Positions 1 to 53,726 of a stretch of DNA of 53,726 bases are shown piece after piece (the stretch's first letter is position 1; each line of letters starts with the position of its first letter). Source of the stretch: an uncultured Streptomycetaceae bacterium. Lineage in GTDB: Bacteria > Pseudomonadota > Gammaproteobacteria > Burkholderiales > SG8-41. Position numbers and translations under genes: made by a program. Below the pieces are notes generated by a model. The model was not told the DNA's origin. It ran no database searches and worked only from the letters and a program-made list of their open reading frames with translations. The stretch is from positions 1 to 53,726 of the forward strand of contig CAYYZZ010000001.1 of the NCBI GenBank assembly GCA_964476235.1, read 5' to 3'.

Positions 1-1
1 A

Positions 2-343
2 GCGCCCAAGCCGGCCACGGCACCCGCGCCGGCTCCGGCGCCCAAACCGGCTGCTGCGCCGGCAGCGGGCGAGGCGCAACCGCTCGCGGCGCTCCAGATC
101 CTGACCGGCGGGGCCGCGGGCAAGGAGATCGAGCTCATCAAGAATCTCACCACGCTCGGCAAGCCGGGCCTGCAGGTGGCGGTCATCACGCGGCGCCCGC
201 AGGGCTATTTCATCACCCACGTCGAGGGCGCCAGCTTCCCGGTGATCAACGGCAAGGCGCTCGACAACCAGGCCCGCCCGTTGAACGATCACGACGTGAT
301 CGAACTGGCCGGCGTGAAAATGGAATTTTTCATCAAGAAGTAA
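2..343 (+). CDS. FHA-domain protein, C-terminal fragment (5' end lies outside the window)
   Basis: Frame is open from the window edge to TAA at 341-343. A Pro/Ala-rich linker is followed by ...TLGKPGLQVAVITRRPQGYFITHVEG..VINGKAL..DHDVIELAGVKMEFFIKK, which looks like an FHA beta-sandwich C-terminus. It is absent from the ORF track because no start codon lies in the window. Confidence 0.55.
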   Translation, partial: APKPATAPAPAPAPKPAAAPAAGEAQPLAALQILTGGAAGKEIELIKNLTTLGKPGLQVAVITRRPQGYFITHVEGASFPVINGKALDNQARPLNDHDVIELAGVKMEFFIKK

Positions 344-378
344 ATAACAGCCGCCAGTCGGCCGGCAAATGGCGGGGT

Positions 379-421
379 CGGGCCGGATATCGGTGCAGTG
401 CCGGTGTCCGGCCTTCGTTTC
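379..421 (+). terminator. possible rho-independent terminator after the FHA gene
   Basis: GGGCCGGA (380-387) pairs with TCCGGCC (407-413) and is followed by TTCGTTTC. Confidence 0.4.
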
Positions 422-502
422 TGACAGTGACCGGGCGCACGCGCGGCGCCTGCTGGCGGCGGATGTCAACGGCGATAGGGCGGTAATGCAGGGGAAAAGA
501 GG

Positions 503-2761
503 ATGCTCGCGGCGATAAAGAAGCATCTGGCTCGGATCATCATCGGCCTCATCGTGGTGCTGGTCTTCCTCGTTCACGCCATCGGGCTGTGGGGGCTCCG
601 GCTTCCGCTGCTCGAAAAACTCGAGGCCATCATCTACGACACGCGGCTGCAGCTCACCATGCCGGGTGGCGTGGATACGCGCATCGTGATCCTCGACATT
701 GACGAGAAGAGCCTCGCCGAGAGAGAGAAGGGCGGCGAGGGGCGCTGGCCGTGGCCGCGCGACCGCATGGCGCTGCTGCTCGACAAGCTGTTCGACCAGC
801 ACGAGATCGCCGTGCTCGGCTTCGACGTGGTGTTTGCCGAGCGCGACGAGTCCTCGGGCATCCGCGTGCTCGAGCGCCTGGGCGCGCGGGAATTCCGCGA
901 TGTCCCGCAATATCAGTCGGTGCTGAAGCAGGTCAAGCCGCAGCTCGAGTACGACGACATCCTCGCGCGGAAGATGAAGGGCCGCGCAGTGGTAATGGGC
1001 TACATTTTTTCCGGCGAGGAGCAGGGGCTGGCGCCGAAGAAGGGCGTGCTGCCCCTGCCGATTTTCAGCGCTGAATCGTTTGCGGGCAGGCCGGTCCGGA
1101 CCACTTCCTGGAACGGCTACACGGCCAACCTCGAGGTGCTCCAGAGGAGCGCGGCAAGCGCGGGGCATTTCAACTCGCACACCGACGACGACGGCATCGT
1201 GCGGCGCGTGCCGATGCTGGCCGAATACCAGGGTGCCTACTACGAGCCGCTCTCGCTGGCGATGGTGCGCGTGCTGCTTGGCTCGCCGCCGGTCAAGGCG
1301 GCCGCCCCGGACCATGCGCTCGCCCCGGAGGGCTACCCCGATCTCGAATGGCTGGAGGTCGGCACGCTCAGGATCCCGGTGGACGACGCCGCGAGCGCGC
1401 TGGTTCCCTATCGCGGGCGCAAGAACAGCTTCAAGTATTACTCGATCGTGGACGTGATCAACGACCGTATCGACCCGTCCGAATTGAAGGGCAAGATCGC
1501 CATAGTGGGCACGACGGCCCCCGGGCTGCTCGACCTGCGGGCGACCCCGGTGGATGCGGTCTACCCCGGCGTCGAGGTGCACGCCAACATGATCGCGGGC
1601 ATACTCGACGGCAACATCAAGCAGCGGCCGCCTTACGTGGTGGGCGCCGAGTTCGTGCTGCTGCTGATATCGGGCCTGGTGCTGGCGCTGCTGCTCCCGC
1701 TGCTGAACCCGCTCAGGCTGACCCTGGTGACCATGCTGGTGCTGGTCGCGGTGCTGGCCGGCAACGTGATCGTGTTCGAGCACGGCCACCTGGTGCTGCC
1801 GCTTGCCTCGGGCGTGGTGATGATATTGCTGCTGTTCACGCTCAATATGGCCTACGGCTTTTTCATCGAGGCGCGCGGCGCGCGCCTCATCACCGGCTTG
1901 TTCGGCCAGTACGTGCCGCCCGAGCTGGTGGAGAAAATGGCGGAGAACCCCGAGCAGTTCAACATGGCGCCGCGCGCGGAGGAACTCTCGGTGCTGTTCT
2001 CGGACGTGCGCGGGTTCACGACCATCTCGGAGAGCCTCTCGCCCGAGGACCTGTCCAGTTACATCAACGAGTACCTCACCACGATGAGCCTGGTGATCCG
2101 CGAGCGGCACCGCGGTACGCTCGACAAGTACATCGGCGACGCGGTGATGGCGTTCTGGGGCGCCCCCGTGGCCGATCGCCAGCACGCGAGGAACGCCGTG
2201 CTGGCGGCCCTAGACATGCAGAAGGAAGCGGTGGATCTCAACGAGAAATTCAAGGCAAAAGGCTGGCCGACGTTCGCGATCGGCATCGGCGTGAATTCCG
2301 GCGTGGTGCGCGTCGGCGACATGGGCTCGCAGATCCGCAAGGCCTACACGGTCATGGGCGATGCAGTGAACACCGCATCGCGGCTCGAAGGCATCACAAA
2401 ACAGTATGGGGCTGATATTATTATCGGAGAAGGCACCCAGAAGCTGCTTTCGGGCTTCGTCTGCCGCGAGGTCGACCAGGTGCGGGTGAAGGGCAAGAAA
2501 GAGCCGGTTGCGATCTACGAGCCGTTCGGACTGGAGGGCCAGGTTGACCAGGCCAAGCTTGACGAGATTAAGTTATGGAATCAGGCGCTTAAGTACTATC
2601 GCTCGCAACAATGGGATCAGGCTGAGTTACAGTTGCTCAACCTCAAGAAGATGGAACCCGAGATCGAGTTATATGACATCTACCTCGAGCGGATCGCCAT
2701 CTTCCGCAAGGAGCCTCCGGGGGACGGATGGCATGGCGTGTGGAAATTTGAGACCAAGTGA
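503..2761 (+). CDS. CHASE2-domain membrane adenylate/guanylate cyclase (class III)
   Basis: 752-aa ORF with AAGAGG just upstream of the ATG. It has an N-terminal TM helix, a large extracytoplasmic region and a block of TM helices (CHASE2-type layout). The C-terminus carries class III cyclase motifs FSDVRGFTTISE, YIGDAVMAFWGAP and VNTASRLEG. Confidence 0.9.
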   Translation: MLAAIKKHLARIIIGLIVVLVFLVHAIGLWGLRLPLLEKLEAIIYDTRLQLTMPGGVDTRIVILDIDEKSLAEREKGGEGRWPWPRDRMALLLDKLFDQHEIAVLGFDVVFAERDESSGIRVLERLGAREFRDVPQYQSVLKQVKPQLEYDDILARKMKGRAVVMGYIFSGEEQGLAPKKGVLPLPIFSAESFAGRPVRTTSWNGYTANLEVLQRSAASAGHFNSHTDDDGIVRRVPMLAEYQGAYYEPLSLAMVRVLLGSPPVKAAAPDHALAPEGYPDLEWLEVGTLRIPVDDAASALVPYRGRKNSFKYYSIVDVINDRIDPSELKGKIAIVGTTAPGLLDLRATPVDAVYPGVEVHANMIAGILDGNIKQRPPYVVGAEFVLLLISGLVLALLLPLLNPLRLTLVTMLVLVAVLAGNVIVFEHGHLVLPLASGVVMILLLFTLNMAYGFFIEARGARLITGLFGQYVPPELVEKMAENPEQFNMAPRAEELSVLFSDVRGFTTISESLSPEDLSSYINEYLTTMSLVIRERHRGTLDKYIGDAVMAFWGAPVADRQHARNAVLAALDMQKEAVDLNEKFKAKGWPTFAIGIGVNSGVVRVGDMGSQIRKAYTVMGDAVNTASRLEGITKQYGADIIIGEGTQKLLSGFVCREVDQVRVKGKKEPVAIYEPFGLEGQVDQAKLDEIKLWNQALKYYRSQQWDQAELQLLNLKKMEPEIELYDIYLERIAIFRKEPPGDGWHGVWKFETK

Positions 2762-3525
2762 TGAAGCTGAGGGTACTCGGTTGCAGCGGCGGCATCGGCG
2801 GCGAGTTGCGCACCACGTCGTTCCTGCTCGATCACGATACGCTGATCGATGCCGGCACCGGGGTGGGCGATCTCTCGATCAACGAGCTCGCGCAGATCGA
2901 CCACGTCTTCGTCACGCACTCGCACATGGATCACGTGACCTCGATCCCGTTCATCGTGGACACCGTGGGCTGGATACGCGAGAAGCCGCTCACGGTGCAC
3001 GCGACCCGGGATACGCTCGCCATCCTGAAGGAGCATCTGTTCAACTGGAAGCTGTGGCCGGATTTCTCCCAGATTCCGGACGCGAAGAACCCGGTGATGC
3101 GTTTCGAGACGGTCGCAATGGGAAGTCCGGTGACATTGAACGGGCGCACCATCACGCCGCTTCCCGCCAATCACGTGGTGCCGGCGGTGGGCTACCGGCT
3201 CGATTCGGACAAGGCGAGCCTGGTGTTCACGGGGGATACCACCAGCAACGATGCGCTGTGGCCGATCGTGAACGAGATTGCCAACCTGAAGTACCTGATC
3301 ATCGAGACCGCGCTGTCGGATCGCGAACGGGATCTCGCTCGCAGGTCGAAGCATCTTTGCCCCAGCATGCTGGCGGAGGAGCTCGCGAAGCTGAAGCTCG
3401 CGCCGGAGATCTACATCACGCACCTAAAGCCGCGCGAATCCGAGCTCATCATGCAGCAGATCGCGGTCAGGGTGCAGGGGCGCAGGCCGCGAATGCTGCA
3501 GAACAACCATGTATTCGAATTTTGA
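2758..3525 (+). CDS. class II 3',5'-cyclic-nucleotide phosphodiesterase (metallo-beta-lactamase fold)
   Basis: 255-aa ORF whose ATG overlaps the cyclase stop (ATGA at 2758-2761). THSHMDHV (HxHxDH) and the overall layout resemble CpdP/PDE1-type class II phosphodiesterases. Confidence 0.75.
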   Translation: MMKLRVLGCSGGIGGELRTTSFLLDHDTLIDAGTGVGDLSINELAQIDHVFVTHSHMDHVTSIPFIVDTVGWIREKPLTVHATRDTLAILKEHLFNWKLWPDFSQIPDAKNPVMRFETVAMGSPVTLNGRTITPLPANHVVPAVGYRLDSDKASLVFTGDTTSNDALWPIVNEIANLKYLIIETALSDRERDLARRSKHLCPSMLAEELAKLKLAPEIYITHLKPRESELIMQQIAVRVQGRRPRMLQNNHVFEF

Positions 3526-3612
3526 TCGGGACGCATGGCTTGAGAGATACTGGAAATCAAGGTCGCAGTACGCTGTTATCCGCAGGATAGAAACCGACAG
3601 GGCGAGGTCACT

Positions 3613-5997
3613 ATGAGCACGGTATTCCAAAGCAAGCCGGTTGCGCAGGATAATCTGGCCGAAAAACTGCAGTTTCAGACGAAACTGCAGGCGGTCACCA
3701 ACAAGATCCATGCGACCAAGAACATCGACGAGATCATTCTCGAGCTGTCGCAGGAATTGTGCAATTTGTTCAACGCGGACCGGCTGACGATTTACCTCAC
3801 GAGCGAGGACAAGGGCTCGATCATCTCCAAGGTGAAAACCGGGCTCAACTCGTTCAAGGACATCAAGCTGCCGATCAACGAGCAGTCAGTCGCCGGTTTC
3901 GTCGCCTCCAGCAAGCGCACTATCAACATCCGGGATGTCTACGACGACGCGGAGCTGAAGTCCTACAGCCCGCACCTGAACTTCCTCAAGGCGGTGGACG
4001 CCAAGACCGGATACCGCACCAAGCAGATGCTGGTCTCGTCGGTGCTGGAGGCCAAGACCAAGGAGCTGATCGGGGTGGTGCAGATCATCAACTCCAAGAC
4101 CGGCCAGCCGTTTCCGCCCATGATGGAGGAGGGCGTGGTGCAGTTGTGCGAGACGCTCGCGATCGCTTTCCGCCAGCGCCAGGGCCCGATGATGCAGGTG
4201 CGCACCAAGTACGACGGGCTGGTGACCAACGCCGTGATCTCCGCGGAAGAACTGGAGTTGGCGCAGCGCTCGGCGCGGCGCAAGAACCTCGATCTCGAGA
4301 CCGTGCTGATCGATGAGTTCAAAGTCACCACGCAGGCACTGGGGGACGCCCTGTCGGCGTACTTCGGCATGCCGTACGAGCCGCACAAGACCGACCGCAT
4401 CAAACCGCCGGATATCCTGAAGAACATGAGCCGGGAATTCTGCCAGACCAACCACTGGATCCCGCTCGAGGACAGCAAGGAAGGCATCATCGTGATCGCC
4501 ATCGACCCGGAGAAGACCAAGGCGTCGAAGATGGTCAACAACGTCTATCCGAAGAGCAAGGTCGTCTACCGGGTCACGACCAATCGCGAGTTCGCTTCCA
4601 CGCTCGATCAGATGTTCGGCGGCGGTGGGATGGGGGCGATGGCAGACTCTGGCGATATCGGCGATATTTTGGGGACGCTGGATGACGACAGCGATGCTCA
4701 CATCGAGGGCATGTCGGAGGACGTCGCATCCGCTGCCAACGACAACGAGCTGGTGAAGCTCGTCAACAAGGTCATCATCGACGCCTACCAGCAGGGCGCA
4801 TCGGACATCCACATCGAGCCCTATCCGGGCAAGGGCAAGACCGAGATCCGCTTCCGCAAGGATGGCGACCTGGTGCCGTACATCCAGGTGCCGGCAAGCT
4901 ACCGCAATTCGCTTGCGGCACGGCTCAAGATCATGTGCGATCTTGATATCTCCGAGCGCCGCAAGCCGCAGGACGGCAAGATCAAGTTCAAGAAATTCGG
5001 GCCGCTGGACATCGAGCTGCGGGTGGCGACCATCCCCACGCAAGGCGGGGTGGAGGACATCGTGATGCGGATACTCTCCGCCGGCGAGCCGCTGCCGCTC
5101 GACAAGATGGGGTTTTCCAAGCGCAATCTGACACTGTGCAAGCAGGAGGCCGACAAGCCGTATGGCCTGTTCTTCGTGTGCGGCCCCACCGGCTCGGGCA
5201 AGACCACCACGCTGCATTCGGTGCTCGGCTACCTCAACACGCCGGACATGAAGATCTGGACCGCGGAGGACCCGGTCGAAATCACGCAGAAAGGCTTGCG
5301 CCAGGTGCAGATGAATCCCAAGGCGGGACTCACCTTTGCGATCGCCATGAGAGCCTTCCTGCGAGCCGATCCGGACGTGATTATGGTCGGGGAAATGCGC
5401 GACAAGGAGACGGTCTCGACCGGCATCGAGGCCTCGCTCACCGGCCACCTGGTGTTCGCCACGCTGCACACCAACAGCGCGCCGGAATCCATCACCCGCC
5501 TGCTCGACATGGGCATGGACCCGTTCAACTTCGCCGACGCCCTGCTCGGCATTCTCGCCCAGCGTCTCGCCCGGCGGCTGTGCAAGTGCAAGCAAGCGCA
5601 TGTCGCGACCACCGAGGAAATCCAAGCGCTGATGGAGGAGTACTCTCTCGAGTTGACACACACGGAAACCTGGAAAAAGGATCCCGAGGCCGCGCGCGAG
5701 AAGCTGTACGAGGACTGGGCGAAGGAGTTTGGCAACGACAAGGGCGAAATTGTGCTCCACACCGCCAAGGGGTGCGAAGTATGCGGCAATACCGGCTACA
5801 AGGGCCGCTTGGGGCTGCACGAACTCTTGGTCGGCACCGACCGCATCAAGAAGCACATCCAGGAGCATGCGCGCGTGGCGGAGATATTCGCGACCGCCCT
5901 CGAGGACGGCATGAGGACGCTCAAGCAGGACGGCATCGAGAAGGTATTGCTGGGGATCACCGACATCCAGCAAGTGCGCGCGGTGTGCATCAAGTAG
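3613..5997 (+). CDS. GspE/PilB-family secretion/pilus ATPase with N-terminal GAF domain
   Basis: 794 aa. The N-terminal ~190 aa are GAF-like (..KTGYRTKQMLVSSV...LIGVVQIINSK). A T2SSE_N-like region follows, then Walker A GPTGSGKTT, DPDVIMVGEMRD, TGHLVFATLHTN and a C-terminal Cys cluster (CKCK...CEVCGNTGYKGR). Confidence 0.9.
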   Translation: MSTVFQSKPVAQDNLAEKLQFQTKLQAVTNKIHATKNIDEIILELSQELCNLFNADRLTIYLTSEDKGSIISKVKTGLNSFKDIKLPINEQSVAGFVASSKRTINIRDVYDDAELKSYSPHLNFLKAVDAKTGYRTKQMLVSSVLEAKTKELIGVVQIINSKTGQPFPPMMEEGVVQLCETLAIAFRQRQGPMMQVRTKYDGLVTNAVISAEELELAQRSARRKNLDLETVLIDEFKVTTQALGDALSAYFGMPYEPHKTDRIKPPDILKNMSREFCQTNHWIPLEDSKEGIIVIAIDPEKTKASKMVNNVYPKSKVVYRVTTNREFASTLDQMFGGGGMGAMADSGDIGDILGTLDDDSDAHIEGMSEDVASAANDNELVKLVNKVIIDAYQQGASDIHIEPYPGKGKTEIRFRKDGDLVPYIQVPASYRNSLAARLKIMCDLDISERRKPQDGKIKFKKFGPLDIELRVATIPTQGGVEDIVMRILSAGEPLPLDKMGFSKRNLTLCKQEADKPYGLFFVCGPTGSGKTTTLHSVLGYLNTPDMKIWTAEDPVEITQKGLRQVQMNPKAGLTFAIAMRAFLRADPDVIMVGEMRDKETVSTGIEASLTGHLVFATLHTNSAPESITRLLDMGMDPFNFADALLGILAQRLARRLCKCKQAHVATTEEIQALMEEYSLELTHTETWKKDPEAAREKLYEDWAKEFGNDKGEIVLHTAKGCEVCGNTGYKGRLGLHELLVGTDRIKKHIQEHARVAEIFATALEDGMRTLKQDGIEKVLLGITDIQQVRAVCIK

Positions 5998-6005
5998 CGC
6001 ATGGC

Positions 6006-7661
6006 ATGAACGATCCCGGCCGTTCCCGCGGTGGGGACGACTTGCTCAAGCGTCTCGAGCAGCTCAACCATATTGGCATTGCCCTCTCGCAGGAGAGGGA
6101 CATCACCAAGCTGCTCGAGGCGATCCTCGTCGCCGCCAAGGACGTCACCCACGCCGACGGCGGCACGCTCTACCGCATGACCGAGGAGAAGACGCTCAAG
6201 TTCGAGATCATCCGCAACGACACGCTCGGCATCGCGATGGGCGGCACCACCGGCGTCGAGATCCCGTTCTACCCGATCTACCTGTTCGACAAGGAAGGCA
6301 CGCCGGTCAAGACCATGGTGGCCGCCTACGCGGTGCACAACGACCAGTCGGTCAATATCGCCGACGCGTATACCGCGGAAGGCTTCGATTTCACCGGCAC
6401 AAAGAATTTCGACAAGAAAACCGGCTATCGGTCGACGTCTTTCCTCACCGTGCCGATGAAGAACCACGAGGGCGAGATCATCGGCGTGCTGCAGCTGATC
6501 AATTCCAAGGACCCGGCGACTGGCGAGGTAGTCGCATTTTCCGACGCCGACCAGCACCTGTCCGAATCGCTCGCCTCGCAGGCAGCTATCGCGCTCACCA
6601 ACCGGCTGCTGATCAACCACCTGGAGAACCTGTTCGAGTCGTTCATCGGGCTGATCAACGCCGCGATCGACGACAAGTCGCCCTACACCGGCGGGCACTG
6701 CCAGCGCGTGCCGATGCTCACCATGATGCTGGCGGAGGCAGTCAACGACTGCAAGGTCGGCCCGCTCCGGAATTTCGCCATGACTGACCGCGATCGCTAC
6801 GAGTTGAAGATCGCGGGGCTGCTGCACGATTGCGGCAAGGTCACCACCCCGGTGCACGTGGTGGACAAGGCGACCAAGCTGCAGACCATCTTCGACCGGA
6901 TCGCGCTCGTCGACACGCGCTTCGAGGTGGTGAAGCGCGACACCGAGATCGCGGCCCTGCGAGGGCGGCTAAAGGCGCTGGAGAAGGGGGCCGCCGACGA
7001 CGGCGCTCTCGGAAGGGAGGTCGAATCGAGGTTTAAGACGATCGAAGACGACCGGGAATTCCTGCGGCGCGCCAATGTCGGCGGGGAAGCGATGAATGAG
7101 GAGGATGTCGCCAGGGTGCAGGAGATCACCAAGCGCTATCGCTGGCGCAACACGGACGGAGACAGTGCAGACTTCCTGAGCGACGAGGAGCTGAAGAATC
7201 TTACCATCCGCTACGGCACGCTGACCCCGGATGAACGCAGTATCATCAACCACCACATCGAAGTCACGATCCAGATGCTAGAAGCCCTGCCGTGGCCCAA
7301 GCACCTGAAGAACGTGCCCGAGTACGCCGGGGGGCACCACGAGCGCATGGACGGCAAGGGCTATCCGCGCGGGCTCACGCGTGAGCAGATGTCGGTCCAG
7401 GCGCGCTGCATGGGCATAGCCGACATCTTCGAGGCGCTGACCGCCAAGGACCGCCCGTACAAGAAAGGCAAGACGCTCACCGAGTCGCTTACCATACTCG
7501 GAAAGTTCAAGCTGAACGGGCACATCGACCCGGACCTCTTCGATGTCTTCATGTGGGAAAAAATCTACGAGAAGTACGCCAAGCAATTCCTCGATCCCGA
7601 CCAGATCGACGAAGTCGACGTCACGAAAATCCCGGGCTACGTTGCCCGGCCCGCGCGCTAG
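6006..7661 (+). CDS. GAF-domain HD-GYP phosphohydrolase (putative c-di-GMP phosphodiesterase)
   Basis: Start set at ATG 6006, 9 nt after the ATPase stop. The upstream part of track ORF 5136..7661 is an out-of-frame shadow over the ATPase gene. The N-terminus is GAF-like (KKTGYRSTSFLTVPM...IIGVLQLINSK), followed by HD (LLHDCGK) and HHERMDGKGYPRGL. Confidence 0.9.
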   Translation: MNDPGRSRGGDDLLKRLEQLNHIGIALSQERDITKLLEAILVAAKDVTHADGGTLYRMTEEKTLKFEIIRNDTLGIAMGGTTGVEIPFYPIYLFDKEGTPVKTMVAAYAVHNDQSVNIADAYTAEGFDFTGTKNFDKKTGYRSTSFLTVPMKNHEGEIIGVLQLINSKDPATGEVVAFSDADQHLSESLASQAAIALTNRLLINHLENLFESFIGLINAAIDDKSPYTGGHCQRVPMLTMMLAEAVNDCKVGPLRNFAMTDRDRYELKIAGLLHDCGKVTTPVHVVDKATKLQTIFDRIALVDTRFEVVKRDTEIAALRGRLKALEKGAADDGALGREVESRFKTIEDDREFLRRANVGGEAMNEEDVARVQEITKRYRWRNTDGDSADFLSDEELKNLTIRYGTLTPDERSIINHHIEVTIQMLEALPWPKHLKNVPEYAGGHHERMDGKGYPRGLTREQMSVQARCMGIADIFEALTAKDRPYKKGKTLTESLTILGKFKLNGHIDPDLFDVFMWEKIYEKYAKQFLDPDQIDEVDVTKIPGYVARPAR

Positions 7662-7680
7662 AGCCCGGCGCGCCCCTGGT

Positions 7681-7995
7681 TCATTTGACCGACATCCGGA
7701 TGACCAGGTCCTTGACCAGGGCCTCGACAAATTGCTCGCCGTATCCCAGCTCTTTCAGTTCCCAACGGAATGTATTGCCCAGCCGCGCCGTCTTGTAGAT
7801 GCCGAGCTTATGCTGTTTCTTGAAATCGACGGCTTTCTTCAGCGATTCTTCCAGGACCGACGCCACTTTCTTCTGCGAGACTTTTCGCGCGCCGTCGGCG
7901 CCAGGTACCGGGGGGTAGTATCTTGCTATTTCCGCAACCAGCGACCTGGCGAATTCGTCGACCTGTTTTCCAGAAACCGAACCGAAGAAATTCAT
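7681..7995 (-). CDS. hypothetical protein (104 aa)
   Basis: Clean ORF convergent with the HD-GYP gene and coding-like codon usage. I recognise no motif. Confidence 0.55.
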   Translation of the reverse strand: MNFFGSVSGKQVDEFARSLVAEIARYYPPVPGADGARKVSQKKVASVLEESLKKAVDFKKQHKLGIYKTARLGNTFRWELKELGYGEQFVEALVKDLVIRMSVK

Positions 7996-8094
7996 TGAGG
8001 CTGCTCGCGAGAAAGGGCCGTTGCATTATGGTGCGTCCTGCCTGGACGGTCAATACAACGGGCGCCGTCCGCGGCCGGAACCGGTAATACGGCA

Positions 8095-9852
8095 ATGTTG
8101 GGCAATCTTCTCAAGTCGCTGCTGCAACATCCCCTGCGCGGCCGGCGCGCAAGGCGCGCGAAGTCGCTGTTCGAAACGGGGATGGCGCAGCAGCAGTCGC
8201 AGGATTACGAAAACGCGCGCCGCAGCTTTGAGCAGTCGGTCGATCTCGATCCCGATAACGCGGATGCCCATCTCTGGCTCGGAATAATGCTTGCCAGGGA
8301 CAGCCAGTCCTATGCCGCATCGGTACGGCATCTCGAGCGCGCGCTTACCCTGAATCCCGCCATCGAAAACGGCTGGATCGATCTTGGAACCGTCTATTAT
8401 TTCCAGCGCGACCTCGTCAAGGCAGGCGCAGGTTTTCGCGCGGCGCTTGCCGCGGATCCCGACTCGGTAATGGCCCGGCTCAATCTTGGGGTTGTCCTCA
8501 AGGAAAGCGGCCGCCTCGAGGAAGCGCTCGGTCACCTGCGGCGCGTCTATGATCTGGCGCCGGAGGCGGAAGGAACCTTGCGAAATCTGGTGGCGACGCT
8601 GATCGAGGCTGACCTGTGCGATGAGGCACAGTCCGTCGCCGCCGGAGCCGTCCAGCGCAATCCGTCCAGTTATGAAACGCACAAGTATCATGGATTGGCG
8701 CATCAGAAGCTGCACGACCCGGTGCGGGCGCTTGCCTGTTACGACACGGCGCTAAAGATGCGCGCGGATGATGCCGAGCTTCATGACCATCGCGGCGTCG
8801 CGTTCCTCGAGCTCGGGAAGCTGCCGGAAGCGATCGAATGCTATGAGCGCGCGCTGGCGCTGCGACCGGATTTCTCGCTATCGGCTTTTCATCGGGCCCT
8901 GACGCGGCTCCTGCTCGCGGACTACCGGAATGGGTGGGACGACTACGAATTGCGCCAGCTCAACCAGGACTACCTGCAGCGTCAGGGCGCGTACCCGGGC
9001 TGGGATGGATCGTCTCTTGCCGGCCGCACCATCCTGATTTATCGCGAACAGGGGCTGGGTGATGAAATCATGTTTGCCTCTTGCCTGCCGCAGCTAATAG
9101 GGGCGGCTGGGCATTGCATCATCGAATGCGAGCCCCGGTTACTCGATCTCTTCCGCCGCTCGTTCCCGGCCGCGACAGTATATGCATCGACCCCGGACGG
9201 CAGCTTGCCTCAGGAGATAGCGGGGCGCGATATCGACCTCTCGATTCCCGCGGGCAGCATACCGCGCTTTCTCCGGAGGGACCTTGGCGATTTTCCCCGC
9301 CACAATGGTTATCTCAAGGCCGATCCGGCGCGTGTCGCCCACTGGCGCGAGCGGCTGTCGCAACTGGGGCCCGGCCTCAAGGTGGGCGTCTCCTGGGCGG
9401 GCGGTGTGCGCAAGACGCGACGGGCGTTACGCTCCCTCCCGCTCGATCGATGGCTGCCGATACTCCAGACGCCCGGTGCGCGATTCATCAGCCTTCAGTA
9501 CACCGCCGATGCCGGTGAAGCGATCGCCGCATTGCAGAACCGGCACGGCGTGCGGATCGAACATTGGACCGAAGCCGTCGATGATTACGGAGAAACCGCG
9601 GCGCTGGTAACCTCTCTTGATCTCGTGATCAGCGTGTGCACGGCCGTTATCCATCTGGGCGGGGCGCTCGGCCGGCCGGTGTGGGTGATGGCGCCCTATA
9701 GCCCCGAATGGCGCTACGGGTTCTCGGGCGATACTATGCCGTGGTATCCCTCGGTGCGAGTCTTCAGACAGCCCGCGTTCGGCGAGTGGGAGCCGGTGAC
9801 GGCGTCGGTCGCCGCCGAATTGGGGCACCTGGCCGGCGCGTCCGCCGGCTGA
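8095..9852 (+). CDS. TPR-repeat protein with C-terminal GT9 (heptosyltransferase)-like domain
   Basis: 585 aa. The N-terminal half is made of TPR-like repeats (e.g. YENARRSFEQSVDLDPDNADAH). The C-terminal half has ILIYREQGLGDEIMF, a signature I associate with glycosyltransferase family 9. Confidence 0.7.
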   Translation: MLGNLLKSLLQHPLRGRRARRAKSLFETGMAQQQSQDYENARRSFEQSVDLDPDNADAHLWLGIMLARDSQSYAASVRHLERALTLNPAIENGWIDLGTVYYFQRDLVKAGAGFRAALAADPDSVMARLNLGVVLKESGRLEEALGHLRRVYDLAPEAEGTLRNLVATLIEADLCDEAQSVAAGAVQRNPSSYETHKYHGLAHQKLHDPVRALACYDTALKMRADDAELHDHRGVAFLELGKLPEAIECYERALALRPDFSLSAFHRALTRLLLADYRNGWDDYELRQLNQDYLQRQGAYPGWDGSSLAGRTILIYREQGLGDEIMFASCLPQLIGAAGHCIIECEPRLLDLFRRSFPAATVYASTPDGSLPQEIAGRDIDLSIPAGSIPRFLRRDLGDFPRHNGYLKADPARVAHWRERLSQLGPGLKVGVSWAGGVRKTRRALRSLPLDRWLPILQTPGARFISLQYTADAGEAIAALQNRHGVRIEHWTEAVDDYGETAALVTSLDLVISVCTAVIHLGGALGRPVWVMAPYSPEWRYGFSGDTMPWYPSVRVFRQPAFGEWEPVTASVAAELGHLAGASAG

Positions 9853-9960
9853 GGGATTCTTGATTGCGCAATCCCCGTTGGCGGGTGAGAGCCGGTGTGG
9901 AATGCCACAGCCGGATAATCTGACGCGTCATCCAATGGCCGCTTGAAATCCAGAACCATC

Positions 9961-12942
9961 ATGACCCAATCCATTCCCCGCAGCTGGTTCTTCGCGCTGT
10001 TCACGTTCTCGGGGTTCGCCGGCCTGATCTACGAGTCGATCTGGAGCCATTACATCAAGCTTTTCCTCGGCCACGCTGCCTATGCGCAGACGCTGGTGCT
10101 CGCGATTTTCATGGGCGGCATGGCGCTCGGCTCCTGGTTGTGCAGCCGCTATTCGGCGCGCTGGCGCAACCTGTTGATAGGCTATGCGGCCGCCGAGGCA
10201 GCGATCGGGCTCTGCGCGCTCGTGTTCCACCGGGTATTCGTGGCGGCCACCGATGCCGCCTACGACAGCATCATGCCGGGGCTCGGCAATCCGCACGCGG
10301 TAAACGCATTCAAATGGGCGCTGTCCGCGCTGTTCGTGCTGCCGCAATCGGTGCTGCTCGGGATGACATTCCCGCTGATGAGCGCCGGATTGATCCGCGG
10401 CTATCCCGACAGCACCGGCGGCACCATCGCGATGCTCTACTTCACCAACAGCCTGGGGGCGGCGGCGGGGGTGCTCGCGAGCGGCTTCGTGCTGATTGCC
10501 TGGGTCGGCCTGCCGGGCACGATCCTTACGGCGGGCATACTCAACATCCTGCTCGCGCTGCTCGTATGGGCGCTGGCAAAGAACATGGAATTTGCTCCCC
10601 CGATCCCGGCACGGATCGAGTCCGGCGAGCGCAATTCCCAAGGCTACGCGCTGATGCTGGGGGTGGCCCTGCTGACGGGCGCGGCTTCCTTTATTTACGA
10701 GATCGGCTGGATCCGGATGCTCAGCATGGTGCTCGGGAGCTCTACCCATGCCTTCGAGCTCATGCTGTCCGCCTTCATCCTCGGGCTCGCGTTTGGCGGC
10801 CTCTGGATCAAGCGACGCATCGATGGCATTGCCGTTCCCGAGCGCTACCTCGGCGTAGTTCAGGTCGCAATGGGGTTGTTCGCGCTCCTGACCCTGGTGG
10901 TCTATGGCTACACGTTCGAGATCATGCAATGGCTGCTCGGGTCGCTGGCACGGACCGATTCCGGCTACGTGGCGTTCAATATCGGCAGTCACCTGATTGC
11001 GCTGCTGGTGATGTTCCCGGCCGCGTTCTGCGCCGGCATGACGCTGCCGCTGATCACTCATGTCCTGCTGCGGCGGGGGACAGGGGAGCGCGCGATCGGA
11101 GCGGTTTACGCCGCGAATACCATCGGCGCGATAATCGGCGTGTTCGCCGCAGTGCATGTCGGCCTGCCGGTGCTGGGGCTCAAGGGCCTGATATCGGCCG
11201 GGGCGGCCGTGGACATCGGGCTCGGGTTGTTGCTGCTGTGGTGGACCGCAAAAGGCAGCCGCCTGCCGGCCTATGCGACTGCCGTTGGCGTGGCCGGCGT
11301 CGTGGCGACCCTCGTCTTCGTGCAACTCGACCCGTACAAGATGGCCTCCGGCGTCTACCGCCATGGCGCGTTGCTGACCCATGACAAGGCCGAGATCCTG
11401 TTTCACCACGACGGCAAGACCGCGACCGTCAACCTGGTCAGAACAGCGGAGCGCATATCCATTCACACCAACGGCAAATCCGATGCCGCGCTCCATCCCG
11501 GCGGCGGGGTTGCGCCGGACGAAGCGACGATGGTCCTGACCGCGGCGCTGCCTCTCGCGTACCAGCCCGGCGCCGGGACGGCGGCCAATATCGGCTTCGG
11601 GTCCGGGCTTTCCAGCCACGTGCTGCTCGCGTCGGGCACGATACGCGAGGTCGACACCATCGAGATCGAATCGGCGATGGTGGAGGCCGCCCGCGGCTTC
11701 AGCCCGCGCAACGACAACGTCTACCGGGACCCGCGCAGCCACATCCACATCGAGGACGCGAAGACCTTCTTTTCAATGCACAACAAGCGCTATGACATCA
11801 TCGCCTCGGAGCCGTCAAACCCCTGGGTGAGCGGGGTAGCGAGCCTGTTCACCGACGAGTTCTACCGGCGCGTCAAGCGGCACCTCAATGACGATGGCGT
11901 ATTCGTGCAGTGGATGCAGCTCTACGAGATCAGCCCGGCCCTGGTCGCGTCGGTCTTCAAGGCGCTCTCGCGGGAGTTTTCCGACTATGCGGCCTATACC
12001 GCCAACAATGTCGATCTCATCATCATCGCTAAAAACGGAGGTACGCTGCCACCCCTGTCCGCCGCGGTGTTTCAGCATCCGCGCCTCGCGGCCGAACTCG
12101 CCCGCATACAGATCAAGAGCATCGCGGACCTGGAGTTACATCGGGTCGGCGGCAAGAGGGCGTTGCAACCGTACTTCGACAGTTTTCCGATTGCGGCCAA
12201 CTCGGATTTTTTCCCGGTGCTCGATCTCAACGCCGCCAAGGCCCGTTTCATGGGCGCGAGCGTGACCGAAGCCATCAATAATCTCGCGATGACCCCGGTT
12301 CCGGCGCTCGAGATGCTCGGCGGGGAGACAGCCCGTGGCAGCGTTACCGGCGCGGCTCGGCCGTGGCTCAGGAAAGCCGGGCTCACGCAGCAGGCCCTGG
12401 CGATTCGCGCTTATTTGCTTGAAGGCCGCCACGAGCAGCTTGATCGCGTTCCGCTGATATCCAGGAGCGACGTGCAACTGGTGCGGATGCTTGCGATCGA
12501 GTGCGCGAATTCGCGGAGCGCCGTCTCGGCGGATCAACTGTACGAAATCGCCATTGCCCTGGTGCCGTTCCTCACGCGAGATGAGTTGCGCGGGGTGTGG
12601 GATAAATTGAAGACCTCGCCCTGCGCCGCGCGGTTGGGGGAGCCGCAGCGGACCTGGCTTGCGCTGTTCGCGGCCGTGAGCGAGCGCGACGCGGGCAATA
12701 TGGTCCAGTTGGCGGAAAAACTGCTGAGGCAGGATGCCGCGCGCAAGGACTATCTGCTGGGGGCCGCTATCACCGGGCACCTCGCCCTTAACGAGCACGA
12801 CAAGGCCGTCAAGTTGTGGAAAGAATTCGCCGGCAGAATCACGAGTTCCCCGAATAACATGCTGCTCGATCTCCTGCGTGGACACCTTTTTTCGCGCCCG
12901 CCGGCAAGCGCGATGGGGCAGGCCGGGAATACCCCCAAGTGA
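9961..12942 (+). CDS. fused polytopic membrane / spermidine synthase-like protein with long helical C-terminal domain
   Basis: The track ORF starts at TTG 9943; ATG 9961 is preferred. About 12 hydrophobic helices are followed by a SpeE-like methyltransferase fold (GFGSGLSSHVLL...YDIIASEPSNPWVSG). A further ~350 aa Ala/Leu-rich region follows. Confidence 0.75.
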   Translation: MTQSIPRSWFFALFTFSGFAGLIYESIWSHYIKLFLGHAAYAQTLVLAIFMGGMALGSWLCSRYSARWRNLLIGYAAAEAAIGLCALVFHRVFVAATDAAYDSIMPGLGNPHAVNAFKWALSALFVLPQSVLLGMTFPLMSAGLIRGYPDSTGGTIAMLYFTNSLGAAAGVLASGFVLIAWVGLPGTILTAGILNILLALLVWALAKNMEFAPPIPARIESGERNSQGYALMLGVALLTGAASFIYEIGWIRMLSMVLGSSTHAFELMLSAFILGLAFGGLWIKRRIDGIAVPERYLGVVQVAMGLFALLTLVVYGYTFEIMQWLLGSLARTDSGYVAFNIGSHLIALLVMFPAAFCAGMTLPLITHVLLRRGTGERAIGAVYAANTIGAIIGVFAAVHVGLPVLGLKGLISAGAAVDIGLGLLLLWWTAKGSRLPAYATAVGVAGVVATLVFVQLDPYKMASGVYRHGALLTHDKAEILFHHDGKTATVNLVRTAERISIHTNGKSDAALHPGGGVAPDEATMVLTAALPLAYQPGAGTAANIGFGSGLSSHVLLASGTIREVDTIEIESAMVEAARGFSPRNDNVYRDPRSHIHIEDAKTFFSMHNKRYDIIASEPSNPWVSGVASLFTDEFYRRVKRHLNDDGVFVQWMQLYEISPALVASVFKALSREFSDYAAYTANNVDLIIIAKNGGTLPPLSAAVFQHPRLAAELARIQIKSIADLELHRVGGKRALQPYFDSFPIAANSDFFPVLDLNAAKARFMGASVTEAINNLAMTPVPALEMLGGETARGSVTGAARPWLRKAGLTQQALAIRAYLLEGRHEQLDRVPLISRSDVQLVRMLAIECANSRSAVSADQLYEIAIALVPFLTRDELRGVWDKLKTSPCAARLGEPQRTWLALFAAVSERDAGNMVQLAEKLLRQDAARKDYLLGAAITGHLALNEHDKAVKLWKEFAGRITSSPNNMLLDLLRGHLFSRPPASAMGQAGNTPK

Positions 12943-13069
12943 CGTTTTTCGTCACTTATTGACCGAGGCCGAACACGTAATCAAGCCTCGGAGACCTGAA
13001 ACAGCCGGAAAAGGTGGAAAGGGTTCGAGAGGGCGGCAATTTGCCACGTTTTTTGCCGCTGGGGATAGA

Positions 13070-13084
13070 TGGCATGAAGTTTGC
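13070..13084 (+). promoter_or_regulatory. sigma54 (-24/-12) type promoter upstream of pilin 1
   Basis: TGGCAT-GAAGT-TTGC matches the TGGCAC-N5-TTGC spacing exactly and sits ~70 nt upstream of ATG 13154. Major pilin genes of Pseudomonas-type T4P are RpoN/PilR dependent. Confidence 0.55.
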
Positions 13085-13153
13085 GTTCGCAGAGGGAGCG
13101 AGCAATGAAAATTGCTTGATTTTTAGATGGTTAACCACAAAAGGAGTGTCTCA

Positions 13154-13585
13154 ATGAGTTACGTTCAAAAAGGCTTTACGCTGATCGAACTGATGATCGT
13201 GGTCGCGATCATCGGCATTCTGGCGGCGGTGGCGATCCCGGCGTACCAGGACTACATCGCGCGCGCGCAAGTGTCGGAAGCGGTGAGTCTGACGGCGGGC
13301 GGCAAGACCCCGTTGGCGGAGTTCTTCGCCGACAAGGGTGTCTGGCCGTCGACCGCGAGCGATGTCATGGGCAATATCGCTGGCAAGTACGTGAGCACGA
13401 TCACGATTATTGCCGGTGCTAGCACCAACACCGCGATCAGCCTGGAAGCGCGGATCATGAACGTCGGCGTCAACTCCGCCATCACCGGGGCGACGCTGAT
13501 CTTGACCAGTTTAGACGGCAAGGTATGGGATTGCACGTTGGGTACCGTTGGCGTCAAGTACCGTCCTGCGGCGTGCCGTACGTAA
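13154..13585 (+). CDS. pilA: type IVa major pilin (copy 1)
   Basis: AAGGAG lies 8 nt upstream of ATG 13154. The protein starts [34 protein letters not shown], a class III prepilin leader with G/F cleavage site and conserved E5. The C-terminus has a Cys...Cys disulfide loop (WDCT...PAACRT). Confidence 0.92.
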
Positions 13586-13609
13586 CAGCATGACCGGCGT
13601 TTGAATACG

Positions 13610-13637
13610 AAGCCCGCCGCGAGGCGGGCTTCTTTTC
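13610..13637 (+). terminator. rho-independent terminator after pilin 1
   Basis: AGCCCGCC-GCGA-GGCGGGCT stem-loop followed by TCTTTTC. Confidence 0.8.
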
Positions 13638-13687
13638 GAGCAAGCCTGATTCGAAATCAGGATCGAGAATTGAAGGGGACGATCAGG

Positions 13688-14113
13688 ATGCTACAAAGAG
13701 GCTTTACATTGGTCGAACTGATGATCGTGGTCGCGATCATCGGCATTCTGGCGGCGGTGGCGATCCCGGCGTACCAGGACTACATCGCGCGCGCGCAAGT
13801 GTCGGAAGCGGTGAGCCTGACTACCAGCAGCAAGACGCCATTGTCCGAGTTCTTCGGCGACAAGGGTATCTGGCCGTCGACCGCGAGCGATGTCATGGGC
13901 AATATCTCCGGCAAGTACGTGAGCGCGGTCACGATCACGGCCGGCAACGGCACCACCGGCCAGGTCAGCCTGGAAGCGCGGATCAAGAACGTCGGCGTCA
14001 ACACCGCCATCGCGGGCGGGACGCTGATATTGACCAGCTCCGACGGCAAGGTGTGGGATTGCACGACAGGGACTATTAGCGCCAAATACCGTCCCGCGGC
14101 GTGCCGGCTGTAA
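13688..14113 (+). CDS. type IVa major pilin (copy 2, tandem paralog)
   Basis: ATG 13688 gives [32 protein letters not shown]. It is near-identical at the nucleotide level to copy 1 over the first ~150 nt, then alternates conserved and diverged blocks. It has the same C-terminal WDCT...PAACRL loop. Confidence 0.9.
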
Positions 14114-14141
14114 TTAATCGCTTGACTGGCATGTGAACAAG

Positions 14142-14171
14142 AAGCCCGCCGCGAGGCGGGCTTCTTTTTTT
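14142..14171 (+). terminator. rho-independent terminator after pilin 2 (duplicate of 13610-13637)
   Basis: Identical AGCCCGCC-GCGA-GGCGGGCT stem followed by a T run. Confidence 0.8.
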
Positions 14172-14537
14172 GAGCGGGGCTCGAAGAGAATCAGCCGGAA
14201 TGCAATTACTCGACGCTGCCGGCTTCAGGTTGCCGCTGAGCCACCCGACATCCACCGACGGCAACTTCGTCCTGGGATACTTCATCCCACAGGCAACGTG
14301 CTCGATGGGATGCGCCCTTTCCTGCAGAACATCGAACGGATTCGCAGCCATGCTTTGCCGCAGGCGCCGGTAAAGGGGGAATAAACGATGAGACCGGGAG
14401 CGGAGTGCCGCTGCCCTGCGCCGCCATGTCCGGCACGGCGGCGCGGGTTTGCGGGGCATGGCGTGCCTTGCTATCCTTCGGGACAGTCGCTGCCCCGCCT
14501 GGAAGCCCGAGACAGCCGGATAACCTCCTGAAGCCAC

Positions 14538-15194
14538 ATGAGTTACAGCCGCGCCCATCCCAGCTCGCGTTATCTCGAGCTGCAAAATCTTTACCGCACC
14601 ATGCACGAGCGGGGAGAAAGCTTTCTCGGTATGCCGCCCGAGCAGACTTTTCCGGGCTCAAGCTTGCGCCCGCAGGCCGAGCGCATCAAGCGGCTCATAG
14701 TCCAGACCGGGGCGCTCGCCGTGCTCGATTACGGCAGCGGCAAGGGCAGGCAGTACGAATCGAATGCCATCCGCGAGGACGCGGGCAAAGCGTGGCCGAG
14801 CGTGATTGATTTCTGGGGCGTGGATGAAGTGGTGTGCTACGACCCGTGCTACGCGCCGTACTGCAAGCTGCCCAGCGGCACGTTCGACGGTGTGATCTGC
14901 ACCGACGTGCTCGAGCATTGTCCGGAAGAGGACATCCCCTGGATCATCGAGGAGATCTTTTCCTACGCAACCCGGTTCGTGTTCGCCAACGTCGCTTGTT
15001 ACCCGGCGCGCAAGCGGCTGCCCACCGGTGAGAACGCGCATTGCACCATCAGGCCGGTGGAGTGGTGGAGAACGCTGATCGAGGGCATCGCGGAGCGGCG
15101 CCCTGGTGTCGTCTGGGAGGTGTGGATCCAGTCGCGCGTGGACGGGCCGCAGGGTGCGCAGTACGTCGAAGAAAAGTTGGGTAACGCAACGTGA
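14538..15194 (+). CDS. class I SAM-dependent methyltransferase
   Basis: 218 aa with motif I VLDYGSGKG and DGVICTDVLEH. Confidence 0.75.
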   Translation: MSYSRAHPSSRYLELQNLYRTMHERGESFLGMPPEQTFPGSSLRPQAERIKRLIVQTGALAVLDYGSGKGRQYESNAIREDAGKAWPSVIDFWGVDEVVCYDPCYAPYCKLPSGTFDGVICTDVLEHCPEEDIPWIIEEIFSYATRFVFANVACYPARKRLPTGENAHCTIRPVEWWRTLIEGIAERRPGVVWEVWIQSRVDGPQGAQYVEEKLGNAT

Positions 15195-15874
15195 TCAAGG
15201 TTTTCATTGGATACGATCCGCGCGAGGCGGTTGCCTTCAGCGTCCTTTCCTACAGCATCCAGGCGCGCGCCTCCGCCCCGGTCTCGGTCTCCCCGCTCAT
15301 GCTCTCGCAGCTGAAAGGCATCCTGACGCGCGAGCGGCACCCCCTGCAGAGCACGGACTTCTCGTTCTCGCGATTTCTCACGCCGCACCTGTCCGGCTAT
15401 GACGGATGGTCGGTGTTCATGGACTGCGACATGCTGATGCTGGACGACATCGCCCGTCTCTACGCGTTATGCGACGACCGCTGCGCGGTCATGGCGGTCA
15501 AGCACGACCACGTGCCGAAGGAAACGACGAAGTTTTTTGGGGAGCCGCAAAGCAAGTACGAGAAGAAGAACTGGTCGAGCGTCATGCTGTTCAACAACGC
15601 AAAATGCCGCGCCCTGACGCCCGATTATGTGAATACGGCATCGGGGCTCGAACTGCACCAGTTCAAATGGCTCGCCAATGACGACCTCATCGGCGCGCTG
15701 CCGGACCGCTGGAACCACCTCGTGGGCTACAGCCCGCCGCGCAAGGACGCCGCGCTCGTGCATTACACGCTGGGCGGCCCGTACTTCGACGGCTACCGGG
15801 ATTGCGAGTACTCGAAAGAATGGTTCGCTGAGCGCGACTCGATGCTGCGCGTGGCTGCGCCCGTCAGATCTTAG
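15191..15874 (+). CDS. putative glycosyltransferase (GT8-like, DxD)
   Basis: 227 aa. The GTG start overlaps the methyltransferase stop (GTGA at 15191-15194). FMDCDMLMLDD is a DxD-type motif in a Rossmann-like N-terminal half. Confidence 0.55.
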   Translation: MIKVFIGYDPREAVAFSVLSYSIQARASAPVSVSPLMLSQLKGILTRERHPLQSTDFSFSRFLTPHLSGYDGWSVFMDCDMLMLDDIARLYALCDDRCAVMAVKHDHVPKETTKFFGEPQSKYEKKNWSSVMLFNNAKCRALTPDYVNTASGLELHQFKWLANDDLIGALPDRWNHLVGYSPPRKDAALVHYTLGGPYFDGYRDCEYSKEWFAERDSMLRVAAPVRS

Positions 15875-15916
15875 AGGCTGCTTCAGAAAGAACGAAGCAA
15901 CCCCTGGTGTGGGGGG

Positions 15917-15940
15917 CATGAGGGGAGTATCCCCTCATAT
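15917..15940. repeat. palindrome CATGAGGGGA-GTA-TCCCCTCAT (family also at 46145-46178)
   Basis: 9-bp perfect stem between the convergent glycosyltransferase and soxB genes. It could act as a bidirectional terminator. Confidence 0.7.
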
Positions 15941-15951
15941 CATATAGATGC

Positions 15952-17670
15952 TTAGGACAGGCCCGGGTTGCCCTGCACCCCGGATAGCGCCGGCCGGCCG
16001 GGCTTTAGCGGGCGCACCACCTTGCGTGCGCGCAGGTAGCCGGAGACGACCTCCCAGACGGGCTCGCCGCTTGCCCCTTCCGCGACGGGCGCCCAGCTCG
16101 CTACCTTGTAGCGCCTGCCGGCCTCGACCGGCTTGCCGTTCAATGTCATGCCGTCGATGCGCGCGCCGATTTTTTGTGTCGGATTGCAGCGGTAGCGCAT
16201 GCCGCCCACGCGCACCATGTCGCCGCCCTGCTGGTAGTAGGGATCCGGGTTGAACAAATTGTCGCAGACGTCCTCGAGGATGTTCTTGATGGCCTCTCCG
16301 GTCAGCTCGCTCGTCGTGACATGGGGATAGGTGATCGCGGTCTGATCCATCACGTGCTCCAGGGTGATGGTCTGCCCGGGCAACAGGGTTGTCCCCCAGC
16401 GAAAGCCCGGCGAGAACGCGATTTCGGCGCCTTTCACTTCCATCAGCGCGTCGAGGATCAACTGGTCGAAAGTGCCGGTGAAGTTGCCGCGGCGGTAGAG
16501 CAGGCCTTCCGTCACGGCGAGCTTCTCGGAGAGCTTCTGCCCGTACGGGGCCCGCACGCGCTGGATCAGTTCCGCCATTTCCGCATCGGGTTTGAGGAGG
16601 TCGGCGAACACCGGCAGCAGCCGGTAGCGGCAGTCCCGCATTTTTCCGCCGCTGACTTCGATGTCGGCCAAGGCGAGGAACTTGCCGTTGGACCCGGCGT
16701 TGGTGACGAGTGTCCGCCCGCCGCGGTTCGCGACCGGCACCGGCTCCGGCACCGCGTCATGCGTGTGGCCGCCCAGAATGAGATCGATCCCCGTGACGCG
16801 AGAGGCCAGCTTGAGGTCCACGTCCATGCCGTTGTGCGAGAGCAGCACCACGACCCGCGCGCCTTTCCGGAGCGCCTCGTCCACCACCTGTTGCAGGCTT
16901 TCCTCCTGTATGCCGAAGGTCCATTCCGCGACGAAATGGCGTGGGTTGGCGATAGGGGTGTAGGGGAATGCCTGGCCGATGATCGCGACCGGGGTGCCGT
17001 TCACTTCGCGCATTACGTAGGGCTTGAACACCGGGTCGCCGAAATCAGCGGTCCTGACGTTCTGGGCAATGAACTCGGTGCGGCCCTTGAGATCTTTCTC
17101 GATCACCTCCTTCACGCGCGCGGCGCCGTAAGTGAATTCCCAGTGGCCCGTCATCACGTCGATATTCAGCAGCCTGGAGGCGTCTATCATGTCCTGGCCG
17201 CGGGTCCAGAGGGAGGTCGCCGAGCCCTGCCAGTTGTCCCCGCCATCGAGCAGCAGCGCCCCAGGGCGCTGGGCGCGGACCTGTTTCACCAGCGTTGCCA
17301 GATGGGCGAATCCACCGGCCCGCCCGAAGCGCCGCGCGGCGTGCTCGAAATCGAGATGAGTGTAGGCGTGGGCATACCGCGTTTTCGGGCTGATCCGGAA
17401 ATGCCTGAGCAAGGCCTCACCCACGAGATGCGGCGGCCTGCCCCTGGCCTCGAAGAGCCCGATGTTGACGTCGGGCTCGCGGAAGTAGGCGGGCAGCAGT
17501 TGCGCGTGGCAGTCGGTGAAGTGGAGGAGGCTGACGCTGCCGGCGCCCGGCGGCGGCAGATCATAGAACGCGTCGGCGCGTGCGGCAGCCCCGGCCTGCT
17601 CGCTCAACGGCAGACCGTAGGCCGACGCGACCGCCAGCATCTGCAGGAATTCACGCCGCGGGATAGCCAT
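15952..17670 (-). CDS. soxB: thiosulfohydrolase SoxB
   Basis: Start moved to the Met preceding the Tat motif (MAIPRREFLQ). Metallophosphoesterase / 5'-nucleotidase motifs are present: HFTDCHAQ, GDNWQGS, GHWEF, SHNGMDVD, GGHTHD. Confidence 0.92.
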   Translation of the reverse strand: MAIPRREFLQMLAVASAYGLPLSEQAGAAARADAFYDLPPPGAGSVSLLHFTDCHAQLLPAYFREPDVNIGLFEARGRPPHLVGEALLRHFRISPKTRYAHAYTHLDFEHAARRFGRAGGFAHLATLVKQVRAQRPGALLLDGGDNWQGSATSLWTRGQDMIDASRLLNIDVMTGHWEFTYGAARVKEVIEKDLKGRTEFIAQNVRTADFGDPVFKPYVMREVNGTPVAIIGQAFPYTPIANPRHFVAEWTFGIQEESLQQVVDEALRKGARVVVLLSHNGMDVDLKLASRVTGIDLILGGHTHDAVPEPVPVANRGGRTLVTNAGSNGKFLALADIEVSGGKMRDCRYRLLPVFADLLKPDAEMAELIQRVRAPYGQKLSEKLAVTEGLLYRRGNFTGTFDQLILDALMEVKGAEIAFSPGFRWGTTLLPGQTITLEHVMDQTAITYPHVTTSELTGEAIKNILEDVCDNLFNPDPYYQQGGDMVRVGGMRYRCNPTQKIGARIDGMTLNGKPVEAGRRYKVASWAPVAEGASGEPVWEVVSGYLRARKVVRPLKPGRPALSGVQGNPGLS

Positions 17671-17763
17671 GAAGCATCCGGTCTCGGGGGGCGTGCGTTG
17701 AACGGCGATCCGGCCGTCCACTCGAGCGCGCGCAGATAATAAAACGACGCTCGTGCGCCCGTT

Positions 17764-18402
17764 TTATCGCTTGTTGACGGGGGATTGCGGGTCTATCAGG
17801 TACGCCACGACGTGGGTGATCTGCTCCGGCGTGAGGTGGCCGCTCACGCCCAGGCGCGGCATGTTCGAGCACGGTGAGTAGGCCCACGCGTTGTAAATCC
17901 TCTCGTAAGTGAGCCTGGCAACCGCCTCCGAGTTGCCGCGTTGCGCGCCGTAGCCGGACAGGCTCGGCCCGATGTTGCCCACGTTGAACTCCTTGGGGTC
18001 GAGCACGTGGCAGTTGGAGCAGAGCGCGCCGTTTTCCTTGGCTTTTTCCACCTGGCCCCCGACGATGCGTCCGCCCTGTCCGGCGAAGGCGAGCCGCGCG
18101 CCCGTTTTCCAGTCGCCGGCGAGCCCGCCGGAGACGGGGTACTGGATCGATTCGCGGGAAAGGCGCACGACTTCCGCCGCTTCTTCCTGGGTGAGCTTGG
18201 CCCCGCCGATCTTGGTGCAGATCTGCTGCGCCCGGTCCTGTACCGCCCGTCGCGTGAGTGACTCCGGCATCCCCGGATAGCTCCCGGACACCATCTTCTC
18301 GCCGATCTGGCGAGTGGTTTTCTCATCCGGGAATGATGCGCAGCTGACCGCCATCACCAGCGGCACGCCGAGCGCGGCCCACGTCGCCATCCTGATTCCC
18401 AT
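17764..18402 (-). CDS. soxX: sulfur-oxidation c-type cytochrome SoxX
   Basis: 212 aa with a signal peptide and a single CSNCH heme site. It lies between soxA and soxB. Confidence 0.85.
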   Translation of the reverse strand: MGIRMATWAALGVPLVMAVSCASFPDEKTTRQIGEKMVSGSYPGMPESLTRRAVQDRAQQICTKIGGAKLTQEEAAEVVRLSRESIQYPVSGGLAGDWKTGARLAFAGQGGRIVGGQVEKAKENGALCSNCHVLDPKEFNVGNIGPSLSGYGAQRGNSEAVARLTYERIYNAWAYSPCSNMPRLGVSGHLTPEQITHVVAYLIDPQSPVNKR

Positions 18403-18411
18403 GTCGGCCTC

Positions 18412-19224
18412 CTAGCGGCGGACGCCCGGCACCTGGATCACGGCGCCGTTGCCCTGGTAGTTGAGATAGCTGGTCAGCGCGATTGACACGTCGGACGCGA
18501 ATCCCAGGTCGGGCAGCCTCATCTGCCAGTTGCAGTCGTAAAGGCGGTGCTGCATCGTGCGCACCGTGCTGTGCGTCCCGCGGTAGGCGGGCCAGCCCGC
18601 GACCACCGCCTGCATCTGCTTGCGGTCCGTCATGTTGGGCAGGTCCTGCAGGCGGATGCGTTTTCCTTCGTCGCCGTGGCAGCTCACGCACGAGAAATCG
18701 GTGGGGCCGGTGCGCCGATAGAAGAGGTACTCACCGGCCTTGTACACCTCGCGCTCCTTCGGATGGTCGAGGCGGACGTTCATCCTCATGCCGTTCGAGC
18801 GGGAAGCAACGTAGGTCGCGAGCGCCTCCATGTCGGACGCCCGGTCGAGGTTGCTGAAGCGGGTCTGGATGATGGCGCCGCGGTCCAGGCCCTGCAGCTC
18901 GACCATGCACATGAGCAGGCGGGACTCCATGTCCTCCACCTTGCCGGTGTCCGCGAAATAGCGGGGCAGCCGAGCGAACACGCCCTCCAGCTTGCCGGGG
19001 CCCATGCCGAAATCGCACTGTTCTAGGGAGGCGCTTTTCGGACCGCGCTTCTCGTGGAACAGCGTCTCGCCGCGCAACACCCAGAGTTCGCCGGGATTGT
19101 CCTCGGCCAGCATCTGGCGCCCGACCGCGAGGCCGTCGTCAGTCTTGCCCTGTGCGAGCACCGTGCCCCATGCGGCAAGGCATGCAAGGCAGGCGGCGGC
19201 AGCGACACCGCGCGTTAGCAGCAT
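18412..19224 (-). CDS. soxA: sulfur-oxidation c-type cytochrome SoxA
   Basis: 270 aa with a signal peptide and CVSCH heme motif. The SoxA-like length and position fit. Confidence 0.88.
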   Translation of the reverse strand: MLLTRGVAAAACLACLAAWGTVLAQGKTDDGLAVGRQMLAEDNPGELWVLRGETLFHEKRGPKSASLEQCDFGMGPGKLEGVFARLPRYFADTGKVEDMESRLLMCMVELQGLDRGAIIQTRFSNLDRASDMEALATYVASRSNGMRMNVRLDHPKEREVYKAGEYLFYRRTGPTDFSCVSCHGDEGKRIRLQDLPNMTDRKQMQAVVAGWPAYRGTHSTVRTMQHRLYDCNWQMRLPDLGFASDVSIALTSYLNYQGNGAVIQVPGVRR

Positions 19225-19253
19225 GATTTTCTCCTCCTGCTGTTGTTATCGGG

Positions 19254-19464
19254 CTAGCAGCCTGTCGGACTTAGGTGTCCGACAGGCTGCTAACAGCAAA
19301 ACCGCCTGCGTATTTCGAATGAAAACCAGGATCACGACCCCTATCGGCCTCCGATGGGCACGTGAGTTGGCTGGTAATGAGGTATTCACTGCCTTTCGCT
19401 TCCATTTTCGTGCAGGCGGTTTTGCATAAGGAGTTTGTCGGCCCTAAGTCCGACAAACTCCTAG
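19254..19464. mobile_element. MITE/REP-like non-coding element with hairpin termini (copy 1)
   Basis: Left end is CTAGCAGCCTGTCGGAC-TTAGGT-GTCCGACAGGCTGCTA. Right end is GGAGTTTGTCGG-CCCTAAGT-CCGACAAACTCC-TAG, the same module inverted. Internal IR is GCAAAACCGCCTGC / GCAGGCGGTTTTGC. It fills the soxA-soxZ gap and has no ORF. Confidence 0.6.
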
Positions 19465-19468
19465 CCGG

Positions 19469-19789
19469 TCAGGATGCCGCGGCCACGGTCGCTTCGTCAG
19501 TGCGCCTGTCGCCCTTGTTGTCCACCCAGGTGACGCTGATCTTGTCCCCGGTCTTAGCGCCCTTGATGCGCATGCCGAGGAATGGATTGCGCGAAACCGC
19601 CTGGCCCCATTGCGTGTCGAGCACCGTCCTGCCGTTGTGGGTGACCACCACGCTCTGGATGAAGTGCAGCGGCACGATTTCACCCTTGGCGTCCCTGCGC
19701 TGGCCCGTCTCCATGGGGTGCAGCATCAGGATGCGCACGTCGGCGACGTCGCCCTGGAGCGTGGCGCGGATTTTCATCGGTTCAGCCAT
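19469..19789 (-). CDS. soxZ: thiosulfate-oxidation carrier complex protein SoxZ
   Basis: 106 aa starting MAEPMKIRA...LMLHPMETGQRRD, typical SoxZ size and sequence, immediately downstream of soxY. Confidence 0.9.
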   Translation of the reverse strand: MAEPMKIRATLQGDVADVRILMLHPMETGQRRDAKGEIVPLHFIQSVVVTHNGRTVLDTQWGQAVSRNPFLGMRIKGAKTGDKISVTWVDNKGDRRTDEATVAAAS

Positions 19790-19819
19790 GATGCCGTCCT
19801 CTCTTCGTTGCGTCCTCGA

Positions 19820-20287
19820 TCAGCCGCAGCCCCCGACGGTGATCTTGACCTCTTTCTTGGCGGTGAAGTATTTCCCGCCCGCCATCACCACGGCCCAGAC
19901 ATCGGAGGTCTGGCCCATCTTGATGCGCGTCGAGACATAACCTTCGCCGCCGTTCGCGACGTCGAACGTTGCGGCGAGGGGAAACGGGTTCTTCTCGGTG
20001 ACGATCGAGATCTGCTGGGTGTTGGGTATCCGGCTGGTCACCGCGACCGGCACCACCGCGCCGTTCTCGGCAATGTCCGGGGCGGTGATCACGATGTCCC
20101 GGCTTTCCACCGGGTTCACGACACCGAGATTTTTCATTGCCTCGGCGAGCGCCTTCGATTCGAAGCCGGCCTTGTTCCAGTTCGCGGCCCAGGTTTCCGC
20201 CGACCGCAGCAAGCCGACGGCCCCGGCCGCCGCGAGCGCGCCCAGGTTCCCGGCGAGCTTTAGAAACGTTCTGCGCATATTGTTCAT
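19820..20287 (-). CDS. soxY: thiosulfate-oxidation carrier protein SoxY
   Basis: Start set at MNNMRRTFLKLAG (Tat-like signal). The upstream part of the track ORF is discarded. The protein ends in the carrier motif VGGCG. Confidence 0.9.
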   Translation of the reverse strand: MNNMRRTFLKLAGNLGALAAAGAVGLLRSAETWAANWNKAGFESKALAEAMKNLGVVNPVESRDIVITAPDIAENGAVVPVAVTSRIPNTQQISIVTEKNPFPLAATFDVANGGEGYVSTRIKMGQTSDVWAVVMAGGKYFTAKKEVKITVGGCG

Positions 20288-20477
20288 AACGATTTGCTCC
20301 ATGGCGTATAGGACCGGCATGCCGCAAGGCCGTTCGCTGGCATATCCATAGTGCGGCCGGCAATAAACGACCGCAGTGCCCGGGTAGCGAATGTAGCCAA
20401 GATTGCAGGCGTTGTCCACATCGGGCGGCGAACTCCCGCGGCCGGCATCACCCGCCGCGCCGCTGGCGGAGGAAGGG

Positions 20478-20969
20478 TCAGTCCCCGGGCGCGCGTTTTG
20501 CCAGCCAATGCCCGGATTTTCCGCCCTTCTTCTCCAGTAAACGGATGCGCTCGAAGCGCATGCCTCGGTCGGCGGCCTTGCACATGTCGTAGATCGTGAG
20601 CAGCCCCACCGCAACGGCGGTCAGCGCTTCCATCTCGACCCCGGTGCGTCCGACGGTGGATACGGTCGCCACGCACTCCACGGCGCCTGCTTTCCGGTTC
20701 ACCTTGAAATCGATGCTGACGTGCGTGAGGGCGAGCGGATGACACAACGGTATCAGCTCCGCGGTTCGCTTGGCGGCCTGGATCGCGGCGGTACGCGCGA
20801 CGCCGAGGACGTCGCCCTTGACGATGCCCCCGGAGGCGACCTGCCTGAGCGTCCCGGGCAGCATGTGGATGCGTCCGCCGGCGCGCGCGGTGCGCCTGGT
20901 CTCGCTTTTGTCCGCGACGTCAACCATGCGCGCGCGGCCGCGTGCGTCGATGTGGGTAAGCCTTTTCAC
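20478..20969 (-). CDS. moaC: cyclic pyranopterin monophosphate synthase MoaC
   Basis: 163 aa with ...MVDV..K..T.R.A.A...ELIPLCHPL... and typical MoaC length. Confidence 0.92.
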
Positions 20970-21042
20970 GTCGCAAGCCTCGTAGTTTTGGGCGCAGGCG
21001 ATGCGGTTAGGAACTCCCGCGCATCCGAATTATCATAGCATC

Positions 21043-22479
21043 ATGGCGTTGCGCGCATTCCTGGTCCTGCTATTGCTTGTCATCCCGCGCGTCCTGGCCG
21101 AGGGGTTGCCCGACCTCGGCGACGTGGCGCAGGCCGGCTTTTCGCCGCTGCAGGAGAGGCGGCTGGGCGAGAGCATCATGCGCGAGATTCGCGCCGACCG
21201 GACTTTCTACGACGACGCGGAAGCGACGGATTACCTCAGTAACCTGGGCAATCGCCTTGCCTCGCGCAGCCCGGATTCGCGCCAGGATTTCGATTTCTTC
21301 CTGATGCGCGACAATCAGATCAACGCTTTCGCGCTGCCGGGGGGGTTCATTGGCATCAACACCGGGCTGATCCTCTCGGCGCAGAGCGAATCGGAGCTGG
21401 CGAGCGTGATGGCACACGAAATTGCGCACGTTACCCAGCGCCATATCGCGCGCATGATCGCCCAGCAGAAGCAGAGCAGCGTTGCCGCGCTGGCGTCGCT
21501 GGCAGCGGCGCTGCTGCTCTCTCGCGTGAGTGGCCCGGCCGCGGAAGCTGCCATCGCCTTCGGGCAGGCCGGCGCGATACAGAGCCAGCTCAACTTCACC
21601 CGCGAGAACGAGCGCGATGCCGACCGCGTCGGGCTGCAGATACTCGACCAGGCGGGGTTCGACCCGCATGCAATGTCGATTTTTTTCGAGCGCCTGCAGC
21701 GCGCGACCCGCATCTACGAGGGCGGCGCACCGTCGTATCTGCGCACGCACCCGCTCACCTTCGAGCGCATCGCCGATATCCAGAACCGCATGCAGGGAAT
21801 GAGCTACCGCCAGGTTCCCGACAGCCTCGGTTTCCAGTTGATCCGCGCCAAGTTGAAGGCGCAGTTCGACGCCCCGCGCGACGCGGTCACTTTCTTCGAG
21901 CAAAGCCTGGCCGAGCGCAAGTTCTTGAGCGAAGCCGCCAGCCGCTACGGCCTCGTCGCCAGCCTGATGCGCACGAGGGACTACACGCGCGCGCGAACGG
22001 AACTGGAGTCCTTGCGCAAGCTGGTGCCGGCAAACCCGGTCGTGGATACGCTGACCTGCGAATTCGGGCAGGAAGCCTATGGGCCGGAAAAGGCGCTTCC
22101 CTGTTTCCGCGAGGCGCTGAAGAACTATCCCGCCTACCGTGCGCTGGTCTACGACTACGCCAATGCCCTGCTGCAGGCAAGGCAGCCGGAGGAAGCGTTG
22201 CGGTTCGTCAACGGGCGATTGCAGGTGGTCGCGGGCGATCACCGGCTCTATCTGCTGCAGGCGCGCTGCTATGCCGCGCTCAACCGGCGCCTTTCCCAGC
22301 ACCGCGCCCAGGCGGAGGCCTACCTGCGCCAGGGCAACTTGCCCGCGGCGATCGATCAGTTGCAGATCGGCCTGAAAAGCGGCGATGGCGATTTCTTCCA
22401 GCTCTCCAGTGCCGAGGCGCGGCTGCGGGAGTTGCGCAAGCTGGATGACGAAAACCGCAGGGAGGCGGGCAGGCGCTGA
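21043..22479 (+). CDS. periplasmic M48 metalloprotease with TPR domain (BepA/YfgC-like)
   Basis: Start set at MALRAFLVLLLLVIP (signal peptide). HEIAHV zinc motif and helical-repeat C-terminal half. Confidence 0.85.
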   Translation: MALRAFLVLLLLVIPRVLAEGLPDLGDVAQAGFSPLQERRLGESIMREIRADRTFYDDAEATDYLSNLGNRLASRSPDSRQDFDFFLMRDNQINAFALPGGFIGINTGLILSAQSESELASVMAHEIAHVTQRHIARMIAQQKQSSVAALASLAAALLLSRVSGPAAEAAIAFGQAGAIQSQLNFTRENERDADRVGLQILDQAGFDPHAMSIFFERLQRATRIYEGGAPSYLRTHPLTFERIADIQNRMQGMSYRQVPDSLGFQLIRAKLKAQFDAPRDAVTFFEQSLAERKFLSEAASRYGLVASLMRTRDYTRARTELESLRKLVPANPVVDTLTCEFGQEAYGPEKALPCFREALKNYPAYRALVYDYANALLQARQPEEALRFVNGRLQVVAGDHRLYLLQARCYAALNRRLSQHRAQAEAYLRQGNLPAAIDQLQIGLKSGDGDFFQLSSAEARLRELRKLDDENRREAGRR

Positions 22480-22662
22480 GCGGCCGGGGCGGGATAGGCG
22501 TATTGCGCAAGTCATCGCCATCCCTGCCGATAGACGCGCGGGCCGGATAGCCAACTCCGTCACGAACGGCTCGCGCGCAAGGCGCGAAACCCGTGAATTG
22601 GATGGCGGGCGTGGGGCGGGACACGCCGGTCCGGGCCCGCCCGCCTCGGGTGCGGGGTCGTT

Positions 22663-24018
22663 ATGGTATTGTGTTACATGGATTTTTCGCGCGCAGCCAC
22701 GGTTCACGGCCTGCCGGCTCACCTGGAGAAGATCGGGAAGTACGAGATCATCAAGGAGCTGGGCAAAGGCGCCACCAGCTCCGTCTACCAGGCGTACGAC
22801 CCGTTCCAGAACCGCCAGGTCGCCATCAAGGTGGTGTTTCCCGAGGTGCTCGGCGACAAGGAGCACGGCAAACGCTACAAAAAGCTCTTCGTCACCGAGG
22901 CATCGCTCGCCGGCAAGCTCTCGCACCCGCACATCGTCGCGATCTTCGACGCGGTCGCGGACGACGAGGCGAGCTACATCGTGATGGAATACGTGGACGG
23001 GACCACGCTCGAGCAGTACTCGCGGCACGATGCCCTGCTGCCGGTGCAGCGGATCGTCGAGATCGTCTACAAATGCGCGCGCGCCCTCGAATACGCGTCG
23101 AGGCAGGGCGTGATTCACCGCGACATCAAGCCCGCCAACATCCTGCTGGCTGGCGAGTCCGACATCAAGATCTCGGATTTCGGCGCGGCGCTGACGGTGG
23201 CGGCGGAGACGACCCAGGTGAGCGGCGTCGGTTCTCCGGCCTACATGTCACCGGAGCAGGTGAAAGAGATGCAGCTCACCTACCAGACCGACATCTTTTC
23301 GCTCGGCGTCGTGATGTTCCAGCTGCTCACCGGCCGGTTGCCGTTCCAGGGCAACAACAACTACAGCATGATCTACCAGATCATCAACGTCGAGCCGCCG
23401 CGTCCGATCCAGGTCCGCCCCGACATTCCGCCGCGCATAGACGCGATCGTGATGCGGGCGCTGCAGAAGGACACCGCCGCACGCTACCAGACGTGGGAGG
23501 AGTTTGCGCACGATCTCGCCACTGCGCTCGGAACCGAAGAGAAGCTGGAGCAGGGCTTCGCGGAGAGCGAGAAGTTCGACACGCTGCGCAAACTCGAATT
23601 CTTCCACCAGTTCACCGACGTCGAGCTGTGGGAAGTGCTGCGGCTCGCCACCTGGCACAAGCATCCGCGCGATACGGTGCTGATCCAGGAGAACGACATC
23701 GGTTCCTCCTTTTTCATCCTGGTGTCGGGCGAAGTCAAGGTCGTGAAGCAGGAACGCCTGTTGAACGTGCTGAAGGCGGGCGAATGCTTCGGCGAGATGG
23801 CCTATCTCGGCAAGCAGAAGTTCCAGCGCTCGGCGAGCATCATGGCGCTGTCCGAAATCGCCGTGATCGAGATCCGCGCCGAAACGCTGTCGAAAGCCTC
23901 GGACCTGTGCCGGCACCACTTCCACGGCGCGTTCCTCGAACTGCTGGTGGACCGCCTGACGATGGCCAATCTGAGGTTGTCCCAGCTGCTCGCCGACCGC
24001 AACGTCAGCATTTACTGA
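22663..24018 (+). CDS. Hanks-type Ser/Thr protein kinase fused to a C-terminal cyclic-nucleotide-binding domain
   Basis: GKGATSSVY...AIK, HRDIKPANIL, SDFG and SPAYMSPEQ. The C-terminal ~130 aa carry the CAP-family phosphate-binding cassette FGEMAYLGKQKFQRSASI. Confidence 0.85.
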   Translation: MVLCYMDFSRAATVHGLPAHLEKIGKYEIIKELGKGATSSVYQAYDPFQNRQVAIKVVFPEVLGDKEHGKRYKKLFVTEASLAGKLSHPHIVAIFDAVADDEASYIVMEYVDGTTLEQYSRHDALLPVQRIVEIVYKCARALEYASRQGVIHRDIKPANILLAGESDIKISDFGAALTVAAETTQVSGVGSPAYMSPEQVKEMQLTYQTDIFSLGVVMFQLLTGRLPFQGNNNYSMIYQIINVEPPRPIQVRPDIPPRIDAIVMRALQKDTAARYQTWEEFAHDLATALGTEEKLEQGFAESEKFDTLRKLEFFHQFTDVELWEVLRLATWHKHPRDTVLIQENDIGSSFFILVSGEVKVVKQERLLNVLKAGECFGEMAYLGKQKFQRSASIMALSEIAVIEIRAETLSKASDLCRHHFHGAFLELLVDRLTMANLRLSQLLADRNVSIY

Positions 24019-24152
24019 GCCTCGCACCTCCTGGCGCCGGTTCCCTTGCCGGGTTCCGGGAATGCCCCGTGTGGACCGGCTTGCGGCGGCGGGGTAATGA
24101 ACCTATATTAGGCGTGACCGCATTCTGAATTCATGCTGATGCAAAGGCGAGG

Positions 24153-24386
24153 ATGGCGATGAATTTTGACAAGGAACTGGATGCGCGCGGGCTGAATTGT
24201 CCTCTGCCGATATTGCGCACGAAGAAGGCGCTCACCGACATGGCCTCCGGGCATGTCCTGAAAATCCTGGCGACCGACCCTGGGTCAGTGAAGGATTTTG
24301 CCGCGTTCTCCAAGCAGACCGGCAACTCGCTGCTCTCGTCCGAGGCGGCGGACAAGGAATTCGTCTTTTTCATGAGGAAGCGTTGA
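24153..24386 (+). CDS. tusA: TusA-family sulfur carrier protein
   Basis: 77 aa. LDARGLNCPLPILRTKKAL contains the CPxP active-site motif. Confidence 0.85.
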   Translation: MAMNFDKELDARGLNCPLPILRTKKALTDMASGHVLKILATDPGSVKDFAAFSKQTGNSLLSSEAADKEFVFFMRKR

Positions 24387-24438
24387 CGCGGACGGCACCC
24401 GTGCCCATGCCGTTCAGCAAGCGGGCGATGGGTGACTA

Positions 24439-24536
24439 GAACCTATCTCAATATCGACATAGGGCCTGCGCCGTGCGCCTTGCATCCATCCCGTTCTGGC
24501 CACAACGCATCACGCGCCTATTATTGAGATAGGTTC
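24439..24536. repeat. 15-bp inverted repeat pair GAACCTATCTCAATA / TATTGAGATAGGTTC
   Basis: Arms lie at 24439-24453 and 24522-24536. The right arm ends 4 nt before ATG 24541. The same 15-mer recurs at 52854-52868. Confidence 0.75.
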
Positions 24537-24540
24537 AAGC

Positions 24541-25617
24541 ATGGCGGAGACGTGGCGTGTTATCGATACGGGCCTGCGGCCGGCTGCGCAGAACCTTGCA
24601 CTCAACCGCGCCTTGCTGGAAGCCCGGCGCGCCGAGGAAATTCCGAGCACCCTGAGGTTCCTGCGCTTCACCCCCTGCGCGCTTATCGGCTGCAGCCAGA
24701 GCGCGGAGCAGGAGCTGAATCTTGATGCCTGCAAGGCCGGCGGTATCGATATCCAGCGCCGCCTCACCGGTGGGGACGTCATGGTCCTGAACGAGGGCCA
24801 GCTCGTCTGGGAGCTCTACCTGCACCGGCGCGACGTCGGCACGACGGCCCTGCAGACGATCTCGCGCCGGCTGTGCCACGCCGCGGCCGCCGCAGTAAGC
24901 GCGCTGGGCGTGAGTGCGCGCTACCGCCCGCGCAATGACATCGAGGTGGACGGACGCCGGGTCTCGGACAGCGCCGGCGTCTTCGATGGCGACGCGCTCC
25001 TGTTTCAGGGTACGCTGCTCGTCGATCTCGATCCCGGAATGCTGCTGCGCGCATCGCGGCTCTCCAGCACGGCGCCCGGGTCCGTGAGTGATCGCGTTGC
25101 AAGCCTCAAGGAACTGCTCGGCGCGAAACCGGACATCGCGACGATCAGGCGCTACCTGACGGAAGCGTTCGAGTGCGAGTTCGGAGTCGAGTTTGGCGAA
25201 GATGATCTCACGCTCTCCGAGCACGCCCGCTTCAAGGCGGCGCTGCGGGAGATCGACCACCCGGACTGGATTAACCTGGTGTCGCGGCCGGCAACGGAGT
25301 TGCCCGTGCTGCAGGGGAAACGGCCGGCCGGCGGCGGCCTGCTGCACGCCGCGATCGCTTACGACCGCCAGACGCGGACCATCAGGCAGGCGTGGTTCGC
25401 GAGCGAAGTCCCAGTCATGCCGCGGCGTGTGCTGGCCGATCTAGAGGCCGCGCTTCGCCATCTGCCGGCCGACCAGCTGGCGCAAAGGATCGAGCGGTTT
25501 TTCGCAGGCCGCCAGGTGGAAATGCTGCCGCTCAAGCCGGCGGATTTCGTCGAGGTGCTGCAGCTGACTGTCGGTCAGCTGCTGCCCGCGGGGATCAACG
25601 AGAAGAATGAGCTATAG
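24541..25617 (+). CDS. lipoate-protein ligase A family protein
   Basis: 358 aa. The N-terminus WRVIDTGLRPAAQNLALNRALLEAR...TLRFLRF, then RRLTGGD, is typical of the BPL/LPL catalytic domain. Confidence 0.7.
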   Translation: MAETWRVIDTGLRPAAQNLALNRALLEARRAEEIPSTLRFLRFTPCALIGCSQSAEQELNLDACKAGGIDIQRRLTGGDVMVLNEGQLVWELYLHRRDVGTTALQTISRRLCHAAAAAVSALGVSARYRPRNDIEVDGRRVSDSAGVFDGDALLFQGTLLVDLDPGMLLRASRLSSTAPGSVSDRVASLKELLGAKPDIATIRRYLTEAFECEFGVEFGEDDLTLSEHARFKAALREIDHPDWINLVSRPATELPVLQGKRPAGGGLLHAAIAYDRQTRTIRQAWFASEVPVMPRRVLADLEAALRHLPADQLAQRIERFFAGRQVEMLPLKPADFVEVLQLTVGQLLPAGINEKNEL

Positions 25618-25696
25618 GTTGTTGAAAAAGGGGGCACCGACCCCTGTTATCCCCCAAGTCAGCGGCTGAACAGCCTGGTGCGTTGCCCGGCCGGGT

Positions 25697-26119
25697 TCAA
25701 GCGCTGCGGGCGGCTGCGCCCTCGATCGTTACCTTCGCTTCCGATTCGCCTTGCCAGAGCATGTCGTAGCCGAGTTCCTGAGTGTCGGCGCACAGGTCGA
25801 CCAGGGCGGAGAACTTGGCGTTGAACACCGCGTCCGTGTGCGATTTCTCGTGTTCCTCGAAAGAGCGCCAGTAGGTCACGATCGCAACATGCTCCTGGGC
25901 GCGGGTCGCGCTGAGGGAGCCCTCGTCGGACACGAAGCCCGAGAACTTGAAGACCTGCCCGGCGATGAAGCCCCCCTTGTCGCCGCCGTAGGCGCTCTTC
26001 ACGACGTTGCACATCTCGCCGATCGCGATCTCGACGTCGTCCATGCTGACGCCCGGCTTCAACCTGACGGTATTGAGCAGCATTTTGGCGCCGAAGGGGA
26101 TGGAGATGGCATCGAACAT
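25697..26119 (-). CDS. hypothetical protein (140 aa)
   Basis: Start set at MFDAISIPFG. The upstream 142 codons of track ORF 25697..26545 run through the divergent promoter region and a tandem repeat. I recognise no firm motif. Confidence 0.5.
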   Translation of the reverse strand: MFDAISIPFGAKMLLNTVRLKPGVSMDDVEIAIGEMCNVVKSAYGGDKGGFIAGQVFKFSGFVSDEGSLSATRAQEHVAIVTYWRSFEEHEKSHTDAVFNAKFSALVDLCADTQELGYDMLWQGESEAKVTIEGAAARSA

Positions 26120-26162
26120 GGGGGCCTCCCTAGAGCCTGTAACATGACGAAACGCACGTGCG

Positions 26163-26197
26163 TTGCTGCCCTCATTGCTGCCCTCATTGCTGCCTGA
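26163..26197. repeat. tandem 12-mer TTGCTGCCCTCA, about 2.9 copies
   Basis: Read directly. It lies in the divergent intergenic region between 26119 and 26337. Confidence 0.8.
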
Positions 26198-26336
26198 GGA
26201 CCGGCACGCACCCGGTGGTCGATTAATATACCAAAAGTGATGCCGAGTAAGCGATGGGCGGATCAAGTGAAATAGAATACCCGGGAAATTAATGCATCCA
26301 GGCGACAGGCCGTCGCGTAGCAAGCGTGGGAAGCTT

Positions 26337-27011
26337 ATGGCGATGAATCGAATCTCGCGCAGAGTCTGGCTATTACGCACGGCCGCGGGCGCCGCTGCAC
26401 TCGCTGCGGGAATGGCGCAATTGCGCCTCGCGCTGGGGGCAGAGGTCGCGGCCCAGGGCGTTGCCCGGGTGCGGGGCGAAGTGCTGATCGGGGGCAAACC
26501 CGCGGTCCGGGGGATGGAGGTCAGGCCCGGCGACGTGATCACCACGGGGCGCCGGGCGGAGCTCGTCTACGTTGCCGGACGCGACGCGTTCCTGGCCCGC
26601 TCCGGCTCGCGCATCGAGCTCTCGGGTGCCGCAACCCAGGCCGTCGTCAGCGGCCTGCGCCTGGTGACGGGAGCGTTGCTTTCGGTATTCGAATCGGGCA
26701 GGCCCAGGCGCATCCAGACCGCGACGGCGACGATCGGCATCCGCGGCACCGGCATCTACGTCGAGGTCCAGAAAATGCGCACCTACGCCTGCACCTGCTA
26801 TGGCGAGGCTGAGCTCGTGCCGGTGGACGAGCCGAAGGAGGCCGAGACGGTGCGCACTACCCATCACGATCAGCCGCGCTACATTTATCCCAAGGGCATG
26901 CCGCGCATGATCGAGCAGGCGCCCGTGATCAACCATACCGACGCCGAGCTGATCCTGCTCGAGAGCCTGGTCGGGCGTCAGGTGCCGTTCGACCCCAAGA
27001 CCTACCCGTGA
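26337..27011 (+). CDS. exported hypothetical protein, possibly FecR-domain-like
   Basis: Start set at MAMNRISRRVWLLRTAAGAAALAAG (Tat/Sec-like signal). The beta-rich middle (VRGEVLIGGKPAVRGMEVRPGDVITTG) resembles FecR-type domains, weakly. Confidence 0.45.
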   Translation: MAMNRISRRVWLLRTAAGAAALAAGMAQLRLALGAEVAAQGVARVRGEVLIGGKPAVRGMEVRPGDVITTGRRAELVYVAGRDAFLARSGSRIELSGAATQAVVSGLRLVTGALLSVFESGRPRRIQTATATIGIRGTGIYVEVQKMRTYACTCYGEAELVPVDEPKEAETVRTTHHDQPRYIYPKGMPRMIEQAPVINHTDAELILLESLVGRQVPFDPKTYP

Positions 27012-27712
27012 CGATCAAGCTCTATCAGTTCCGGCCCGCGTTCGGGCTGCCGAACGCGAGCCCGTTCTGCATGAAGGTGGAGACCTACCTGCGCATGGCG
27101 GGTCTCGCCTTTGAATGCCCGCGCGGCGGCGATCTGCGCAAGTCGCCGAAAGGCAAGATGCCGTACATCGAGGATGAAGGCGCGGTCGTCGCGGACTCCT
27201 CTTTCATCATCGATCACCTGAAGCGCAAGTACGGCGATCCGCTCGACTCGCACCTCGACGCCGCCGGCCGTGCGGCCGCGCTCGCGGTGCAGCGCCTGTT
27301 CGAGGAAAACACTTACTGGGCGGTGCTGTATTTCCGCTGGTTCGAGGAGGCGGGCTGGGCGCTCACGCGCGAGGCTTTCTTCGACTGGATGAAGCCGCCG
27401 CTCAGGTGGATCGTGCCGATGGTCGCCCGGCGACTGGTGCGAAAGGAGCTGTACGGCCACGGCATGGGGCGGCACACGCGCGAGGAGATTGTCGCGATCG
27501 GCATGAAGGATCTCACCGCGGCCGCCGATTTTCTCGGAGACAAGCCATTTTTCATGGGCGCGCAACCTTCATCGCTGGATGCGACGGCGTACGCCTTTCT
27601 CGCCAATGTGCTGTGGGTGCCGGTCGAATCACCGCTCAAGGCACACGCGCAGCAATACCCGCCGCTGGAAGCCTACTGCCGGCGGATGAAGGAACGGTAC
27701 TACAAGAAATGA
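27008..27712 (+). CDS. glutathione S-transferase family protein
   Basis: The GTG start overlaps the preceding stop (GTGA). KLYQFRPAFGLPNASPFCMKVETYLRMAGL is a thioredoxin-like GST N-domain, followed by a helical C-domain. Confidence 0.75.
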   Translation: MTIKLYQFRPAFGLPNASPFCMKVETYLRMAGLAFECPRGGDLRKSPKGKMPYIEDEGAVVADSSFIIDHLKRKYGDPLDSHLDAAGRAAALAVQRLFEENTYWAVLYFRWFEEAGWALTREAFFDWMKPPLRWIVPMVARRLVRKELYGHGMGRHTREEIVAIGMKDLTAAADFLGDKPFFMGAQPSSLDATAYAFLANVLWVPVESPLKAHAQQYPPLEAYCRRMKERYYKK

Positions 27713-27795
27713 TGAATGCGAAATGATGAATGCTGAACAGAGGCCGCCAGTCGTTTACTTCATTTCATCATTCATAATTCATCGTTCATCATTCC
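27706..27795. repeat. inverted heptamer array (unit GAATGAT/GAATGCG; arms TGA-phased / TCA-phased)
   Basis: Left arm is AAATGAT GAATGCG AAATGAT GAATGCT. Right arm is TCATTTC ATCATTC ATAATTC ATCGTTC ATCATTC. The arms contain the stop codons of the convergent GST (27710) and MFS (27789) genes. Confidence 0.85.
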
Positions 27796-29036
27796 TGGAT
27801 AATTCCCAGCTTCACGTAGATCGGCCGGATGTGGCTGCGTAGCTCGGGCAGCCGCCGCCACAGCCAGAGCGCGGTGAGCATGCAGGCGAGGCCGCCCGCC
27901 GCGAGCGTGTGCGTGGCGCCGATCCAGGATGCCGCCGCCCCCGCGGCGAGACTGCCCAGCGGAAACATGCCGAGGAAAGCCACGACGAACATGCCCAGCA
28001 CGCGCCCGCGCATGCGGTCGTCGACGATGGTCTGGACGATGGTTGATACGCCCATTGCCACGGTCAGCGCGGTCAGGCCGACGATCGCGATCATGGCGAG
28101 CGATAGCGCGAACGAGGTCGAGTAGGCAAACACCACCAGCGCGGCACCGGCGGCGCAGGCCGAGGCGGCAATCCAGTTCATGAGGCCGCGCACGTCCTTG
28201 CGCGAAGCGAGCAGGAGCATCCCGGCTATGCCGCCCAGGCCGGCCGCGCCGATCAGGAAACCGAGCGTGTCCGCACCGCCCGCAAAAACTTCCGCGGCGA
28301 AGATCGGCATCAGTGTCTGGTACGGGCTCGCCATGAAGCTCACCACGGCCACGGCGGGGAAGAGCAGGCGCAGCGGCACGGAGTTCCAGGTGTAGGCGAT
28401 GCCTTCCTTGAGGCTGCCCCATATCGAGAACGAGGCGCGGGGACGTGCGGTGGGCGTAACCGTCATCATCATCAGTGTCGCCACCGCCGCGATCTTGCTC
28501 ACGCCGTTGACGAGAAAGCACACCGCCTCACTGGAGGCGGCAATCAGCAGGCCCGCGATGGTGGGGCCGAGCATACGCCCGCCGTTCTGCATCAGCGCGT
28601 TGAAGGCGATGGCGCTCGGCAGGTCCTCGCGGGCCGGCACCATCTCGGGCGTGAAGGACTGCCGCACCGGAACATCGACCGCCATGATGACGCCGAAGAA
28701 GCCGGCCATGACGACGATGTGCCAGACCTCGATTGCGTCCGAGTAGGCGAGCGCGGCGAGTGCGAATCCCGGCACCATCGCCGCGGCCTGGGTCCAGAGC
28801 AGGAGCTTTCTGCGATCGACGCGGTCGGCCCACAGGCCGCCGAATGGGGCGAGCACGAGGATTGCGATCTGGCTTGCGAAGCCGGTAACGCCCAGCAGCC
28901 AGGCCGAGCCGGTCAGCCGGTAAACCAGCCAGCTCATGGCGAGATGCTGGATCCAGTTGCCCAGGACGGCGAGCGACTGGCCGTAAAAGAACAGCCGGTA
29001 GTTGCGGTGGCGGAACGCGCGCAGCGAGTGGATCAT
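27789..29036 (-). CDS. MFS transporter
   Basis: 415 aa with about 12 hydrophobic helices and an MFS-type N-terminus (FRHRNYRLFFYGQSLAVLGNW). Confidence 0.85.
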   Translation of the reverse strand: MIHSLRAFRHRNYRLFFYGQSLAVLGNWIQHLAMSWLVYRLTGSAWLLGVTGFASQIAILVLAPFGGLWADRVDRRKLLLWTQAAAMVPGFALAALAYSDAIEVWHIVVMAGFFGVIMAVDVPVRQSFTPEMVPAREDLPSAIAFNALMQNGGRMLGPTIAGLLIAASSEAVCFLVNGVSKIAAVATLMMMTVTPTARPRASFSIWGSLKEGIAYTWNSVPLRLLFPAVAVVSFMASPYQTLMPIFAAEVFAGGADTLGFLIGAAGLGGIAGMLLLASRKDVRGLMNWIAASACAAGAALVVFAYSTSFALSLAMIAIVGLTALTVAMGVSTIVQTIVDDRMRGRVLGMFVVAFLGMFPLGSLAAGAAASWIGATHTLAAGGLACMLTALWLWRRLPELRSHIRPIYVKLGIIQE

Positions 29037-29048
29037 CTTTTGATGATG

Positions 29049-29195
29049 CGTGACTGGTACAGCGTGACTGATGCTACGTGACTGGTACAGCGTGACTGGT
29101 GCAGCGATGTTCGCTGTTCAACAACGCCTATAAGCCACGCCTCGTCAGTCACGATTTATCAGTCACGCCCTATCAGTCACGTTGCTTCAGTCACG
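29049..29195. repeat. phased inverted array: 4x GTGACTG and 4x CAGTCAC, each with 14-nt period
   Basis: GTGACTG lies at 29050, 29064, 29078 and 29092. CAGTCAC lies at 29146, 29160, 29174 and 29188. Confidence 0.9.
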
Positions 29196-29200
29196 CTTCA

Positions 29201-32659
<3,459 letters not shown>

Positions 32660-32672
32660 CAGGCCGGCTTCG

Positions 32673-32760
32673 GAGTGTTGAGTGTTGAGTGTTGAGTGTT
32701 GAATCGTTTCATGCGAGTTGTGCCTGGTAACTCAACACTCAAAATTCAAAACTAAGCACT
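32673..32760. repeat. inverted heptamer array (unit GAGTGTT)
   Basis: 4x GAGTGTT plus GAATCGT on the left. ACTCAAC ACTCAAA ATTCAAA ACTAAGC on the right, which contains the holC stop (32752). Confidence 0.85.
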
Positions 32761-33180
32761 GGTTTTGCTGAGGTCGTGCGTGCGGATCTCGTAGCCGCGG
32801 TCGCGATAGAAGCGGAAGCGTTCGCGGGCCGTGGCGCGATCGCCGTCCTCGCGGCTGACGATCTCGATCAGGCGCTGGAAGCGGCCGAAGAAGGGCGGCC
32901 ACTCCGGACGGAGGTTGATCAGCACCTCGTCGTGCAGCATCTTCTCGCCCTGGCAGTCGACGATGACCGGCGTCTCCCCGGCCAGCGCATCGTCGGGGGC
33001 GCAATGCGGCACGAACCCGATCGGAGGCGTCGTCCACAGCAGCCGGTCGAAACGATGCGCGGTGTCGGGGTCGGGGCAGAAGACGGTGACCTTGAGCCCG
33101 TGCGCGAACGCCTTGGCCGAGAGCTGGCAGGCGATGCGCAGCTTGTCCTCGACGTGGGTGTAAAAATCAATTTGCGTCAT
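32752..33180 (-). CDS. holC: DNA polymerase III subunit chi
   Basis: 142 aa starting MTQIDFYTH...RLLWT. Its position between pepA and valS matches E. coli. Confidence 0.85.
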   Translation of the reverse strand: MTQIDFYTHVEDKLRIACQLSAKAFAHGLKVTVFCPDPDTAHRFDRLLWTTPPIGFVPHCAPDDALAGETPVIVDCQGEKMLHDEVLINLRPEWPPFFGRFQRLIEIVSREDGDRATARERFRFYRDRGYEIRTHDLSKTSA

Positions 33181-33191
33181 GAGCGCTACGC

Positions 33192-33287
33192 GAGTGTTAA
33201 ATGTTTAATTTTGAGTGTTGAGTTATCGCCAGTTCCGCTGACGCAGCCAGGAAACAACTCAACATTAAGCACTCAACATTCAACACT
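33192..33287. repeat. inverted heptamer array (unit GAGTGTT family)
   Basis: GAGTGTT AAATGTT TAATTTT GAGTGTT GAGTTAT on the left. ...CAACTC AACATTA AGCACTC AACATTC AACACTA on the right, which overlaps the pepA stop (33286). Confidence 0.85.
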
Positions 33288-34776
33288 ATCTTTTCCCGGC
33301 GCGATTGACGAGGAACTGTGTCAGTAACGGCACCGGGCGGCCAGTCGCGCCTTTTTCCTTGCCGCTCTTCCAGGCGGTGCCCGCGATGTCGAGGTGCGCC
33401 CATTTGAATTTCTTCGTGAAGCGGGCGAGGAAGCACGCCGCCGTCACCGCGCCGGCGGGGCGCCCGCCGATGTTGGCGAAGTCGGCGAAGTTGCTCTTCA
33501 ATTGCTCCTGGTAATCGTCCCACAGGGGCATGCGCCAGACGCGGTCATGCGAGGTGTCGGCCGCGGAGGCGACTTCGCGCGCGAGCATGTCGTCGTTGGC
33601 GAAGAGCCCGCTCGCGACATGGCCGAGGGCGATCACGCAGGCGCCGGTGAGCGTCGCGATGTCGATTACCGCGGCGGGCTGGAAACGCTCGACGTAAGTC
33701 AGCGCATCGCACAGGATCAGCCGGCCCTCGGCATCGGTGTTCAGGATTTCCACGGTCTGGCCGGACAGGCTCTTGACGATATCGCCCGGCCGGGTCGCGC
33801 GCCCTCCCGGCATGTTCTCGGTGGCCGGGATGACGCCCACCACGTTGAGCGTTAGCTTCATCTCTCCCACCGCCTTCATGGTGCCGAGCACGCTGGCCGC
33901 GCCGCACATGTCGAACTTCATCTCATCCATCTCGGCCGCCGGCTTCAACGAGATGCCGCCGGTGTCGAAGGTGATGCCTTTGCCGACGAGCACGACCGGC
34001 TTCTTCGTCTTCGGGCCGCCGCGATGCTCGAGCGTGATGAACTTCGGCGGCTGGGCGCTGCCCTGGGCGACCGACAGCAGGGTGTGCATGCCCAGTCTCT
34101 CCATGTCCGCCCGCTCGAGCACCGTCACCTTCATGCGGTAGCGTTTGGCCAGCCCGCGCGCCTCGCTGGCGAGATAGGACGGCGTGCAGACATTGGGCGG
34201 CAGGTTGCCGAGGTCCTTGGCAAGGCTCATCCCGTGCGCGATGGCGAGCCCTTGCTCGAGCCCGGCCGCGGCGCGCTTGGCAGCCGCGCGATCGACCTTG
34301 AGGACGAGCCGGTGCAGCGCGGGCTCCGCGGCGTCGCTCTTGCTTTTCATCCGGGTGAATCGGTAGCTGCATTCGCGCGCCACCGTTACCGCATGCGCGA
34401 CCTTCCACGCGGCGTCGCGCCGGCCGACGGCGAGCTCGGGCAGGTGGAGCGTGGCTTCTTCCGCGCCGGTTGCGTTCAGCGCGCGGACCGCCGCGGCGAC
34501 CGCTTCGCGGTACTGCTTCTCGCGGAAATCGGCTTCGCGCCCGAGACCCACCAGCATCACGCGCTCGGCGGCGATACCGGGCACGTTGCGGAGCAGCAGC
34601 GTCGTGCCGGCCTTGCCCGTCATGTCGCCGCGGCGCACGACGCTGGCGAGGTGGCCCTTCGCCGCGCGGTCGAGGCCCGCTGCGGCGGCGGACAGCTTGC
34701 GCGGCTCGAACACGCCCGCGACCACGCAATCATTGCGGCCCGCCTGCGGCGCGCCGCTATTTATGCTAAATTCCAC
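33286..34776 (-). CDS. pepA: leucyl aminopeptidase
   Basis: 496 aa with a GTG start. [16 protein letters not shown] and NTDAEGRL motifs. Confidence 0.95.
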
Positions 34777-34819
34777 TGTGGGCTCCCTGTCGGGTTAGAT
34801 CTCTGATTATTTGCGTATT

Positions 34820-34961
34820 CTAGCAGCCTGTCGGACTCGATCGAATGAGCGCTATTAGGTCCGTCACGGGAGTTGCTCATTGCGGCGCCGGAGCCGACAG
34901 GCTCAACACGGATCGTTTCCATTTTACAGTTTGTCGGGGTAAACGCCCGACAAACTGCTAG
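34820..34961. mobile_element. MITE/REP-like element (copy 2), abutting the lptF start codon
   Basis: The left end CTAGCAGCCTGTCGGAC is identical to copy 1. The right end is CAGTTTGTCGGG-GTAAACG-CCCGACAAACTG-CTAG, immediately followed by ATG 34962. Confidence 0.55.
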
Positions 34962-36044
34962 ATGATCTTCCGCAGCGCACTGTTGCGCGAGCTGGCGGCC
35001 GCCGCGGTCGCGACGTTTTTCGTGCTGCTTGGCATCGTGATCACCATGCTGCTCGTGCGGCTGCTCGGCCAGGCGGCGAGCGGCGCCATCACCACCACCG
35101 GCGTTGCCGTGCTGATGGGCTTCGCGATCCTAAACTACCTCCCGGTGCTGTTCTCGCTCACGCTCTTCATCGCGGTGCTGATGACGCTCACGCGCAGCTA
35201 CCGCGACTCCGAAATGGTGGTGTGGTTCTCGTGTGGAATGAGCATCACCGAATGGATACGGCCGGTGATGACGTTCGCCGCCCCGGTCGTGCTGATCATC
35301 GCGCTGTTGTCGATGGTATTGTCGCCATGGGCCGTGACCAACAGCGAGGAGTTGCGGCGCCAGATGGACAGCCGCGATGATGTCTCGGCCGTCTCGCCCG
35401 GCGTGTTCCGCGAATCGCGCCAGGCCCAGCGCGTCTATTTCGTGGAGGAGGTCTCCGGCAGCGCAAACCTGGTCGCCAACGTGTTCGTGAGTTCCGTGCA
35501 GCACGGCAAGCAAGGCGTCATGGTGGCGGCGCGCGGCTTCCAGGAGACCGCGGAGAACGGGGACCGCTTTCTGGTGCTGCTGAACGGGCGGCGCTACGAG
35601 GGCGAGCCGGGCTCGGCGGATTACAAGATCTACGAGTTCCAGCGTTACGCGATGCGCGTCGATGCATTCGATGGGCGCGCGCAGCGCGCCCCCACCACCA
35701 AGTCGCTGGCTACGCTCGACCTGCTGCGCGATCCGACGCCGCCCAATCTGGCCGAGCTCTCGTGGCGCATCGGCCTGCCGGCGAGCGCGCTGATCCTGAC
35801 GCTGCTGGCGATCCCGCTATCGTTCGTCAATCCGCGGGCAGGGCGCTCCATGAACCTGGTGCTGGCGCTGCTGATCTACATGGCCTACAACAACCTGCTG
35901 TCGATCACCCAGGCTTCCATCGCGCAATCCCGGATCCCGCTCGCGGTGGGCCTGCTGGGCGTGCATGCCCTGATGCTGGCGATCCTGGCCGCGCTGTTCT
36001 ACCGGCGTCTCATGGTGTTCTCGCTGTTCCGTCTCGTGCGATGA
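34962..36044 (+). CDS. lptF: LPS export ABC transporter permease LptF
   Basis: 360 aa YjgP/YjgQ-family membrane protein, divergent from pepA as in E. coli. Confidence 0.9.
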   Translation: MIFRSALLRELAAAAVATFFVLLGIVITMLLVRLLGQAASGAITTTGVAVLMGFAILNYLPVLFSLTLFIAVLMTLTRSYRDSEMVVWFSCGMSITEWIRPVMTFAAPVVLIIALLSMVLSPWAVTNSEELRRQMDSRDDVSAVSPGVFRESRQAQRVYFVEEVSGSANLVANVFVSSVQHGKQGVMVAARGFQETAENGDRFLVLLNGRRYEGEPGSADYKIYEFQRYAMRVDAFDGRAQRAPTTKSLATLDLLRDPTPPNLAELSWRIGLPASALILTLLAIPLSFVNPRAGRSMNLVLALLIYMAYNNLLSITQASIAQSRIPLAVGLLGVHALMLAILAALFYRRLMVFSLFRLVR

Positions 36045-36065
36045 AGGCCCGATGAGGAACCGTCA

Positions 36066-37139
36066 ATGAGAACGCTGAGGCGCTACCTCGCGACGGAGAT
36101 CGTGGCGGCGACGGCCCTGGTGTTCGCCGCCCTGGTAATGCTGTTCGCATTCTTCGATCTGGTCGAGCAGATCAAGGATCTTGGGCGTGGCGTCTACACC
36201 ATGCGCCGCATCCTGATCTATGTGCTGCTGTCCATGCCGGATCACGTCTACGCCTTGTTCCCGGTCGCCGCGCTGATCGGGACGCTGTTCGCGCTCGCGC
36301 AACTGGTGGCGGGTTCGGAGTACACCGTGATGCGGACCTCGGGCGTGTCCACCGCGCGCTTCGCGGCAACGCTCGCCATGATCGGCTGCTTCTTCGCGGC
36401 GCTGACTTTCGTGATCGGCGAGTTTGTCGCGCCGCCCGCGGAGCAGCTCGCGCAGCGCGTGCGTTCCCAGTCCATCACCGGGCTGGTGGCGCAGGAATTC
36501 CGCTCCGGCCTGTGGATCAAGGACGACAAGAGCTTCATCAACGTGGTCGAGGTGCTGCCGGACTCCACGCTGCGGGGCGTCCGGATCTACGAGTTCGACG
36601 GCGAGTACCGGCTGCGCTCGATCAGCTACGCCCAGCGCGGCGCCTACCAGAGCGACCGGCGCTGGCTGCTGCAGGACGTCTCCCAGACCCGCTTCGAGGG
36701 CATGCGGGCATCGGTGCACGAGATCCCGGAAATGAGATGGCAATCGGTGCTCGAGCCGGATCTCATCAACGTGCTGCTGGTCAAGCCCGAGCAGATGTCG
36801 GCGTGGAACCTCTATTCCTACACCCAGCACTTGAAGGACAACCGCCAGAAGGCGCTGCGCTACGAGATCGCGCTGTGGACCAAGCTCACCTATCCGCTGG
36901 CGGTGGTGGTGATGATGGTGCTGGCGCTGCCGTTCGCGTACTTCCAGGGCAGGCAGGCAGGCGTGGGCGCCAAGATTTTCGCCGGCATCATGCTCGGGAT
37001 CACGTTCCACTTCCTCAACCGCCTGTTTTCCCACCTGGGGTTGTTGAACGACTGGCCGCCCGTTATGAGCGCGCTCATGCCCACGGTGACCTTCCTCGCC
37101 GTCGCGATGGGGATGATGTGGTGGCAGGAGCGGCGTTAG
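36066..37139 (+). CDS. lptG: LPS export ABC transporter permease LptG
   Basis: 357 aa, paralogous to lptF and immediately downstream of it. Confidence 0.9.
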   Translation: MRTLRRYLATEIVAATALVFAALVMLFAFFDLVEQIKDLGRGVYTMRRILIYVLLSMPDHVYALFPVAALIGTLFALAQLVAGSEYTVMRTSGVSTARFAATLAMIGCFFAALTFVIGEFVAPPAEQLAQRVRSQSITGLVAQEFRSGLWIKDDKSFINVVEVLPDSTLRGVRIYEFDGEYRLRSISYAQRGAYQSDRRWLLQDVSQTRFEGMRASVHEIPEMRWQSVLEPDLINVLLVKPEQMSAWNLYSYTQHLKDNRQKALRYEIALWTKLTYPLAVVVMMVLALPFAYFQGRQAGVGAKIFAGIMLGITFHFLNRLFSHLGLLNDWPPVMSALMPTVTFLAVAMGMMWWQERR

Positions 37140-37145
37140 CACGCC

Positions 37146-37223
37146 GAATGATGAATGCGGAATGCGGAATGATGAATTGAGCCGCGATCTTAATTCATAA
37201 TTCATCACTCATCATTCATAATT
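37146..37223. repeat. inverted heptamer array (unit GAATGAT/GAATGCG, same unit as 27706)
   Basis: GAATGAT GAATGCG GAATGCG GAATGAT GAATTGA on the left. TAATTCA TAATTCA TCACTCA TCATTCA TAATT on the right, which encodes the last codons (IMNDE) and the stop of the RDD gene. Confidence 0.85.
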
Positions 37224-37639
37224 ATCTTTGTTCCCGCCAGCCGGTCGTGAAGAAATAAACTCTCGCGGTCCGCCAGCGCCCACAGGAATCCTGCGCCCAG
37301 CAACAGCGTTCCGGGGAGCGCGAAGACAAACCGCTTCGAGGCGTGCTTCCAGGTGAGCGGCGTGCCGTCGCGGGTGACGAGCCGCAGGCGCCAGGTCTTC
37401 ATCGCGAGCGTGCGTCCGCCGCGCCGCCACTGCCAGATGAAGTAGGCGCCGGTCAATGCGACGAGATAGAGCTGGAACAGCGGGCGGGTCAGGCCCCGGC
37501 CCGTCTCTTGCGTCAGCATCGCGAAGGGCAGCGCGCCGGCGAGCAGCAGCGCGGTGAGCAGCAGCACTTCGTAGACCAGGGCCAGCGCGCGCCGCGCAAG
37601 GCTGGCGGGTGGCGCCCCGTTGTCATCGGGAGGGCGCAT
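37205..37639 (-). CDS. RDD-family membrane protein
   Basis: 144 aa with ~3 TM helices, an RR..AL..Y..LL N-terminus and R..D..D spacing typical of RDD proteins. Confidence 0.7.
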   Translation of the reverse strand: MRPPDDNGAPPASLARRALALVYEVLLLTALLLAGALPFAMLTQETGRGLTRPLFQLYLVALTGAYFIWQWRRGGRTLAMKTWRLRLVTRDGTPLTWKHASKRFVFALPGTLLLGAGFLWALADRESLFLHDRLAGTKIIMNDE

Positions 37640-37661
37640 CGTTTCGGGGGAAGGCGCGAGG

Positions 37662-38186
37662 CTACTGTGGCGCAGCCGGCGCCGGCGCCCCGGCGGTTGC
37701 GGTTCCCGCAGGCGGGGGTGTCGCCGCCGGCGACTCGGCGGACTGCGGTTCCGGCGGCGCCGGCGGGTCCGACGGGGACAGCTCGGGCTGGGTGGCGCGC
37801 GATTGCTGATACTGCTTCCACTGGGCCGCGACTTCCCGGCGCTTGTCGGGCGGCAGCTTCTGCAGCCTCTGGTATTTCTCGCGGGCCGCCTTGCGTTCTT
37901 CCGGCGTGAGCTTGGCCCACGCGGTCATGTTTTTTTGCAGGCGCTGCTGCTCCTGCGGCTTCATCTTGGGGTAACGCGCGGCGATGGCGACCCACTTCTT
38001 GCGCCGCGTCGCGTCCAAGCCATCCCACTCCGGCGCGAGCGGCGCGAGGATTTTCTGGTGCGCGGGCGCCAACTCCGACCAGGCGGGCCGGACCGGCTTC
38101 CTGACGTCCTTGTCTTTATTTTGCGCAGCGACTGCCGGGAACGCGAGACATAGCCAGACGGTCAGCGCGACGAACGCTTGAGCCAT
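37662..38186 (-). CDS. DUF3106-like exported protein
   Basis: Signal peptide followed by repeated W..L.P.E+..(R/K) helices (WSELAPAHQKIL, WAKLTPEERKAAREKY). Confidence 0.7.
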   Translation of the reverse strand: MAQAFVALTVWLCLAFPAVAAQNKDKDVRKPVRPAWSELAPAHQKILAPLAPEWDGLDATRRKKWVAIAARYPKMKPQEQQRLQKNMTAWAKLTPEERKAAREKYQRLQKLPPDKRREVAAQWKQYQQSRATQPELSPSDPPAPPEPQSAESPAATPPPAGTATAGAPAPAAPQ

Positions 38187-38551
38187 GAATCGAAGCCCTT
38201 GTCGAGATAGGCGTTGATCGGCAGTTCGTCGGTGAGCAGCCCGGTGTCAATCTCGGCCAGCTCGTTCGTCGCGCCGTTGCTTTGCCAGTAGGCGATACCC
38301 ACCAGCGCAGCCACGAGCGCCGAGATCGCGACCAGTTGGCGGGTGTTGGTGTAGCGCTGTTCGGTGATGCGCGCCACCGCCTGTCCGGCCCATGCCAGGC
38401 CGGTTACCGTCACGGGCTGCTCGCGGTACTGCGACAAGGCGGCCCTGCGCGCAGCGAGCAAGCGCTCGCGCGTGCCGGGCCCGAGTTGGTCCACGCCGTA
38501 GTCGAGGTGCTGGACGATCTTGCCCGCCAGTTCGTGTTCCGGCTGGTTCAT
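38162..38551 (-). CDS. DUF3619-like single-pass membrane protein (candidate anti-sigma partner)
   Basis: Start set at MNQPEHELAGKIV. Its ATG overlaps the sigma-factor stop (ATGA at 38548-38551). It has one central TM helix. Confidence 0.65.
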   Translation of the reverse strand: MNQPEHELAGKIVQHLDYGVDQLGPGTRERLLAARRAALSQYREQPVTVTGLAWAGQAVARITEQRYTNTRQLVAISALVAALVGIAYWQSNGATNELAEIDTGLLTDELPINAYLDKGFDSWLKRSSR

Positions 38552-39201
38552 AGCTTTATCCCCTGTTTTTTGAGCATCGCCGCAAGGGCGCGAGTCGCCC
38601 GCGAGCAGTGTGTTTTCACACTTCCCTCCGAGCAACCCATTATTGTTGCCGCCTCTGCGACATTCAGTTCCTCCCAGTAACGCAACAGGAAGGCCTCGCG
38701 TTGACGTGATGGCAGCTTCTCCAGAGATTTCTCAATTAAAGCAAGTACTTGCGATCGCTCCAGTTGTTCCGCCGGGGGCTCCGAGAATTTGGAGTCGTCC
38801 TCCACTTCCAAAGTTTCCAGCGGATCGGCGTCGCTCTCGGACTCGGAGCCGAACAGGCTCGACACGGGTATCGTCCACAGCGCGCGCACCTTCTGCCGCC
38901 GGTAGAAGTCCCGTATGGTGTTCTGCAGGATGCGCTGGAACAGCAAGGGCAGTTCGGGAGCGGGGCGCGCGCAGTATTTTTCCGTGAGCTTCAGCATGGC
39001 GTCCTGCACGATATCCAGCGCAGTGTGATCATCCCGCACCGCGAACAGCGCTTGTTTGTAGGCGCGGCGCTCGACTTCTGCGAAAAAATCCGACAGTTCT
39101 TTTTGAGTGGCCAGAGGACTCGCCTCGGTTGGAGCTGGCGGCTGCGGCGGCGCAGCCCACGGGACGCGCCCCTTCGCGCTCATCGCCGGGGTCCGGGGCA
39201 T
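38548..39201 (-). CDS. ECF (RpoE-like) RNA polymerase sigma factor
   Basis: Sigma-70 region 2 (ALDIVQDAMLKL...FQRILQNTIRDFYRRQ) and region 4 (LPSRQREAFLLRYWEELNVAEAATIMGCSEGSVKTH). The true start may be the internal Met (MSAKG). Confidence 0.88.
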   Translation of the reverse strand: MPRTPAMSAKGRVPWAAPPQPPAPTEASPLATQKELSDFFAEVERRAYKQALFAVRDDHTALDIVQDAMLKLTEKYCARPAPELPLLFQRILQNTIRDFYRRQKVRALWTIPVSSLFGSESESDADPLETLEVEDDSKFSEPPAEQLERSQVLALIEKSLEKLPSRQREAFLLRYWEELNVAEAATIMGCSEGSVKTHCSRATRALAAMLKKQGIKL

Positions 39202-39346
39202 CTTAGCAAAACATTGACGGTGCGCAAACGATCAAAAACCCGCCGGGTTCTATTGCTCTATCCTGCTGTTTAAAGGGATATTTTGCTTGACCTGGACGGC
39301 TGCAACCGGTAACGTTGCGGGTTTCCGTATTGCTTGGGCTCATGCC

Positions 39347-41044
39347 ATGGAATTGACCGGCGCCGAAATCGTGGTGCGCTGCCTGCAGGAGGAGGGGGTC
39401 GAATACGTGTTCGGCTACCCTGGCGGGGCCGTGCTGTTCATTTACGACGAGCTGTTCAAGCAGAACAAGGTCAAGCACGTCCTGGTGCGCCACGAGCAGG
39501 GGGCGGTGCACGCCGCCGATGGCTACGCGCGCTCCACCGGCAAAGTGGGTGTCTCGCTTGTCACTTCCGGCCCCGGCGTCACCAACGCGGTGACCGGCAT
39601 TGCCACCGCGTACATGGATTCCATACCGCTCGTCATCATCACGGGTCAGGTGCCGACGCATGCCATCGGCCTGGATGCGTTCCAGGAGTGCGACACGGTG
39701 GGCATCACCCGCCCGTGCGTGAAGCACAACTTCCTGGTGAAGGACGTGAAGGACATCGCGGTCACGATCAAGAAGGCGTTCTATATCGCCTCCACCGGCC
39801 GTCCCGGCCCGGTGGTGGTGGACATACCCAAGGACGTGACCCAGAACAAAGCCGAGTTCCGCTATCCCGAGACGGCCACCATGCGCTCCTACAACCCGGT
39901 CACCAAGGTGCACGGCGGGCAGATCAAGAAGGCGATCCAGACGCTGACGCAGGCCAAGCGCCCGATGATCTACACCGGCGGCGGCGTCATCCTGGGAGAT
40001 GCCTCCGAAGAGCTTGCCCAGCTGACCCGCGCGCTGGGCTTCCCGTGCACCAACACCCTGATGGGGCTGGGCGGGTATCCTGCGACCGACCGCCAGTTCC
40101 TCGGCATGCTCGGCATGCACGGCACCTACGAGGCCAACATGGCGATGCAGCACTGCGACGTGCTGCTCGCGATCGGCGCCCGCTTCGACGACCGCGTGAT
40201 CGGCAACCCCGAGCATTTCTACAACGCGCAGCGCACCATCATCCACGTCGACATCGACCCCTCGTCTATTTCCAAGCGCGTGAAGGTGGACATCCCCATC
40301 GTCGGCAACGTGCGCGAAGTGCTGCGCGATCTGATCAAGCAGCTCGAGGCTTCCCGGGAGAAACCCGACCCGGAAGCGCTCAAGGCCTGGTGGGCCCAGA
40401 TCGACGAGTGGCGCTCGCGCGATTGCCTCAAGTACGACCGCGCCAGCGCCCTCATCAAGCCGCAGTACGTGATCGAGAAGCTCTACGAGGTGACACGGGG
40501 CGACGCTTTCGTCACGTCCGACGTCGGCCAGCACCAGATGTGGGCGGCGCAGTTCTACAAGTTCGAGAAACCGCGGCGCTGGATCAATTCCGGCGGGCTT
40601 GGCACGATGGGCTTCGGTCTTCCCGCCGCGATGGGCGTGCAGCTCGCGCATCCCCAGTCGCCCGTGGCGTGCGTCACGGGCGAGGCGAGCATCCAGATGT
40701 GCATCCAGGAGCTCTCCACCTGCAAGCAGTACCGTCTGCCGATCAAGGTGGTCAATCTCAACAACAAGTACATGGGCATGGTGCGGCAGTGGCAGGAGTT
40801 CTTCCACGGCAACCGCTATGCCGAGTCATACATGGACGCGCTGCCGGACTTCGTGAGGCTGGCGGAATCCTATGGCCACGTCGGCATGAAGATCGAGAAG
40901 CCGGGGGACGTGGAGCCTGCGCTGAAAGACGCGTTCTCGCGCAAGAACGACCTCGTGTTCATGGACTTCGTCACCGACCAGACCGAGAACGTGTTCCCGA
41001 TGGTGCCGGGCGGCAAGGGTCTCTCGGAAATGATCCTGGTATGA
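39347..41044 (+). CDS. ilvI: acetolactate synthase large (catalytic) subunit
   Basis: Start set at MELTGAEIVVRCLQEEGVEYVFGYPGG. ThDP motif GLGTMGFGLPAAMG...N. The isozyme label (ilvI vs ilvB) is not resolvable by eye. Confidence 0.95.
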   Translation: MELTGAEIVVRCLQEEGVEYVFGYPGGAVLFIYDELFKQNKVKHVLVRHEQGAVHAADGYARSTGKVGVSLVTSGPGVTNAVTGIATAYMDSIPLVIITGQVPTHAIGLDAFQECDTVGITRPCVKHNFLVKDVKDIAVTIKKAFYIASTGRPGPVVVDIPKDVTQNKAEFRYPETATMRSYNPVTKVHGGQIKKAIQTLTQAKRPMIYTGGGVILGDASEELAQLTRALGFPCTNTLMGLGGYPATDRQFLGMLGMHGTYEANMAMQHCDVLLAIGARFDDRVIGNPEHFYNAQRTIIHVDIDPSSISKRVKVDIPIVGNVREVLRDLIKQLEASREKPDPEALKAWWAQIDEWRSRDCLKYDRASALIKPQYVIEKLYEVTRGDAFVTSDVGQHQMWAAQFYKFEKPRRWINSGGLGTMGFGLPAAMGVQLAHPQSPVACVTGEASIQMCIQELSTCKQYRLPIKVVNLNNKYMGMVRQWQEFFHGNRYAESYMDALPDFVRLAESYGHVGMKIEKPGDVEPALKDAFSRKNDLVFMDFVTDQTENVFPMVPGGKGLSEMILV

Positions 41045-41532
41045 GGCACATCATTTCCGTGTTGCTCGAGAACGAGTCGGGCGCGCTCTCGCGCGTGGCC
41101 GGACTGTTCTCCGCGCGCGGCTACAACATCGAATCGCTGACCGTCGCGCCGACCGAGGACCCGACGCTATCGCGCATGACCATCGTCACCGCCGGCTCGG
41201 ACGAGGTGATCGAGCAGATCACCAAGCAGCTGAACAAGCTGGTGGACGTGGTGAAGCTGGTGGACCTGTCCGACGGTGACCATATCGAGCGCGAGCTGAT
41301 GCTGGTCAAGGTGCGCGCGGTGGGCAAGGACCGCGAGGAGATGAAGCGCATGGTGGATATCTTCCGCGGGCGCATCATCGACGTGACCGACAAGGACTAC
41401 ACCATCGAGCTGACCGGCACCGGCGCCAAGCTCGACGCCTTTCTCAAGGCGATAGAACGCGGCGCGATACTCGAGACGGTGCGCACCGGCGCCTCCGGCA
41501 TCGGCCGCGGCGACCGGGTATTGAGAGTCTAG
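41041..41532 (+). CDS. ilvH: acetolactate synthase small (regulatory) subunit
   Basis: ATGA overlap with the large subunit. ACT domain MRHIISVLLENESGALSRVAGLFSARGYNIESL. Only this part of track ORF 39334..41532 is real. Confidence 0.93.
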   Translation: MRHIISVLLENESGALSRVAGLFSARGYNIESLTVAPTEDPTLSRMTIVTAGSDEVIEQITKQLNKLVDVVKLVDLSDGDHIERELMLVKVRAVGKDREEMKRMVDIFRGRIIDVTDKDYTIELTGTGAKLDAFLKAIERGAILETVRTGASGIGRGDRVLRV

Positions 41533-42642
<1,110 letters not shown>

Positions 42643-42643
<1 letters not shown>

Positions 42644-42738
42644 GATTGAGTTATTAGGATTGAGGATTGAGCCAAGCATGAATACAAAAGATAACTCGCG
42701 GGCGGAACTCGATCCTCAATCCTCGATCCTCAATCCTG
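42643..42738. repeat. inverted heptamer array (unit GGATTGA)
   Basis: GGATTGA GTTATTA GGATTGA GGATTGA on the left. GATCCTC AATCCTC GATCCTC AATCCTG on the right. The loop and right arm lie inside the psd reading frame. Confidence 0.85.
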
Positions 42739-43382
42739 CGGTCCGCTATCCGCACCCGATCATCGCGAAGGAAGGCTGGCCGTTCATCGCGGCGGCGGTT
42801 GCGGCCGCGGCAGCCACGCACTGGATCGCCGGCGCCTGGTGGGCGGCGCCGTTATGGCTGGTCACTGCCTTCATGGTGCAGTTTTTCCGGGATCCGCCGC
42901 GAGCGATCCCGCAGGAGTCGAAGGCGGTGCTTTCTCCAGCCGACGGCCGCATCGTCGCGGTCGAGCGCGCGCGCGATCCCTATCTCGAGCGCGATGCGCT
43001 CAAGATGAGCGTGTTCATGAACGTGTTCAACGTTCACTCCAACCGCAGCCCGGTGGACGGTGAGATCCGCGATGCCTGGTATCACCGCGGCAGCTTCTTC
43101 AATGCCGCCCTGTCCAAGTCCTCGCTCGAGAACGAGCGTGCTGCGCTGTGGATCAAAACACCGGGCGGGGCGGACGTAACCTGCGTGCAGATTGCCGGTC
43201 TCATTGCGCGCCGCATCCTGTGCTACGCGAGAACCGGGCAGCGGCTCGCGCGCGGCGAACGCTACGGTTTCATCCGCTTCGGCTCGCGCGTGGATCTTTA
43301 CCTGCCACCCGACTCGCGGCCGGTTGCGTCCATGGGCGACAAGGTCTATGCCACCGAAACGATACTCGCCACACTGCCGTAG
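42678..43382 (+). CDS. psd: phosphatidylserine decarboxylase proenzyme (short form)
   Basis: [14 protein letters not shown] and [14 protein letters not shown] (G-S self-cleavage context). The only in-frame start upstream of the conserved core is ATG 42678 (or TTG 42660), inside the repeat element. Confidence 0.85.
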
Positions 43383-43392
43383 AGTACCAAGG

Positions 43393-43475
43393 CGTGATTC
43401 GTGATTCGTGAATCGTGATTCGTGAATCGCATGATCGCCCCGGTCTTTTTCACGACTCACGACTCACGACTCACG
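43393..43475. repeat. inverted heptamer array (GTGATTC/GTGAATC x5 vs ACGACTC x3)
   Basis: Read directly. It lies between the psd stop (43380) and the pssA start. Confidence 0.85.
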
Positions 43476-43485
43476 GGGGTTGAGC

Positions 43486-44313
43486 ATGTACGAGCCGCGC
43501 GAACACAAGCTCTTCATCCGGTCGCGCTTCGCACGGCGCGGGATCTACTGGTTGCCCAATCTTTTCACGATCGCCGCGCTGTTCGCCGGCTTCTACGCCA
43601 TCGTCCAGGCGATGGGCGGCCGCTACGAGCAGGCGGCCATTGCGATCTTCGTGGCGATGGTGCTGGATGGTCTCGACGGACGCATAGCCCGCCTCACGCG
43701 CACGCAGAGCGCCTTCGGCGCGGAACTCGACAGCCTGTCCGACATGGTGTCGTTCGGCGTGGCGCCGGCGCTGGTGGTGTACGTGTGGGCGCTCAAGGAC
43801 TTCTCCGGCATGAAGACCGTGGCGCTGCTGGGACCCTGGCTCAGCACCAAGCTCGGCTGGATCGGCGCCTTCATCTACTGTGCCTGCGCGGCACTGCGGC
43901 TCGCGCGCTTCAATACTATGCTCGATGTCGCCGACAAGCGCTTCTTCCAGGGCTTGCCGAGCCCCGCCGCGGCGTGCCTCGTCGCGGGGCTGGTGTGGGC
44001 GTTGAACGAATACCAGATCAAGGGGGCGGACGTGAAGTGGCTCGCCTGGGGTCTGACGGTATTCGCCGGTCTCACCATGGTGAGCAACTTCAAGTTCTAC
44101 AGCGGCAAGGACATCAACCTGAGGAAGAGCGTGCCGTTCTCGGCCGTGGTCGGCATCACCTTCGGGCTGGTGGCGCTGTTCATGCTCTCCAGCACGCTGC
44201 CGGAGATGCTGTTCCTCCTGTCCGTGGCTTATGGCTGCTCGGGCTACGTGATCTGGATCTACGAGATGATCAAGGCCAGAGGGCCCGGCCGCATGCCGCC
44301 GCCGGCCGCCTGA
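43486..44313 (+). CDS. pssA: CDP-diacylglycerol--serine O-phosphatidyltransferase
   Basis: The track ORF starts at TTG 43480; ATG 43486 is preferred. CDP-alcohol phosphatidyltransferase motif DGLDGRIARL...GAELDSLSD. Confidence 0.9.
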   Translation: MYEPREHKLFIRSRFARRGIYWLPNLFTIAALFAGFYAIVQAMGGRYEQAAIAIFVAMVLDGLDGRIARLTRTQSAFGAELDSLSDMVSFGVAPALVVYVWALKDFSGMKTVALLGPWLSTKLGWIGAFIYCACAALRLARFNTMLDVADKRFFQGLPSPAAACLVAGLVWALNEYQIKGADVKWLAWGLTVFAGLTMVSNFKFYSGKDINLRKSVPFSAVVGITFGLVALFMLSSTLPEMLFLLSVAYGCSGYVIWIYEMIKARGPGRMPPPAA

Positions 44314-44365
44314 GGTGGGACCTCCGGCTTGCCTCCCTGCGGAAAAAGCGTTATATTTCCGCATC

Positions 44366-44443
44366 ATGTATCGCTTGACTCAGGCCAACGCGCTTTACCT
44401 TCTTGCCAGCCTTCTGCTGGCCGGCCTGCTGCTGCGCCCGTAG
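44366..44443 (+). promoter_or_regulatory. putative Leu-rich leader peptide and attenuator region upstream of leuA
   Basis: ATG 44366 to TAG 44441-44443 encodes MYRLTQANALYLLASLLLAGLLLRP, with 10 Leu in 25 residues. A GC-rich hairpin (about 44478-44504) lies between it and leuA. Confidence 0.5.
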
Positions 44444-44571
44444 GCGCGCAACCACTTTCCCCACAATCTGATGTTTTGGCCCGCGCGGTAAGTGCCGCGG
44501 CGGGACATTTATAGAACACTCGCGTTCACCGGCCTGTCCGGGCGGGAACCGCGGCTACCCTGGAGACATCC

Positions 44572-46113
<1,542 letters not shown>

Positions 46114-46144
46114 TATCTGGAGAGGCTGTCCCTGATCTAGGGGT

Positions 46145-46178
46145 GCATGAGGGGAGCATGAGGGGAGTATCCCCTCAT
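46145..46178. repeat. GCATGAGGGGA x2 followed by the inverted copy TCCCCTCAT (same palindrome as 15917)
   Basis: Read directly. It lies between the leuA stop and the next gene. Confidence 0.75.
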
Positions 46179-46195
46179 AACTTTAGGGGAGGGGC

Positions 46196-47182
46196 ATGAT
46201 GAGAATCAGGCAGGGTGTAGCAGCACTGGTTGCGGCCGCGGCGCTACTCGCTGCAGGCGGGGCCCACGCGCAATATGCGTCCGAGCTGGGGAAGCTTGCG
46301 CCGGAGGCGCTCAAGGGGGGCGCGAAGCCGCAGCCGGCGCAGCTGAAGCAGGTCGCGCCCGACCTGTATTTCTTCTGGAACGACGGCTCGTCGAACGCGA
46401 TGTTCATGGTCACCGATGAAGGCGTGCTGGTCGTCGACACCCAGCAGCATCCGGCCGATGCGCGCAGGCTCCTCGCCCTGATCCGCAAGACCACCGACAA
46501 GCCGGTCAAGTGGGTGGTGGTGACGCACGCGCACGGCGACCACTATCTCGGCAACCCCGTGTTCAAGGCCGAAGGCGCGACCATCGTCTCGCACCGGGAC
46601 ACGCGCGGCATGATGCAGAAGTATTACAAGGACGAGGTGCAGCGCCGGCAGGCTTATTTCAAGCGCTACAATCTCGACCCGGGCGAGCTGCAGATGGTGC
46701 TGCCCGAGGTTACCTTCGACACGCGTTTCACGATCCACCTCGGCGGGCGCGCGGTCGAGCTCATGCACTGGGGCGCGGCGCAGAACCCGGGGGACACGCT
46801 GATCCACTTCCCGCACGCGCGGACCCTGTTCCTCGGCGGGCCGTTCTCCCGCAGGAACTGGTCGAACTACTCGTTCACGCCGTCAGTGGAGAACTGGATC
46901 GCCGTGCTCAGGAAGGCGGCCGCGTTCGACGCGGATACGTTCATCGGCGGGCACGGTGACGTCTCGACCCGCGAGGACCTGCTCGAGTACGCGCAGATGC
47001 ACGAGGATTTCCTGAAGGCGGTCAAGGCCGGCATTGCGGAAGGCAAGAATCGCGACGAGCTCGCCGACACGATCAAGATGCAGCAGTACGGCCACTACCG
47101 GAATTTCCACCGCATGCGCGGCTGGGTCTACGCGCTGCACCACCTGCTTACCACCGGCAAGCCGATGGCGGCCTATCCGTGA
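46196..47182 (+). CDS. exported MBL-fold metallo-hydrolase
   Basis: Signal peptide MMRIRQGVAALVAAAALLAAGGAHA and the motif VVVTHAHGDHYLG. Confidence 0.8.
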   Translation: MMRIRQGVAALVAAAALLAAGGAHAQYASELGKLAPEALKGGAKPQPAQLKQVAPDLYFFWNDGSSNAMFMVTDEGVLVVDTQQHPADARRLLALIRKTTDKPVKWVVVTHAHGDHYLGNPVFKAEGATIVSHRDTRGMMQKYYKDEVQRRQAYFKRYNLDPGELQMVLPEVTFDTRFTIHLGGRAVELMHWGAAQNPGDTLIHFPHARTLFLGGPFSRRNWSNYSFTPSVENWIAVLRKAAAFDADTFIGGHGDVSTREDLLEYAQMHEDFLKAVKAGIAEGKNRDELADTIKMQQYGHYRNFHRMRGWVYALHHLLTTGKPMAAYP

Positions 47183-47203
47183 CGGGTGAATGCGTAACAA
47201 GCG

Positions 47204-47235
47204 AAGGGCCGCGGATTCCGCGGCCCTTTCATTTT
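47204..47235 (+). terminator. rho-independent terminator
   Basis: AAGGGCCGCGG-ATT-CCGCGGCCCTT followed by TCATTTT. Confidence 0.8.
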
Positions 47236-47244
47236 GCCTGCCAT

Positions 47245-47409
47245 TGCCGTTCCAACTATTTGCGGGTAATCCAGTCAGTTCTTCATGCCCTGATTACCGC
47301 CGGCAGGCAAGCCCCGTTCCAACCTGTGCCTCAATGATGATGAGAACCTGCGAACCCTGGTTGGAACGGGGCAAGCCGCCCAAGTTTAGAGAAACAAGTT
47401 GGAACGGCA
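47245..47409. repeat. nested inverted repeats carrying four copies of CCGTTCCAAC / GTTGGAACGG
   Basis: Outer pair is TGCCGTTCCAACT (47245-47257) / AGTTGGAACGGCA (47397-47409). Inner pair is CCCCGTTCCAACC (47312-47324) / GGTTGGAACGGGG (47359-47371). Confidence 0.8.
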
Positions 47410-48243
47410 CTAGCCTTCGACGTGGTGACGCGCGCCTGACGCGGCGGCGCGCAGCTGATTCTTCACGTCCTTGACGCCGGCAACCCGGGAGGCGATCTCG
47501 ACCGCGTGCTTGTGCTCCTGGCCCGGATCCACCAGTCCCGCGAGGGTCGCAACGCCGTCCTCGCAGGTGATCGAGAACATCATCTTGCTGGTCCGCGCAT
47601 CCTCGCGCAGTGCCGCCCGAATATGGGCGGACAGCGCGAGATTGCGGAACATGCGCATGGACTCCGGCGTCTCCTGGAACGTCGAGTCGTCGATCAGGCC
47701 CATCACTTCGTCGGCGCATTCCTCGATCGTTAGGCGCTCGGTGTTGAGCACCAGGTCGTACTGGTCGGAGTGCTGCCAGCTGATACCGAAGTGGCGGCGC
47801 GTGATCGCCCCGTGCGCTTCCTCTGAGAGCTTGATCTCGTTCACCACGAAGTCGCGGTCATCCGTGTTGAGCCGTTCCATCATCCGCTTCACGCGCACCT
47901 CCAGTGGGGCGCAGACGCGCACGGAAATCACGTGCAGCACCGGGCGCAACAGGTGGGTGGCCCCCCAGCCCCGGATCACGGCGACCTTGCCGCTCTCGGC
48001 CAGCGCGAAAGTCTCGTCGGCCGTGTAGATGGACAGGCTGGTCTTGTCCGTCGTCAGCCGCTCCCAGATCCCGGACCGGCCCTCCAGGAAGCGGATGACG
48101 TGGCTTTTCCTCAGGCGCATCTTGCTGGCGAGACTGTCTATGATCTCGTGATGCACCACCTGCTTGCTGAGGCGGTCTGCGATCGCCGCCGCGACATCCT
48201 TGCCGAGCGATCCCATTTCACGGGTCATCGCGATGAGTGGCAT
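47410..48243 (-). CDS. cytidylate-kinase-like family protein with C-terminal BON domain
   Basis: 277 aa. The N-terminus IAMTREMGSLGKDVA resembles the cytidylate kinase-like (family 2) P-loop. The C-terminus DGVATLAGLV...IASRVAGVKDVKNQL is BON-like. Confidence 0.65.
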   Translation of the reverse strand: MPLIAMTREMGSLGKDVAAAIADRLSKQVVHHEIIDSLASKMRLRKSHVIRFLEGRSGIWERLTTDKTSLSIYTADETFALAESGKVAVIRGWGATHLLRPVLHVISVRVCAPLEVRVKRMMERLNTDDRDFVVNEIKLSEEAHGAITRRHFGISWQHSDQYDLVLNTERLTIEECADEVMGLIDDSTFQETPESMRMFRNLALSAHIRAALREDARTSKMMFSITCEDGVATLAGLVDPGQEHKHAVEIASRVAGVKDVKNQLRAAASGARHHVEG

Positions 48244-48376
48244 GGTCTCTCCCCCCAGCCAATGTGTGAGTGAACGAGGATATCACGCCAGCCCTGCCTG
48301 TAAACCCACGGACCGGATACGCGCCGGAACCGGCTATGATAGTCGGACCCAATCGTGGAATCCGCGGCGGCTGACG

Positions 48377-48577
48377 ATGGCGAAGTGGCTGATAACCCTT
48401 GGAATCATCCTGGCGGCGCTGGGCCTGGCTTGGCCGCTGCTGGCGAAGCTCGGGCTGGGCAGCCTGCCCGGTGATGTGAAGCTGGAACGTAAGGGCTTTA
48501 CCTTCTACTTCCCGATCACCACCAGCCTGATCGCTTCGGCGCTGATCACGCTGGTGCTGTGGATCTTCCGGCGCTAG
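48377..48577 (+). CDS. DUF2905-like small membrane protein
   Basis: 66 aa with two TM helices: MAKWLITLGIILAALGLAWPLL...LPGD...FYFPITTSLIAS. Confidence 0.7.
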   Translation: MAKWLITLGIILAALGLAWPLLAKLGLGSLPGDVKLERKGFTFYFPITTSLIASALITLVLWIFRR

Positions 48578-48780
48578 CGCGCCGAAGCGCGGAGCGGAAA
48601 AACGGGGTGAATCGCCCAACCCGGAGCCGGCCACGGCTTCGGGAAGTTATCCCTGCAGGGCGCCTGAGTCAGCGCACGAAGCAGTTGGGATCGAACAACA
48701 GCTGGTCGCGCGGCACCGGGCTCTTGATTTCCTCGACGTAGGAACCGCCAGCACGAGCCGCCGGACAGCGACACCGATGT

Positions 48781-48823
48781 GTCAATAAGGAGTCAATGAG
48801 ACGTCAATGAGAGGCGTCAATGA
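48781..48823. repeat. four tandem copies of GTCAAT(G/A)A(G) with periods 11, 11 and 13 nt
   Basis: Copies start at 48781, 48792, 48803 and 48816. The last copy contains the stop of the DUF2069 gene. Confidence 0.8.
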
Positions 48824-49161
48824 CCGCGCCGCGCCCGGCGCACGTAACCAATCGCGCTGACGAAGAATGCGATCGCGAGCGCGATCTCGACGTGCGCAAG
48901 CCGCGCCGCGGTCCCGGAATCGCTCCAGGCGCGCACCGCGCCTTCGATGAAGTAGGCTAGAACGAGCAGCAGCGCCCATTGATAGGTGTAGACCCGCCCG
49001 CGCAGCACGCCGGTGAGCGGCGCAAGCAGCGGCACGGCCTTCAGCACCAGCCACGAGCCGCCGGGCCGCAGCGGCGCGAGCCACAACTCCCACGCGAGGC
49101 AGAGGAAGATGAGCGCGATCAGGCTCGAGCAGGCCGCGAGGTAGGCGATGCGGCCGGTCAT
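48817..49161 (-). CDS. DUF2069-like membrane protein
   Basis: 114 aa with 4 TM helices, directly downstream of wrbA. I recall this pairing from other proteobacteria. Confidence 0.7.
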   Translation of the reverse strand: MTGRIAYLAACSSLIALIFLCLAWELWLAPLRPGGSWLVLKAVPLLAPLTGVLRGRVYTYQWALLLVLAYFIEGAVRAWSDSGTAARLAHVEIALAIAFFVSAIGYVRRARRGH

Positions 49162-49267
49162 GCTGCCGCCTCTGACAGAAGATCGGTTGATCCGAACTGA
49201 TCGTGTCGGCGGCTGCGAGAGTTCGACCTGGTCGCATCCCCGGAAACCGGGGCCCCTGCTTCCCGGC

Positions 49268-49897
<630 letters not shown>

Positions 49898-49902
49898 TTA
49901 TA

Positions 49903-50484
49903 TTGATACTGTCTGTCGCCGGGGACGGCATCGTGCCGATCATCACCGTCGCGCTGACGATGATCTCGGCGTTCCCGGTGTTCCGCGAGCTGATGCTGCA
50001 TGTCCAGCAGTTCCTGGTCGGGAACATGCTGCCCGAGTCTGCCGAGTCCATCGCCGCCTACACCGAGCAGTTCGCCGAGAACGCGGCGAGGCTCACCGCC
50101 GTGGGCGTCCTGTGCCTGTTCGTCACCGTGCCCGGCCTTCACACCGTCGTGAAGCTTCCCGTGGACCGGATCGAGGCGACGCTCGACGCGATGAGCGCGG
50201 CGCATTGGGTAGGCAAGGTGGCGCGCGGGTGGACGCTCACGAAAGACGCGGCCGGAATCAGCGTGGCCGACGTCTACCACCAGTTCGTGTTTCGCGCCGG
50301 CGCCCGGCTGCCGGTGCGCCAGTCGGGGCAGGAACTCGACCGCCTCGCGCTCGAGCTGGCCGGGGGCGTCGAGAACAGTCTCAGGTTATCGCTCGAGGAG
50401 TTGTTCCGCCGGGCTGCCGCTGGCGGCGAGCCATCCGCCGTGGGCGATCAGCGGTCGGCCGCAAACGTTTTACGTCTCGGCTGA
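49903..50484 (+). pseudogene. decayed YihY/BrkB-family gene: N-terminal fragment joined in frame to the C-terminal soluble domain
   Basis: TTG start only. Residues ~8-75 (IITVALTMISAFPVF...NAARLTAVGVLCLFVTV) match the first helices of YihY proteins. Residues ~95-193 match the C-terminal extension of betaproteobacterial YihY (..GWTLTKDAAGISVADVYHQFVF). The central polytopic core and the first ~30 residues are missing. Confidence 0.5.
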
Positions 50485-50505
50485 TCGCCCGGGAATTCCA
50501 GCCGC

Positions 50506-51147
50506 TCAACCACGGTTTTCGGCGCGCGCGGCATCCGCGGTGTGCGTGGTGAAGTACCAGTCGCGCTGCCAGGCGCGCACCACCAGGCTGGGGTACTCGG
50601 GCTTGCCCAGGCTGCCGTTGTAGCGCCCGAGCGCGCGGTAGAGGTCGCCGCGCTCGATGTCCAGGTAGTGGCGCAGGATCACGCAGCCGTAGCGAAGATT
50701 GATGCGCAGATGGAAAAGGTTGTGATCCTTGTCGCCGATCAGCTTTACCCAGAACGGCATGACCTGCATGTAGCCGCGGGCGCCGGCGCGCGAGACCGCG
50801 TACTTGCGGAAATTGCTCTCCACCTGGATCAGCGCCAGCACCATCTGGGGATCGAGGCCGGCGCGCTTGGCTTCGTAATGCACCGTGACCAGGAATTCCT
50901 CGCGCTGCAGGCGGTCGGGCATGCGCTTCGCGAGGCGATTCGACATGGCGGCGAGCCAGCGCCTCGCTTCCACTTCGGTTTCGAACGCCAGAAACGGCGT
51001 GGCGTGATCGGCAACCGACTTGTGCAGCGCCGCCTGCACGCTGGCCGACAGGGGCTCGTAGGCCTGTGTGCCCGCATGCACTATCGCCGGGGCTGCGGCC
51101 ACCAGCACCCACCCCAGCCCGAGTATGGCGCGAGTTATTCTCCGCAC
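50506..51147 (-). CDS. lytic transglycosylase (SLT domain)
   Basis: Signal peptide plus [26 protein letters not shown]. Its start overlaps the proS 3' end by 13 nt. Confidence 0.85.
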
Positions 51148-52847
51148 ACCTTTGATTTCAACGATTGAACCGCGTCCTGCAAGGCGATGGGCTGGGCCTG
51201 GGCGTCGCGCCGACCCTGGTATTCGATACGCCCGTCCTTGAGTCCGCGCTCCCCGATCACCACGCGGTGGGGGATGCCGATCAGCTCCATGTCGGCAAAC
51301 ATGACGCCCGGGCGCTCGTTGCGGTCGTCGAGCAGCACGTCGATGCCGGCGGCGATGAGGTCGCGGTAGAGCTGCTCGGTGGTATCGCGCACCTGGGCGC
51401 TCTTGCCCATCCCGATCGGCACGATCGCCAGATCGAACGGCGCCATCGCTCGCGGGAAGATGATGCCGCGCTCGTCGTGGTTCTGCTCGATTGCGGCGGC
51501 GACGATGCGGGATACCCCGATGCCGTAGCAGCCCATTTCCATGACTTTCGGCTTGCCGCTCTCGTCAAGAAAGGTGAGGCCCATGGCGTCCGAATACTTG
51601 GTTCGCAGCTGGAAAATGTGCCCGACCTCGATGCCGCGGAGGATCTCGAGCCGGCCCTTGCCGTCGGGACTTGGGTCTCCCGCCACCACGTTGCGGATGT
51701 CGGCCACCACCGGTTCCGGGAAATCGCGCGCGATGTTGGCGCCGGTATAGTGATGATCGTTCTGGTTGGCGCCGACGACGAAATCAGCCATCGCCGCGAC
51801 GGCCCGGTCGGCGATGACGGTGCCCTTGAACCCGGCCGGGCCCAGCGACCCGGGGTCCGCTCCGAACAGCGCGCGGATCGCCTCCACGGAGGAAAAGGCG
51901 ACCGGCTTCTTCACCTGCTCGAGCTTGCCGGCCTTGATGAGATTCAGCTCGTGATCGCCGCGCACCATCAGGAGCGCCGGCCTGCCTTCGACGCCGTCCA
52001 GTACCACCGCCTTTACCGTGCGCTCGGCCGGGATCTTCAGGAACGCGCACAAATCGGCGATGGTTTTGACGCCCGGCGTGTGCACTTTCTGGAGTGCCTC
52101 CTTCGCGGCGTGCCGCGCCGCCGCGGGCGCCATCGCTTCCGCGAGATCGACGTTGGCGGCGAAGTCGGAGGCCGGGCAGTACGCGATCGCGTCCTCGCCG
52201 GAGTCGGCCAGCACGTGGAACTCGTGCGAGCCGGTGCCACCGATCGCACCGGTGTCGGCGGCGACCGCGCGGAACTTGAGCCCCAGCCGCGTGAATATGC
52301 GGGTGTAGCAGTCGACCATCGCGCGGTAAGTCTCGTCGAGACTCGCCTTGCCGGCGTGGAAAGAGTAGGCGTCTTTCATCACGAACTCGCGCGCCCGCAT
52401 TACGCCGAAGCGCGGCCGGATCTCGTCGCGGAACTTGGTCTGGATCTGATAGAGGTTGAGCGGCAACTGCCGGTAGCTCCTGACCTCCTGCCGCACCACG
52501 TCGCTCACCACCTCCTCGTGCGTCGGCCCGAAGCAGAAATCGCGCTGATGCCGGTCCTTGATGCGCAGCAGCTCCGGCCCGTATTGCTCCCAGCGCTTCG
52601 ATTCCTGCCACAGCTCGGCCGGCTGCACCGCCGGCATGGCGAGCTCGATCGCGCCGGATGCGTTCATCTCCTCGCGCACGACCGCTTCCACCTTGCGCAG
52701 CGCGCGCAGGCCCAGGGGCATCCAGGTATAGATCCCCCGGGCGAGCTGCTTGATCATTCCCGCGCGCAGCATCAGGCGGTGGCTCACCACCTCGGCATCG
52801 GACGGGGTTTCCTTGAGGGTAGAGAGCAGGAATTGCGTGACGCGCAT
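51135..52847 (-). CDS. proS: proline--tRNA ligase
   Basis: 570 aa starting [32 protein letters not shown], with class II motifs and an INS editing domain. Confidence 0.96.
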
Positions 52848-52853
52848 GGCTGG

Positions 52854-52868
52854 GAACCTATCTCAATA
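52854..52868. repeat. third copy of the 15-mer GAACCTATCTCAATA
   Basis: On the proS coding strand it reads TATTGAGATAGGTTC-CCAGCC-ATG, in the same orientation and position as upstream of ATG 24541. Confidence 0.75.
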
Positions 52869-52920
52869 AACGCTATTCTACCAACCCGTTCTCCTTTTCA
52901 CGGCGTCTGCTTACGTCGGC

Positions 52921-53721
52921 ATGAACTTCTTTTCCCGATGGCGATGGGGCCGCTCGGTGGTGGACGCCGGGTCGGTGTACGTCACGGAGAAGTTCGGGGT
53001 GCGGTCGCTGCATATCGCCAGCGACACCATCCAGAGCTCGATGCGGCTCGCGCGCCCCAACGATCTCGAACTCGCCTATACGCGCAGCATGATGGGGTTC
53101 CTGCTGTTCCACCCCGCGCCGAGGCGCGTGCTGCTGGTGGGGCTGGGCGGCGGCTCGCTCGCCAAGTTCGTCTACCACCGCATGCCGGAGACGGAGTCGG
53201 AAGTGCTGGAGATCAACCCGGACGTGGTGTCGATTGCGCGGCGTTTCTTCCAGGTGCCCGCGTCCGACGAGCGCTTCACGATCCGGGTGTGCGACGGCGC
53301 GGAATTCGTCGCGCGCGAAGGGCCGGGCTACGACGCGATCCTGGTGGACGGCTACGATGGCGATTCCCTGGTCGAAGCGCTTTCGTCGCGCGCGTTTTTC
53401 GGGGCCTGCCTGCGCCGGTTGAACGCCCGCGGCGTGCTGGTGGTGAATTTATGGGGGTCGGACCGCAAGTTCAACGATTACGTCCAGCGCATCGAGGCGG
53501 CACTTCCCGCGGGCACGTTGTGCCTGCCGGCCGAGAAGCCGGGCAACATCGCCACGTTTGCGTTCCGCGACCCGCCGGGGAATCCGCGCTGGGACGAGCT
53601 CGAGGCCAGAGCACGCGAGCTCGAGGCGCGCTACGGACTCGAGTTCGGCAAGTTCGTGAAGGGGCTGCGCAAGATGAATCGCTGCGACGACGGGCGCCTC
53701 TATGTATCCGGCGAGGCGTGA
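52921..53721 (+). CDS. spermidine synthase-like SAM-dependent transferase
   Basis: 266 aa with VLLVGLGGGSLAKF (motif I) and YDAILVDGYD. Confidence 0.7.
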   Translation: MNFFSRWRWGRSVVDAGSVYVTEKFGVRSLHIASDTIQSSMRLARPNDLELAYTRSMMGFLLFHPAPRRVLLVGLGGGSLAKFVYHRMPETESEVLEINPDVVSIARRFFQVPASDERFTIRVCDGAEFVAREGPGYDAILVDGYDGDSLVEALSSRAFFGACLRRLNARGVLVVNLWGSDRKFNDYVQRIEAALPAGTLCLPAEKPGNIATFAFRDPPGNPRWDELEARARELEARYGLEFGKFVKGLRKMNRCDDGRLYVSGEA

Positions 53722-53726
53722 CGGGT

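Follow-up and report, generated by a model that had tools for sequence, protein, structure and literature searches.

The first 7,661 nt of the DNA stretch analysed here (53,726 nt in full and referred to as the window) raise the question of whether a PilB/GspE-family ATPase that carries a GAF domain forms a functional unit with the neighbouring genes for cyclic-nucleotide turnover and, if it does, which signal it would receive and which machine it would drive. Five genes lie here on the plus strand, at positions that an earlier sequence-only reading of this DNA had claimed and that the ORF coordinates bear out: the 3' end of a gene for an FHA protein (2-343), a CHASE2-transmembrane class III (IIIb-like) cyclase that is a predicted adenylyl cyclase (503-2761), a predicted MBL-fold cyclic-nucleotide phosphodiesterase of class II/Apyc1-like type (2758/2761-3525), a GAF-MshEN-N1/N2-T2SSE ATPase of 794 aa (3613-5997) and a GAF-HD-GYP phosphodiesterase of the PmGH/Tlr0485 type (6006-7661). 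The cyclase/phosphodiesterase junction, which had been taken for an ATGA overlap at 2758, actually reads GTGATG at that position; the phosphodiesterase starts either at the GTG, with a 4-nt overlap, or at the ATG at 2761, which shares one base of the cyclase stop codon.

In uncultured sulfur-oxidising Burkholderiales/Rhodocyclales a signalling operon of seven genes is conserved, of which this block makes up the 3' two-thirds. Its 5' part falls beyond the window edge; at orthologous loci a CHASE2-Ser/Thr kinase gene comes first, followed by a PP2C phosphatase gene, and the STK-PP2C-FHA trio precedes the cyclase at almost all loci. The module is therefore larger than the five genes first proposed, since the orthologous loci show that the kinase and the phosphatase also belong to it. 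Among loci with enough flanking sequence, nearly every one of about 65 genomes, taken at species level, keeps the order and strand of the seven genes, with ATPase identities of 65-92% and cyclase identities down to 53%. Upstream of the block at least three different kinds of context occur, and the flanking genes differ between locus groups. Because the order is kept down to 65% ATPase and 53% cyclase identity while the surroundings differ, conservation of the block goes beyond chance. A lack of such conservation in other genomes had been named as grounds for abandoning the proposal, and it is the opposite that we find. A few loci are without the cyclase gene or the HD-GYP gene, and the catalytic motifs of the module enzymes are invariant across orthologues.

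The FHA-protein fragment in the window comprises a second, FHA-like domain, whose match to Yop-YscD_cpl (E = 0.017) is below the Pfam threshold; the fragment scores 15.8 bits against a cut-off of 33.2. Full-length orthologues of about 260-303 aa carry an N-terminal FHA domain (71.9 bits) followed by the same C-terminal sequence as the fragment, so that the earlier call of an FHA protein stands on the orthologues and not on the in-window fragment by itself. Together with the cyclase, the Ser/Thr kinase gives the operon two membrane sensors, both of the CHASE2 type. The 159 nt that separate the FHA gene from the cyclase gene hold a candidate GC-rich hairpin on the plus strand (380-414; stem of 16 bp with 9 GC pairs, weak T tail) that resembles a terminator or attenuator; this gap measures 70-330 nt and is strongly structured in Burkholderiales-type loci, as opposed to 9-19 nt in Sulfuritalea-type loci. 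At its other end the plus-strand operon is bounded by a conserved minus-strand gene (7681-7995; product of 104 aa) that runs towards the HD-GYP gene and is preceded by a promoter-like site at 8053-8025 on the minus strand. Its product matched no Pfam family; tblastn found matches at about 35 loci, many of them likewise convergent and directly 3' of the HD-GYP gene.

The cyclase, proposed earlier as a CHASE2 class III enzyme, is borne out as such by Pfam matches to CHASE2 (199 bits) and Guanylate_cyc (PF00211; 87.6 bits). Its best solved relatives include Pseudomonas aeruginosa CyaB and photoactivated adenylyl cyclases (OaPAC), with which the motifs FSDVRGF, DKYIGD and YTVMGDAVNTASR align. The Lys of DKYIGD and the Thr of AYTVMGD match CyaB and OaPAC; the corresponding residues of Cya2, a guanylyl cyclase, are Glu and Gly. 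All of the residues expected of a class III adenylyl cyclase (two Asp, Asn/Arg, and the adenine-specifying Lys and Thr) are present, and the metal-binding Asp pair, the Lys, the Thr and the transition-state Asn/Arg are invariant in 66-67 sequences. Because of the Lys/Thr specificity pair we infer that the product is probably cAMP. The sensor domain is CHASE2, whereas that of P. aeruginosa CyaB is MASE2.

The phosphodiesterase (2761-3525) has the Lactamase_B_2 domain (66 bits), and an HMM check of the earlier class II assignment also found PDEase_II (38.8 bits; cut-off 23.7), over a short stretch of 61 residues only. NF041851 gives 49 bits (cut-off 400), RNase Z models score alike, and one orthologue matches Anti-Pycsar_Apyc1. 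The HxHxDH motif (HSHMDH) is invariant in 66 orthologues. We infer a cyclic nucleotide as its substrate mainly from context, because the RNase Z models score similarly. The Apyc1 match bears on a different reading, in which the block is a Pycsar-like anti-phage defence with the cyclase as sensor and the downstream proteins as effectors. PADLOC also relates the cyclase domain to PycC models (101 bits) and the kinase to PD-T4-6 models, but these matches are generic and lie at the level of shared domains. Among the proteins of the block there is no toxic effector, be it of TIR, transmembrane or another type, the cyclase residues are of the adenine type, and the vertical inheritance and fixed place beside pilA and housekeeping genes across an order-level clade are unlike those of defence islands, which makes a defence role extremely improbable.

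Directly 3' of this putative source and sink of cAMP lie the two genes for GAF proteins. The GAF domain of the ATPase (about aa 25-190) finds its best matches in the cAMP-binding CyaB2 GAFs (1ykd; 4.5e-26) and in PDE2A GAF-B (1.7e-10). In the AF2 model of the ATPase (pLDDT 85, pTM 0.52; a short low-confidence linker separates GAF and MshEN), Foldseek top matches of the GAF part are all cNMP-type GAFs, with the cAMP-bound Lcd1 GAF further down. Residues S92, A98, D129, T136, G154 and N160 are invariant and Q157 nearly so. They fall in the S-x-AG, D-x-x-TG-x-x-T and GV-x-Q-x-x-N stretches common to cNMP GAFs, the latter two taking the family forms D-x-x-TGYRT-x-Q and G-V-x-Q-x-I-N; we take the S-x-AG, D-x-x-TG and GV-x-Q stretches to be the ligand pocket, after the PDE2A and CyaB2 structures. 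The GAF domain of the HD-GYP protein matches PDE5, CyaB2 and PDE2A GAFs. By sequence, then, both GAF domains resemble the cNMP-binding type, as does that of the ATPase by predicted fold. In an operon variant of Rhodocyclales (15 loci), a third cNMP receptor, a cNMP_binding-rhodanese protein, is encoded between the phosphodiesterase and the ATPase. A kinase-cNMP_binding fusion is encoded at 22597-24018 of the window.

The core idea of the sequence-only reading was that a cyclic nucleotide, formed and degraded by the products of neighbouring genes, is sensed by both GAF domains, with phospho-Thr input through the FHA protein. Comparative support for it is strong and consists of the block shared by about 65 genomes, the adenylyl-cyclase residues, the cNMP-type GAFs, the degeneracy of the MshEN domain and the variant with a third receptor. 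The ligand of the GAF domains could instead be cGMP or some other small molecule, or these domains could have dimerisation as their sole role, with cAMP acting through the cNMP_binding-rhodanese protein or the kinase-cNMP_binding fusion. The ligands of GAF domains are diverse, PmGH, the closest structure to the HD-GYP protein, has no known ligand, and further cNMP_binding proteins do occur in the operon variant and in the window. We nevertheless consider this very unlikely, as the likeness in sequence and fold is specifically to cAMP/cGMP-binding GAFs, the shared stretches are invariant, the two GAF proteins directly follow the cyclase and phosphodiesterase in about 65 genomes, and Tlr0485 provides a precedent.

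Tlr0485 from Thermosynechococcus is a GAF-HD-GYP c-di-GMP phosphodiesterase that is activated by cAMP, and the GAF-HD-GYP architecture predicted for the last gene of the block (6006-7661) is confirmed by Pfam matches to GAF, HD and HD_5 (143 bits). Its motifs LLHDCGK and HHExxDGxGYP (GGHHERMDGKGYPRGL) are invariant in 63-64 sequences. The window protein shares this architecture and the intact HD and HHExxDGxGYP motifs with both Tlr0485 and PmGH (4mcw), its best solved relative; it differs from them in an insertion of about 85 aa that splits the HD and GYP halves of the HD-GYP domain, and in being co-operonic with a presumed source and sink of cAMP. Because the second-best solved relative, V-cGAP3 (5z7c), is a cGAMP phosphodiesterase, the substrate could differ from c-di-GMP.

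The GAF domain of the ATPase is followed by a degenerate MshEN region (aa 198-340) and the ATPase core (aa 375-790). Besides GAF, Pfam finds T2SSE (377 bits) and, over residues 251-338, MshEN (PF05157; 40 bits against a cut-off of 23.1), MshEN being the current Pfam name of T2SSE_N. All of the GspE/PilB catalytic boxes that had been reported are indeed present, namely Walker A GPTGSGKTT, the Asp box EDPVE, Walker B DVIMVGEMRD and the His box TGHLVFATLHTN, and 69 sequences show no variation in them. Among solved structures, those of PilB/PilF come closest to the ATPase. PilB (TIGR02538) is the best-scoring NCBIfam model, at 484.1 bits still below its cut-off of 675.65. An identity as GspE was rejected (TIGR02533, 436 bits, below 630.25; no gsp genes nearby). 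Against the c-di-GMP-type MshEN profile NF053729 the protein reaches 18.2 bits (cut-off 38), and it lacks the two copies of the 24-residue motif RLGxx(L/V/I)(L/V/I)xxG(L/V/I)(L/V/I)xxxxLxxxLxxQ by which c-di-GMP binding is recognized. Compared with Myxococcus xanthus PilB, RLG is replaced by TKY in motif I and by DLE in motif II, and the closing Q by A or Y, a degenerate form kept in 69 orthologues. Judged from these residues, the c-di-GMP motif of the MshEN domain is lost.

Among the nearest known systems are MshE and the c-di-GMP-binding PilB proteins (Vibrio cholerae MshE, PA14_29490; PMC5013675), which have the MshEN-N1-N2-CTD core and all ATPase motifs in common with the window protein and are likewise hexameric motors with a nucleotide second messenger as the input to their N-terminal region. 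The window ATPase differs in being without the c-di-GMP motifs of MshEN and in having an extra N-terminal GAF of cNMP type as the presumed sensor; its predicted ligand is cAMP, not c-di-GMP, and its gene lies in a cyclase/phosphodiesterase operon rather than among pil, msh or gsp genes. The domain order GAF-MshEN-T2SSE was catalogued in 2016 as Geobacter lovleyi Glov_1971, without reference, ligand or function (Wang et al., 2016, Suppl. Table 4; PMC5013675). Glov_1971 has the same domain order as the window ATPase and is likened to it by architecture alone, and embedding in an operon is not mentioned by Wang et al. (2016). Of the best 150 clusters at 50% identity, at least 50 show this order, some of them with two GAF domains or even three. 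Remoter members of the GAF-ATPase group (37-55% identity, one of them in Nitrospirota) are encoded singly among housekeeping genes and have no gene for a cyclase, a phosphodiesterase or a pilin in their vicinity, though one has two PilZ genes beside it; the linkage to a source of cAMP is therefore specific to the present lineage.

Which machine the ATPase would drive is suggested by what lies downstream. Two tandem type IVa pilin genes on the plus strand (13127-13585 and 13601-14113; Pfam Pilin and N_methyl) are followed by a strong terminator (14139-14166) and preceded, 42 nt upstream of the first, by a sigma-54-type promoter (TGGCAT-N5-TTGC, 13070-13084, plus strand) that is the sole match in the window; the same motif is found at 37 of 43 pilin genes of related loci, mostly 54-75 nt upstream. 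Between the module and the pilin genes there is a variable plus-strand insert (8095-12942) that codes for a TPR protein (8095-9852) and, at 9943-12942, for a protein of 999 aa, one domain of which resembles spermidine synthase. Only some relatives have this insert (loci L004, L005 and L040); elsewhere Wzy_C or TPR genes, or nothing, take its place. A same-strand pilin gene follows the HD-GYP gene by 150-430 nt in about 20 loci and by 1-6.5 kb in about 13 more, the window included, while no pilin gene was seen within 7 kb downstream in about 19 of about 52 loci. The earlier description of pilins some 7 kb away behind unrelated genes thus applies to the window, with its variable insert, but not to the many relatives in which a pilin gene comes next after the HD-GYP gene, and the adjacency recurs across sub-clades with different flanking genes. 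No PilC/GspF, secretin or PilM-Q genes were found in the 53.7-kb window, in agreement with the claim that none adjoin the ATPase, and at distances of up to 10 kb from the ATPase gene about 80 loci likewise have no platform, secretin, alignment-complex, pilC or pilD gene. The ATPase is nevertheless less of an orphan than had been claimed, being linked to the type IVa major-pilin locus in most relatives. Because of this linkage a type IV pilus machine is the likely client, although the linkage is possibly inherited synteny, given that the pilin genes have their own sigma-54 promoter, that variable genes lie between, and that about 19 of about 52 loci show no pilin gene within 7 kb downstream.

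Two readings of the ATPase compete here. It may be the cognate and only PilB of the cell, with the GAF domain a lineage-specific add-on and the adjacency a reflection of common pilA-pilB linkage, as its PilB/PilF relatives, its top NCBIfam model, the pilin gene directly downstream in many genomes and the absence of a second PilB from the 53.7-kb window would allow. This is unlikely, considering a score of 484 against the equivalog cut-off of 675.65, adjacent pilC/pilD genes in 0 of about 80 loci, relatives in other phyla that are lone genes away from pilus genes, and a tight, conserved co-operonic association with the cyclase, the phosphodiesterase and a second GAF protein, which argues for dependence on them. 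Such a cognate PilB would compete with an orphan or accessory motor and not necessarily with cAMP gating. Alternatively, the ATPase would drive an unrecognised secretion or filament machine or act mainly as a nucleotide-dependent signalling protein, the pilA link being inherited synteny. Strict conservation of all motor motifs, which fits a working ATPase, and the recurrence of pilin adjacency in sub-clades with differing flanks make this a decidedly unlikely reading, even with platform and secretin genes absent nearby, distant homologues that are orphans (one beside two PilZ genes), an independent sigma-54 promoter for the pilin genes, and the precedent of M. xanthus PilB, which PMC5544727 outlines as a proposed signalling protein in exopolysaccharide control.

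Our joint reading, to which we give about even chances, is of a cAMP module beside a type IVa pilin locus, with the GAF-gated ATPase as a cAMP-gated extension motor. The cyclase would make cAMP and the phosphodiesterase would reset the signal, with both GAF domains binding cAMP. In the way known from Tlr0485, cAMP would turn the HD-GYP protein into an active hydrolase of c-di-GMP or of a similar dinucleotide; on the ATPase, the GAF domain would replace the regulatory role that MshEN has in MshE/PilB, and cAMP would license activity of the hexamer. The most likely client would be a type IVa pilus machine (PilC platform, PilMNOPQ) encoded elsewhere, with the ATPase acting as extension motor either together with a canonical PilB or instead of it. 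Kinase, phosphatase and FHA protein would form a phospho-Thr layer that most plausibly tunes the cyclase or recruits the ATPase. A comparable triad, PpkA-PppA-Fha1, switches the H1 type VI secretion system through threonine phosphorylation, and by analogy a membrane Ser/Thr kinase, a PP2C phosphatase and an FHA adaptor would here too act post-translationally beside a component of a secretion-type machine; the machine and the targets are different, and the triad here is coupled to a cAMP circuit. The net logic would be that an envelope signal raises cAMP, which promotes pilus extension and lowers c-di-GMP. In the Pil-Chp-CyaB-cAMP-Vfr pathway of P. aeruginosa, a class IIIb cyclase with the same Lys/Thr pair also connects surface or envelope signals to type IV pili via cAMP (PMC11656802), but there cAMP acts transcriptionally through Vfr; for the window operon we predict a direct effect of cAMP on the motor protein and on c-di-GMP turnover.

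It had been claimed that a GAF-gated ATPase of this kind is without functional description. For the function we likewise found no record; the architecture itself was listed in 2016, and a cAMP-activated GAF-HD-GYP protein, Tlr0485, has been characterised. Neither the operon nor the gating of a PilB-type motor by cAMP seems to have been described before. The second-messenger control known so far for motors of pili and secretion uses c-di-GMP, via MshEN or via PilZ/FimX adaptors; for cAMP, the only control known to us is transcriptional. We put forward only tentatively, as possible but on balance doubtful, the broader proposal that GAF-PilB ATPases are widespread cAMP-gated motors and that in this lineage one of them forms, with the other operon products, a self-contained three-layer switch (phospho-Thr, cAMP and c-di-GMP) that directly licenses pilus extension post-translationally. 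The strict co-conservation of the block delimits a compact protein set whose predicted interactions are directly testable. If the joint reading is true, there would be a direct route from cAMP to a motor, unlike the transcriptional control by Vfr/CRP or the c-di-GMP control by MshEN, PilZ and FimX, and environmental sulfur oxidisers would possess a hard-wired node of cross-talk from cAMP to c-di-GMP. For the many GAF-PilB-like ATPases that occur as lone genes in various phyla, this would also be a first lead towards a function.

The window opens with five successive genes on the forward strand (2-343, 503-2761, 2758/2761-3525, 3613-5997 and 6006-7661, from ORF listing and translation), which a sequence-only reading had described as a five-gene cyclic-nucleotide module with an orphan GAF-ATPase. 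In our Pfam analysis the first, the 3' fragment of an FHA gene, gives just a sub-threshold Yop-YscD_cpl/FHA-like match; it is followed by a cyclase (CHASE2, 199 bits; Guanylate_cyc, 88 bits), a phosphodiesterase (Lactamase_B_2, with PDEase_II over a short stretch), an ATPase carrying GAF, MshEN (the present Pfam name for T2SSE_N) and T2SSE (377 bits) domains, and a protein with GAF, HD and HD_5 matches, the last two forming the HD-GYP pair. Full-length orthologues of the FHA protein (262-303 aa) have a clear N-terminal FHA domain and a Pro/Ala-rich linker ahead of the C-terminal FHA-like domain seen in the window fragment. The sequence across the cyclase/phosphodiesterase junction at 2758 reads AAG TGA TG, so the phosphodiesterase starts at either GTG 2758 or ATG 2761; the latter is the start used in relatives and overlaps the cyclase stop by a single base. 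Elsewhere the window contains two pilin genes, sox genes and housekeeping genes.

The GAF-MshEN-T2SSE architecture is common to all close homologues of the ATPase (81-93% identity), and on their contigs genes for a CHASE2-Ser/Thr kinase, a PP2C phosphatase, an FHA protein, a CHASE2-cyclase and a phosphodiesterase precede the ATPase, with a GAF-HD-GYP gene after it. The block thus comprises seven genes, of which only five had been noticed because the window starts within the FHA gene. We scanned genomes, one for each species, using a profile of the N-terminal GAF+MshEN region built from a six-sequence alignment. The scan yielded 596 or more relatives, from which the 80 best loci, with 10 kb of sequence to either side of the hit, were analysed. 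These are nearly all from Burkholderiales/Rhodocyclales MAGs, among them Sulfuritalea and Pelomicrobium, and the set also contains the complete Ca. Desulfobacillus denitrificans genome; the module itself has its closest relative in a RIFCSP 'Betaproteobacteria bacterium' MAG. When the module proteins were searched against the 80 loci by tblastn, the order kinase-PP2C-FHA-cyclase-phosphodiesterase-ATPase-HD-GYP, on a single strand, was found in almost all loci with sufficient flank, down to 65% identity for the ATPase and 53% for the cyclase. The genes 5' of the block vary by sub-clade (CoA-transferase and formyltransferase in approximately 27 loci, succinyl-CoA ligase in nine, others elsewhere), so the block itself is conserved, rather than just a syntenic region, and the grouping first proposed is real and non-random. 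A few loci deviate from the seven-gene order. Those apparently lacking the cyclase were considered as a separate architecture, which we rejected in favour of gene loss, since they contain no N runs that would indicate masked sequence and at least one of them (L046, a single MAG; 7682-9033) has a decayed cyclase, reduced to an 86-aa fragment of the catalytic domain among otherwise intact operon genes.

The intergenic gap that separates the FHA gene from the cyclase gene (343-503 in the window, with a hairpin at 380-414) is 70-330 nt long and strongly structured in Burkholderiales-type loci; in Sulfuritalea-type loci it measures 9-19 nt. This gap may be a regulated junction joining the phospho-Thr half of the operon to its cAMP half. 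Positions 1-15000 contain no riboswitch or other Rfam element, the sole match in the scan being one chance-level miRNA.

The closest alignments of the cyclase are to class III enzymes. It possesses the two metal-binding Asp residues, the Asn/Arg pair, and the substrate-specifying Lys (DKYIGD) and Thr (AYTVMGD), all of which are invariant in 66 orthologues. The same Lys/Thr pair occurs in Pseudomonas aeruginosa CyaB and photoactivated adenylyl cyclases, unlike in the guanylyl cyclase Cya2, which has Glu and Gly at these positions, and from these adenine-type specificity residues cAMP is the predicted product. In the phosphodiesterase the HxHxDH motif is invariant, and orthologues have matches to Apyc1, a family of cyclic-mononucleotide phosphodiesterases, as well; because the enzyme scores modestly in family-level HMMs, its putative substrate is assigned partly from context. 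A Pycsar-like defence system was considered and rejected, as the PADLOC matches are generic and domain-level, no effector is present and the chromosomal position is stable.

Among solved structures, the ATPase GAF is nearest to the cAMP-binding tandem GAFs of Anabaena CyaB2 (E 4.5e-26); PDE2A GAF-B and further GAFs of cNMP-regulated phosphodiesterases come next, and the GAF of the HD-GYP protein matches an identical set. An AlphaFold2 model of ATPase residues 20-350 is confident (pLDDT 85); the short linker joining the last GAF helix to MshEN has low confidence. For the ATPase GAF, Foldseek placed the GAF of PmGH (a solved GAF-HD-GYP protein, 4mcw), CyaB2 and the PDE2A/5A/10A/6 GAFs at the top, and the cAMP-bound GAF of Leptospira Lcd1 lower. 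Both proteins carry the stretches S-x-AG, D-x-x-TGYR(T/S) and G-V-x-Q-x-I-N common to cNMP-type GAFs, invariant across the clade, and at several of these positions variation is absent or rare even in family members that share 22-44% identity in this region. We take these stretches to be the nucleotide pocket, from the PDE2A and CyaB2 structures. A GAF ligand other than cAMP is a rival reading. In 15 Rhodocyclales-type loci (L076, at 8834-9901; also L057, L069 and L074) an extra gene encoding a cNMP_binding domain and a rhodanese domain lies between the phosphodiesterase and the ATPase; this independently acquired receptor adds weight to the view that the operon is a cNMP circuit. Approximately 15 kb 3' of the module, a fusion of a Ser/Thr protein kinase with a CAP-type cNMP_binding domain at its C-terminus (22597-24018, forward strand) is predicted to be a further cyclic-nucleotide receptor that also joins cNMP to Ser/Thr phosphorylation.

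All PilB/GspE motor motifs of the ATPase are intact and invariant, and its closest solved relatives are Myxococcus xanthus PilB, Thermus PilF and Geobacter PilB. Its MshEN domain retains the hydrophobic core of both 24-residue c-di-GMP motifs and has lost the Arg-Leu-Gly and Gln from each (the dedicated NCBIfam motif model gives 18 bits; its cut-off is 38). Given this loss, the GAF looks like a replacement input in a family of motors that elsewhere sense c-di-GMP. The ATPase could instead be simply a cognate PilB, which is its best NCBIfam model; both the PilB and GspE models score below their equivalog cut-offs, and PilC/GspF, secretin, PilM-Q and PilT genes are absent from the window.

A further rival reading is that the enzyme is a non-pilus or purely signalling ATPase. 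The pilin genes had been regarded as distant and unrelated, which does not hold in many relatives: of the approximately 52 loci whose downstream sequence extends for 6 kb or more, some 20 genomes have a pilin gene, on the same strand and with a class III signal sequence, that starts 150-430 nt past the HD-GYP stop, and in about 13 more it starts within 1-6.5 kb. The window is of the latter kind, in which variable genes (TPR, Wzy_C or spermidine-synthase-like) separate module and pilin. A sigma-54-type promoter (TGGCAT-N5-TTGC, 13070-13084), the sole match in the window, precedes the pilin genes, a strong terminator follows the second, and the same promoter motif is found ahead of 37 of 43 pilin genes in related loci. 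Convergent with the HD-GYP gene lies a 104-aa ORF on the reverse strand (7681-7995; promoter-like site at 8053-8025) that matches no Pfam family and is kept in approximately 35 related loci (34-80% identity), in many at the same position closing the module. With the pilin's own promoter, this opposite-strand gene indicates that the module and pilA are transcribed as separate units and have remained linked, which favours, and does not prove, a type IV pilus as the client of the ATPase.

After the TPR gene and ahead of the pilin genes, the window encodes a 999-aa protein with a central spermidine-synthase-like/methyltransferase domain (9943-12942, forward strand), whose gene also adjoins pilin genes in three related loci (L004, L005 and L040); another spermidine-synthase-like gene begins at 52870. 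On the reverse strand, a sox cluster at 15952-20620 (a SoxB-like 5'-nucleotidase/metallophosphatase, cytochrome c, SoxA and SoxY) indicates that the organism is a sulfur oxidiser.

We searched 1.8 billion cluster representatives exhaustively, without a profile, and obtained many full-length GAF-ATPases at 37-55% identity, one of them from Nitrospirota (Ca. Nitrobium versatile). A GAF is recognisable in at least 50 of the top 150 family clusters, some with two or three. Where contigs were readable, these distant ATPases are lone genes amid housekeeping genes, so the embedding with cyclase, phosphodiesterase and kinase is specific to this betaproteobacterial clade. One of them (49% identity, locus L084) adjoins two small PilZ-domain genes (7494-8351, reverse strand), which hints at c-di-GMP input via PilZ adaptors in other lineages. 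In nearest-neighbour and UPGMA comparisons of ATPase core identity, 38 of 50 GAF-bearing ATPases have a GAF-bearing nearest neighbour; as this clustering is partial, we do not claim a single origin of the fusion.

The architectures 'GAF - MshEN - T2SSE' (Geobacter lovleyi Glov_1971) and 'MshEN - T2SSE - cNMPbind' are listed without reference or function in a supplementary table, and are not discussed in the main text, of Wang et al. (2016; PMC5013675). A 2024 review on PilB regulation covers c-di-GMP, PilZ/FimX, Pil-Chp/cAMP/Vfr and the occurrence of several PilB homologues, TfpB among them, and its passages on cAMP, domain architectures and paralogues mention no GAF-fused PilB. Literature searches on GAF with PilB/GspE/T2SSE, and on CHASE2 with FHA and PP2C, returned no study on the function of either this type of ATPase or the operon, only the 2016 catalogue entry. 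The ATPase architecture is thus catalogued and unstudied, the GAF-HD-GYP type is already known from the cAMP-activated Tlr0485 of Thermosynechococcus, and the conserved operon and its position beside pilA appear to be undescribed. The sequence-only reading was largely right; it was too narrow in not taking in all seven genes and the pilin linkage, and overclaimed novelty.

The analysis establishes which genes the operon holds, their order and conservation, the intact catalytic motifs, the adenine-type residues of the cyclase, the cNMP type of the GAFs, the lost c-di-GMP motif and the pilin linkage; the mechanism is our proposal from these sequence features. The CHASE2 cyclase would make cAMP upon an envelope signal and the phosphodiesterase would remove it, with the CHASE2 kinase, PP2C and FHA protein possibly adding phospho-Thr regulation at the level of the cyclase or ATPase. 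Both GAF domains would bind cAMP, which may switch on the HD-GYP enzyme by analogy with Tlr0485 and, in parallel, license the PilB-like hexamer for a type IVa pilus platform encoded elsewhere.
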